From positions 558,001 through 622,000 of the forward strand of contig JAAOMT010000502.1 of NCBI GenBank assembly GCA_016748015.1: a stretch of DNA of 64,000 bases, given 5' to 3'. Positions 1-64,000 of the stretch are shown here, piece after piece. Positions within the stretch are counted from its first letter, which is position 1, and each line of letters begins with the position of its first letter. The DNA is from Geosiphon pyriformis uo1 (Eukaryota; Fungi; Glomeromycota). A program made the position numbers and the translations under genes. The notes below the pieces were generated by a model. That model did no database searches, was not told the DNA's origin, and worked only from the letters and a program-made list of their open reading frames with translations.

Positions 1-2374
1 GTGTTTTGATATTTCTATCCATGATAATTATTTTAATAGTGGCTGCACAATTTATTCAATAATTTAATTGATTTATAAGTTGTTTTATAATTATACTGCT
101 TGCAGATTTATTGTTAAGTATTAATTTAATATGTAATTTTCTTACTTTGACATTGGTGTACATTGCCATAATTGGCTTATTTTGATTAATAACAGCTTTG
201 CTAAAAAGATCAATAATGTTTAAATTATTAATATTAAACAAAAATATAACAGTAAGGGTATTATTTTTAGTAATTGTGGCAAATAAAATTGTATTGGTAA
301 ACAGATTTGTGTTCTAAGTAAAAGAATTGATAATTCTGACTAAATTTTTTTCTTCTAAAAGTATAATATTACCAAAATCTAGAATCTTTGTAAGACCAAG
401 ATATGAGTCTTGGTTTGAATATTTAGTTTGTGTTGTTTAAAATAGTATGTTATTATAATTTACTGGTTAAGATAGCTTACTAATAAGTTGTATCTAATTT
501 CTATTAATGTTTTGCCATTCTTAATTATAGTTAATTACTCGAAATCTGGGATAGTTATATATAAAAGCTTAATACTAAGACATTGTTTATACCATTGCTT
601 ATAATTGCTAATAGTAATTTTGGAGTGGTGGATGTAAGTACTATAATGGTTAATATTGAAATATAAGATATTAGAGTTCTATAACTTAAGGATATCTTAG
701 TTGTTATTAATATTGGTTTTTTCAGTTTTGGTTTGCTACTTTTTTTCAGCAATTTCTGACAATGTTTTTGAATTTTTGACAGTAGTAACAATTGTAAAAT
801 CTGATTTTCAAGATCATGGAATCCATTAATAATAATTCAAATTACCACTTCAAAATTCATAATCTTCATTATTAAATAGAATATTGTTATTATTGTTGTC
901 AATTTTATTATTGCTGGTATTTATTGATATTGTTTTTTATTGTAATAGTTAATAAGTTCCTGTAGTTTCAGCTAAAAATTGCTCAATTTGTTGAGTTAAT
1001 TTTTTACTTAATTGGGTAAGTTTTGTGTTATTATTAAAGATTTTATTCATAGCCAAATTAACAATTTGAGTATAATTGGCTTCTTGTTTTACTGATTTAA
1101 TATTATAGGCAAAGATAACTACATTTTGCAAATTAGTCAGATGACTGGATCTCATAGATTATAAGATGCTGCTTCTTAATTTTTTAATAAATTGGTTGAA
1201 AATTTGTTCTGTAGTATAATAGTCTTGTTTAATTATCTGTATCTGTTAAAAAATTTGATTAAACCTTTCAAAATAAGTAATTACTGCTTTATAATCTTTC
1301 TGTTTTATTATGCTAAACTGATTTTATAGCTTGATAAGTGTATTGAAATTGCAGAAATACTATAAAAAAACAAGTTTAAATACAACAAAGTTAATTGGTT
1401 TCTCTTTAAGACTTTGATACCATAAGTTTTTGGTTTTTGTTAAAAAAATTGACAGTGTTTAAATTGTTCTGATATTATTATAATTGTTGGCATTAATTGC
1501 TTTCTCAGCTTTTGCAATTTAGGTATATGTATTGTCTTTTTTACTAGAAAACTTTTCTAGTTTAGCAATATTTCAATAAGCTATAATCTGAGTAATAAAA
1601 AATGGTTTACTTATTAACAATAAGGAAACTAATAATAGTATATTTAGTTGTTTTGTGAGATTTAAGGCTGGTTGTTTTTTTTTGTTAATTGGTTTAATAG
1701 ACTGCAAGATAGTTGTTCTTTCTAAAAAAGTAGTTGCTAATTTAGTTAAAAGTAATACTAGTGGTAGTATTTAAGATAACATGTTTTTTCCAAGTTTATT
1801 GACTGCTAGAGTAAGATTTTTAAACAACAATTCATATTTTCTTAGAGATTTAGTCCAAAAATTGTTATTATAGTTTCAAGAGTATAGAGTTCTGAAAGTT
1901 TTTGGAGTTTTTGCTTGTGTTTCTATAAATTGGTTGAATAAAATTTTACTTTCCAGTGTTTGATAATATAAAAAAGTAATTGATAAAAAAACCTTGATTT
2001 TTTGTTGACTGTAGATTGAGTTTTTTTTTGTGTAGCTGTTGTATTATCAAATTTAAACTCAGATTTTTCAGAGTTAGATTTTGTTGGTTGTTTTTTTTTT
2101 ATTTAAAAGTACTGTTTTGCTATATATTTTTTAGTTATAATTTGAGAAGTAATTGCTGTTAAGTATGTTAATAATTTTTGATAAATTTGTTTTTTGAGTT
2201 TTTCTGTGTCTGTTATTTGACTTAATAAATAGTTGATCTTGACATGCAAGTAGTAACAAAAATTACTCTTTGTAGTAACAGTTTTTGGTAGTATTTTTAA
2301 GTTTTTTTAAAATATTGAAATAATGCTTTTTTGTATAGTAAGTAATCTTTTCTTACAGTCTCAATAGTTGCCAT
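1..2374 (-). pseudogene. gag-protease remnant of element G
   Basis: ORF fragments 949-1155 and 56-241 are homologous to A/B/F gag and protease; many stops. Confidence 0.75.
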
Positions 2375-2436
2375 TTTTGTGAATTTTTGGGGTATTCTGT
2401 CTCTGTGGATTTTATAACCTCATAGAAAGCACTAAA

Positions 2437-3504
2437 TGTTATAGGTAAATTTAATAAAGTATAATTATAACATTTAGTGTTTTAAATTTGGGTAAAGAGA
2501 GCTTGAAAATTTTTTTTATAGGCTTGTGTGATATATTAGTGTTATCAGTCTTTAAAAGTTTCTTAATAGATGTAAATTTACTTATAAAGTTCTTTGGTTA
2601 TAAGGCACAAAAACATAGTTTTGTCATGTTTTAATTTGTATATATAAGCTATTTTTTTCAAGCTAGTCAAACACAATTATTAAGATTTGGCAATGTCTTT
2701 TTATTCTTCTAATAAGCTAATAAAATAATATTAATATTCAATTCTAAAAAGAGCTTTTTTCTTTTACCAGACTATCATAAAATTTATTTACAGACAGTTA
2801 ATTTTTTTATGTTGCCACTCTATAAGAGAATAAAAAAAAGAAAATAAAAATAAAAATAAAAATAAAAATAAAATAAAAATAAAATAAAAAAAATATAATA
2901 AAACTTAAAAAAAAAGAAATTAATATTGTTAATTACTATAATTAAGAGCAATTGATTCAAATTATTATTTGTTTAAGGTGTTTTATGCTAAGAGCATCTG
3001 GCTAAAAATAAAGATATGAGAATAAATAATTTGGTTTAAACACAAAATTTAGGAATTATAAATAAGTGATTTTTGGTTTCAAATATTTTTTTTATTTAAA
3101 ATAATGTAAATATATAAATAAAATGAATCTAGTAGATATAAATAAAGAATATATTTTTTATTTGACTATTTTTTCTGTTTATTTTTTTTATTGCTAAAAC
3201 TATTTATTTTTATACATATTTTAAGTTTTATAAGATTGCTTTTCAATCACTTGTTATTATTAACTATTGCTTGCTATTTTTATTGTTGCTTTATTTTTTT
3301 ATATTGTAATTAGTTATTTTATGTTATGGCCAGTTATTTTGTGCTATTTCACATTATTGTGTTATCTTGTATTATCTTGTGTTATCTTAAATTATAATAT
3401 ATTATTCTGTATTATTTTACATTATTATGTTTTTTTATGTTATTATATTTCCTAATTACGTTTTTTTAATATCTTTTGGATTTGTTTTTTCTACTTGGAT
3501 AATA
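2437..3504 (-). repeat. 5' LTR of G (~1.07 kb), including an (AAAATA)n tract at ~2835-2895
   Basis: tgtta...gataata termini; adjacent PBS at 2418-2434; collinear with 4201-4697 + 14923-15436. Confidence 0.8.
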
Positions 3505-4697
3505 GCAATAATGTATACTTAGATATGAATAGTGAGTTTAGTAATAGTAAAATTAATAACATATCAATAAGTGCTGATAATAGTTTTTTTTGGTTCAGCT
3601 GCAATAATTTCTAAACCTAAGAGAATTAATACCAGTTTGAATTATGGTTTCTCTATTGGTATAATTGACTATAAAATAAATAAAAATAAGAAACTTTTTT
3701 CTTTTTCTCTTAATATTTCTTTTGACAAAAGTTAAATTGACTCTAAAATAATAAAAATTCAGGTTGAAATGACCATTAAAAAATCTTTTGTATTAAATAT
3801 TAATCTCTTAATGATAAAAAAAAATTAACAACTGCAAAAATTTAGATAATTAGAAAATTTTTTTCATTAATTAATGGTTTTAAAGAAACCACTATTTTTT
3901 CAAGATTTAAAAAAATTATTAGAATAATATTTACATTAAAAAAAGTATAAAAAAGGCCACATTATTGGCTAAGAAAAAAGAAATTATTGTAAATAATAAT
4001 TTCCAAAAAAAAAATTGTATTCAGATTGAACTGTGATTATTAAAAAAAATTTTATAAATATGTCTAAAAAAATAATTATTATAGTTCTTTTCAAATTTGG
4101 TCAAGTAGTATTAATTTAATTACAATTCATTAAGCTATAGCAAAAAGCTGTAATAAAATTTGCTAAATTGAGTTAGACTAATTGACTGGCTTTAAAATAG
4201 TATTATAAGTAAACTTAATAAGATATAATAGTAATATTTAGTACTCTGAGTTTAGATATAAAAAGTTAAAGATTTTTTTTTAGACATATAAGGCATATTA
4301 AAGTTATTAGTCTCTAAAAATCTGTTATAAATATGAATTTCTCTGTAAAATATTTTAGTTATAAAATACAGAAAAGTAATTTGACTGTTTGCTGTTTATA
4401 TAAGTAAATTATTTTCTTTGAACTAGCTGAGTGTAATTACTAGAGTTCAATAGTATTTTTTTACTTTTTTAATAAACTACCAAAATAATATTAATATTTA
4501 ATCCTAAAAACAGTTAATTTTACAAAGTTATTACTCTACAAGAAAAAATAAATAAAATAAAATAAAATAAAATAAAATAAAAATAAAATAAAATAAAAAT
4601 AAAATAAAATAAAAATAAAATAAAACAAAAAGAAATTAGTGTTTTCAATTGCTGTAATTAAAAATAATTAGTTTAAATTATTATAATTCTTAGATGT

Positions 4698-5568
4698 TGT
4701 TACTCATAGAATATAAAAAATATATTATCACATGAAATAGCCAATCAGAAGTAGCTGTAGTAAATGTAGAATTTCAGAATTCCTTTCAAGAGGAATTGCA
4801 GAATTCCAGGAATTTCAGAATTTTCTGTGTGAGAAATTGCAGGATTCCAAAATTCCAGAATTCCTCTCAAAAAGAATTGCAGGATTCCAGAAATCTCAGG
4901 ATTCCTGAGGTAAAGAATTGAGGAATTAAGGAATCTCAATTATGTATATATAGCAGTAGTATTAGAAGTAGAAAAGGCAGAATTCTTAGTTAGAAGATCT
5001 CTTCATTTAGATTTTATCTAAGCAACTTTCTAAAGCACAAATATCAATAAATAATTATTCACTATCTCAACCCACTCTCTACTATCAACATAAAGTGTTG
5101 ATAGTAATTAATACTTAACCACACTGGAACAATAGTTCTTGATCATGGCTATTGATAGGATACTAACTTGCAATTGCTTTTGTTATTTTCTTTATTTTTT
5201 TTATTTTCTTTAGTTCTGTTGTTATTTCTTTGGTTTTACTAAAATTGATTAAGGATTAAGTGCTGAGATACAAACGTCATAGGAACTGGTAAAAGACCCG
5301 TATAACAAGAGTAGAACACTCATAAATTTGAGAATAGCTTACAGAAGGATTACTGGCCACCATGCTAAGAAAAAAATTTGACGAAACTGCAGTTTTGGGA
5401 AGCTATGGATAAAACCATCAATTAAATCTCTATCCATTATACAAAGAACTCAACTTTAAAATCTTCAAATACAACCAACATACCAGTGTTACCAGTCTTG
5501 TTAAGATATTGAGCACCAAGTTGCAGATTTGTTATTTGATTTAAAACCCCAAATAATCATCTGTAATA
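4698..5568 (+). repeat. 5' LTR of A
   Basis: Direct repeat of 14046-14918; CCAAT box, GGAATTCCA-like array, TATATATAG, AATAAA. Confidence 0.95.
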
Positions 5569-5570
5569 TT

Positions 5571-5587
5571 TGGTGCTCTCTGTGAGG
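5571..5587 (+). promoter_or_regulatory. Primer binding site of A (TGGTGCTCTCTGTGAGG), probably elongator tRNA-Met
   Basis: TGG start 2 nt after the LTR; same motif in B, C, D and G. Confidence 0.85.
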
Positions 5588-5627
5588 TATAATTCTACAG
5601 AAAACCAGCACCAACAATTAATCAACA

Positions 5628-8600
5628 GTGGCAGAATCAGAAAGTATAGGAGCAAACCATTTAGGATTCACAAAATCCTTATTTTAACACTATTGTCAAC
5701 ACTTGCAACTAAATCACAATCATATATTAGCAAAATCAGCCTTTAATTTCTATGTCAACAAGAAAATTGCCTATTTGTTAGGAACACTAGTAAACACTGA
5801 ATTAGTGAGAGAAACTTTCTACCACGAATTAATACAAAACACCAGCTTACCAACAAATCATAATTTTGCATTTATCATCACTAAGATTAACAAAGAAATT
5901 GAACATCATACACAACAAAGATACCCAATCACCTACTTAAGTAAAGGCAAAGGAAAACTACAAACACCAGCAATAACACCTCAACAGATCTAACCATTCA
6001 CTTGAAAGAAACACAGAGTTGAATTACCCACAAATCTATCATATCATTATACTCTGGGAAGCACCATCCATATCACATCACCAAATGCATCCACATCAAA
6101 CATGACATCAACATTTGAATGATTCCTATTCCAAAGTAAACAAAGGAAAACAGAATTACTAGACCCATATGGCAAATATTTTGAAGGATTTCAATTACAA
6201 ACACCAATACCATTAGGAATTCGATCACCACCATCTCCACCAGATTTCGGGATAGCTGATTCGTAAGAAGCATCAGAATTGGAAAAAGAAAAAGAATCTG
6301 AGGATCAAAAATTTTACTTACCAAAACCCGATTCCAGAAAACCCGGAAGTTGAAATCCCGAATGTTCAAACTCTGAAAAATTTAAATCAAGAAAATTCAA
6401 AAATCAAGACTTCGAATATTCAAACACTACAGAATCAGAATATTCTAAACCCCAATTTAGTCAATCAACCGAACTTACCTCCAAATATTGTCATCAATTA
6501 CCCACCAATTAACCCAATAGCACAACCACTACTTCAACAACCAAATCAGCAAATTCAACAGCTGCAACAACAACTTCAACCACTTATTGAACAGCAACAA
6601 CCAAACGTAGACCCAATGGCATACACACCAATTGCAAAACTTAACAATTTTACTGGCAAAGAAAATAATGTTCAAGTATAGCTAAACAATATTGAGAAAG
6701 CCATTACTGCAAATGGATGGAATGATGCCAAAGCTCTTTAAGCAATCTTATACTTTCTCAAGAACACTGCCAATTCCTGATATCAGAGCCTAATCAATAA
6801 ATCCCAGGACTTCAATGCATTCAAACTAGAGTTCTTAAGATATTTTAGTAACAATAATAGTATCAATCAATTGACAAACACCTTCACCACTATTAAACAA
6901 GGGGACACAGAAACAGTTACTACTTACTTGGGACACTTCCATCAAAATCTGTGCCAAATCCAAGCAATTAATGCCAACTATTTCACAGTACCACAAATTC
7001 TAAACCAATTTATTAGAAGTCTGTGCAGTAGCATCCTCCAATGCATACATCCAATACATCCAGCAGACCTTCAAGCTGCAGTTACCAATGCCAGAGATTT
7101 TGAAGCAGCTGAACTTAAAGCTAATCATGCCCAAGCTGTAAATCTAGTGATAAATGAATCATCTGAATTGGATTCCAAATTGAAACAATTCAGTGACTCC
7201 ATTAACCAGAAGCTTGAGAGGTATTTAGCTAACAATTGCGCAATTTATCAGCCACCCTAATGATGCAATAATTTAGGAATCACAAATTGCCCAGAAAATT
7301 AGTCACGTTTCTCATTATCAACCAATCAACCATGGCAGCAAGAAATGCATATCTGCCATTATTGTAATAAACAAGAACATTTGAGAATTGATTGTCAGTT
7401 AAGAATAGAAAACCAACGATTGGAAAATCAATATTGAAACCCCAATCACTGGTTTTCAACTCCGAGATATCAATCAAATGCAGAAATATATCAACCAAAT
7501 TACATACTTATAATGCAGCCACAAATTTATTAGCTGCCAATTTATTAGCCAACAGCATCTATCATTTATCACCCACAGCTCCAACCCATTTATTAGCTGC
7601 AGCCTCAGGTAATCTACCAACTGCAACAAATTCAAATACTGCTGCAGAACTTATCTCAAAACAGAACTCAAAGGCCAAGACTAACACAGCAAAGCTGGAG
7701 ATTGTTGATGGTGGTTCATCAACCAATTCCTAGTTTCATGGCACAACCATCAGGTTCTTGACAACAGAATTCGAGTACCGGTTCCACTCAAAATCTGAAT
7801 TCCCAACACTATTTAAGTCTCTTAGTTACTCCAGAAGACACCACCTCCCACAACTCAGAATCCAATCGACAACCAGTACTTACTAGCAACATACCTCCAG
7901 CCACTGTCACCAATGACAAAACATTGGCCACCATATTCTCTTTTAAACTCGAGGAAACCACAATGGTACCATTATTCAGTAAAGCCGCCTTAAAGAAAAA
8001 ACCCATCACAATAATGTACACTGATGTGAAAGTTGATGACCACTCCATCAAATTGATTCTAGATAGTAGATCAGTTGACAGCATCATCACAAGACAATTC
8101 ATGGATCAATTAGGTTGCTGAGTTGATCAAGCTGCCAGCACAAGAATCATTACTACTGATGAAGCAACCAAAACTCCTATTGGTGAAATTAACAACTTCC
8201 CTATAGAAGTCAATAGCATAATTATCTCAATCAAAGTACTAGTCATGGAAGCCACTCAGTACCAAGTGCTAGTTGGTAATGACTGGCTCACCAAAACAAA
8301 TGCCATCCTCGATTGGACTACTTAAGAGTTGCAACTTAGCCAAAATGGCCAACACACATGAGTACCAGTAACATGTAGCCATTTCAAACCCAATCACATA
8401 CCAGTCCCACTAATCAACTTAGAGGAAGAAAAACCAAAACCCACCTGGAAAGCATACTAAGTGTTATGGATTGATGTTGACTACAATGAACTACTGCCAA
8501 TACTCGTCTGGGATGACAATAACCAAGAAAAGAGAAAAAAAAAAAAAAGAACTTACCTGGAACACTAACCAAGCCTGGGAAATTAACAACAATTAAGAAG

Positions 8601-11600
8601 ACCCATCAACCTAGAAGTAGCAGGAAAGCAATCAAAAAAAAGAGAAGGGAAACAAAGAAAACCAACTTGAAACCAACAAAACCAACAAAGCCAGCACTAG
8701 TGGCTGGAGAAGATCCTATTCAACCAACACCAGACCAGAGCCACCATGTATTCCTTTCAAGTGCAAAAACTGCAACAAAAAATTGTCCTCAATAAAAGCT
8801 TGGGTTGCACCAGACAAAAACTATTGGATGCGCACCTATTACTATTACAAACCATGTCACTGCAAACACTATGAATACTCCAAGAGACAAGGCAAGTGGG
8901 ACAATGAACCATGTCTCGCTTGTGGAGAACAACTGCTTGATGAAGGGATGTGGAATGACATTCTTGATAGAGGAGGAACATGTAACACTTTGTGCCAGTA
9001 CATAATCCTCATCAGTAACTGGGTGAGTTGTGGAACACCCATTATAGTAGCCTGGCACTAAGTGATCTCTCACTTAAAAGGTTATCTACACAACGAGAAT
9101 GAGATCTAGTGAATGGTCAATGCCAAAGTAGAAGGCACTTCACCCAGTAAAATTCTGGAAATCAAGAACAACTCTCCAGAACCAACAGATATTGTGTTGG
9201 TTCTCAACTTGGACGCCTTTTTCGACTTAGAAAACAGCCTAGAAGAATTCCATGAACACTATTAGAATCTAGCACCCATGAGAAAAGAGCAAGAGCAATG
9301 TTTAGAGAAAATCAATACCCAATTATGTAATCACTGTTTAATTCCATGTGACTTCCAATTCTGTAATGATTGTGACCTCATTTACAATCTACTATCATGT
9401 ATGATCTACACAATTCCAGAAAAAAAAGAACCAATTAGCAGCTGCACATTGGAATTGGAATCAGTTTTTGATCCTAATTCAAACTCCAACAATGATGATG
9501 ACAAAAACACTGATTTCAGCTCCATTCAAAACGGTAATGAAAACAACAGCAAATGGAATTTCAATTCAAACCCAGAAATATATATCACACTCTCTGATCT
9601 CACCAAGGAGCAGACCTTGAAATGGTTCAGTGATAATGAGGAAGGAATCATGCCAGAATGTGTGCATGATATTAATGCTGGGTTTGATCTGAGGTATTTA
9701 GGGAAAGATGCCATTAAATTAGAGTCACATTCACACATTTGCATCGATCTGAAAATAGCATTAAAAATACCAGCAACAACTATGGTTCAACTAGCTTCCA
9801 GAAGTAGTTTAGCAAAAAGAGGGATTACTATAAGAGGAGGAATAATTGACACTGGATATGTGGGAAATATCATGGCAATACTACAAAATAACTTAAAAAA
9901 GACCTATATCATAGAACCAAATAAAAAAATAGCACAGGCAATATTCCTGCCTCTGATTAGAGTAGCTCAGTTAGTATCAGTGGGAAAAAAAAAAGAATTA
10001 GGAATAACAGCTAGAGGAATACAGGGATTTGGACCCACAGATAGAACAGACATACCAGTCAATATGGCAGAAGAAGAAATTATTGGCCAAGAAGAAATTA
10101 TCTCAACTGGTCAAGTAATTTCTATTCCACCATATGACCAGTACATGGTAGTTATAGAGAGAAAAGTGAAAGATAAGGATCAGATTTTTGAAACAGAAAC
10201 AAGCCTTTGTGAATCAAGAGAGATTGGACTTATCAATCTCCACATACCAGCCAAAAGCCACAACCATATCAAAATTTTCATTTACAACACAACAGAAGAT
10301 ACCATCACAATACCAGAGGGAACTATTATTAGATACATGAGCACTGAATTAGAAAATCAACCACCAAGCATTATTTCAGATTTTCCACAGCTATGTGGAT
10401 ATGTGAATATCACATCACAAACAATCTACAGATGAAATGAATATTATTTGCTCTAACCAGAACAATTGGAACAAATGAACATGAGAAATTTGGATCCACT
10501 CCAACATATACAACTCAAAATATTACTCAACAACTTCAATGACATCTTCACTAGTAAAAATGAATTTGGCAGAACTGATATCATCCAACATCAGATCAAG
10601 ACTAAAGATACTATGCCAATCAAACAACGAGCCTACAGAGTACCACCAGCCAGCCATAAAATCATCTGTTAAGAGATCAACCAAATGCTTAACAATGGGC
10701 TAATTCAGCCATCTATAAGCCCATGGTCATTATCAATAGTATTCATCCAAAAGAAAAATGGAAAGATCAGATTTTGTGTGGACTACAGAAAACTCAATGG
10801 AGTCACTCATGGAGACAGCTATTCAACTCCACAAATTCATGAGCTATTCGATGCTTTTGGAGGTAATAAATGGTTCTCAACACTGGATCTAAACAGTGGA
10901 TATTAGCAGGTAGCCATGGATCCAACAGACAAAGAAAAAATGACTTTTATGATGAGAGAAAGGAATTTCAAGTTTGAAGTTATGCCATTCGGTTTGATGA
11001 ATGCTCCAGCCACATTTCAATGGCTAATAGAAATAGTATATACTGGTTTATTGTGAAAATCAGTAGTAGTCTATTTGGACAACACTAATGTGTTCTCAAA
11101 AACATTTGATAACTATCTATATCATCTCCAACAAGTGTTTGAAAAACTGAAAAGAGCTGGATTAAAATTGAATACAACAAAGTGTTTCTTTGGCAAAACA
11201 GAACTCAAGTTTTTGGGACATATAGTGAGCAAAAACAGCATCAAAACAGATCCAGACAAGATAGAAATAGTAAAAAAATTTCCAGTACCAACCAACATGA
11301 CCAAGTTAAAATCATTCTTGGGATTTGCAGGCTATTATTGCCGCTTTATCAAGGACTTTTCTAAGATAGCTCAGCCACTTAATCATCTCCAAACCAAGAA
11401 TGTAAAATATGAATGGACTGAAACCCAGCAAGAAGCATTTGACATCTTAAAAAGAAAGCTTATTCAAGCTCTAGTATTGATCTATCCAGATCATAGTAAA
11501 TCATTCATTATTACCACTGATGCATCAAGTCAAGCATTGGGAGCAATGCTATCTCAAAGAGAATCAGATGGAAGAGAACATCCAGTCACATATGCCAGCT

Positions 11601-11875
11601 GAAGTTTAACTCCAGCTGAGAAGAATTATGGAACACCAGCATTAGAACACTTAGCAATCTATTGAACAGTCATGAAATAGAAAGAATACTTGAATCAGAG
11701 ATTTGAAATATACACTGATTACAAGAAATTGACAACAATTCAAAAACAAAAATTTGGAGATGATCAACATGCAAGATGGAAAATAGCACTATCACTATTT
11801 AATTATACAATATATTACAAAAAGGGAAAAGACAATGAAAATGCCAATGGTTTGTCGCAAAAGAGACAAATATAA
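5628..11875 (+). pseudogene. gag-PR-Cys-rich-dUTPase-RT-RNaseH polyprotein of A
   Basis: Retrotransposon gag, decayed CCHC knuckle (~7333), ILDSRS protease site, RT FCVDYRKLN and YLD(D/N), RNase H TDAS; many stops and a few frameshifts. Confidence 0.92.
9650..10040 (+). pseudogene. dut: dUTPase domain in A
   Basis: Five trimeric dUTPase motifs: AGFDL, RSSLA, GGIIDTGYVG, IAQAIF, RGIQGFG. Confidence 0.92.
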
Positions 11876-11936
11876 AAACATTTCAACCCAAAAATATAAC
11901 AAAACCAAACCAAACCCAATAAAAATATAACAAAAG

Positions 11937-13313
11937 ATGAACACACAAAAATACCAACAGCTTTAACACTATATAAATACTCAACAGTTCAAGGAGAAAT
12001 TATCTCAAAAGGAACGAAATAGCATTAAGCAACAATCAAAATATTTTATCAATCATCAAAATATACTTTACTAGAAGAATAGACAAAATTCAGATCAACC
12101 AACCAGAGTAATTACAGAGCCAGAAAAAGAAACAATACTGTTCAACATATACTCAGATCCAACAGCAAGATATTTTTACAAAGAAGCAACCATAAAAAGA
12201 ACCAGAAAAAGATACTATTGGCCATTAATGTATCCAGACATCATCTAATATGTTCAAAATTGTGATGCTTGTCAAAGAAGAAGAGAAACAAAACCCAGTA
12301 AACCATTAAGACTAATCAAAATAGGACAACCATTTGATCACATTGGAATTGACTTAGTCGGACCATTAACAATCACCAGCAGAGGCAACAGATATATTGT
12401 AATAGCTATGGACTATCTCACAAAATGGCCAGAAGCAAAAGCCATTCAAAGAGCAGATGCAGAATCCATTGCCGAATTCATTCATCAAGATTTGATTTGT
12501 CAACACGGATGTCCAAAAAAATTATTATCAGATCAAGGAACTCACTTTGTGAATAAAACATTGGCAGAATTGAGCCAGAGATTCGGAATTAAAAGACTAT
12601 TATCATCATCATATCATCCACAAACCAATGGATTAGTCAAAAAATTCAACAAAACATTGTGTAAAGCAATCGCCAAAATCAGCCAAGAAAACCAGAATGA
12701 ATGGGATTTGTTTATACCATCAGTATTATTTGCTTATTAGACAATGAAGCAAGATACTACACAAGCAACATCATTTGAATTAGTATATAGTAGGACAACA
12801 ATATTACCAGTTGAGATAGAAGTAAACACATATTCAACAGAACCAATAAAAGAAAAGAATTTCCAAGAAACATTGTTAAGAAGAACATATGACTTAATAG
12901 AAACTCTAGAAAACAAATGGCGAAGAGCAGCTGACAACATACAAAAGTCACAAGAGAAACAGAAAGAAAGACATGATAATCAACTACCAAGGAAACCAGT
13001 TGAATTCAAAATTGGAGACAAAGTACTATTACATTGTACCAAAGTGGAAAAACAATGGAGTGGAAAATTTGACTCCAAATAGGATGGACCATTTCACATA
13101 AAAGAAATTTTAGGAAATAGAACTTATAAATTAAGATTGAACAGCAAAATCTTGACAAAAGCAGCACATGGAGATCAACTGAAACCATACTACAATATAG
13201 TATTACCATCTACTAATAACATTCCACAATTGGGAGTACAGAGACTATTAATCTAACCAAATAAGATTCTATGAGATTTAGAACCAATTATCATTATCAA
13301 CACAAACACATAA
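11937..13313 (+). pseudogene. Stand-alone integrase ORF of A
   Basis: Own ATG; YYWP..CDACQ zinc-binding region; GIDLVGPL, DYLTKW, SDQG, YHPQTNGLV; GPF C-terminal module. Confidence 0.9.
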
Positions 13314-13374
13314 AAGTAATCGACCAAAAAGAATATATAAAGACATGATAGACATGACAAAAGATATCAGAAAA

Positions 13375-14031
13375 ATGGAGATTACTGATAACATCCACTT
13401 ACTAGCACAACAACCATTTCAACTGATTCAACAACAGAATATAGAAATTACTATCAATCAACAAACCATTCGATACTGAGATACCAGAAAGATACCCAAA
13501 TACAAAAGTAAAAAGAAAACAGAAAACACCATCAACAAAATGGTTCTAAAAATAAAATTAGCAATTGTGAAACCAACAAGTATCACCACATATCAAGAGT
13601 TGACCAAAAAAACATGGAAATAGTGGATACACAAATTTCCAAAAAACTTCTGTTACTTTCACTTGGGATGACACTTGAATATTCAGAACTTATATATGGA
13701 TAAAACAAAACAATTATTCAATACAGCAATACTACAACAACTAGAACAATTTGTGGAAAAGAACAATTTGACCACACAAGCAAGAGCTATCTATCAGCTA
13801 CATATGGGATTTCAAGACAGACCAGAAATCTTACTTAATCCAGAATTGGACTCCATTACAATTAACCAAATGGGAAAAATAACCAACACCCAATTTGAAG
13901 AATTGCAGAACCAGATAACTCAAATAATTCTTGAAAGAGAAGTTCAAGAAATACTTAATAACAAAGAATTAAAGTTAGGAGATTTAGGAGATTTGGGAGA
14001 TTTGGGAGATTTCAATAGAGCTCAATATTAA
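13375..14031 (+). pseudogene. ORF3 of A (unknown function, not env-like)
   Basis: ~220 codons between IN and PPT; homologous in B and E; no transmembrane stretch. Confidence 0.75.
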
Positions 14032-14045
14032 AAAAGAGGGAATAA

Positions 14046-14918
14046 TATTACTCATAGAATATAGGAAATATATTAGCACATGAAATAGCCAATTAGAGGT
14101 AGCTGTAGTAAATGTGGAATTCCAGGATTCCTCTCAAGAAAAATTACAGGATTCCAAGAATTTCAGGATTCTCTATGCAAGGAATCGCAGGATTTCAGAA
14201 TTTCAGAATTCCTCTTAAAAGGAATTGCAGGATTCCAGGAATCCCAGAATTCCTGAGGTAAAGAATCAAGGAATTGAGGAATCTCAATTATGTATATATA
14301 ACAGTAGTGTTAGAAGTAGAAAAGACAGAATTCTTAGTTAGAAAATTTCTCCGTTTAGATTTTATTTAAGCAACTTTCCAAAGCACAAATATCAATAAAT
14401 AATTATTCACTATCTTAACTCACTCTTTACTATCAACATAAAATGTTGATAGTAATTAATACTTAATCACACTGGAACAATAGCTCTTGATCATGGCTAT
14501 TGATAGGATACTAATTTGTAATTGCTTTTGTTATTTTTTTTATTTTCTTTTATTTTCTTTAGTTCTGTTGTTATTTCTTTGGTTTTACTAAAATTGATTA
14601 AGGATTAAGCACTGAGATACAAACATCATAGGGACTGGTAAAAGACCCATGCAACAAGGGTAGAACATTCATAGATTTGAGGATAGCTTACTAGGAGGAT
14701 TACTGGCCACCACACTGAGAAAAAAATTTGACGAAACTGTGGTTTTGAGAAGCTACAGATAAAACTATCAATTAAATATCTGTTCATTATACAAAAAACT
14801 CAACTCTAAAACCTTCAGATACAACCAACGTACCAATATCATCAGTCTTGTCAAGATATTAAGCACCAAGTTGCAGATTTGTTATTTGATTTAAGACCCC
14901 AAATAATTATCTGTAACA
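14046..14918 (+). repeat. 3' LTR of A
   Basis: Direct repeat of 4698-5568. Confidence 0.95.
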
Positions 14919-16276
14919 ATGTTTTTATGCTTAGAGCATCTGATCAGAAACAAAAGTAAAAAAAAAAATTAATTTAAGTTGAACATAAAAATTTGTAAAT
15001 CATGTATAAGTAATTTAGTTTTGAATATTTTTTTTATTTAAGATAATATAGAAATAAAATATAGTTAAAATTAATTTAAAAGAAATATAAGATATAAGTA
15101 AAAGAATATTGGTTTTTTGTCTATTGATCTGTTTTTTCTTTTTTTGCTAAAACTACTTGTTTTTATACATATTTTTTAATTTTACAAGATTATTTTTAAT
15201 TGTTTGTTATTATTAATTATTACTTACTATTACTGTTATTGTTTTATTCTTATATACTATAATTAGTTATCTTATGTTATAACTAGTTATTTTGTGTTAT
15301 TTTATGTTATTATGTATTATTCTAAGTTATTATGTATTATTATGTATTATTTTGTATTATTACGTTTTTTCTATATTATCATATTTTAATTACGTTTTTT
15401 AATAGCTTCTAAATTGGCTTTTCTATTTAGATAATAATAGTTATTATTAATTAGGAAAGATTTAATGTGTGTAGTTAAAACTATAAAGAATTATAATGTT
15501 TAAATATTTAGAGATTGTTTTAAAACACTTCTGTTTATTTTGCTTATAAGAACAATAGCTTATAATCTAAGTAATCTATTAAAAAGAGCTAGTAAAAAAA
15601 CTTGTGTTATTAATTGGTTATTCAAAACTGGTAATAAGATTTATTATGCTGTAATTAATTTCAGATCAGAAAATAATCTGAAATCAGTCTTTTATATAAA
15701 ACCAATCTTTAATAGTGTTAAGCTTTTTTGGACTAAGTTAGATCTGATTAAATGTAAAAAGTATAGATTTTTTGAATATTTTGCTTTAAAGTGTAATACA
15801 ACTAATGTATTTACTTGTTTATTTTCAAAAATTTATAAAAAAGTTATATTAGATAAGTATTATTATTAGTTAACAAAGTTATATACTAAAAAAATATTCT
15901 TATCTTGTGTTTTGCTGTTTTTGGTAACAAATTATAGGCTCAAATAATTTTGTTAGCTTTTGTTTTTGATAATACTTTCTCTGATTTTGGCTCTGGTTTT
16001 TTTTTCTTGTTTTGTATACTGTTAATGTTTTTCTTTTTTTACTTATTAGTATTGTTAGCTAATCAGATTTTTAGTGTTTTGTGCAAAATAAATAATATAA
16101 AATTGGTTTTTTGGCTTTTATTTTTTAACTTTTTGTTTTATCTTCTTTTTCAGTTTTGGATCTTAGTTTAAATTCAAATATAATTATAAACAATTTGCAA
16201 ATTTTGTCTCTATTTCTTTTTTTAATAACAACTAATACTTCAAGTTTGAGTCAGAGCAGTTTTAGAATTTTGATAG

Positions 16277-17252
16277 TGTTATTCATAGAATTTTAGCCAT
16301 TAATTAGCATAAAATTATCTTTATAATTTCTATTATTAATTAGCATATAATAACATTATTTCAATTTATTACTTATTATTAATCAAAAACTATTAAATAT
16401 TACTATTTAATTAATAATCCAATTTGTACAAATAAAAAGTAAAATAATTAGATTATACAATACTCTAAACTATATAATATTCAAAAATTTGCTAAAATAA
16501 TAATTTGTTTACCAAAATAGCTAATAGTTTATAGAAATAACTTGTAATTTGTTAAAATATATTTTTAATTTATCAAAATTATAGCAAAAAAAAAGTTCAA
16601 GTTTATAGATTAGTATTATAATAAATTGTATAAAAAAAAAGCTTTGTTCTTTAAAAAAAAATATTTTACTTTAGAATTTTATCTTATTTTAATTTTATTT
16701 TACTCAAAATTATCTTTTATATATCTGTACAAAGAAAGTAAAAAAAATTAAATACTTTAAAAACTTAATTCCTTAAATTATTATATTTAATAATTTTTAA
16801 AATTTCAATTATTATTTTGAAATTGGTTAACTACTAATTTCAATAATTTATTAATGACTTCAGGCCTAGATAAAAAACAATTCTTTAAACAAAATTTATT
16901 TTTTTTACATTTCTTTTATTTTTCTTTCTTTTTTTTATTATTATTATTAAGATAGTCTACAGATAAAATTTCTGTAAAAAAATTGATTTTTACAGTAAAA
17001 TTATTACATATTTTAGTAAACTTCTAAATAAGTATTTCTTGAAAAAGAGTTAACTTTTAATGTAAAATAATTACATAAAATAACTAACATGAAATTGGTT
17101 TTTCTATTTATAAGTCTAGCAATTTAAATTATAAAAGATAATTTGAAGATAAATTCAGTTATTAGAAATTTACTAATTTCTAATAATTGTAAATTAACAA
17201 CAAACTAATATTAACAACATTCAAGAAAAAAACTCAAAACTCTCTGATAACA
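16277..17252 (+). repeat. Solo LTR of family F inserted in the LINE
   Basis: tgtta...taaca ends; collinear with 41427-42420; TSD ATAG/ATGG (one transition). Confidence 0.85.
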
Positions 17253-20200
17253 ATGGTCAAAGTAGATAGTCTAAAATCAAAATTGATTACAATCAATAAT
17301 ATAATTGTCTTGGTTTTGGCTAAATTGAATTAGATGTATCTTGGTTTGATTTCTTTGACAATTTTTTTTTCTCAATAACCAATTTTATTTAAAAATTTGT
17401 AATGTGCAATATTAGCAAATTAAACAATAAAACTAAACAGAAAAATATTGTTAGATGGCATAAAAAGTTTGGCAATTTGGTTTCTATAGTTACCAAAACT
17501 AAATTAAAATGACAGTCTAAATTTTGAATCAAGAACAAGTTTTCAGGTTTGAAGATTTTTGTTTTTGGTTATCTGAATTTAAGAGTGGCTATAGTGATGA
17601 ATGATAATTTTATTTGGTATATATATAAGATATTTAAGGTCTTAAGTTGTTTTTTCTTAATTTGTTTGTTGTTTAACAATAAGCTTTTAGTAATAATATT
17701 GGGTTTTTATGCTAGAACTTTGGCTGATATGCAGTTTAATCAGATCTTTAATGTAAATTTTTGTATTATAAAGGTAGTTAACTTGAGTTTTTATGTAATA
17801 TTAGAAGATAATTTCAATAAAAATAGTGTAAAACAAAGTTTAAGTTTTAAAAAATGTCTTGATTTGAATTTGCACAACTCTTTGTTAAGTAATTTAGCTG
17901 CTAATTTTTCAATATAGAACAATTTAAAAAGTGCGAAAAAAACTATTAATTACATTTTTGTTAATAAGTATATGTTAACAGTTAAACAAAAAGTTGATGG
18001 AGTTTCTGATTTCTTTAATATTGATTATTCGACTGTTATGGTTTTTTTGACTTGAAAAGTCTTCTAAATAAGCATTTAAATGCTGTTTAGAGACATGCTA
18101 ACAAGAATTAATAGAAGTTTAGCTTTAAAAATATAGATAATTAAAAATAAATTCAATTTAAAGATTGCTTTTTAGAAAAGATGCTTTGTGTATATACTAG
18201 CTTTCAAAATACAAAAAAACATAATAATTTGAATACAATATAGAATATTTTGAAGGTGGTAATAATTAAGTTAGCAAACAAAGTTTTTTTTAAAAAATGG
18301 TTCAAAAATTTCGATAATTTTAAAAATGAACAGTCTTTTAGATTCTACAAATTGGAGATTTTATTCTTAAAAGTTATTAAGGCTTTTTTTTTAAGTAATA
18401 CTATCAAATTTGATTGTTTTAGATAAGTTTGGTTAAAGTTAAATGCTGGTAATTTCATTGGTTTGTTTAATATAATCAAAAATAAAGCAAAAAGTTAAAA
18501 AATCTTTATTTATTTATTAAAAGTCAAGAAGAAGAATTAAGTATCTAAGTACCAGAAATTTGAAGTAATAAAAATAGCTGTAATTAGAAATATAATTAAT
18601 AAGAGAATAAAAAATTTTTGTACAAACAATAATTGAAATGTTTTAGAAAAACTTTTTTAGAAAGTGGTTTTAAATTGTTTAATGATTGGCAAATATCTAG
18701 TTTTAGCATTCAAGATAGTAAAAAACAAAGTAGACAAGATAATAAAAGATTAAACTAAGAAGAAAAAAATTCTTAAAATGATATCAAATTTTTGGTTTTA
18801 GTAGTACATATCTTTAAATATAAATTATAATTAAGAAATTAATAATTGAAAATTTAATATAAAAATTTTAATTACTAATATTAAACTTCAAATTACAAAT
18901 TTAAAGCATTGTAAAAACAATATTTAGTCCTTTAATATTATTTTTAGCACATTATTTACAATTTTAACAACTTATATATATATTTTATTCTTAATTATAA
19001 TTATAAATTGCTTATTAATTATAGTTATAAAGATTATTATTGCTATTATAACAAATATTTTATCAATAATTTTAGTTTAAATATCAAATAAAATTTAAAA
19101 CCAAGAATTATTTATTAATTAATTTTCAATTTTACTAACTAACAACAAAAAAAGTATTTCAAAAATTCGAAAAACATGTAATTACACTTTTTAAATTCTT
19201 TAAACTATTTAAGTTTTCTTATTATAACAAAAAATCTGTAAATTAACAACAATTTAAAACTTAATATTATTATTATTATTATTAAAGACAATATTTTTAT
19301 TGTTTTTTTTTAAATCTGAAAATGAAACTAATAAATTACTATTTAATGAAGCTGTTTTAAATTTATTTTTAATAATAATTTAATAAATAATATTATTATA
19401 AGACAACTTATAAACTAATTAAGTTGTCAAGTTAATTAAACTATTAATATATGTATTATTATTATTAATAGAGTTATAAAAACTTTAATTGGCAAAATTA
19501 ACAACTTTTTTTTAAACTTAATAGTAATATTATGTTTATTAAAGTATTAATAATAAAAACTACTTAATATTAAGTATTTTTTAATAATAATTAGTTATTT
19601 AAAACCAAATATTATTGTCATTTTTGTGTATTAAAATAATTTAGCAGACCAAAATAACAAAACAAATAGAATAACAAATTATGTTTAACTTATAAAAAAA
19701 TATAAAACAATATTTTTAGTAAAAAAAAAACAGATTAATTATGTTAATATAATTAAATTTATAAAAAACTCATATTATTGTTGTTTATAATTATGTTTTC
19801 TTTTATTTGAAAAATTATTTACATAATAAAAACAAAATTTGACAAATAACTATTACTAAATAAAATAATATTATATTAGAACAAATTTATATAATCAAAA
19901 ATACATCTATTAATAAATCTAAAATAGATATATTATTTAATAACAACTTAATAGAATTTAACAAATATTATTTTTTATTAACATTAACTAAAAAAACAAA
20001 AACAGTAACTAGTTAACATAAATATATAATTCTGTAAATATTGTTAATTTTTTTATCAATCTAAATATTATAATAAATATTATAATAAATATAATTTTAT
20101 TTATAATTTATAATTATAAATTATTTATTTAATTCTTAAAATTAATAAACCAATTAATAAAACTAAAAAAAAAACTGGAATTAAAGCTTAATTTTAATTT

Positions 20201-20833
20201 AAATACTGCTTTTAAAATTAACAAAAATTTAAACTTTGCTTTAAACATTAAAAAATATATTATATTTCTAAATATATTAAAAAAATAGAAATTAAAATAG
20301 TTTAATAATAATAATAAAATCATCATGTTTAAAAAAATTCATAATACTAATACAAATTTTGATTTTAATAATTTTAAAATTTTGTTTTTTTACTAAAATA
20401 AATTTGAAAATAACATTAAAAATTTAATAATAATAATTATAGTACAATTTATATCAAGATTTAATTTTAAAAAAAATATTTAATATAAAAATAACAATTA
20501 ATATAAAATATATAAAAAATATTATTATACTACAAAATAATTCCAAAAAAGTTTATAAAATAGGACAAACTATATTTTTGTTTTTAATTAAAATAGTTTA
20601 ATTAATATTATTGTAAAAAAAATAAATAAATTTGAATTTATTAATAAAATTAATATATTAATAAATATAACAGAGAAAACTAATAATTAAAAAAAATTAT
20701 TTTTATTAATTTTAATGTTTTTATTTTATTATACAATTATTATTTATTAAAAATATTCAGAAAAATTAAAAACCAAGCTTAAATTTTTAAGATTAAATTA
20801 ATAATATATTAAGTTAAATTTATTATTATTATA

Positions 20834-22194
20834 TAACAGAATAAAATCTGAAATAATAAATAGCAAAATTTATAATAATTAAATATTTACAATAAATTAA
20901 TAAAATTTATAATAGATTAGTAAAACCTGTGATAAATTAAATAGATTAAGTAAAATCTGTAATAAATTAAGTAAATTGGGTAAAATCTGTAATTTTTTAA
21001 GAACAACAATCTCTTTTAAAAACAGATATAATTGAAAGTACTGTAAAGTTAACCAAATTAAATGACACAAGTTTGAATAGAAAATTCAAATAAATAATAC
21101 TTTTTAAGAATAAACCTAATTAAAAGTACTATTAAGTTGACCAAATTAAGTAACACAACTTTAAATAAAAAATTCAAACAAGTAATACTGTTATTATTGA
21201 AACAGGTAAACTTAAAAATAAAGATTTTTTTTTATTATATATAATAATTAGTTTTTATTGCAAAAAACTTAAATCTTTCTATAGATGACAAAATTTATTG
21301 AATAATTACTTTTGAAATAAGAATATGATTTTTAATTACTATTGCCCTTGTTTTATAGGTTTTTTACAACTCATTGTATTAATATTAGCCAGAATTTTTA
21401 AAATTTTTAAAACAAATATTGACAATATAATAGATGTTATTACAAAAAAAAACTTACATTAGGCAATATCTATATTAAAAAATTAATAAATAAATACAAT
21501 AAGTGATAAACTTAATTCAAATTTATATTTGTTTTTTAATTTGATTTCCTTTAGGAAAATTGATTTTTTCTGGTAAATTTTTGTTTTAAAGAGATGTTTT
21601 TTCATTAATAGTGCTAATTTTTATAACATTAATAACAAAAATTAGAGATAGTCACTAGTTAATTTGTTTTTTAATATGATATTATTTATTCTATAAATAA
21701 GGATAAAGTTAATACTTTTTAATTTTAATTAAAAATTATTTTTTATTTTATACTCTATTAAAATATCCAAAATATTTTACATATATCAACTTTGAATTTG
21801 AATTTTTGTTTGTATTTTTATTTACAAGTATAATTACTTATTAATAATAATATTATAGTAGTAAAGATAATATACCTTTACTTTTTTTACATATTTTATA
21901 TATTTTATTTCTTACTTGATATGATCATAAAGTTTACAGATTTTTATCCTATTATAAATTTTATCTAATTTATTGTTAGTTTTATCCAATTTATGATAGA
22001 TTTTACCTAATCTATCTAATTTATTACAAGTTTTACTCAATTTACCTAATCTATTGTAGATTTTACCCAATTGATTTAATTTGTTACAAGTTTTATTAAT
22101 TTATCACAGATTTTACTAATTTATTACAAATTTTATATTAGATAGCTGATTATTATAAGTTTTACTATTTGTTATCTTAGATTTTATTCTGTTG
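20834..22194. mobile_element. Non-autonomous TIR DNA transposon (MITE-like, TA target; Tc1/mariner-pogo-like)
   Basis: Imperfect TIR (t/c)aacagaataaaatct(g/a)a(a/g)ataa... at both ends, flanked by TA; inverted subterminal repeats (gtaaaatctgt(g/a)ataaatt); no ORF. Confidence 0.75.
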
Positions 22195-23952
22195 TATTAT
22201 TATTAATATATATATATTAGCAAAAAACCATAAAAACATCTAAATTTTGATCTATAATATTATAAAAAAAATATTAAAATTTTAATAGATATAATATTAA
22301 ATATTTAAACACAAAAATTAAGAAACAATTATTATTAATAATTTTAAATTTTATTTAACTATTTAATTATATTAATATTATGTTATAAATATTACAAAAA
22401 ACAAAAAAATGCTTGTTTTAATTAGAATAATAATAAAAAAATTTAAACTTGAATTAATTTTAACAAATATAAATTAAAATATTGTTTAATTAATATATTA
22501 AAATTTTTGTTAGTAAAAATAAATTTTGAAAAAATTAACATTATTCAATATTAAATTAAAACTGAAAATATTATGTTAATAAAACAACAAATATATTAAA
22601 TATTATTAATTAATTATAAAATTATTTAACAAAAAATCAATTAAATATTAAATAATAAATTGATTTAATTATTAATAAGTTTATAATTAATTGTCTTAAT
22701 ACAAAAAAAGAAGATTTGCTTTTGTATAAATTATTAAAAACTTAATAATTATTTATAATAATAATTACTTAATATTATATATTCAAGAACTGTTTAACTT
22801 ATTTAAAAAAAATATTTTTTAATACTAGAATTAAATAATAAATATTAGCAAATAATAATAAATTTAAATAACAAAAAAAAACTATTATTATTATGGGAAA
22901 AAGAAATTTTAAGTGTAATATTATGTTATTAAAATTAAATAATACATTAATTATTTTTTAATAATTAATAAAAATTGTTTATTTAGATATGTTTTAAAAA
23001 TTAATAGTTGTTTACTTAAATATTATTAATATATTTTTAAAAACATTTAATAAACATTTATACTATTTACAACAAATATTTAAATGGCTTTAATATAATG
23101 AATTAAAATTTAATGCAAATAAATATTTGTGTAAAAAAACAAAGCTCAAATTTTTGAAATATATTATTAAAAAAAATAGTATCAAAATAAATCCAAATAA
23201 AATTGTCAAAGTTAAAAATCTTCCAATATTATAGAATTTAAATAAACTTAAAAGTTTTTTAAAATTAACAAAATATTATTAAAAATTTATATAAATTTTA
23301 AATATTGCTCAATTATTGTATTAATAATAAATAAATTAAAATTTAACAAAAAATATTCAATAGCTTAAAACATAAACTTATTAAAGTTTCAATATTAATT
23401 TATTTAAATTATAACAAATTATTTATTATTATAATTAATATATTAGAAACAATATTAAAAGTTATACTGTTATAATATAAACCAGATAATTAAAAATATT
23501 TAGTAATATATATTAATTAAAGTTTAAGTTTAACCAAAGAAAATTATAAAACTTTAACTTTAAAATATTTAATAATTTATTGAATTGTTATAAAGTAAAA
23601 ATATTTTATTCAACTATTTAAAATTTATATTAATTACAAAAGTTTAATATTACTACAAAAAAAATTAATAAATAATAAATATATTAAATAAAAAGCAGTA
23701 TTATTATAATACAAATACACAATATATTACAAAAAAAAATAAAAATAAAAATATTAATAGCTTATTATAAACAAAACAAACATAAAAAAATACTAATTAT
23801 ATTATTACAAAATTCAAAATAAATAAATAAATTTATTAATAATTATTATATTATCTTAATATTTAACAATTTAAAAAGAAATTATTTTAAAATAAACAAA
23901 ACAAAATACATTATTAATTTAATATTATCTTATTTACCAAAACATATTATAT

Positions 23953-24630
23953 TGTTATGGTTGAAACACATAGTTTTTATTAATTATCACATATATTAGC
24001 CACTAATGTCATATAATTAGCCACCCTATTTTTAGATAGTGATCGTTGACCTGATTAATAACCTGACCATTGACTTGATCATTGACCTGATCATTGACCT
24101 GATTGTTGACTACTTTAGATAGCTATATAAGCGATGATTCCCTTAGCTGTAGAAAGACATGATCAAAGTAACGAAATAAACAATATCAATTACTTCCTCT
24201 CATAATTGCTTATTCCCCTTTCCTTATCTTCAAGTATCTACTTGTTGACATTTACATATCTTATCTTTTCCCCTTCTTGATTTGTATTTGTTAGAATTAG
24301 CCTGAGAAGCAATTGGCTTGTTCTTGTAATTCATTGAATAAAGAAACAATTGAAAAGTACAACGATACCTGTTATTGATTCTAAGAATTGCCGAGTTGAG
24401 GCATAGAATAATAGCAGCAGTGTTATCTTGTTGACAATCACGGACTATTCCTCTACCTTCAGATTTAAAAAAATATTAGCGACTGTGATTTTTATGAGAC
24501 TGATCATGCACATTAAATTCCTACTTATTTAATTTGCTCCCTTATTGTAATTCCTTCTTTGTTTATTTCCATTACCATACAATACTGTTCTCCCTTGCTA
24601 TCCGTTAGCTTGTTACTCCAACCCGTAACA
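23953..24630 (+). repeat. 5' LTR of C
   Basis: Direct repeat of 30945-31586; 12-mer (cattgacctgat) array followed by TATATAA. Confidence 0.95.
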
Positions 24631-24682
24631 TAAAAGTGGTGCTCCCTGTGAAGTTGTCAAAATTTACTTATTCCCTCATTGT

Positions 24683-26233
24683 ATGGGTGATTACTTATAT
24701 CTGCTACAGCAATCAGAAGAACACTTTGTAGTACACAACAAAAACGACCAAAGTTTCATTGAACTTAATCCTCTGCCCTTCTGCTTGATCTGCTTCCCCC
24801 TTGAAGAACAATCCAGTAGACAATTCCAAGACTTTTGGAACTGGTTCCTGAATGAGCATACAGCTGAAACCTACACAGCTTATACAACCTATTACTTTGA
24901 CTAAGCTTATTTTGAAAACGACTTTGAAGAAAGAAACAACAGTATCAATCAGCTCTTATATTCTGCAACCTTTGAACAACAGCCCCTTGATTTCGAATAT
25001 CTGAATCATCAAATCCACATTTGGATTGCTGCCCATCAAGCAACTGAAACTCCCTTTGAAACAGAAGAAGAAAGCTACCAAACTGCCTCTGTTTTTGATC
25101 TTTTATCAAGCAAATCAGACTCGTCTGCACAAACAGTTACCCCTGAACCAATGGCTAATGACCCCATGCAAGCAAACATTCTGGCCGCCCTCCAAGGTAT
25201 ACAAACTGCTCTAGGCTGAAGAAACAACACCCCAATACCATTATTTAGAGGTGATGCACAAGATCCAATTGAATGGTTGGATGACTTTGAAAGAGCTGCT
25301 ACAGCCAATCAATATAATGATGAGTACAAATTCCAAATTGTTGGTGGCTACCTTCAAGGATTCCCTGCTACCTGGTTTTCACAAGAAACAAATGCCAATG
25401 CCCAGCAAAGAATCATTAAATGGACACCAGCAAATGTGGGAGAAATCAACACTTCTTTTACTACCCAGTTTGAAAACAAGTTCAGAACCCCAATATTAAT
25501 ATCAAAATGGTGTATGAAATTGGAAAAAAGAACCCAAGGTCCTGGTGAAGTTGTAACCGAATATGCCAAAGCAATCAGAAAGTTAATCAAACAAGTAGAC
25601 ACTGGAAGAAATTAGACAGAAGAGCAGAAAATTCACTCCTTCACAAAAGGATTGAGAACTGATCTATCGTATGTTCTTTGGCCTCTTCTGGTCCTAAAAG
25701 ATAATCCCACCATGGATATGGCCATTGAATTAGCACAAAAAATTAAAGACAACCAAAGGATGCACTTGGGATCCACACTACCAGTTTTTGCTCCTGTTCC
25801 TGTCATGGCTTCTATCTCTCAAATAGCTGCTATTTCTTTTGCCACTCACACTCAAGATCCAAATGAACAGTTAATAGACAGACTCACAGCAAATCTTGCT
25901 CAGTTATTAGAACCCTTAGCCCAAGCAGTCAGAGAAAATTAGCAACCACAAAGACCCAGATTTGAACCATGCTTCAATTAGCCCCAGCAACTACCTTATC
26001 AAAGACAACAAAATCATGGCCCACCTGTATGCTATCACTGTGGATTAACTGGACATTTTTCAAGAGATTGCAACAATCCTCTACTGCCTCCACCAGTCTC
26101 CAGAAACAATGATGCTCAAAACAACAGGATCAACAACAACAATGTGCCCAACCAAAGACCCAATCATGCCAACATCAATTTCTTTGGAGAGGACCCCCTA
26201 GTTGAAGCCACTGCTTATCAGTCTTTAAACTAG
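24683..26233 (+). pseudogene. gag of C
   Basis: DPIEWLDDFERAA gag core; CYHCGLTGHFSRDC knuckle; ends at the stop directly after TTTAAAC. Confidence 0.9.
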
Positions 26234-28898
26234 TAAGCGCACCTCCAAAGGGTGAGAGTGCAAGCCAACCAGAAGAAAACCCCTTTTACACTTTTAATTT
26301 AACTGATGATAACTATGACATAGATGAATTAGCAATCAACCCCTCTGAATTTACAAGAAAGAAGAAGAAAGCCAAAGTTGATTTCGTTCTAGACCCCAAT
26401 AAAGCTTCTATATCAACTGCTAACAACAATGAGCCCCCAAAAGCCAAAGTTTTCAAGAACTCTCCAAAGTTGGAACTCCCAGAAATAGTACAAAAATCCA
26501 GTCCCTATTCTGTTGTCAAAGACCTTATAAAAACCCCAACACATATAATCTTTGGCCAATTGATGACCCATCCACAATTCAGAAAAGATCTTTACAAATT
26601 CCTGATTCCAAAGAAAAAGACACCCAAAACCAACAAATGCTCTTGCCAAGCTAGACTTGCTGACAATAGTAATGTTACTCCTCTAATTTGTAAAGCCCAA
26701 GTGGCTGGCTACTTTATTGATTTGATTCTAGACAGTGAATCATCTGTTAGTGTTATTGCCAAACACTTTCTTGAAGCAATTGGCAGAAAAATTGATGAAC
26801 CATCTACACGACCAATGACCAATGTACATGGTGATAAGAAAAAAGGGCTTGGCATAGCCAAAGCTATTCCTGTCCACATCAATGACATCAGCATTGAAAC
26901 TGATATGGAAGTGTCTGAAGCAAAAGAATACACCATCATTGTTGGCAATGAATGGCTCAAGAAAGCAAAGACTTAGCTTGATTATGAACTCTGTGAACTA
27001 ACTATCAGATGTGGTGAGAAACCCATTGTGGTTAAATGTCGCCATTAGACAACTCCCCCAGTACCCAAGCAGAGCCCAGAAGAAAATAAATCAGATGAAT
27101 CAGATGATGAAGAAAGTGAGAAAGAAGAAGAACAAGAAAAACAAGAAGAAACTGCTGAACTCGCCTATACCATCTTCACTAGTAATGGCAAACCACTGAA
27201 TAATGTCAAGGCAGATAAAAAAGGAATCATTGTCAATGGCAAGCTAATCTGCTGGCCTTATTATGACATGCTCAGAAGAACCTTTGACAGAAAGCCAGGC
27301 AAGAAAGCCAAATACAGTTATTGGTGGCATGGTCCTTATGCCTGGTGCTGGTGCGACAAACCATTGTATTCTCCTAGCAATGAATGCATGTCCTGTCTGA
27401 TCTATTACAAAGATTGGGAACCAATCAGCTTGATACTCCAAGAAGAAATAAAAAAAGTTCAAAAGTCCTTTGAAAACGAACCACCTGAAATCCAATCACT
27501 GGTTGTAGAACAAAGAGAACCCTCTCCAGAAGAAAGAAAAGTAGACATTGAAAACCTGCTGGCTAGAAACAGCCCAGTTATCTCAAAAAAAGGTGAACCT
27601 CCTGGATGTACACATGTGATACAACACACCATCATCACCAGAGAAACTCGCCCCATCTATTTGAAGCCCTATCAATTCAACCAGCACAATGATGAATTTA
27701 TAAAAAAAGAAATAACCTGAATGAAAACCCTTGGATTTATACAGGAAACCAAGAGTAAATAGGCATTCCCAGTTGTAGTGGTATCCAAGAAAGAAGGAAC
27801 CCTATGCTTTTGTGTTGACTATTGCCAATTAAATGCCATTATTGAAAGAGACATGTACTCACTTCCCAAGATTGATGCAATGCTAGACCAATTCCATGGT
27901 GCCGCTTTCTTCTCAACTATTGACTTAACTGCTGGATTCTGGCAAGTAGAGATAGATCCAGAAAGCAGAAAGAAAACTGCTTTCATCACCAAGTATGGTA
28001 CCTATGAATTCACAATTATGCCTTTTGGTCTCACAAATGCTTAATAGACAAAGTATTTGAATCAGTAAAAGAAAACTTTGTTCTAGTCTACTTGGATGAC
28101 ATAATGGTATACTCAAAAATCTGGGATGAACATCTTGAACATTTGCAAAAGGTTTTTGACCTCCTTAGAAATGCTGGTCTCAAGATCAATTCAATCAAAT
28201 CATTCTTTGGATGTCAATCCACCCAGTTCCTTGGCCATCTTATTACAAAAGATGAAATTTTTCCTGATCCAGCCAAAATTGAAAAAGTTCAAAACATTAG
28301 ACAACCAATGAATGTTCATGAACTATGCTCTTTTCTTGGTTTGGCCTCTTATTATTGCAAGTTTGTCAAGAATTTCTCCAAAATCACTGCTCTTTTCAAT
28401 CAGCTACTTAGGAAAAACATCAATTATTACTGGGGCACTTATCAACAAAAAGCATTTAAAATTCTGAAGGAAAAACTGGTTACAGAACCCATCCTTATAC
28501 AACCTAATTTGGATCAACCTTTTATCCTCCACACTGATGCATCTGGCTATGGACTTGGTGCTGTTCTTTCCCAAAAAGATAAAGATAACAGAGAACACAC
28601 CATAGCATATGCCAGTAGAACTCTCACACCAGCAGAAAGGAACTACTTAGTTACTGAGCAGAAATACTTAGCAGTAGTTTGGGCTACCAGCTACTGGGAC
28701 AAATATCTTAAAAGTGTGAAATTTTTGGTGGTAACAGATCACCAAGCTTTGGTTTAGCTATGCAACAAAAAAAACTTGGAACATAAACAGATAACTCACT
28801 GAATACTTCACTTGGATAAATTCGACTATGACATTCAATACTGCAAAGGAGCTAATCATCAAAATGCCGACGCTCTCTCCAGACTTACCATCCAGTGA
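26224..28898 (+). pseudogene. pol (PR-RT-RNaseH) of C, in the -1 frame relative to gag
   Basis: LILDSES, FCVDY, YLDD, TDAS, NADALSR, then TGA TAG TAA. Confidence 0.9.
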
Positions 28899-28963
28899 TA
28901 GTAAAACCCTCTCAAACCAAACCAACTTAATTATTTGTAACTTCCCCACAAACAAACACAATA

Positions 28964-30271
28964 ATAGACTTGGACAACTACTCTGCTTTAATGAAATTTT
29001 TGGGTAAAGGACAATATCCACTGGACTATATTCAACAGCAAAGAGAACATTTGCGCAAACAAACAAATTTCTATTTGATTCGCCAAAACCAGTTATATAA
29101 AAGAAATAGAAAAGATCTTGACCGCTCCCAGAGAGTCATTAAATTTGAAGAAAGAGAAATTGTGATCTACAATATGCACACTGATCCATTAGCTGGACAC
29201 TTTGGAAAAACAAAAACAATTCAGAAAACTTTAGCTCGTTATTATTGGCCTACTTTGGGAAAAGACATTGCTGAATACATCAAAACCTGTAATACCTGCC
29301 AAAGAAGAAAAAAACCCAATCGCAAGGAAGATATCCATCCAATCTCTGTTGGTCAACCATTTGATAGAATTGGTATAGATGTTGTTGGACCTTTAACCGT
29401 AACTCCTGATGGCAACAGATACATTATCACAGCTACCGACTATCTTACAAAGTGGGTAGAAGCAAGAGCCACCCCAGATCAAACAGCAGTCTCAATTGCC
29501 AATTTCATTTATGAAGATATTATCTGTTATCATGGCTGCCCCAAAAAACTTTTATCTGATAGAGAAAGAGCTTTTCTCAGTACACTGGTTGAAGAACTTT
29601 GCAGAAAAATGGGAATACGTCATAAACTCTCTTCCTCTTATCACCCCCAAACAAATGGCCTAGTGGAATGTTTCAATAGAACACTATGTGAAACCCTAGC
29701 CAAAACCAGTGAAAAAACCAACCTATGGGACAAAGTATTGTTTTCAGCCTTGTTTGCTTACAGAACTGTGAATCATGACATAACAAGTTATGAACCTTTT
29801 TATCTGCTCTATGGACAAATGGCAACTCTACCAATAGAAACAGATATAGAAACAATACCTTTTGAAGAAATAACAATAGGAGATTACAAAGACATTTTGC
29901 AAAGAAGACTTGGTATCATTCTTAACTCATTAGTAAAAGCACGGATAATTGCCTTTGAAAAGATAAAACAGGTCCAAGAGAAGCTCAAAAAGAAAAAGAC
30001 CTATAAAACACTTTCCTTAAGTGTTGGTGACTTAGTTTTGGAATACCATTCAGACAGAGACAATGTCTATGGTGATAAATTCTCTAGCCGGTGGAAAGGA
30101 CCCTTTATAGTCAACAAAGTTTTGAACAATGGTTCTTATATCTTACAAGATCAATATGAAACAATATTCAGTAATCGCCCTGTTCATAACAAGCAACTCA
30201 AGAAATATCACAAACGACCTGATTGGTTACCTGTTGTGATAATACTGACCCAAATGATCAGCAAAAATTAG
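28964..30271 (+). pseudogene. Stand-alone integrase ORF of C (start ATG>ATA, otherwise open for 433 codons)
   Basis: H..H..CNTC, GIDVVGP, SD, YHPQTNGLVE, GPF. Confidence 0.92.
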
Positions 30272-30318
30272 ATATAAATAAATGCACTATTCCCAAAACA
30301 GAGGTATCTTCAATCGAC

Positions 30319-30975
30319 ATGAACAATTATTTTCTGGATCAAAACATTCAAAACGCTTTCTATACTCTTCATGAATACTGGATCAAGAACTATCCAAATG
30401 CTACTCTGACTATCGGAAAACAAACCACTATAACAGACAACAGTGGAACTCACACTGTTATTAGACCAAAGAAAACAACTACCAGAAGAGAAAAAATTGG
30501 TGGCAAAATAGATAAATACCTGCTGGAAAGCATAACAGCAGCAATACTTTTACCTTCCAGCACAATTGGAAAAACAATACAAAAAATCTTGCCCATAGAC
30601 AAAAACTTGTCATATGGAAAACAACTAGAACTCTATGATTGTCTTGGTGAAATTATAGAAGACATGAAGCTCATGAAGAAAAATACTTCAGAGATACAAA
30701 TGGAAATTTTGGGCATTATACGATTGAATGTCCCAAGAGTTTTGACCATTGCTAGAAGAGCCAGAACTCTAATACAAAGATTTGGTCTCTTGGATACAAA
30801 GCTTATTTCACCTCAAGTACTATATACTCTATCCACAAAAGACTTCAACAAACTAGTTAGTTTTGAGTTAGACAAAACCCTTCACATAAACTATCCCATA
30901 AATAGTTTGATTTCGCTGGAGCTCAATCTCTTTGGAGAGGATGATGTTACGGTTGAAACACATAGTTTTTATTAA
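30319..30975 (+). CDS. ORF3 of C, intact frame running into the 3' LTR; unknown function
   Basis: Open ~218 codons from the ATG; conserved in D (57987-58642). Confidence 0.75.
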   Translation: MNNYFLDQNIQNAFYTLHEYWIKNYPNATLTIGKQTTITDNSGTHTVIRPKKTTTRREKIGGKIDKYLLESITAAILLPSSTIGKTIQKILPIDKNLSYGKQLELYDCLGEIIEDMKLMKKNTSEIQMEILGIIRLNVPRVLTIARRARTLIQRFGLLDTKLISPQVLYTLSTKDFNKLVSFELDKTLHINYPINSLISLELNLFGEDDVTVETHSFY

Positions 30976-31586
30976 TTATTACATGTATTAGCCACTGATG
31001 TCATATAATTAGCCACCCTATTTTTAGATAGTAATTATTGACCTGATCAATGACCTGACCGTTGACCATTTTAGATAGCTATATAAGCGATGATTCTCTT
31101 AACTGTAAAAAAACATGATCAAAGTAATGAAATAAACAATATCAATTACTTCCTCTCATAATCGCTTATTCCCCTTTCCTTACCTTCAAGTATCTACTTG
31201 TTGGCATTCATATACCTTATCTTTTCCCCTTTTTGATTTGTATTTGTTAGAATTAGCCTGAGAAGTAATTGGCTTGCTCTTGTAATTTATTGAATAAAGA
31301 AATGATTGAAAAGTACAATGATATCTGTTATTGATTCTAAGAATTGCCAAGTTGAGGCATAGAATAATAGCAGCAGTGTTATCTTGTTGATAATCATGGA
31401 CTATTCCTCTACCTTCAGATTTAAGAAAAGATTAGCAACTGTGATTTTTATGAGACTGATCATGCATATTGAATTCCTACTTATTCAATTTGCTCCCTTA
31501 TTGTAATTCCTTCTTTGTTTATTTCCATTACCATACAATACTGTTCTCTTTTGCTATCCGTTAGCTTGTTACTCCAACCCATAACA
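30945..31586 (+). repeat. 3' LTR of C
   Basis: Direct repeat; 36 bp shorter than the 5' LTR (three fewer 12-mers). Confidence 0.95.
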
Positions 31587-32606
31587 ATATTAAAAAACTT
31601 AATAAAAACTTAATAATCTATTAAAAATAATATTAAAACAAAAAAAAATTAATCTTGTTTATTATGTATTTAAATTTAATAACAAAATATTTTAATTATA
31701 AATTAAAAATTAAAAAACCAAAAAATAATATTATTAACCAATTATATATTTAAATATAATTTAATAAATACAAAATTATAATATTTATTAATAAAAAAAA
31801 GAAATAAAATCAAGTAAATCACTAAGACCAATTAAATTAAACAATTATTTGATTAAATTAGAATTGACTTAATTAAATTACTAATTATAATATTCAAAGA
31901 TAACAAATATATTATTATTATTATAAATTATTTTACCAAATAGCCAAAAACTAAAACAATTCAAAATAAAATAATAATTATATTAATAAAAATAAAAATA
32001 ACAATATATCTAATTAAATTAATAATTAAAATTATATTTTAAGAAATATTATTAAGATAAATATATAATTTAGTAAAAATATTAAAAAACAAAAGAAAAA
32101 AAACAGTTAATAATATTAAAATATTGTTATGGTTAAAATCCATAATTTTTATTAATTATTACATATATTAGCCACTGATATCATATAATTAGCCACTCTA
32201 TTTTTAGATAGTGATCATTGACCTGATCAATGACCTAACCATTGACCTGATTATTGACCTAATCATTGACTTGATCATTGACCTAGTCATTGACCTGGTC
32301 ATTGACCACTTTCAATAGCTATATAAGCAATAAGTCTCTTAGCTATAGAAAATTATCTCTTAGACAAGAATCAAATAAATAAAAATAACAACTTTTATCT
32401 CAATCACTCTTTTATTGCTAATTTCTCTTTCTTTACCTTCAAGTATCCGAACATCTTAGGATAAAAGATTACTTGTTGGCTTTTTCCTGATGTATATAAT
32501 TGTAGCATTTGATGATTATTTGAATAAACGTGACTGAAGAGCACAAGTTGATATCTGATATTGAATTCTAAGAGTGCTGATGTGAGGCATAGAATTATAC
32601 CAGTGG

Positions 32607-33489
32607 TGTTACTCATAGAAATATAAAAAATATATCAGCATAATTATTAGCCAATCAGAAGTAAGCATAGTAAAATGTGGAATTCCAGGATTTTTCTCAG
32701 GAATTGCAAGATTCCAGGAATTTCAGGATTCCCAATGAGAAATTACAGGATTCCAGAATTCCAGGATTTCTCTCAAAGAAATTGCAGGATTCCAGAAATT
32801 TCAGAATTCCTGTCATGAAGAATCGAGGAATTGAGGAATCTCAATTATGTATATATAGCAGTAGTATTAGAAACAGAAAAGACAGAATTGATACCACAGA
32901 ATTCTTAGCCTAGAAATGCAATCATTAAATAAATAATTATTTTATATCTCCATCCAATTCCCCACTATCAACCCTTTATGTTGATAGTAATTGATACTTG
33001 ACTACACTGGAACAATAGCTCTTGATTACGGCTATTGATGGGATACTAATCTGCAAATCGCCTTGGCTTATTTCTTTGTTTTCTTTATTTTTTTTTATTT
33101 TTTTTCTTTATTTTATTTTGATTTGTTGTTATATACTAATTGAGAAACGATTAAGTGCTGAGTTATTGACGTCAAGGATAGCCTGGTAAAAGACTCAGAA
33201 ATATGGGTAGGATTTTATATATTATCGGATAGCTTACCAGAAAGGCATGACTATCAGACTAAATTTGGCCATCACACTGAGAAAGAAATTGGGAAAACTC
33301 TTGAAAAATATCTCTACTATTGACACTATTGAATCTTTGTCCATTATACAAAGGACTCAACCAAAACCTTCAGATCCATCAAAACCTTCAGATACAGCAC
33401 CTGCAGAACAGCCTCAACAGAAGTAGCTTTTGAGCACCAAGTTACAGATTTGTTATTTAATTCAACAGCAGAAATAATCACCTGTAACA
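32607..33489 (+). repeat. 5' LTR of B
   Basis: Direct repeat of 51173-52055. Confidence 0.95.
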
Positions 33490-33551
33490 TTTGGTGCTCC
33501 CTGTGAGGTATAATCCTACAGAGAACCAGCACCAACAACACCAAACCAAAA

Positions 33552-36500
33552 GTGGCAGAATCAGAAAACATAAGAGCAAACCATTTAGGATTCGCAAAAT
33601 CCTTATTTCAACACTATTGTCAATACTTGGGATTAAATCACAATCATATATCTGCCGAATCAGCCTTCAACTTTTACGTCAACGAAAAGATTTTCTCTTT
33701 ATTAGGAACATCAGTGAATACTGAATCAGCAAGAGAAACTTTCTATAAAGAATTAATTCAAAACACCAACCTATCAACAAATCATAATTTTGCATCCATC
33801 ATTACTGAGATCAACAAAGAAATTGAACACCACACTCAACAAAGATATCCAATTACATACGCTAGTAAAGACAAGAGAAAATTACAAACATCAGCAGTAA
33901 TACCCAGAAAATTACAGCCACTTGCTTGGAAGAAAAACAGAGTTAAATCCCCAAGCAACCCATCCTACCACTATACACCTGGAAGTGCCATCAACATATC
34001 ATCAACTGATGTGTTCTCATCAACTGCGACATCAGCATTTGGACGATTCCCATTCCAAAGTAGACAAAGGAAAACAGAATTGTTAGGACCATATGGCAAA
34101 TACTTTGAAAGATTTAATTCGCGATCATCAACCCCATCAGGACTTTGATCACTACCGCCTCCACCAGATTTCAGAATCTCTGATCCGTGGAAAGCAGCAG
34201 AATCAGAAAATAAGGAAGAAGAATCAGAGGATCAAGAATTCACTTACCTACACCTGATCCCTGAAAACCCCAGAAGTTGAAACCCCGAACATTTAAACTC
34301 AGCAACAGTTAGAAAATCCGGAAATCAAAACTCTGAATATTTGAACACCGCCAAATCCAAGAAATCAAAACCCTGAATTAATTAATCAGCAAAACTTACC
34401 TCTGGTAATTATCGTCGATCAACTGCCAATTAATCCCATAGCTGAACCCATACAGCAGCCACTACAATTACCACCCCAACAACTACTTCAACAGCCACCA
34501 CAACTACCTAACTTAGACCCAATGGCCTATGCACCCATCACAAAACTCGACAACTTTACTGGTAAAGAAGATGATGCTCAAATATGGCTGAATGATGTAG
34601 AAAAGGCCATTGCAGCCAACGGATGGAATAACGCTCGAGCAATACAAGCCATTTCCTACTTTTTCAAGGATACTGCTGATTTATGGTATCAGAGTTTGGT
34701 TAATAAACCACAAGATTTCAATGTCTTCAAAGCGGAATTCCTAAGATACTTCAGCAACAACAATAGTATCAATCGCCTAGTTAATACATTCACCACCATG
34801 AAACAAAAAGAAACTGAAGCAGTCACCACTTACCTGGGACGCTTCTATTGAAACTTGCGCCAAATTCAAGCAATTGACGACAACTATTTCACAGCACCAC
34901 AGATACTCAACCAGTTTATCCATGGCCTACGCAGCAGCATCTTGCAACATGTACATTCATTGCATCCTGGCATGCTTCAAGACGCAGTCACATGCGCCAG
35001 AGATTTTGAATCCGCTGAGTCAGAAGCTAACCATGCCCAAGCCATTAATCTAGTAATAAACAGATTATCTGAATTGGATTCCAAATTGGAGAAGTTCAGT
35101 GAATCAATTAATAAGAGATTAGAAGGATACTTAGCTGACAATCACGCTATTTATCAGTCTCCACAATGACACAATAACCAAGAAAATTCCAATCATGGCC
35201 AAAATCAACCACGTTCATTTTCATCAACTAATCAACAGTGGCAACAAGAAATGCATATCTGCCACTATTGTGGTAACCAAGAACATATCCAAATTGACTG
35301 TTGCCAGCATTTAAATAACTAACAATCAGAAAATCAATATTAAAACCCTAATCGCTGGTTCTAAACTCTGAATCATTATCCAAATCAAAGTCAAGACCAA
35401 TATCGGAATAATTACCTGCCAATGACGCAGCAACCAATCTATCAACCACCAGTATATCAACCTCCAATTTATCAGCTGCAGCTACAAGTAATATATCAAC
35501 TGCAGCCACAAATCATCTATCAACTCCAACCAATTCAAACACCACCCCAAAACCCAGTTCAAATGACATCAGGCAATCCTCAATCCAGAGTCACTCAAAA
35601 CTGGAGATCGGCAATGGTTGTTCACCAACCAATTCTCCATTCGCTAGACCCACCATCAAGATCACGCACCTGGAATTTGGATACCAGTCGCATCCAAAAC
35701 CCAAATTTCCAACATTATTTAAGTCTCCTGGTTACCCCAGAAAATGCCACATCCAACAACACAGAATCCAATCAGCACATACCTACCAACACAATTCCAC
35801 CGGCAATCATCTTTAGCAACAAATTCTTAGCAGCCATCTTTCTTTTCGAACTCGAAGAAAACACACCAATACCATTATTCAGTGGAGCTACTCTCAAAGA
35901 GAAACTCATAACAGCAATGTACACAGATGCCAGAGTTGATGGTCACCCCATCAAACTCATCCTAGATAGTAGATCAGCTGGCAGCATAATCACAAAACAA
36001 CTCATGGATCAATTAGGTCACCGAGTTGATTGAACTGCTAGCGCCAGAATCATCACAGCCAATGGAGCGACCAAAACTCCAATTGGCAAAATTGACAACT
36101 TTTCTTTTGAAGTCAATGACATCGTGACTCCTATTAAAGTTCTAGTGATGGAAGCCACTCAATACTAAGCTCTTGTTGGTAATGACTGGCTATCCAAAGT
36201 CAATGCAACGTTAGACTAGAACACCCAGGAACTCCAGCTAATGTATCAGGGCCAACACATACATGTCCCGGCCACGTGTGGCCACTTCAAAACTCCTCCA
36301 AGAGAGAAACTATTGATCGAACTGGAGAAAAAGAAAGAAAAGCCTACTTGGAAAGCCTACCAAGTGTCGTGAATAGACAAAAAGCACAATGAACTACCGC
36401 CAATACTCTCCGGGGATGACAACAACAAGGAAAAAGGGAAACAGAAGGAAAAACTTACCTGGAAAACTGATGATCTGACATGAACTGACAACAATGAGAG

Positions 36501-39500
36501 CAAACCAATGTCAAGCTGGAAATGGAAAGAGGACAAAGAAAAGAAAGAAAAAGAAACCACCCAAACCACCACCGTTTATAACACTTACACTATACCACAA
36601 CGATCTACCTATCATTGACCTAAGCTGATATGTGTCGATTGCGGGAAGAAATTGTCGTCAATAGGCACATGTTGTGAGAATGATGAGGAATATTCAACAG
36701 CAGCTAGGTTCTATTGCCACTCATGTGTCCTTGATTGCTTTAGAAGACCAAAACGAGTAAGGAAATGGAATAATCAGCCATGCTTAGCTTGTGGAAAGAC
36801 TCTCTTGGACGAAGAGATGTGGAATGACATCCCAGAACGTAGAGGAACATGCGACATATCGTGTCAATACACAATTCTAATAAGCGACTGGGTAAGGAAA
36901 AGAACCCCAATGGAAGCAGCCTGGCGAAGAGCCGTACAGCGACTGGACAGTTGTCCACATAATGATGACAAAATTTGGCGAATGGAACTTGCAAAAATTG
37001 AAGGGGCGATGCCAGAAGAGATAAAAATGATCAAAGACAACCCCCCAGTACTTTTAGAGCTTGACAGGGACGCAGAACCCATCATAAACCTCCTGGATCT
37101 GGAACAATTCCACGAATACTACCAAAAATTAGCACCCACAAGGGAAGAACAAGAACAATGGTTAGAGCAGTTGAACACTCGACTATGTCAACACTGCCTA
37201 ATTCCCTGTGACTTCCAGTATTGTAATGAGTGTGATCTCATTTACAATCCACCACCACGCATGATCTACATGATCCTGGAAGAAGAAAAACCAATCAGCA
37301 GCTGCGCATCAGAATCAGAATTGCCAATCAATCGCGATTCAAACTCTGACAATGATGACAATAACAACGGTTCAAGTTCCATTCAAAATGGCAATGATGA
37401 CGAAAATGATTCAGACTCAGATTCAAAACCTGATTTGAACTACAAACAATACATTGCACTATCAGATCTCTCCAAGAAACAAGAGTTGAAATGGTATAGT
37501 AACAATGGAAAAGGTATTATGCCAGAACGTGCGCATGATATGGATGCAGGGTTTGATCTAAGATATCCAAGAAAAGATGCCATCAAATTAGAACTGCATT
37601 TATGCACCTGCATTGATCTGAAAATAGCACTAGAGATTTCAGCAACAACAATGGTTCAATTAGCATCTAAGAGTAGCTTAGCAAAAAAAGGGATCAATAT
37701 AAGAGGAGGAATAATTGACGCGGGATATGTAAGAAATATTATCGCTATGCTACAAAATGATTCAGAAAAGACCTATATAATAGAGCCCAATGAAAAAATA
37801 GCACAGGCAATATTTCTGCCTCTGGTTAGAATAGCTCAGTTAGTATCAGTGAGAAAAAGGGAGGAATTAGGAATAACGGCAAGAGGAATACAGGGATTTG
37901 GATCTACAGATAGAATAGATGTACCAGTTAACATGGCAGAGGAAAAAACTGTTGGCCAAGAAGAAATTATCTCAACCGGTTAAGCTATTTCTATCCCATC
38001 ATATAGCCAGTACATGTTAGCAATAGAAAGAAAGGAAAAGGAGCAAGAATAGATTTTTGAAGCGGAAGCAACCCTTTATAAATCAGGAGAAATTGAGTTG
38101 ATCAATCTCCACATACCAGCCAAAAGCTATAGCAGCATAAAAATTCCCATCTACAACAACACTGGCAATGTCATCAACATACCAAAAGGAATCACCATCG
38201 GATATCTAACCACAGAAATAGAAGACCAACCACCAAACTCCATTCCAGACTTTCCACAACTTTGTGGATATGTTGACATCACATCACAAACAATCTATAG
38301 ACGAGATGAATGTTATTTGCTCCAACCAGAACAATTGAAACAAATGAACATGGAAAACTTAGATCCACTCCAATGTATGCAGCTCAAGATGTTACTCAAC
38401 AATTTCAACAACATCTTTGCTAGTGAAAATGAGTTTGGCCGAACTAACATCATCCAACATCAGATCAAGACTGGAAATGCAATGCCAATCAAACAAAGAG
38501 CATACAGAGTACCACCAGCCAGCCACGAGATTATTTGTTAAGAAATAAACAGAATGCTTGACAACAGACTAATTCAACCATCAATGAGTCCATGGTCATT
38601 ACCAGTGGTACTCATCCAAAAGAAAAATGGAAAAATCTGGTTTTGTGTAGACTACAAAAAACTTAATGGTGTAACTCGTGGAGACAGTTATCCAACTCCA
38701 CGAATACAGAAACTATTCGATGCTTTCGGTGGGAACAAATGGTTCTCCACATTAGATTTGGACAGTAGTTACTGGCAAGTAGCCATGAATTCAGCTGACA
38801 AAGAGAAGATGGCATTTACTACTAGAGAAAGAAATTTCGAATTTGAAGTGATGCCATTCGGCTTAACCAATACCCCAGCAACTTTCCAATGGCTAATGGA
38901 AATCATTTATACTGGCTTATTGTGGAAATTAGTAGTTGTATACTTGGACGACACCAATGTATTCTCAAAGACGTTTGATGATCATCTTCATCATCTTCAA
39001 CAAGTGTTTGAAAGACTAAAAAGAGCAGAATTAAAGTTAAATGTGACGAAGTGCTTCTTTGACAAGACAGAACTCAAATTCTTGGGACACATAGTCAGCA
39101 AAGATGACATCAAAATAGATCCAGAGAAAATAGAGATAGTAAAGAACTTTCCAGTACTGACCAATGTAACAGAACTGAAATCATTCTTGGGATTTGCCAG
39201 TTACTATCATCATTTTATCAAGAACTTTTCCAAGATAACGCAGCCACTCAATCAACTATAAAACAAAAATGCAAAATATAAATGGACAGAAAATCAACAA
39301 GAAGCTTTTGATATTCTAAGGAAAAAGCTCATCCAAGCTCCAGTTCTGATCTATTCAGATTACAGCAAACCATTCATCATCACCACTGATGCATCTGGCC
39401 AAGCATTGGGAGCAGTATTATCGCAGAGAGGACTGGACAGCAGAGAACATCCAGTAGCATATGCCAGCAGAGGTTTAACACCAGCCAAAAAGAACTATGG

Positions 39501-39744
39501 AACACCAGAACAAGAACACTTACCAATATACTGGGCCATCATAAAATGGAAAGAATACTTGAGCCAGAAGTTTGAAGTATACACTGATCACAAGAGATTA
39601 ACATCACTCCAAAAACAAGAATTTGGAGATAGAAGACAGTCAAGATGGAAAATGGCACTTGCACCATACAATTATACTATACATTACAAAAAGGGAAAAG
39701 ACAATGGAAATGCTGACAGTTTATCGCGAATAAGACAAATATAA
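33552..39744 (+). pseudogene. gag-PR-Cys-rich-dUTPase-RT-RNaseH polyprotein of B
   Basis: Single frame from 34522 to 39744 interrupted by stops; ILDSRS; dUTPase ~37518-37908 (AGFDL, IIDAGY, RGIQGFGST); YLDD; TDAS. Confidence 0.93.
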
Positions 39745-39807
39745 GAACATTTCAACCCAAAAATATAATAAAACCAGAACAATACCAACAAAAAATACAA
39801 CAAAAAG

Positions 39808-41047
39808 ATGAACATACAAAAATATCAACAATTGCAACATTATCTAAACACTTAACAGTTCAAGGAGAATTTATCTCATACAGAATGAAAGAGTATCAAA
39901 CAACAATCAAAATATTTTATCACTCACCAAAATATACTTTATTGGAAAAATAGAAGGGATCCAGATCAACCAATCAGAGTAATTACAGAGCCAGAAAAAG
40001 AGACAATATTATTTAACATGCATTCAAATCCAACAGCAGGACATTTTCACAAAGAAGCAACTATGGAGAGAACTAGAAAAAGATATTATTGGCCATCAAT
40101 ATACCCAGACATCATTCAATATGTTCAAAATTGTGATGTTTGTTAGCAAAGAGGAGAAACAAGACCCAGTGAACCATTAAGACCAATCAAAGTGGGACAA
40201 CCATTTGACCGTATGGGAATTAATTTAGTTGGACCATTAACAATCACCAGTAGAGGAAACAGATACATAGCAGTAGCTATGGACTATCTCATTAAATGGC
40301 CAGAGGTGAAAGCAATTCAAAGAGCAGATGCAGAATCTGTTGCCAAATTCATTTATTAGGATTTGATTTGTCGACATGGATGTCCAAAAGAATTATTATC
40401 AGACCAAGGAACTCATTTTGTGAACAGAACATTAACAGAATTAAGCCAAAAATTCGGAATCAAGAGACTATTATCATCACTATACTATCCACAAACCAAT
40501 GGATTAGTAAAAAGATTCAACAGAACATTGTGTAAAACAATAGCCAAGCTCAGCCAAAAAAACCAGAACGATTGGGATTTGTTCATATCATCAGTACTAT
40601 TTGCTTATCGAATAATGAAACAAGATACTACACAAGCAACGCCATTCGAATTAGTATATAGGAGAATAGCAACGTTACCAGTAGAGAGAGAAATTAATAC
40701 ATATCCAGCTGAACCAATAACAGAGAAAAATTTTCAAGATCGGAGACAAAGTATTACTACATTGTACTAAAGCGGAAAAACAATGGAGCAGAAAATTTGG
40801 ACCCAAATGGGATGGACCATTTTACATAGAAGAAATTCTAGGAAATAGAGCTTACAAATTAAAATTGAATAACAAAATTTTAACCAAAGCAGCACATGGA
40901 GATCAACTGAAACCATATCACAACATCACACTACCATCTACCAGTAATATTTCACAATTAGGAGTACAGAGAATACTAATCCAACCAGATGAGATTCCAC
41001 AAGATCAGGAACCAATCATTATTATTGACAACAACACGTTAAATTGA
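39808..41047 (+). pseudogene. Stand-alone integrase ORF of B (internal deletion at ~40740)
   Basis: Own ATG after the RNase H stop; HHCC and DDE-region motifs. Confidence 0.9.
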
Positions 41048-41426
41048 TCCATCAAAAGAATATATAAAGACATAGTAGACGCGACAGAAAATATCAAAAA
41101 AATAGAAATTAAAGACAATATTCACTCACTAGCACAACAACTCTTTCAATTAATCCAACACCAGGAAATGGAGATTACAATTAATTAACAAACCATTCGA
41201 TATCAAGATACTAGAAAGACATTTCAACTCAGAACACAGAAGAAAACTGAAAATAATGTGGACAAAATCATGGCAAAAGTAAAATTAGCAATAAAAGAAT
41301 TAACAAAAGAGTCACTATATCAAAAGTTGACTAAAGAAACTTGGAATTGGTGAATACAACAATTTCCACGAAACTATTGTTATTTTTACTTGGGACAACA
41401 CATAAATATCCAGAATCTATATATGG

Positions 41427-42420
41427 TGTTATCAGACAAAATTAGAGATATCATTGAGCATAAAACTATCTTATAATTCCTATCATTAATTAGCATATAT
41501 TATCATTTCAAATTATCACTTATTACATTAGCAAAAATGTCCGAAATTATCATTTAATTAATAACCCAAATTGTACACAACACAAATATAACCTAATTGC
41601 AATGATCAATCATGTAATACCCCGAACTATGTAACATTCAAAAGTTTGCCGAAATTTATAGAAATTTGCCGAAATAATTGATAGTTCACCAAAATATCTA
41701 ATAGTTTGCAGAAATAACTTGTAGTTTGCTGAAATGTATCTTTAGTTCAGCAAAATTGTAGAAAATAGCAAAGTTCAAGTTCATAGAATAGTGTTACGAC
41801 AAATTGTATAAAAAGAAGAGCTTCTCTCTTTGAGAAAATGTATCTTACTTTAGATTTATCACTTAGAACCATTCCTATACACACAAAAAGAAATAAATAT
41901 CAAATAATTCAAAAAACCAAATTCTTTAAATTATTGCACTTAGAAAATCCTTAAAAACACAACTAACAGTTTGAATTAATTAGCTACCAATTTCAGTAGA
42001 CTGTTAAAACACTTCCAGGCCTGGATCCAAAACAACTTTAACAAATCAATTCCTCATTTCTTCTTTTTCTTTTCTTTTCTTTTATTTTCTTTTCTTTTAT
42101 TATCATAATCATTAGGGTAGCTTACAGATGAGATTTCTGTAGAAGAGTTGATTTTCACAACAAAGTAACTATACATTTTAGTGAGCTTCCAGATAAGCAA
42201 TTCCTGGGAAAGAGTTGACGTTTACTACAATGTAACTACATAAAGTAACTGGCATGGAATTGGCCATTCCATTTATAAGCCCAGCAGCTCAAATTATAGG
42301 AGATAATTTGAAGATAAATTCAGTTACTGGAGGTTCAACCACATCCAGAAAACATAAATTCACAGCAAACAAGCATCGACAACATTTAAGAAAAGAGACC
42401 AAAAAAAACCTCCGGTAACA
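41427..42420 (+). repeat. 5' LTR of F
   Basis: Its last 453 bp repeat at 50398-50850; ~22-bp agtttgccgaaat array followed by TATAAAAAG. Confidence 0.92.
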
Positions 42421-42465
42421 TTTGGTGCTCTCCCATAGAAATAACACAGCAACAACAAATTCAAA

Positions 42466-45400
42466 GTGGCAACTGCCTCAGACATCACAACCTTAGAGTA
42501 CTATCAATCGATTTACACACACTGCAAACAACAATTTGAAATACACAATGGAATCATAGCTTTTAAGAAAACACTTTTTCAATACATTGAAAATCGAATC
42601 AACAACTACCTCTTTGGAAACTATAACATTACAACAGTTAAAAAAAATCTTTTTGAGAACATACTACACTATTCCAACACTGAATCAGAAAACATTAGTG
42701 CTGAAGCTTGCACTACTTATTTTGAAGAACTTGATTATAATATCATTCGATTCTGTGAAGAAAAATATCCTGCAAACGCACAATTTGTCTTTGAACTCGA
42801 ATCTGAACCTGAAACCAGTAGCAACAAAAGACAAAGAGATAACCAACCTGTTCACACAATACCCAATACTCCCAAAATATCATTCAAACATTTACAAACA
42901 CCTGAACAAGGAACCAGTTCAAAACTTCCACTTACTATCACACCTTTTCCAGCTTCACTTGCACAAGCACAAACACCTAATTCACTCTTAAATCGATTTG
43001 CAAGACCAGAAGATTTTACATCACTCAGAAGTCCCACCAGACAACAAGAACTCCTTCAAACTAGTTCCAATCTCCTTGATTTTCTAGCTGAAAATCAAAG
43101 TGAACACTCTGAGACAACAGCAAATAAAGAAAACAACTCTGAAATAACTGAAGAAGAATCAATAAATAGTGAAAAAGAAGAAGACAAAATGACAACATAC
43201 ATTACAAAAATTTCTGAATTCAATGGAGAAGATATTGAGACCAGTCCCCAAGAATGGCTTGACCAAGTTACTAAAGCTGGAGATGCAAATGGATGGAATG
43301 CTGCCAGAATGTTAAGAACAATTCCCTACTTTCTCAAAGGAACAGCAGGAGAATGGTTTGAAAACTTGGCAGCCCCATTCAATAATTGGAATGCTTTCAA
43401 AGCAGCCTTTCTTGAACAGTTCACTGACAATAACACCTCTATTACTCTTTGTAATTGTTTTCGAAATATCAAACAAGAACTCTCCGAATCCATTATGACT
43501 TATATTGAGAAATTCAACAAACTTCTCAGACAAATTCGCCAACTCGAAACAAACAATTATTATTCTGATGCTCAAATTTTGGATCAATTTATCACTGGTC
43601 TAAAAGATAAACTAATTAAAAAGGTTTGCCCACATGTGTCAGAAGATTTAAACTCTGCCATACAGTATGCAAAAAGATACAAAATGGCCATGGAAGAGGC
43701 CAACTGCACAAAACTTGTAAATTTGGCAATTGGAGAAACCAGCTTAGCAGCCAAGAAAAAAATTGACCAATTCACAAAGAAGGTTGAAAACTATTTCACC
43801 AATCAACAACAACAGCAACTCCAAAGATATCAACCACCCCAAAGACAAAATCAAAATAACTTTGCACCACTTTCCAATAACCAGTCTCAGAATTGCCATT
43901 ACTGTGGAATCTCTGGCCACTGGAAAAGAGATTGCAGAAAGCTACAACAAGACCAACAAAATAGGAGTAATCAACGTTATCCTCCACTACAACAATCTTA
44001 TTATCAACCACCACCATTAGCTTACTATCTACCAAGACCCCAATACCAAAATAACTATCATCAGCCTGTCCCACAGCCAATCCCACAGCAATACCAACAA
44101 CTGCTCACACAACATTATCAAGTACCTGCTCGAAGACTGCTTACACAAAATCAATTTACACCACAAAACCAATACCAAGCAAACAACAATAGAATCAGTT
44201 CGAACAACCAATTGGTTCTCTGAAATACCACTCAACCAAGACCCAACCACTACCACACTCAACCCAGTTATTTAACAATGCTGGAAGAACAGGATTTTCA
44301 CCATACTGCACTCTTAGAAGGTAGAGCTGCAGCACAACAACAAAACCCTTCCTATACTCCCACCACAATTCCACCAGCCAGAATCACTGAAAACGCTAAC
44401 CTTTCAGATATATTCCCTTTTGAGTTCGAAGCAAATGAGTTACTATTTCTGCTTAGCAATGCAGCCACCAATGAACAAAAAGCAATCACAGTCATGTACA
44501 CTGAAGCCGAAGTCGAAGGAAAGACAATTCACTTGATCCTAGACAGTGGATCCACCGAAAGCATTATCATCTACCAGTTAATACAACAGTTGAAAAGAAA
44601 TGTCGACCGACCAGCTCAAACAGTAATCGTCACTGCTGATGGCATGAAAAAGACCCCAGTAGGAGAAATTGACAATTTTCCGTTCACTTTTGATGGAATC
44701 ACCATTTCAGTCAAAGTTCTTGTAATAGATGCACCCCAATACCAAGCTCTTATCAGAAATAATTGGCTTCAAAAAGCCAATGCTAATCTGAATTGGGAAA
44801 CACAAGAGTTAACAATCTCCTACCAAGAACAACATGCCCGAGTACCTGCCATTTGTGGTACATTCAACAAATGCTCTGAAAAAGCCCCAGCTTTTGAATT
44901 CGAACCAGAAGAAAAAAAACCCCTCATTGAAACATTCATGGCTCTTGGATCAACGTCCAACTGGGCCAATGAAACAGAACAAGAACATTTTACCCCACAC
45001 TCTGAACCCAAAATCTCTGGATGGAATATCCCTTACTTAAAATCTGAACCAAAGAAACAATGCCTCTATATTCCCCTTAAATGTAAGGACTGTCACAAGA
45101 AACTATTGTCAATGAGAGCCTGCATTTCACCCGAAGAAGAATATGAAAATTATACTTGTTAGTACTGCAAGGCTTACCACAAAAAATGATGGGGCCATCT
45201 AATAAAAAGAAGCGGAAAATAGAACAACACCCCTTGTTTGACTTGTGGAGATATGCTACCGGAAGAATGTAATTGGATTGATGTAGTCATGAGAGGAGGA
45301 GTCTGCAATCAGACCTGCCAATATGTTTTATCAATTTCAGAAAAAGTAAAAAGAGAAACACTCTTTAATGCAGCATACAACAGTGCTCTCAACAAACTTT

Positions 45401-48075
45401 ATCACTACCTCCATAATGCCGAAATGATTTTCGACCTAGCAATGGCATTAATTAATAGAGCTACCAAAGAAGATGTTCGCCAAATGAAGAAAGCAGAATA
45501 CATTGAATACACCATGGAATTAGCTGGATTCAATTATGAAGACAAAGTAGAAGTCTACCACCAAATCGCAAGTCACACCTACTCAATCCAAGAAGCTCAA
45601 ATTCAACAATTAGAGCAAATGAACGTTAGGCTATGTGAAGAATGTATTATGCCTTGTGATGAACAGTAGTGTCCTGAATGCTACGCTCTTAGCATTCCCT
45701 TGCCCAGCAAAAATAATGAATACAAAATTAAATTCAAAGAACTTGAAGCGACAGAAGAAATTGAGACAACACCCATCTATTTCATCGAAAATCAGCCTGC
45801 TTTACAACTCAAATATTTCAACAACAATGGACAAGAAATAAAACCAGAAAAAGCCCACGAGATTGATGCTGGATATAATCTAAGATATCTAGGAAAAGAT
45901 ACTCTTACTCTCAAACCCAAATCTCTCACAAAAATCAATTTCAAAATTGCCCTCGAAATTCCACCAGGAGCAATGGTTCAAATTGCTTCTCAATCATCCT
46001 TGGCAAGCAAAGGAATCAATGTTAAAGGAGGAATCATTGATGCTGGATACACAGGAGACATCACAGTTATGTTACAAAATAAAACTGATAAACTTTTCAA
46101 AATTAGATATGCTGAAAAAATTGCTCAAGCTATCTATCTACCCTTAATCAACATTTCGGGTTTACAATTAGTTAATCAAAAAGAACAGTTGGGAAAAAGC
46201 GAAAGAGAAACACAAGGTTTTGGTTCAACTGGACGTTTTACAGTTCTAGTAAACATAGCTCTCAATGAACAAAAAGAATCTCACCAGATTTTACAACTTC
46301 CACAACCAATTACCATTTCACTCTTTGGAAAACACTCTGAAATTTACATTTGTGAAAAGCCAACAACCACACAACAAATTTTTGAATCAAACAAACAAAT
46401 CTGCTTGAAACATAATATCTCGATCCCAAACATTTATATTCCAGAAGGAACAAAGAAAGTCCGAGTTACTTTTTACAATCCCAACAATTATCTCATAGTT
46501 TTATTAAATAACTTAGAAATTGGAATCATTCACAGTAACATATTTCAACAAGAATTACCCCAAACAGTCCCCAATTTTTCTGAAATTATTGGACATTCAC
46601 TACCAAAAATTAATCCAAACCCCAGCTCCGAAAACTACCATGTTGTCATGGAAAAACTATCTCGAATCAACATGGGACAACTTGAACCACAACAACAGAC
46701 CCAGCTCAAAGAACTAATTACAAAATTTGCTGATATCTTTGCTGAAAACAACAATGACTTAGGAAGAACCAATCTGGTCCAACACCAAATTTATACAGGA
46801 GATGCCAAACTAAGAAGACAACAAGCATATCGAGTTACTCCAAAAAGCCACCAATTTATCCGAAAAGAAGTACAACAGATGCTTAACAATAGGCTTATCC
46901 AACCATCAATGAGTTCATGGGCCTCACCAGTGGTCCTAGTTAAAAAGAAGAATGGAAAGATATGATTTTGTGTTGATTATTGACAATTCAACAGTGTCAC
47001 TATTGGGAATGCTTATCCTCTTCCACAAATTGATGACATATTAGATGCCCTTGAAAAATCTAAATACTTTTCAACATTAGACCTAAAAAGCGGATACTGG
47101 CAAGTTGCCATGGATCCCAAGGACCACCCCAAAACAGCATTCACAACACAAAAAGGAAACTACGAATTCAATGTAATGCCCTTTGGATTATGCAATGTGC
47201 CAGCAATATTCCAAAGACTTATAGATGTTGTATATGCTGGACTCCTTTGGAAATCAGTAGTTGTCTATCTTGATGACACTGATGTTTATTCTTCATCTTT
47301 TGGACTTCATTTAATTCATCTGCGAGAAGTTTTTCAACGATTACGTAGAGCAGAATTAAAACTAAACATTGAAAAATGCCATTTTGGAAAAACAAGTTTG
47401 GTCTTTCTTGGTCACATAGTTAGTGAAGAAGGAGTCAAACCAGATCCAAAAAAAATCAGTGCTGTTAAGAACTTCAAAGTTTCACGAAATACTACAGAAC
47501 TAAGAGGATTCATAGGATTAGCATCCTACTATTGAAAGTTTATCAAAGGATTCTCAGAAATTACAAAACCCCTCAACCAGCTCACCACCAAAAACGTGGA
47601 ATACAAATGGACTACCGAACACCAAAAAGCTTTTGAAATTCTTAAGGAAAAACTGACAACAGCCCCAATCCTCACTTACCTGGATTTCAGCAACCAATTT
47701 CGACTAGCTACAGATGCTTCATATACTGCCTTTAGTGCCATCTTATCACAACTAGATGACAATGGAAATGAGCGAGTAATTGCTTATGCTAGCAGAATAT
47801 TAAAACCAGCTGAGAAAAACTACCCTGCCACAGAACTAGAAACAGCAGCCGTAATTTGGGCCCTACACCACTTCAACCTTTATCTCAGGCCTAAAAAATT
47901 CGATATTATCACTGATAATATTGGACTCAAATGACTTCAGAACAAAAATACTCAGCTGAATGCAAAACAAACCTGATGGACAGGATTTCTAGCAAATTAT
48001 CGATATATAGTACATCACAAACCAGGAAAACTCCACACCAATATTGACTGTCTCTCCAGAATGAGACAAAATTAG
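42466..48075 (+). pseudogene. Single-frame gag-PR-Cys-rich-dUTPase-RT-RNaseH of F
   Basis: All ORF-track pieces share one frame; CHYCGISGHWKRDC, ILDSGS, dUTPase ~45840-46230 (AGYNL, IIDAGYTG, QGFGSTG), YLDD, TDAS. Confidence 0.93.
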
Positions 48076-48124
48076 AAAACAAAAACCAACACTCAACTTA
48101 ACCAACCAAAAGAGCCAACAAACA

Positions 48125-49489
48125 ATGAATTCAGAAAACTACAACAATCTCAAACAATATTTGGAAACATTAACAATCCCAACAGATTGATCTCCAGATA
48201 AAAAACATCAACTACAACAACAAGCCAAACAATATTTTCTACACAACAACATTATTTATCATCGAAATTTCAAAAACCCAGACAAACCACTCAGACTAAT
48301 ACAAGAACAGGAAAAAGAGACCATATTATACAACATGCACTCAGATCCTTCATCAGCACACTTTGGAAAAGATAGCACCACTCAAAGAACACTAGAATAC
48401 TACTTTTGGTCTTGAATGAGGAAAGACATTCACAAATATGTCGAATTTTGTGATAGTTGTTAAAGAAAAAGAGAAACATGCCCTACTGAACCATTAAATC
48501 CAATCAAAGTTGGACAACTCTTTGATTGAGTTGGTATCGATTTAGTCAGATCATTATCTATTACCACTCAAAAAAACCGTTATATTGTAGTAGCTGTAGA
48601 CTATCTTACTAAATGGCCCGAAGCCAGAGCCATTCAATGAGCAGATGCAAAATCAGTAGCAAATTTCATCTACAAAGACATTATTTGTAGACACGGATGT
48701 CTGATTGAACTTTTATCTGACCAGAGTACACATTTTGTGAACAATCTAATACAAAAAATTTGCGAACGATTCAATGTCAAAAGACCTCTGTCTTCGCTCT
48801 ACCATCCACAAACAAATGGACTTGTGGAACGTTTTAACAGAACATTGTGTGAGTCATTAGCCAAAGTCTCAACCAATTTTGAGCAAAAATGGGATATCTT
48901 TATTCCATCAGTGTTACTAGCATATAGAACACTAAAACAAGATACCACAAAACACACACCATTTGATTTAACTTACAGAAGGACAGCAATGCTACCAATT
49001 AAGTTTACAGTGGAAACATACCCAGCACAACCAATCAATAAAAACAATTTTCAGGAAACACTTCAACGAAAAGCCTACACTCTGCTTAGCACGTTGGAAA
49101 GAAAACAACGAATAGCAGCCACCCATATTGAAAACTCCCAAGCTCGACAAAAAGAACGGCATGATGACAAATTGTCTCCAGTTACCAATAAATTTAAAAT
49201 CGGAAACAAAGTTCTCTTACACAGAACTAAAGCTGAAAAACAATGGAGTGGAAAATTTGAAAATAAATGGGATGGACTATTCTTTATCCATGAAGTTTTA
49301 GGCAACAGATCATACAAGCTAAGACTTGATGATAAAATTCTAGCAAAAGTTGCACATGGAGATTGTTTGAAACACTATAATTCCAGAAACAATTCTGAAC
49401 CATTAATTCTACAAATTGGTACACATTTCTCTTTAATCAATCCCGAAAACATTCCCCAAAATTTAGAACCAATAGTTGTCATTAAATAG
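48125..49489 (+). pseudogene. Stand-alone integrase ORF of F
   Basis: ATG 49 nt after the RNase H TAG, in a different frame; integrase motifs present. Confidence 0.9.
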
Positions 49490-49780
49490 CCTCCCAACTT
49501 GAACACTTAATTTAAATTAATTATTATAGTTATCTTCTTATAATTTAGAAACAATCTCACAAAAACAAAACAAAAATAACATAAAAACCCATGCACCAAA
49601 AATAATTTTCTTTTATTTCAAATTGCTTATAATGACTATTCCTTAAAACATTCAACAATTATCCCAAAAACTAATGTTAGCTTTAAAAACAATACCTGAA
49701 TTATCCATTACTGTTACTGGAAACCACATTAATTATACCCAAACAGAAGTAGTTACAAATTTAGCCCTAAATTCACAAAA

Positions 49781-50397
49781 NNNNNNNNNNNNNNNNNNNN
49801 NNNNNNNNNNNNNNNNNNNNNNNNNNNNNNNNNNNNNNNNNNNNNNNNNNNNNNNNNNNNNNNNNNNNNNNNNNNNNNNNNNNNNNNNNNNNNNNNNNNN
49901 NNNNNNNNNNNNNNNNNNNNNNNNNNNNNNNNNNNNNNNNNNNNNNNNNNNNNNNNNNNNNNNNNNNNNNNNNNNNNNNNNNNNNNNNNNNNNNNNNNNN
50001 NNNNNNNNNNNNNNNNNNNNNNNNNNNNNNNNNNNNNNNNNNNNNNNNNNNNNNNNNNNNNNNNNNNNNNNNNNNNNNNNNNNNNNNNNNNNNNNNNNNN
50101 NNNNNNNNNNNNNNNNNNNNNNNNNNNNNNNNNNNNNNNNNNNNNNNNNNNNNNNNNNNNNNNNNNNNNNNNNNNNNNNNNNNNNNNNNNNNNNNNNNNN
50201 NNNNNNNNNNNNNNNNNNNNNNNNNNNNNNNNNNNNNNNNNNNNNNNNNNNNNNNNNNNNNNNNNNNNNNNNNNNNNNNNNNNNNNNNNNNNNNNNNNNN
50301 NNNNNNNNNNNNNNNNNNNNNNNNNNNNNNNNNNNNNNNNNNNNNNNNNNNNNNNNNNNNNNNNNNNNNNNNNNNNNNNNNNNNNNNNNNNNNNNNN
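49781..50397. other. Assembly gap hiding the end of F ORF3, the PPT and the start of the 3' LTR
   Basis: Run of N. Confidence 1.
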
Positions 50398-51172
50398 GTT
50401 TGAAATTGATTAGCTATTAATTTCAGTAGACTGTTAAAACACTTCCAGGCCTGGATCCAAAACAACTTTAACAAATCAATTCCTCATTTCTTCTTTTTCT
50501 TTTCTTTTCTTTTATTTTCTTTTCTTTTATTATCATAATCATTAGGGTAGCCTACAGACAAGATTTCTGTAGAAGAGTTGACTTTCACAGCAAAGTAACT
50601 ATACATTTTAGTGAGCTTCTAGATGAGCAATTCCTGGGAAAGAGTTGATGTTTACTACAATGTAACTACATAAAGTAACTGGCACGGAATTGGCCATTCT
50701 ACTTATAAGCCCAGCAGCTCAAATTATAGAAGATAATTTGAAGATAAATTCAGTTACTGGAGGTTCAACCACATCCAAAAAATGTGAATTCACAGCAAAC
50801 AAGCATCGACAACATTTAAGAAAAGAGACCAAAAAAAACCTCCAGTAACAATGGATAAAACAAAGCGATTATTTAACAAAAGAATACTACAACAATTAAA
50901 ACATTTTGTGGGAAAGAACAACTTATCCACACAAGTCCAAGCCATATACCAAATACACACAGCATTTCAAGATAAACCAGAAATATTGTTCAATAGAGCA
51001 ATGAATCTGGTTATCAGTAATCAATTAGAAAAAATCACCAATGCTCAATTTGAAGAATTACAGACCCAAATAACACAAGTAATTCTCGAAAACAAAATCC
51101 AAGAAATACTTCAAGAGAGAGAATTACATGAGTTAGATTTTGACAGAGCTCAATATTAAAAGGATGGAATAA

Positions 51173-52055
51173 TGTTACTCATAGAAATATAAGAAATATA
51201 TTAGCATAATTATTAGCCAATCAGAAGTAAGCATAGTAAAATGTGGAATTCCAGGATTTTTCTCAGGAATTGCAAGATTCCAGGAATTTCAGGATTCCCA
51301 ATGAGAAATTACAGGATTCCAGAATTCCAGGATTCCTCTCAAAGGAATTACAGGATTCCAAAAATTTCAGGATTCCTGTTGTAAAGAATCGAGAAATTAA
51401 GAAATTTCAATTATGTATATATAGCAGTAGTATTAGAAACAGAAAAGACAGAATTGATACCACAGAATTCTTAGCCTAAAAACGCAATCATCAAATAAAT
51501 AATTATTTTATATCTCCATCCAATTCCCAACTATCAACCCTTCATGTTGATAGTAATTGATACTTGACCACGCTGGAACAATAGCTCTTGATCACGGCTA
51601 TTGACGGAATACTAATCTGCAAATTGCCTTGGCTTATTTCTTTGTTTTCTTTATTTTCTTTTATTTTTTTTTTTTATTTTTTTTTTATTTGTTGTTATAT
51701 ACTAATTGAGAAACAATTAAGCACTGAGTTATTGACGTCAAAGATAGCCTGATAAAAGACCCAGAAATATGGATAGGATTTTATATATTATCAGATAGCT
51801 TACCAGAAGGGCACAACTGCCAGACTAAATCTGGCCACCATGTTGAGAAAAAAATTGAGAAAACTCTTGGAAAATATCTCTACTATCAACACTATTGAAT
51901 CTCTGTTCATTATACAAAGGACTCAACCAAAACCTTCAGATCCATCAAAACCTTCAGATACAGCACCTGCAGAACAGCCTTAATGAAAATAGCTTTTGAG
52001 CACCAAGATACAGGTTTGTTATTTAATTCAACAGCAGAAATAATCACCTGTAACA
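51173..52055 (+). repeat. 3' LTR of B
   Basis: Preceded by PPT aaaaggatggaataa. Confidence 0.95.
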
Positions 52056-52332
52056 GTGGTTATCAATTGTTGACAGTACGGACTATCCCTTTACCTTCAG
52101 ATACCCTTGTTACCTTTTAAAAAGAAAAGCAACTGAGATATTTTATGAGACTGATCTCGCACATTAAATCCATACTCATTCAATTTGCTCATTAAAGTTG
52201 AATCCCCTTTGATTATTTTCATCACTCTACAATTCTGTTTTTCCTTGCTATCTATTAGCTTGTTACTCCAATCCATAACATAAAAGTGGTGCTTCCTGTG
52301 AGGTTGTCAAAATCCACTTTGTTTCTTATTGT

Positions 52333-53880
52333 ATGGGTGATTATTCATACCTGCCACAACAATCAGAAGAACACTTTAAAGCACACAATAAAAATGATCT
52401 AGACTTTATTGAACTCAATTCTTTGCCCTTCTGCTTGATTTGCTTTCCCATTAAAAAACAATCCAGCAGACAATTCCAAGACTTTTGGAACTGGTTCTTG
52501 AATGAGTATTCAGCTGAAACCTACACAGCTTATACAATCTATTATTTTGACCAAGCTTATTTTGAAGACAACTTTGAAGGAAGAAACAACAGTATTAATT
52601 AGCTTTTATATTCTACAATCTTTGAACAACAGTCCCCTAATTTTGAATATCTGAATCATCAAATCCACATTTGGATTGCTGCCCATCAATCAACAGAAAC
52701 TTCTCTTGAAACAGAAGAAGAAAGCTATCAAACTGCTCCTGTTTTTTATCTCTTTTCAAGTGAATCAGAACACTTTACACAAACAGTTACACCTGAACCA
52801 ATGGCTCAAGACCCTCTGCAACAAAACATTCTGATTGCCCTCCAAGGTATACAGACTGCTTTAAGATGAAGAAACAACACCCCATTATCATTATTCAGAG
52901 GTGATGTCCAAGATTCAATTGAATGGTTAGATGACTTTGAGAGAGCTGCTACAGCCAACCAATATGATGATGAGTACAAGTTTCAAATTGTTGGTGGCTA
53001 CCTCCAAGACTCTCTTGCTACCTGGTTCTCACAAGAAACTGATGCTAATACCCATCAAAGAATTATTAGATGGATGCCAGCAAATGCCAGAGAAAACAAC
53101 ACCTCTTTCACAACCCGGTTTGAAAACAAGTTCAGAACCCCAATCTTGATATCCAAGTGGTGCATGGAATTAGAAAAAAGAACCCAAGGTCCTAGTGAAG
53201 TTGTAACTGAATATGCCAAAGCAATCAGAAAGTTAATCAAGTGAGTAGACTCTGGAAGAAACTGGACAGAAGAACAAAAGATTCATTCCTTTACAAAAAG
53301 ATTAAGAACTGACTTATCTTATGCTTTTTGGCCTCTCTTGGCTTTGAAAAACAACCCTACAATGAACATGGCTATTGAACTTGTCCAAAGGATTGAAGAT
53401 AACCAAAGGATGCATCTGGGATCCACACTTCCAGTTTTTGCTCCTGCTCCTACCATGGCCCTTGCTCCTCAAATGACTGCTACTTTTTTTGCTGCCCAAA
53501 CCCAAGACCCAAATGAACAATTAATAGATAGACTCACAGCTAACCTTGCCTGGTTATTAGAACTGTTGGCACAAGCAGTCAGAGATAACCAGCAATGACC
53601 AAGACCTAAATATGAATCTCGTTTTAACCAGTCCCAGCAACCTCCCTATCAAAGACAGCAAAATCATGGCCCACTTGTGTGCTATTGTTGTGGATTAACT
53701 GGATATTATTCAAGAGATTGTAACAATCCTCCACTGCCTCTTCTAGCTCCCAGAAACAATGACAACCAAAACAACAGACTCAACAACAATGTCCCCAATC
53801 AAAGACCCAATCATGCCAACATCAATTTCTTTGGAGAGGATCCCCTAATTGAAGCCACTGTTTATCAGCCTTTAAACTAA
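52333..53880 (+). pseudogene. gag of D
   Basis: Near-identical to C gag; ends TTTAAAC TAA. Confidence 0.9.
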
Positions 53881-56564
53881 TAGGTGCACCTCCAAAGGGT
53901 GAGAATGCAAGCCAACCAGAAGAAAACCCCTTTTATGCTTTTAACTTAACTAATGATGACCATGACATAAATGAACTAGCAATCAACACCTCAGAACCAA
54001 CCAGAAAGAAGAAGAAAGCCAAAGTTGATTTCGTTTTAGACCCCAACAAAGCCTCAACTTCTGCCACTGATAACAATGAGCCACCAAAGACTAAAGTTTT
54101 TAAGAATCCTCCAAAGTTGGAACCCCCAGAAATTGTACAAAAATCTGAACCCTATTCCGTTGTCAAAGATCTCATGAAAACCCCAGCACATATTACTTTT
54201 GGCCAGTTAATGACCCACCCACAGTTCAGAAAAGATCTTTGCAAATCCTTGATTCCAAAGAAAAAGACACCAAAAACCAACAAGCACCCTTACCAAGCTG
54301 GACTTGCTGACAATAGCAATGTCACCCTTCTGATTTGTAAAGCCCAAGTGGCTAAATACTTCATTGACTTAATTCTGGACAGTGGATCATCTGTTAGTGT
54401 TATTGCCAAACACTTCTTGGAAGCAATTAGTAGAAAGATTGATAAACCTTCCACCAGACCAATGACTAACGTACATGGTGACAAAAAGAAAAGACTGGGT
54501 ATTGCCAAAGCTGTTCCTGTTCACATCAATAGAATTAGCATTGAAACTGACATGGAAGTTTCTGAAGCCAAGGAATACACCATCATTGTTGGCAATGAAT
54601 GACTCAAGAAAGCAAAAGCTTTGCTTGATTATGAACTTTGTAAATTAACCATCAGATGTGGTAAAAAACTCATTGTGGTTAAGTGTCACTATTGGACAAC
54701 TCCCCCAGTACCCAAACAAAACCAAGAAGAAGAACAATCAAATGAATTAGATAATGAAGAGAGCAATGAAGAAGAAAAACAAGAAGAGCAAAAAGAAACT
54801 GCTGAACTCGCCTATACCACCTTTACCAGCAATGACAAACCACTGGATAATGTTAAAGCAGACAAAGAAGGAATCATTTTAAATTGCAAGCTGATCTGCT
54901 GGCCTTATTATGATATCCTTAGAAGAACCTTTGAAAGAAAACCTGGCAAAAAAGCCAAATACAGTTTTTGGTGGCATAGTCCTTGTGCCTGGTGTTGGTG
55001 CAACAAACCCTTGTATTCTCCAAGCGATGAATGCAAATCATGCCTGATCTATTACAGAAATTGGAAACCAATCAGTTTGATACCCAGAAAAGAATTGAAA
55101 GAAGTACAGAAGTTCTTTGAGAATGAACCACCTGAGATCCAATCACTGGCTGTAGAACAAAAAGAACCCTCCCCAGAAGAAAAAAAAATAGACATTGAAA
55201 ATTTGCTGGCTAGAAATAGCCCAGTTATCTCCAAAAAAGGTGATACCTCTGGACATACCCATGTGATACAACACACCATCACCACCAGAGAAACTTGACC
55301 TATCCATTTGAAATCTTATCAATCCAATCGGTGCAATAATGAGTTTATCAAGAAAGAAATAAACCAGATGAAAGAACTTGGATTCATACAAAAAACCAAG
55401 AGTGAATGGGCTTTTCCAGTTGTAGTGGTATTCAAAAAAGGTGGAACACTATGCTTCTGTGTCGATTACTGCCAATTAAATGCCATCACTGAAAAAGACA
55501 TGTATCTACTTTCCAAGATTAATGCAATGTTAGACCAATTCAAAGATGCTGTTTTCTTCTCAACCATTGACTTAACTGCTGAATTCTGGCAAGTAGAGAT
55601 GGATCCAGAAAGTAGAAAGAAAACTGTCTTTATTACCAAGTATGGCACCTATGAATTCACAGTTATGCCTTTTGGTCTTATCAACGCCCCTCCCATTTTT
55701 CAATGCTTAATGGATAAAGTATTTGAATCAGTCAAGGAAAACTTTATTCTAGTTTATTTGGACGACATAATGGTATACTCAAAAACCTGGGATGAACACC
55801 TGGAACATTTGCAAAAGGTTTTTGACCTCTTCAGAAATGCTGGTCTCAAGATTAACTTAATCAAATCTTTCTTTGGAAGACAATCCACCCAATTCCTTGG
55901 TCATCTTATCACAAAAGATGGAATCTTTCCTGATCCAGCCAAAGTTGAAAAAGTTCAAAACATCAAACAACCAATGAACATTTATGAACTATGCTTTTTT
56001 CTTGGTTTGGCCTCTTATTATTGCAAATTTGTCAAAGATTTCTCCAAAATCGCCTCTCCTTTCAATCAGCTACTTAGGAAAAATGTCAATTACCATTGGA
56101 GAATACATCAGCAAAAAGCCTTTGAAACTTTAAAAGAAAAACTGGTTACAGAACTCATCCTCAAGCAACCTGATCTAGATCAATCCTTTATTCTCCACAC
56201 TAATGCATTTGACTTTGGACTTGGTGCTGTTCTCTCCCAGAAAGATGAAGATGGCAAAAAACATGCCATAGCCTATGCCAGTAGAACTTTTTTCCCAGCA
56301 GAACAGAACTATTCAGTCACTGAACAAGAATGCTTAGCAGTAGTATAGTCTACCAGTTACTGGAGTAAGTATCTTTTTGGTGTGAAGTTTTTGGTGGTAA
56401 CAGATTACCAAGCTTTGGTTTGGCTGCACAACAAAAAGAGGCTAGAACACAAATGAATAACTCGCTGAATACTCTACTTGAATGAATTCAACTATGATAT
56501 TCAACATTGCAAAGGAGCTAATCATCAAAATGCCAATGCTCTCTCCAGACTTACCATCTAGTGA
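53871..56564 (+). pseudogene. pol (PR-RT-RNaseH) of D
   Basis: LILDSGSS, YLDD, NA(N/D)ALSR then stop. Confidence 0.9.
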
Positions 56565-56631
56565 CAGAACAACCCTCTCAAACCAAACCAACTTAATTAT
56601 TAGTAATTTCCCCTTTTTGACAAACACGATA

Positions 56632-57945
56632 ATGGACTTGGACAACTACTCTGCCTTAATAGAATTTTTGGGTAAAGGACAATACCCATTGAAATACACA
56701 CAACAACAAAGAGAACATTTGCGCAAACAATCAAATTTCTATTTGATTTGCCAGAACCAACTTTATAAAAGAAATAGAAAAGATCCTAACTGCCCCCAAA
56801 GAGTCATCAGATTTGAAAAAAAAGAAATTGTAATATACAACATGCAAACTAACCCATTAGCTAGACACTTTGGAAAAACAAAAAAAATTCAGAAAACTTT
56901 AGCTCACTATTATTGGTCTACCTTGAGAAAAGACATTGCTGAATACATCAAAACCTGTAACATCTGTTAAAGAAGAGACAAACCCAATTGCAAAGAAGAT
57001 ATCTATCCAATCTTTGTTGGTTAACTCTTTGACAGAATTGGTATAGATGTTGTTGGACCTTTAATAATAACTCCTGATGGCAACAGATACATTATCACAG
57101 CTACTGACTATCTTACAAAGTGGGTAGAAGCAAGAGCCATTCCAGACCAAACAGCAGTCTCAATAGCCAATTTTATTTATGAAGATATCATTTGTTGCCA
57201 TGGCTGCCCCAAAAAACTTTTATCTAACAGATGAAGAGCTTTTCTCAGTACACTTGTTGAAGAACTTTGCAGAAAAATGGAAATATGTCACAAACTTTTC
57301 TCTTCTTATCACCCCCAAACAAATGGCCTAGTAGAACATTTCAATAAAACACTATGTGAAACCCTAGCCAAAACCAGTGAAGAAACAAACTTATGGGACA
57401 AAGTACTGTCTTCAGCTTTGTTTGCTTATAGAACTGTAAATCATGACATAACAAGTTATGAACCCTTTTATCTACTCTATGGATGAATGGTAACCCTACC
57501 AATAGAAACTGACATTGAGACAATACCCTTTGAACAAATAACAATAGGAAATTACAAAGACATTTTGCAAAAAAGACTTGGTACCATTCTTGACTCATTA
57601 GTAGAAGCACGGATAATTTTCTTTGAAAAGATAAAACAATTCCAAGAGAAGCTTAAGAAAAAGAAAACATATAAAACACTTTCTTTAAGTGTTGGTGACT
57701 TAGTTTTAGAATACCATTCAGACAGAGACAATGTCTATGGTGATAAATTCTCTAGCCAGTAGAAAGGACTTTTTATAGTCAACAAAGTTTTGAACAATAG
57801 TTCTTATATCTTACAAGATCAATATAAAACAATCTTCAATGATTGCCCTGTTTATGGCACACAACTCAAGAAATATTACAAACGACCTGATTGGTTATCT
57901 GTTGTGGTAATATTAACCCAAATGATCAACAAAAATCAGATATAA
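56632..57945 (+). pseudogene. Stand-alone integrase ORF of D
   Basis: ATG GAC TTG start; homologous to the C integrase. Confidence 0.9.
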
Positions 57946-57986
57946 ATAAATACACTATTCCTAAAACAGAGGTATCTTCAATCGAC

Positions 57987-58642
57987 ATGAACAATTATTT
58001 TCTAGATCAAAACATTCAAAATGTTTTCTATACTCTCCATGAGTACTGGATCAAAAATTATCCAAATGCTACTCTGACTATTGAAAAACAAACCACTATA
58101 ACTGATAACAGTAGAACACATACTGTTATTAGACCAAAGAAACCACTACCAGAAGAGAAAAAATTGGTAGCAAAATGGATAAGTATTTGCTGGAAAGCAT
58201 AACAGCAGCAATACTTACACCTTCCATGACAATTGGAAAAATGATTAAGGAAATCTTGCCCATAGACAAAAACTTGTCATATGGAAGACAACTAGAACTC
58301 TATGGTTGTCTTAGTGAAATCATAGAAGAAATGAAGCTCATAAAGAAAACAACTTCAGAGATACAAGTGGAAATTTTGGGCATTATATGTTTAGATGTCC
58401 CAAGAGTTTTGACCATTGCAAAAAAAGCCAAAACTCTTATGCAAAGATTTGGTCTCTTAGATACAAAGCTTATTTCGTCTCAAGTACTATATATTCTATC
58501 CACAAAAGACTTCAACAAACTAGTTAGTTTTGAGTTAAACAAAACCCTTCAATTAGAATACTCTATAAATAGCTTGATTTTGCTGGAGCTCAATCTCTTT
58601 AGAGAGGATAATGTTATAGTTGAAACCCATAATTTTTATTAA
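57987..58642 (+). pseudogene. ORF3 of D (one frameshift near 58140)
   Basis: Homologous to C ORF3. Confidence 0.8.
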
Positions 58643-59338
58643 TTATCACATGTATTAGCTACTGATGTCATATAATTAGCCACTCTATTTTTAGATAGTG
58701 ATCATTGACTTAATTAATGACCTAATCATTGACCTGATCATTGACCTGATTAATGACCTAATTGTTGATCTGATCATTGACCTGATCATTGACCTAGTCA
58801 TTGACCTGGTTGTTGACCACTTTCAATAACTATATAAGCAATAAGTCTCTTAGCTGTAGAAAATTATCTCTTAGACAAGAATCAAATAAATAAAAATAAC
58901 AACTTTTATCTCAATCACTCTCTTATTGCTAATTTCCCTTTCCCTACCTTCAAGTATCCGAACATTTTAGGATAAAAGATTACTTGTTGGTCTTTTCCTG
59001 ATGTATATAATTGTAACATTTGAAGATTATTTGAATAAATATGACTGAAGAGCACAAGTTAATACCTGATATTGAATTCTAAGAGTGCTGACATGAGGCA
59101 TAGAATTATACCAGCAGTTATCAATTGTTGACAGTATGGACTATCCCTCTACCTTCAGATTCTCTTGTTACCTTTTGAAAAGAATAGTAACTGAGATATT
59201 TTATGAGACTAATCTCGCACATTGAATCCATACTCATTCAATTTGCTCATTGAAGTTGAATTCCCTTTGATTATTTCCATCACTTTACAATTCTGTTCTC
59301 TCTTGTTATCTGTTAGCTTGTTACTCCAACCCATAATA
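58612..59338 (+). repeat. 3' LTR of D
   Basis: Matches the split 5' LTR. Confidence 0.93.
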
Positions 59339-59424
59339 ATATTATAAAAAAACAAAAAAAACATAAAAATTAATTATTAAACATATTAATCAAATTTTAA
59401 ATTAAAAACAAAATATTATTATAT

Positions 59425-60135
59425 TGTTATAAATTGAAGTAACAAACTAATAAATAACAAAAAAAAACAGAATTGTAGAATAATAAAATTAATTAAAGAG
59501 AGAATTACAATAAGAAAGCAAATTGAATAAGTAAAAATTTAATATGCATGTTTAGTTTTATAAAAATTACAATTGTAAATCTTTTCTAGAAATCTGAAAA
59601 TAAAAAAATAGTTTGTAATTGTCAACAAAATAATATTATTGCTATTATTCTATGTCTTAACTCAATAATTCTTAAAATTAATAATAAGTATTGTTGTGCT
59701 TTTCAATTATTTTTTTATTTAATGAATTATAAAAACAAACAATTGCTTTTCAGATTAATTCTAACAATACAAATTAAGAAAAAAAAAGATAAGATATGTA
59801 AATATTAAAAAATAAAGAAAAAAAACAAGCAATATAAAAAAAAATAATTAATAAAAAGTTTTATTTTGTTACTTTAATTATGTTTTTTTATAGCTAAAAG
59901 ATTCATTGCTTATATAGCTATTATAAATGATTAATAGTTAGGTTAGCAACTAGATTAATAATTAAATTAATAATCAGATTAATAATTAAGTTAATAATTA
60001 GATTAACAATAAGGTTAACAATTAGATTATTAATCAAATTAACAATTATTATCTAAAAATAGAGTGATTAATTATATAACATTAATAATTAATACATATA
60101 ATAACTAATAAAAATTATAAATTTTGACTATAATA
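59425..60135 (-). repeat. Degenerate solo LTR of the C/D family
   Basis: Reverse complement of the C LTR including the 12-mer array (~59930-60045); flanks ATAT/TTAT. Confidence 0.8.
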
Positions 60136-60219
60136 TTATTATATTAAACAATAAAATAAAAAATTTAACCCAAATAAAATAATTTATTTTATATTAAAAA
60201 ATATTTGGAAATAGAATAT

Positions 60220-63200
60220 TATTATAGATGATTATTTAAGGTATTGATACAAATAACAAATTTGTAACTTGGTGCTCAATAGCTGCTTTAATTGGTAATA
60301 TCTGAAAATTTTAATGTCTGAAGGTTTTGGTTGAATTTTTTATATAATAGAAATTCAAGTGTTGTTTTAGTAGCTTCTTGGAATTGCAATTCTGTCCAAT
60401 TTTTGTCTTCAGCATGATAACCAGTTTATTCTGGCAGTTATGCCCTTCTGATAAGTTTATCTATAAATTTTTTTAAACTCTATACCTTTCTTTTGGGGTT
60501 TTTTACCAGACTATCTTTAATATTAATTAATCAATGCTTAATCTCTTAAATCAATTAGTAAACAATAAACAAAAAAAAATAAAAGAAATAAATAAAAATA
60601 AAGAAATAAGCCAAGGCAAAAAAAAGTTAATATCCCATTAATAGTCATGATCAAGAGCTATTGGTCCAGTATAGTTTAAGTATTAGTAACTATTAACATA
60701 AATTATTGATAGTAGAAAAATGAATTGTAATATTTAATAAGTATTTTATTAATATTTTATGTTTTTACTTCAAGTTATAAAATACTATTGTATAAAGAAA
60801 TAGGTCTGAAATTGGAATTGGAGATTCTAAACTAATAATTCTGTTTTTTTTGCTTCTAATACTACCACTATATATACATAAATTTTATTGTACAAGATTT
60901 TTTGAATTTTTTAATTCTCTAGCCAGAAATTCTAAAATTCCTGAAATCCTGTAATTTTTTGAGAGAAATTCTGGAATCCTGTAATTTTTTACATAGAATC
61001 CTATAATTCTGAAATTTTACAATTTCTTTGAGAAGAATCTTGGAATTCTACTTTTACTACATCTTCTTCTGATTGGCTAATTATGTATTAATATATAATT
61101 CTTGTCAAGATCTTCTATATTTTTTAACTCTCTATCTTTAATTAAATCTTGAACTTTTTTTTCAAGAATTACTTGGGTTATTTTGATCTGTAATTTTTTA
61201 AATTAGACATTGGTAATTTTACTCAATTGGTTAATGATAACTGTATCTATTATTAGATTAAGTAATATTGCTGATTAATCTTGAAATCCTGTGTATAATT
61301 GATATATGGCTTGTGCTTATGTGAACAGATTGTTCTTCTCCACAAATTGTTCAAGTTGTTATAGTATTGTTGTGTTGAATAATTGTTTTGTTTTATCAGT
61401 GTACAAGTTCTAAATATTCAGATTTTGTCCTAAGTAATAATAACAAAAATTTCTTGGAAATTGTTGCATCCACCAATTCCAAGTTTTTTTTGTCAATTCT
61501 TGGTATAGTACAGCTGTTTTTGGTATTTCCATTAACAATTTTACTTTTGCTATTATCTTGTCTATGGTGTTTTCTGGTTTTTTGTATATTTTGTATTGGG
61601 TTTTTTTTTTATTTTTTTTGTACTGAATGGTTTGTTGATTGATTGTAATTTCCATGTTTTGTTGTTGAATTAGTTAGAATAATTGTTGTGTGAATAAGTA
61701 GATGTCATTGGTAATTTCCATCTTTATTGTTGCTTTTGTTGTATATACTATGTCTTTATATATTATTTTGTTTGACCAATTTAACATATTTGTATTGATA
61801 ATTATGATTGGTTTTAGATTTCATGGAATCTCATCTGGTTGGACTAGTATTTGTTGTACTTCCAGTTGTAGAATATTATTGGTAGATAATAATGCTATAT
61901 TGTTATATGGTTTCAGTCAATTTTTATGTGCTGCTTTAGCTAAAATTTTGTTGTTTCATCTTAACTTATAAGCTTTATTTCTTAGAATTTTTTTTATGTA
62001 AAATGGTTTGTCTCATTTGGGGTCAAATTTTCCACTCTATTTTTTTTCTACTTTGATATAATATAAGAGTACTTTGTTTTTAATCCTGAATTCAACTGAT
62101 TTATCTGATAACTGATTATTGTGTTGTTTTTTTTTGTTTTTTTTATGACTTTTAAATGTTATTAACTGTTCTTTATTTTTTGTTTTTTAAAGTTTCTATT
62201 AAGTCATATGTTCTTCTTAGCAATGTTTCTCAAAAGTTGTCTTCTGTTATTAGTTCAGTTAGATATGTATTGACTTTTATCTCAACTGGTAATGTTGTTG
62301 TTTTACTATAAACAAGTTCAAATGATGTTGCTTGTGTGATATCTTGCTTTATTGTTTAATAAGCAAATAGTACTGATGGTATAAACAAATTCCATTTATT
62401 TTGGTTTTTTTGATTGATTTTGGCAATTGCTTTACACAATATTTTGTTGAACTATTTAATTAAACTATTTGTTTATGGATAATATAATAAGGATAATAGT
62501 TTCTTAATTTCAAATCTTTGGCTTAATTCTGTTAATGTTCTGTTTACAAAGTGAGTTTTTTGATCTGATAACAATTTTTTTGGACATCCATGTTAGCAAA
62601 TTAAATTTTGATGAACAAATTTGGCTATAGATTTTGCATCTGCTCTTTGAATTGCTTTTGCCTCTGGCCATTTTGTAAGATAGTCTATGGCTATTGCTAT
62701 ATAATAATTGCCTTTACTGGTTATTGTTAATGGTCTGACTAAGTCAATTTTAATTTTATCAAATAGTTGTCTCATTTTAATGGGTTTTGTTCCTTCTCTT
62801 TTTTGACAAGCATTACAATTTTGAATGTATTGAATAATGTCTGGATACATTAATGGCCAATAATATCTTCTTCTGGTTTTTTTCATGATTGCTTCTTTAT
62901 AAAAATGTCTTGCTGTTAGATCCGAGTAAATATTATATAGTATTGTTTCTTTTTCTGGTTCTGTAATTACTCTGAGTAGTTAATTTGAATCTTTTCTGTT
63001 TTTCCGATATAGTATATTTTGGTGAGTGATAAAATATTTTAACTGTTGTTTTATATTGTTTTATTCCTTTTAAGATAATTTCTCCTTGAACTATTGGGTA
63101 TTAATATAATATTGAAATTGTAAATATTTTTGTGTATTTATCTTTTGTTATATTTTTAAGTTAGAATGTTTTTAAATTTGTTTCATTTACAACAAACTAT

Positions 63201-64000
63201 TGCATTTCTATTTTTTTTCTTTTTATAATGTACTGTATATTTAAATAATAAAAGTTTTATTTTTTATTTGACATAGTGGTCATTTCCAAATTTTTGTTTC
63301 TGAATTAATGTCAATTTTTTGTGATTAGTATATACTTCAAACTTTTAGCTTAAATACTCTTTCTATTTGATAACTGCTTAATAGATCATTAAGTGTTCTA
63401 GTGCTGATGTTCCATGGTTTTTTTCTGCTGAATTCAAACTTTGGCTGGCATATACTATTAAATGTTTTTGTCCATCCAGTCTTTTCTAAAATAGTATGGC
63501 TTTCAATGTTTAACCAGATACATTGGTAGTAATAATAAATGGCTTACTGTAATCTGAATAGATCAGTACTGGGATTTAAATAAGTTTTCTTCTTAAAATA
63601 TTAAAAGCTTCTTGCTAAGTTTCAATCCATTTATATTTCACATTTTTGGCCTAAAGCTGATAGAATGGTTAAGCTAATTTGGAGAAGTTTTGGATAAAAT
63701 GACAATAGTATTCTGTAAATTCCAAGAATGCTTATAGTTCTGTTAAATTTGTTGGTATTAGAAAGTTCTTTATTATCTTGATTTTATCTGAATCTGTTTT
63801 GATGCCATTTTTACTTATAACATGTCCTAAGAATTTCAGTTCTGTTTTGCTAAAAAAGCATTTGGTAATATTTAACTTTAGTTCTGCTTGTCTTAGTCTT
63901 TCAAACATTTGCTGTAGATGATCATTAAATGTCTTTGAAAATACATTGGTGTTATCTAGATAAACAACTACTGATTTCTATAGTAGTTCCATATAAACAA
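60220..64000 (-). mobile_element. A/B-family Gypsy element E: 3' LTR ~60220-61100, ORF3 ~61110-61715, integrase ~61770-63141, RT/RNaseH to the window end
   Basis: Reverse-complement similarity to A/B (RRYYWPLMYPDII..CNACQ, DYLTKWPEA, MEITINQQTI). Confidence 0.88.

Follow-up and report, generated by a model that had tools for sequence, protein, structure and literature searches.

Integrase (IN) as the tail of Pol is a general rule in LTR retrotransposons and retroviruses, and it is the normal route by which the enzyme is packaged. Pol is described as containing protease, RT, RNase H and IN in excerpts of two published accounts (PMC12440569; PMC13524379). The retroelements of the locus described here have their IN outside Pol, and this raises the question of whether the separation is a genuine trait of a lineage and how a free integrase would then be made. 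We regard it as practically certain that the split between Pol and IN is the layout of a whole Gypsy-derived group. The fuller reading, that these elements belong to a decayed Ty3/Gypsy-type lineage, likely of Glomeromycotina, in which a separate IN gene has its own ATG and is likely made by termination-reinitiation, is one that we favour with considerable reserve. A description of the split layout was not found in a full-text literature search, which included excerpts of PMC12440569, PMC13524379, PMC5972666, PMC5009743, PMC12789967, PMC11075540 and PMC8647823; repeat libraries, Repbase or GyDB may hold such consensuses. In the main text of two Rhizophagus papers on transposable elements, Gypsy elements are named and the term 'ORF' is absent.

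Retroelements of the window

The window, that is, the whole stretch of 64 kb analysed, is AT-rich and CpG-depleted, with a CpG observed/expected ratio of 0.10-0.43 inside the elements. It holds five complete Ty3/Gypsy-type LTR elements (A, B, C, D and F) and one partial element (E). F is nested inside B, and B inside the 5' LTR of D.

4698..14918, plus strand: element A, whole; LTRs about 90% alike; target duplication ATGT at 4694-4697
23953..31586, plus strand: element C, whole; LTRs 88% alike; target duplication ATAT at 23949-23952; order gag, pol (-1 frame), IN, additional 3' ORF
32125..59338, plus strand: element D, whole; B sits within its 5' LTR; target duplication ATAT at 32121-32124
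32607..52055, plus strand: element B, whole; LTRs 93% alike; target duplication GTGG at 32603-32606
41427..50850, plus strand: element F, whole; target duplication ATGG at 41423-41426; 3' LTR partly a run of N (49781-50397)
minus strand, running past the window end: element E, partial

The complete elements resemble canonical Ty3/Gypsy elements such as yeast Ty3 in many respects. All five have 4-bp target duplications and LTR ends of the form TG...CA, some of them decayed to TA (e.g. at the 3' end of D). Every 5' LTR is followed by a TGGTGCT-type, primer-binding-like site. In A, B, C and D purine-rich DNA stands before the 3' LTR, and in F this place is masked by N. The Gag of F contains a capsid and a zinc knuckle (Retrotrans_gag, Ty3_capsid and zf-CCHC domains), the domain order is protease-RT-RNase H-IN as in Ty3/Gypsy (Metaviridae), and the IN matches that of Ty3. 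Unlike in the canonical elements, IN lies outside the Pol polyprotein, and for this reason we file the group, by its sequence, as a Gypsy-derived variant lineage and not as a canonical Ty3/Gypsy member. Ginger and Maverick/Polinton elements also carry a stand-alone Gypsy-like integrase as an ORF of its own. A DNA transposon of this type, with terminal inverted repeats and no RT, was considered and rejected, because the IN of the window sits between RNase H and the 3' LTR of RT-bearing LTR elements with target duplications.

Several other features were observed in these elements. The five target duplications all match R-T-R-K, and a target preference is possible. A decayed copy of the F LTR (71% alike) at 16273-17229 is possibly a solo LTR. 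In F, a dUTPase followed by a weak spumavirus-protease-like match lies between protease and RT (45670-46962), with a cysteine-rich insert upstream of the dUTPase. Gag and protease share one frame in F and apparently in A and B. At the end of gag in C (about 26220-26235) and D (about 53870-53885), a TTTAAAC heptamer stands directly before the stop and pol follows in the -1 frame; the heptamer is likely a -1 frameshift site.

The junction between RNase H and integrase

All six copies in the window have a Pol stop 3-4 codons past the RNase H end motif, and in all six the IN profile match begins at position 1-2, 64-80 nt past this motif. The stop and the IN start are 30-67 nt apart. The features at and beyond the junctions are as follows.

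11873..11875, plus strand: element A stop, TAA, 3 codons after the (decayed) RNase H end motif
11876..11936, plus strand: element A spacer, 61 nt with a single G and without ATG, unstructured; contains a 15-nt direct repeat
11937..13310, plus strand: element A integrase ORF, ATG start, decay stops inside, end approximate
28896..28963, plus strand: element C junction, TGA ending at 28898 after RNase H, and 65-nt spacer
28964..30271, plus strand: element C integrase ORF, 435 aa, no stops; start decayed to ATA
30319..30975, plus strand: element C third ORF, 218 aa, after IN and a short spacer; also in D at about 57990-58642
39742..39810, plus strand: element B junction, TAA ending at 39744, 63-nt spacer, IN ATG at 39808
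42445..48075, plus strand: element F gag-protease-dUTPase-RT-RNase H, a single frame of 1,877 codons with 10 decay stops inside
48076..48124, plus strand: element F spacer, 49 nt, between the stop TAG at 48073-48075 and the IN ATG at 48125
48125..49489, plus strand: element F integrase ORF, 455 codons in the +1 frame, 5 internal decay stops
56562..56634, plus strand: element D junction, TGA ending at 56564, 67-nt spacer, IN ATG at 56632
63139..63174, minus strand: element E junction, TAA at 63172, 30-nt spacer, IN start decayed to ATA at 63141

When re-read on the window DNA, the stops, starts and spacers of A to F lie exactly where the first-pass annotation had put them. That annotation had placed the split in every one of six families; the split is present in all six copies, but these make up three families (A/B/E, C/D and F). 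Its description of the spacer as G-poor is borne out, because the six spacers contain 1-4 G each, compared to a mean of 7.5-10.7 in equally long windows taken from the coding DNA that flanks the spacer in A, B, C, D and F. The share of flanking windows as G-poor as the spacer was 0 for A, B and C, 0.0008 for D and 0.024 for F. No ATG was found in any of the six window spacers, and their folding energies of 0 to -0.4 kcal/mol correspond to unstructured RNA. Spacer lengths differ by 2 nt between A and B and again between C and D, and the spacer of E is that of A minus 31 nt lying between the two copies of the 15-nt direct repeat. Judging from these sequences, the spread of the spacers over frames 0, +1 and +2 is partly a matter of decay.

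In D and F, where the IN frame is +1, it is open across the entire spacer. Stops that lie 6-36 nt upstream of the start close the IN frame in A, B, C and E; the spacer of B has two further in-frame stops. The junction stop codon itself varies among TAA, TAG and TGA. An A is found at -3 of the IN start in all ten junctions available as DNA (the six of the window and the related loci L119, L162, L006 and L005 described below), on a background that is A-rich. The two letters directly before the IN start are AG in A, B and E, and their G is the only one of the spacer in A and E.

Element F bears on whether the junction stop is itself a product of decay. The Pol/IN junction is the sole frame change in F, which is more than expected by chance. 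One public sequencing run, perhaps from the window's own sample, contained family F at high depth, and it is independent across F copies and not across hosts. The junction region (48020-48180) was represented by 353 contigs, whose summed depth is not a copy number. Conservation of the stop across copies had been proposed as a test in the first-pass annotation, and no variant of at least 2%, hence no sense variant at this level, occurred at the stop at a summed depth of about 32,000 (single contigs about 90). The sole variant in the IN ATG was G48127A at 3%, and the sole junction indel of at least 2% among other copies was a 3-nt insertion. The internal decay stop at 47533, which was the sole internal stop among the 40 of 1,106 variant rows listed, reads C in 39,419 of 66,613 (about 60%). 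The junction stop, in contrast to this reverting decay stop, does not vary among the copies and is not decay; the Pol stop is fixed across many F copies. Contig ends were loose right after the F stop and before the ATG, pointing to further subfamilies with different spacers. A search of two other public runs found next to nothing.

The enzyme encoded behind the junction appeared to be intact in C. Its IN contains the HHCC motif, the D139-D199-E235 triad, an N-terminal extension and a C-terminal barrel, and H72, H79, C109, C112, D139, D199 and E235 are invariant in 72 IN sequences. The predicted fold has a mean pLDDT of 89.8; its top fold match is foamy virus IN 3oyi (E 8e-22), and it also matches Ty3 IN 7q5b (E 7e-20, 440 columns), the matches spanning 420-440 columns. 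By this structural model, the C integrase is a complete enzyme including its N-terminal extension. The third ORF of C gave no Pfam match and no usable ESM Atlas match, and no match to the 3' regions of A, B, E, the locus L006 or the Cetraspora gene model P0121. Other 3' arrangements were seen as well. A further ORF follows the IN stop in L006, and its 3' region resembles the C-terminal part of P0121 (E 3e-5). In A, B and E there seems to be no fixed stop at the end of IN, and the frame runs on into a further helical region (A 13230-13700, B 41000-41500, E on the minus strand); E reads through this region and B has a TGA there.

Relatives of the lineage

The hosts named among the protein homologues were Glomeromycotina, namely Rhizophagus irregularis, R. 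clarus, Cetraspora pellucida and Entrophospora, and most matches were metagenome proteins. The best 120 of 981 IN homologues in the size range 239-762 aa are mostly 41-66% identical. A Met is present at the position homologous to the IN start in 98 of these 120: it is the start in 94 and stands within a longer upstream call in 4, while the other 22 start later. The residue after this Met is D or E in 90 of the 94, which places G at +4. Among longer proteins (best 120 of 332), identity exceeded 42% in three only, all of them Glomeromycotina gene models. Two of these pass over both the end motif of RNase H and the start of IN, and the third jumps from the RT start to IN. Three Rhizophagus clarus models likewise skip the end motif and the IN start, at another join. 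In the Glomeromycotina models that fuse RT-RNase H to IN (P0121, P0122, P0291, P0294 and P0301), three different joins were used and both the end motif and the IN Met were lost in all. The IN profile search without a length filter gave the same picture by score. Among the 150 matches listed, those with a best domain of at least 450 bits stood alone (14/14), those at 400-450 bits stood alone in 12 cases and were contiguous with RNase H in 2, and those below 400 bits were contiguous with RNase H in 81 of 122.

The Pol proteins end accordingly early. In the RT-RNase H search, the best 26 single-stretch matches of 122 lacked IN. The end motif was found in 57 of 60 IN-less Pols of the group, of which 43 end within 30 residues past it and 14 carry a tail of 76-396 residues. 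When the 122 members of ten Pol clusters were read, 84 reached the RNase H end motif and none contained IN; the tail length was fixed in eight clusters and took two values in the other two. One Pol subclade ends in NG-stop at tail lengths of 10, 20 and 25, with 11/11 members doing so in one such cluster. This ending suggestively fits an ATG that overlaps the Pol stop (ATG-GAT), within the subclade only, because NG/HE endings over all 60 Pols number 5 versus about 2.6 expected (dipeptide frequency 0.022) and are not clearly above chance. A subclade consisting of P0331 (of L006), P0304, P0309, P0311, P0318, P0327, P0337, P0340, P0342, P0347 and P0349 has tails of 214-396 residues between RNase H and the stop; where inspected, these long tails are acidic, and a Pfam search of the P0331 tail gave no match. 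Stand-alone integrases of 520-640 aa with long C-terminal extensions were also observed (P0525, P0526, P0567, P0571, P0572, P0576 and P0587).

At the DNA level, 96 fetched loci were examined, of which 78 contained both domains; IN was absent downstream in 14 and the RNase H end in 4. The two domains were fused in 67 of the 78 and split in 11, three of which fall in the lineage by the RT tree (L119, L162 and, via its protein P0331, L006). Their spacers are 139, 117 and 102 nt long, each with five IN-frame stops before the ATG. L005 has a 94-nt spacer with four IN-frame stops, and the RNase H part of its upstream ORF is not on the contig. IN lies in frame 1 relative to Pol in L119 and L005 and in frame 0 in L162 and L006. 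The spacers of L119 and L162 contain other ATGs and fold to -20 and -11 kcal/mol, and with their greater length this speaks against simple scanning. That of L006 is G-poor and unstructured, in contrast to those of L005, L119 and L162, in which G makes up 10-17%. The eight split loci outside the lineage were considered as instances of the same trait and rejected, because the six inspected were single in-frame nonsense codons in a continuous Pol (L180 and L185 are the other two). L176, L182 and L184, Gypsy contigs outside the lineage which we take from a motif to be plant-type, have in common a TAG that lies 51 codons past RNase H. L179 has a sense codon at this position, and the shared TAG is probably decay. 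A metagenome scan yielded one locus, distant and fused (L001), and an IN scan of viral contigs yielded 3 weak loci. Many prokaryote genome records (L005-L007, L092-L170) contained contaminating eukaryotic retrotransposon contigs. A search for more junctions in the genomes behind L005-L007 found no new one.

In the RT-RNase H tree (75 rows, IQ-TREE), 54 split rows together with the fused P0124 stood apart from 20 fused rows (96/92). This tree excludes L150, L128, L172, L114, element E and 20 near-duplicate rows; 19 rows that were distant or partial, and one half of the fused rows that then remained, had been taken out before. In the IN tree (61 rows), 36 stand-alone rows together with the fused P0124, P0130 and P0131, which have long branches, stood apart from 22 fused rows (100/100). 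The RT trees consist of search matches with Gypsy-type domains and no curated reference elements, and the nearest neighbours are fused Gypsy-type Pols. By these trees the split trait is strongly clustered, and the split set is not cleanly one clade, with P0124 lying inside it in the RT tree and P0124, P0130 and P0131 in the IN tree. In P0124, 24 residues (about 72 nt) separate the RNase H and IN matches, which is close to the tail plus spacer of the window copies (64-80 nt). This suggests that the split layout may have arisen by gene fission within an old RNase H-IN linker. The first-pass annotation had proposed that IN is a cistron of its own, and the fixed F stop, the conserved IN Met, the ending of Pol at RNase H and the closed IN frame in the relatives all agree with this.

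Expression of the free integrase

We suggest that ribosomes terminate at the Pol stop and restart at the IN ATG across a short, unstructured, AUG-free spacer. As a route for IN expression, termination-reinitiation stands, in our judgement, near the midpoint between likely and unlikely. It is favoured because the IN start lies near the stop even though the Pol tail of L006 is 346 residues longer, because the window spacers are short, AUG-free and unstructured in all six copies, and because one Pol subclade ends in NG-stop at differing tail lengths. Restart after a very long ORF is generally inefficient. TGGGA, a calicivirus-type reinitiation motif, was absent within 100 nt before the stop at all ten stops examined. 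In C/D, a -1 frameshift apparently has to occur before Pol can be made at all, so that IN would there undergo a second dilution. Precedents exist: excerpts of one source (PMC5972666) describe a 63-nt spacer across which restart has been proposed for LINE-1 ORF2, as well as the use of coupled termination-reinitiation by victoriviruses and hypoviruses of fungi. The window elements resemble these, and SART1 ORF2, in having a second long ORF shortly after a stop (PMC5972666, in part). However, LINE-1 and SART1 are non-LTR elements and the victoriviruses and hypoviruses are RNA viruses, the coupled ORF there is not an integrase, and the mechanism in the window is putative.

The simplest objection would be that nothing is split, either because an in-frame intron joins RNase H to IN or because the stops are mutational decay of an ordinary Pol. 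Five Glomeromycotina gene models do join RT-RNase H to IN, and the window is CpG-depleted and full of decay stops. However, the joins disagree and delete two conserved features, the end motif and the Met of IN; F copies in which a decay stop reverts show no change at the junction stop; and intact homologues retain the split. The first-pass annotation had named such an intron as the outcome that would speak against it; the model joins are inconsistent and share no branch point with acceptor. This explanation is already contradicted by the fixed stop, the IN Met and the Pol ends and is hardly credible. Readthrough of the Pol stop or a +1 frameshift programmed there, giving a Pol-IN fusion at least in F and C/D, is slightly less implausible and still very improbable. 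In its favour, spacer length is 1 mod 3 in A, D and F, no stop interrupts the IN frame along the spacers of D and F, and the sole common indel among F copies is 3 nt. The first two of these observations, together with the decay of the copies, weaken the argument of the first-pass annotation that differing spacer lengths modulo 3 exclude a frameshift. Its conclusion is nevertheless retained on other grounds, in that the IN frame is closed in 8/10 junctions (A, B, C, E, L119, L162, L006 and L005). With several IN-frame stops before the ATG in relatives (4-5 each, in frames 1, 0, 0 and 1), frameshift or readthrough is not the general route, and it is possible for D and F. Moreover, the stop codon differs between copies, a fusion would have no need of a conserved Met, and a spacer so poor in T and G is often open by chance.

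The main rival is that IN is translated from its own subgenomic RNA, produced by an internal promoter in pol or by a long splice from the 5' leader, and we consider this unlikely but worth serious attention. A strong start context and a short unstructured leader would equally suit a capped 5' UTR, and AG directly precedes the start in A, B and E. A separate RNA would also account for the longer spacers and extra ATGs of L119 and L162 and for the 3' ORF in C/D and L006. Foamy viruses offer a precedent, because their Pro/Pol comes from a separate spliced mRNA and is recruited via Gag, as described in excerpts of PMC12789967. However, there is no conserved branch point with YAG (YTRAY is missing in A, in B, in the last 100 nt of L119 and in L162), and the AG positions differ among families. 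The ATG also stays within 30-140 nt of the stop even with the 346-residue growth of the L006 Pol tail, and there would be no need for such closeness if IN had an RNA of its own. In another rival, ribosomes would enter the genomic RNA internally, on its unstructured A/C-rich spacer and independently of upstream translation. This would fit the spacers of the window and of L006, which are strongly depleted in G and lack structure. It is doubtful, because the families have no conserved spacer sequence in common and because G is not scarce in L005, L119 and L162.

If termination-reinitiation is the route, IN would be made at a small fraction of the Pol level, and a lower IN:Gag ratio could be achieved without a frameshift. 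IN made on the genomic RNA would probably enter the particle in cis, bound to this RNA, to Gag or to RT, or else meet the cDNA after uncoating. Like foamy viruses (Spumaretrovirinae), the elements have an enzyme ORF set apart from the usual polyprotein, whose product would have to find a separate way into the particle (excerpts of PMC12789967). In foamy viruses, however, the whole Pro/Pol is separated from Gag and IN stays in Pol, whereas in the window elements it is RNase H and IN that are parted, with no sign of a splice. We put forward, more tentatively than the restart itself, that the lineage turned Pol into a polycistronic cassette of gag-pol, integrase and a further 3' ORF, with restart and with loading that does without a polyprotein.

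A high-copy lineage without a Pol-IN fusion means that the fusion rule is not a requirement. Two questions become testable in a simple system, namely how a free integrase reaches the cDNA and by what means the ribosomes of fungi can restart once they have translated a very long ORF. There is also a consequence for annotation. Gene predictors invent introns across the junction, and IN ORFs are named transposases or host-like proteins; with such wrong models and names, intact elements are likely miscounted in mycorrhizal genomes. If our reading is true, the lineage would represent a new way of bringing integrase to retroelement cDNA, and its junction would be a natural reinitiation element that functions in fungi after a long ORF of up to about 1,900 codons.

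Follow-up and report, generated by a model that had tools for sequence, protein, structure and literature searches.

Split complements of a tRNA-Met(CAT) anticodon arm in the LTRs of nested Ty3/gypsy elements: candidate sites for extended primer pairing

Introduction

Initiator tRNA-Met primes Ty1, Ty3, and most plant elements, and one fish retrovirus is reportedly annotated with a Met primer-binding site (PBS). How a retroelement chooses one tRNA, and what role the extra contacts between primer and template play, are still argued for HIV-1. In the HIV-1 initiation complex, tRNA-Lys3 is associated with the PBS, the PAS, a C-rich region, and an A-rich loop (PMC13191261). Of three upstream sites, one faces the T arm of the primer, one its variable loop and anticodon stem, and one its anticodon loop, while the primer 3' end lies on the PBS (PMC13191261), a layout that the elements described in this work would share. 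The HIV-1 contacts are short, and the choice between PAS and A-loop is isolate-dependent (PMC13191261), whereas our elements hold a perfect complement of 21 adjacent nt. They also differ from HIV-1 in being Ty3/gypsy retrotransposons, in the tRNA concerned (Met(CAT)), and in that the pairing is predicted from sequence alone.

Among fungal LTR elements, Ty1 likewise pairs with its primer at several places outside the PBS (PMC3592414). Ty1, however, is a Ty1/copia element primed by tRNA-iMet on a 10-nt PBS, with boxes 0, 1, and 2.1 at or downstream of the PBS (PMC3592414), whereas the boxes reported here lie upstream, in the LTR, and are aimed at the anticodon arm. Box 2.1 was not confirmed in virio (PMC3592414), and pairing beyond the PBS that is observed in vitro may be absent from particles. 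Ty3 has a bipartite PBS (PMC5371799), and the second site for tRNA-Lys2 in Drosophila Gypsy is described as dispensable (PMC1635307). These second sites lie at the 3' end of the RNA (PMC5371799; PMC1635307), in contrast to our boxes, whose predicted place is U5, close to a complete PBS of 17 nt. Copia and Ty5 resemble our elements in using the anticodon region, and Tf1 in pairing the PBS with its own LTR (PMC5371799), for which compare the A and B hairpin described below; the copia/Ty5 priming site abuts the LTR end and that of Tf1 pairs with the transcript 5' end (PMC5371799), and neither arrangement occurs in the window elements. In Candida albicans, elements are primed by Arg, iMet, Ala, Gln, and Ile tRNAs (PMC4139406).

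A further parallel comes from engineered HIV-1, in which a U5 altered to match the anticodon of tRNA-Met lets the virus retain this primer (PMC1797187). Elongator tRNA-Met can therefore prime, and complementarity between U5 and the anticodon stabilizes a switched primer (PMC1797187), in laboratory mutants; the elements studied here form a natural, high-copy clade. In open-access full text we found no natural element with elongator-Met priming or with such U5 boxes. Likely novelties are a long and perfect match that takes in the entire anticodon arm, the placement of this match in U5 of a gypsy clade, and a likely elongator primer.

Results

Nested elements of the window

The window, by which we mean the whole 64,000-nt stretch analyzed (64 kb), has a G+C content of 30% and is filled with nested LTR elements of the Ty3/gypsy type (Table 1). 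We found paired TG...CA LTRs, a PBS after the 5' LTR, and a purine tract before the 3' LTR. Pfam matches put gag, protease, RT, RNase H, and integrase of the window elements in Ty3/gypsy order, and the pol of C keeps that order from protease through RT and RNase H to integrase. The named RT relatives are from Entrophospora, Dentiscutata, and Rhizophagus, at about 47%-52% identity, which makes a fungus of the Glomeromycota type the likely host. Elements A, B, and E also encode a dUTPase (Pfam), whose domain lies just 5' of the protease (A, 9266-10435; B, 36619-37983; E, 45670-46965). The protease that follows it has its best match in the spumavirus A9 family, and E has a separate gag-linked aspartyl protease match at 44224-45162. 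Nesting is three-deep, with E inside B and B inside the 5' LTR of D, the B junction falling directly upstream of D's boxes. C and D are sister families, as are A and B, at a distance of about 27.7 kb.

Table 1. Coordinates of the elements, boxes, PBSs, and predicted structures in the window
Feature	Positions	Strand	Remarks
Element A	about 4696-14918		
A 3' LTR, box 1	14811..14820	+	5' LTR copy degraded; T-arm box GAACTCA 5446; PBS 5571
Element C	23953-31586		
C 5' LTR, TG...CA	23953..24630	+	93.5% identical to 3' LTR; 40/42 differences are transitions
C 5' LTR signals	TATA 24124; AATAAA 24175, 24337	+	
T-loop box CGGACT, C 5' LTR	24441..24446	+	predicted pairing with tRNA nt 52-57, PAS-like
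Box 1, C 5' LTR	24455..24464	+	complement of tRNA-Met(CAT) nt 38-47 (3' anticodon strand + variable region)
Inter-box spacer, C 5' LTR	24465..24491	+	predicted to loop out
Box 2, C 5' LTR	24492..24503	+	complement of tRNA-Met(CAT) nt 27-37/38 (5' anticodon strand + loop)
U5 strand of predicted U5-leader helix, C	24571..24583	+	pairs with 24678-24691 over first ATG; closes PBS domain
PBS of C	24637..24653	+	6 nt past LTR end; one mismatch to B/L015 form
C broken pol	26206..30271	+	protease, RT, RNase H, integrase
C 3' LTR	30945..31586	+	box 1 at 31411, box 2 at 31449; purine tract just upstream
Element D	32125-59338		5' LTR split by element B
D 5' LTR, interrupted by B	52093..52154	+	box 1, 41-nt spacer, box 2; PBS 52287
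D 3' LTR	59151..59212	+	box 1 exact; box 2 with one mismatch
Element B	32607-52055		split by element E
B 5' LTR	33353..33393	+	T-arm box GGACTCA 33353; box 1 twice (33366, 33384); no box 2
B predicted U5-PBS hairpin and PBS	33432..33508	+	33432-33440 pairs with first PBS bases; PBS 33492-33508
B 3' LTR	51919..51959	+	T-arm box; box 1 twice
Element E	about 41430-50850		
PBS of E	42423..42440	+	differs from position 9-10 on; LTR without boxes, a natural negative control
LTRs F and G	59423-61096	-	

Boxes in the LTRs

A sequence-only reading of this DNA had proposed that the C and D LTRs carry both halves of a tRNA-Met complement in order, and exact matches bore this out. Box 1 (ACCTTCAGAT) is exact at all six positions it gave (14811, 24455, 31411, 33366, 33384, and 52093), and three exact copies were added to its list (51932, 51950, and 59151). 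Box 2 (TATGAGACTGA) is likewise exact where it had been placed (24493, 31449, and 52144); the copy in the D 3' LTR, at 59202, has one mismatch. Box 1 has 11 matches in the window at ≤1 mismatch, nine of them exact, compared to a shuffle mean of 4.8 (0/100 shuffles reached 11), a count that includes LTR copies, which are non-independent. For box 2 there are four matches, a number reached by 10/100 shuffles, and box 2 alone is insignificant window-wide. Both the window pattern scan and the two-segment test described below found box 2 absent from the A and B LTRs, and box 1 is doubled in B and G.

The spacer between the boxes is 28 nt long in C, 41 nt in D, and 8 nt in a metagenomic element, L015, described below. 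Since box 2 can be extended by one base 5', giving 12 pairs with tRNA nt 27-38, the split point between boxes 1 and 2 is unfixed. The proposed fold-back of the spacer was recovered in the D 3' LTR (-8.7 kcal/mol) and was weak in the D 5' LTR (-2.5 kcal/mol) and in C (0 to -1.1 kcal/mol). Farther upstream lies the T-loop box (4-7 nt), whose GGAC core is also present in the C 3', D, B, and L015 LTRs. So short a motif gains significance only from lying at a conserved distance of 8-14 nt upstream of box 1, and it is lost in the A 3', F, and G LTRs. That GAACTCA or GGACTCA precedes box 1 in the A and B LTRs, as had been suggested, is true of B; in A, the exact box 1 of the 3' LTR follows AAACTCA, and the 5' LTR has GAACTCA at 5446 with two mismatches in box 1.

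The boxes sit 105-190 nt inside the LTR. In A, B, C, and D they are downstream of TATA and AATAAA, positions from which we infer that they belong to U5 of the RNA. No reading frame runs across the boxes in C. In a DNA run (X1) covering 51720-52420, none of the 40 variable positions listed, out of 121, fell within the 41 box positions (about 9% by chance, by hand arithmetic); depth was high over box 2 and low over D's box 1. Run X3 contributed no contigs. In C and D, the motif CTCTACC overlaps the start of box 1 (window 24448-24457) and is not kept in L015; it could pair with a tRNA D loop.

Chance tests of the tRNA match

When the box 2 and box 1 complements of elements C and D are joined, they are identical to 21 adjacent nt (27-47) of natural tRNA-Met(CAT) genes, within the anticodon arm and variable region. 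The tRNA genes compared come from viral contigs, and the host's own set may differ; of nine viral-contig matches to the joined complement, ARAGORN called seven as Met(CAT), one was a gene cut at the contig end, and one was a chance split. A single 10-nt tRNA complement is expected by chance in a 400-nt AT-rich stretch, whereas two adjacent, ordered segments are not. The two-segment match was 21 nt in C, 21 nt in D, and 18 nt in L015, against dinucleotide-shuffle maxima of 16, 17, and 15 (0/300 each). and U3 and leader controls scored 0-11 against the six tRNAs carrying the matched arm. A, B, E, and F were at chance in this test (119/300 for B and 87/300 for A). Predicted binding of the arm to the box pair amounted to -21 to -27 kcal/mol over separate strands, compared to -2.7 for the E control and -13.6 for B, which has box 1 only, in co-folding of unmodified RNA and isolated segments. 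We conclude that tRNA-complementary boxes outside the PBS are real and beyond chance. ARAGORN reported 0 tRNA genes in the window, and Rfam at E ≤ 10 returned four weak, unrelated matches there.

Conservation across lineages

The RTs of A/B and C/D are 44%-52% identical, and common to both lineages are the 17-nt PBS, box 1, and the GGAC motif 8-14 nt upstream. The RTs of C and D are 80% identical, and conservation between these two is weak evidence because their U5 flanks are also largely identical. The expectation that the boxes are more conserved than their flanks was upheld across three LTR groups, and not by C versus D alone.

Metagenomes were scanned with a pattern built from the LTR end and PBS only, the boxes being unused. 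It returned seven loci, six of which are unrelated to the window and have no boxes; the sole LTR element was L015 (LTR 474-1227, with purine tract, TATA, and PBS). L015 is a relative of C and D, the only outside element found, and aligns with them at about 42% identity only in short translated stretches. It carries CGGAC, then CCTTCAGAT and TGAGACTGA separated by an 8-nt spacer, each box being 1-2 nt shorter. MAFFT misaligned these boxes, and exact-word comparison was therefore used. The 9-mer box 1 core, CCTTCAGAT, is the only word of at least 8 nt common to the C/D, A/B, and L015 LTRs; at 9 nt or more, C, D, and L015 have in common, besides the two boxes, just the TATA box and one AT-rich word in U3. 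For a 430-nt U5 with the two cores in order inside a 60-nt span, a model gave an expectation of about 2e-6, and the empirical background was one core pair in 1.2 Mb of unrelated loci. That pair, which counts against the match, is in locus L190, where 35 nt separate the 9-mers on the non-coding strand of a coding region. With L190 included, the chance of the L015 box pair is below 1 in 1,000.

Element E, with an RT about 60% identical to that of B, has a different PBS and no boxes, a single case in the expected direction, and no tRNA boxes were found for its own primer. The U5 of E has a 13-pair hairpin of its own and a tandem repeat, without Met boxes. The full two-box system is limited to C/D and L015. 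An RT query of viral contigs gave no match, and the PBS pattern had 0 matches in viral contigs and one chance match in GTDB, in a bacterial gene. The RT alignment comprised 80 loci, distant retroelements and pararetrovirus-like contigs, none of which had an LTR-end PBS of this type plus boxes. Two properties of a multipartite pairing system were found: complementarity beyond chance, measured against viral-contig tRNA-Met(CAT) genes and not the host's, and conservation across three LTR groups.

PBS and predicted RNA structure

The PBS starts with TGG and is 17 nt long. The form previously quoted (TGGTGCTCCCTGTGAGG) is exact in B (33492) and differs at one position in C (24637), D (52287), and A (5571). 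Predicted folds place a hairpin at the LTR end in all families. A long one ends the A, B, and G LTRs (5511-5579, 33432-33500, and 60270-60277), where its base, GAGCACCAA, pairs with the first PBS bases; the stems of these hairpins are kept and the loops are variable. In A and B a predicted stem of 23 pairs hides the first nine PBS bases (unpaired probability 0.1), and the complement of the PBS start is about 570-580 nt downstream of TATA. C, D, and L015 have the same PBS without this A/B-type complement.

A helix between U5 and the leader is predicted in C (24571-24691), D (52221-52341), and L015 (1176-1279), with one compensatory change in L015. Set against 300 shuffles, it is weak in C (73/300) and stronger in D (15) and L015 (3). 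The helix covers the first ATG downstream of the PBS, with which a short reading (MGD...) begins that is similar in C, D, and L015. Folds of the whole U5-PBS region were no better than shuffles in C (z -0.3) and D (z +0.6) and modestly better in B (-2.1) and L015 (-2.3).

Identity of the tRNA

Initiator tRNAs are marked by A1:U72, three G-C pairs at the base of the anticodon stem, and A54. In eukaryotes, tRNA-Ile(TAT) resembles elongator tRNA-Met in its 3' end and T arm, and it may be an alternative fit to the PBS. The arm matched by the boxes is that of a Met(CAT) tRNA without the three G-C pairs at the base of its anticodon stem; a tRNA fitting the PBS would have G1:C72, and one fitting the T-loop box U54. 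Initiator tRNA-Met does not fit, as PBS, arm, and T-loop box all depart from the initiator marks. The PBS also predicts a T stem, and GAACTCA and GGACTCA of A and B complement the 5' strand of that stem together with the T loop (nt 50-56). At position 51920, run X1 has G or A in about equal depth (A in 373,235 of 741,200 reads), and both bases pair with U55.

Among tRNA ends in viral contigs that fit the PBS pattern, 100 of 101 belong to tRNA-Met(CAT), 17 of them exactly, which is weak evidence because they come from one related phage family. These phage tRNAs have other anticodon arms, and 0/101 carry either box complement; conversely, the viral tRNAs with the box-matched arm have other acceptor stems. 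The PBS and the boxes each fit a Met(CAT) tRNA, then, matched in separate tRNAs, and a single tRNA would probably combine the two. The tRNA-Met(CAT) genes whose 3' end complements the PBS (L017-L117) are widespread in phages, often beside Leu(TAA) and Ile(TAT), and differ in the anticodon arm. Literature searches with the PBS string returned only unrelated primers or miRNAs, and no matching tRNA fragment was present in the supplements of PMC7082362 (12 files) or PMC11982788 (two files). The proposal of an elongator tRNA-Met with extended pairing is partly supported: the boxes complement a non-initiator Met(CAT) arm, are kept in L015 and across lineages with LTRs that have almost nothing else in common, and are absent from E; as a two-box system it applies to C/D and L015 only.

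Proposed mechanism and alternatives

We put the probability at roughly two in three that the boxes are sites of primer selection and initiation control, likely binding host elongator tRNA-Met at several points as the minus-strand primer. The T-loop box, box 1, and box 2 follow one another antiparallel to tRNA nt 57 to 27, and the PBS comes 130-190 nt downstream. Annealing of the tRNA 3' end to the PBS would make the T stem's 5' strand available to the GGAC/GGACTCA box. The anticodon arm would then be opened by boxes 1 and 2 in C, D, and L015, giving two coaxial helices that flank the looped-out spacer and meet at nt 36-38. We take nt 37, at this junction, to be a bulky modified A37. The region around nt 36-38 is also the intron site of eukaryotic tRNA genes (PMC10275265). 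In A and B, pairing would be confined to box 1 and the T-arm box, and could assist tRNA invasion of the hairpin predicted to hide the PBS. By analogy with the PAS, C-rich region, and A-rich loop of HIV-1, the likely roles would be primer selection or packaging and control of initiation. A more elaborate scheme is possible though doubtful: a primer-capture module of this clade, in which the 21-nt complement split at modified A37 unzips the arm of elongator tRNA-Met, diverts it from the translating pool, and licenses the hidden PBS, the module being gained or lost with the primer and perhaps descending from an antisense intron-containing tRNA gene.

The boxes might instead bind elongator tRNA-Met while another tRNA, for example Ile(TAT), serves as primer, or a second tRNA-Met might occupy them to promote packaging, link the genome dimer, or aid strand transfer. 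Second sites let the primers of Gypsy and Ty3 connect the RNA ends (PMC1635307; PMC5371799), one primer cannot use both copies of the doubled box 1 in B and G, and the primer-template evidence comes from non-host tRNAs, so that host ends could differ. Yet the boxes accompany this PBS in 3/3 LTR groups and are absent with the PBS of E (n = 1), the T-arm box fits the T stem that the PBS implies, and the order of the boxes is antiparallel and continuous along one tRNA, all of which makes separate tRNAs unlikely. Conservation for some other function (hairpin formation in the RNA, or recognition by Gag, integrase, or a host factor), with an incidental tRNA match, would account for the persistence of box 1 alone in A/B and for the pairing of box 1 with box 2, as complements of a stem must pair. 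We consider it improbable: the boxes form only a weak hairpin with each other (-2.7 to -9.9 kcal/mol), bases that fit the anticodon loop and variable region are kept even though unpaired, and 21 exact bases against one tRNA are far outside shuffles.

HIV-1 is said to have a tRNA-gene-like sequence in U3, a precedent for the idea that an ancestral LTR captured an intron-containing tRNA-Met gene in reverse, of which the boxes would be a relic and the spacer the intron, with no role in priming. The spacers of C and D (28 and 41 nt) are intron-sized, and the split is compatible with N37/N38, the eukaryotic tRNA intron site (PMC10275265), but it is equally possible at 38/39. The flanks have no D-arm or acceptor complement, ARAGORN and Rfam detect no tRNA, the spacer varies over 8-41 nt around constant boxes, and a neutral relic would not outlast the remaining U5 across lineages at 44%-52% RT identity. 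We regard a functionless relic as very unlikely; a captured tRNA gene could nevertheless be where the boxes came from. It would surprise us even more if priming did without a full-length tRNA 3' end, either from a tRNA half at a box, as in copia/Ty5, or by self-priming of A/B through U5, as in Tf1. Box 2 does end near the anticodon-loop cleavage site, and A, B, and G carry a 9-nt complement of the PBS start, with the 23-pair hairpin kept in A and B. For half-tRNA priming, the complement should directly follow the LTR end, and a start at a box 130-190 nt inside the LTR would lose the LTR end needed for integration; we disfavor it, together with Tf1-type self-priming, for which the PBS complement is about 570-580 nt past TATA in A/B, away from the expected transcript start, and absent in C/D/L015 with the same PBS. 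The PBS itself begins with TGG and runs for 17 nt, against either form of alternative priming.

If elongator tRNA-Met is indeed the primer, it would be added to the natural primers of retrotransposons, and the label "tRNA-Met" on a PBS should not default to the initiator. The box-bearing C/D/L015, the partial A/B, and the box-free sister family E offer a clean comparative and biochemical system.

Decay and abundance of the elements

LTR pairs are 90%-93.5% identical, and their differences are nearly all transitions (87/89, 57/61, 40/42, and 52/55), indicating that the element copies have decayed. The F and G LTRs are strongly depleted of C and G. The transition bias and C/G depletion resemble methylation- or RIP-like decay. 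An assembly gap of 617 bases (49781-50397) lies within the 3' LTR of E, and several spurious long ORFs result from it. We matched 8,846 contigs of run X1 to the single 701-nt LTR stretch 51720-52420, showing that these families are very abundant. The E family is also represented by a decayed solo LTR at about 16273-17229.
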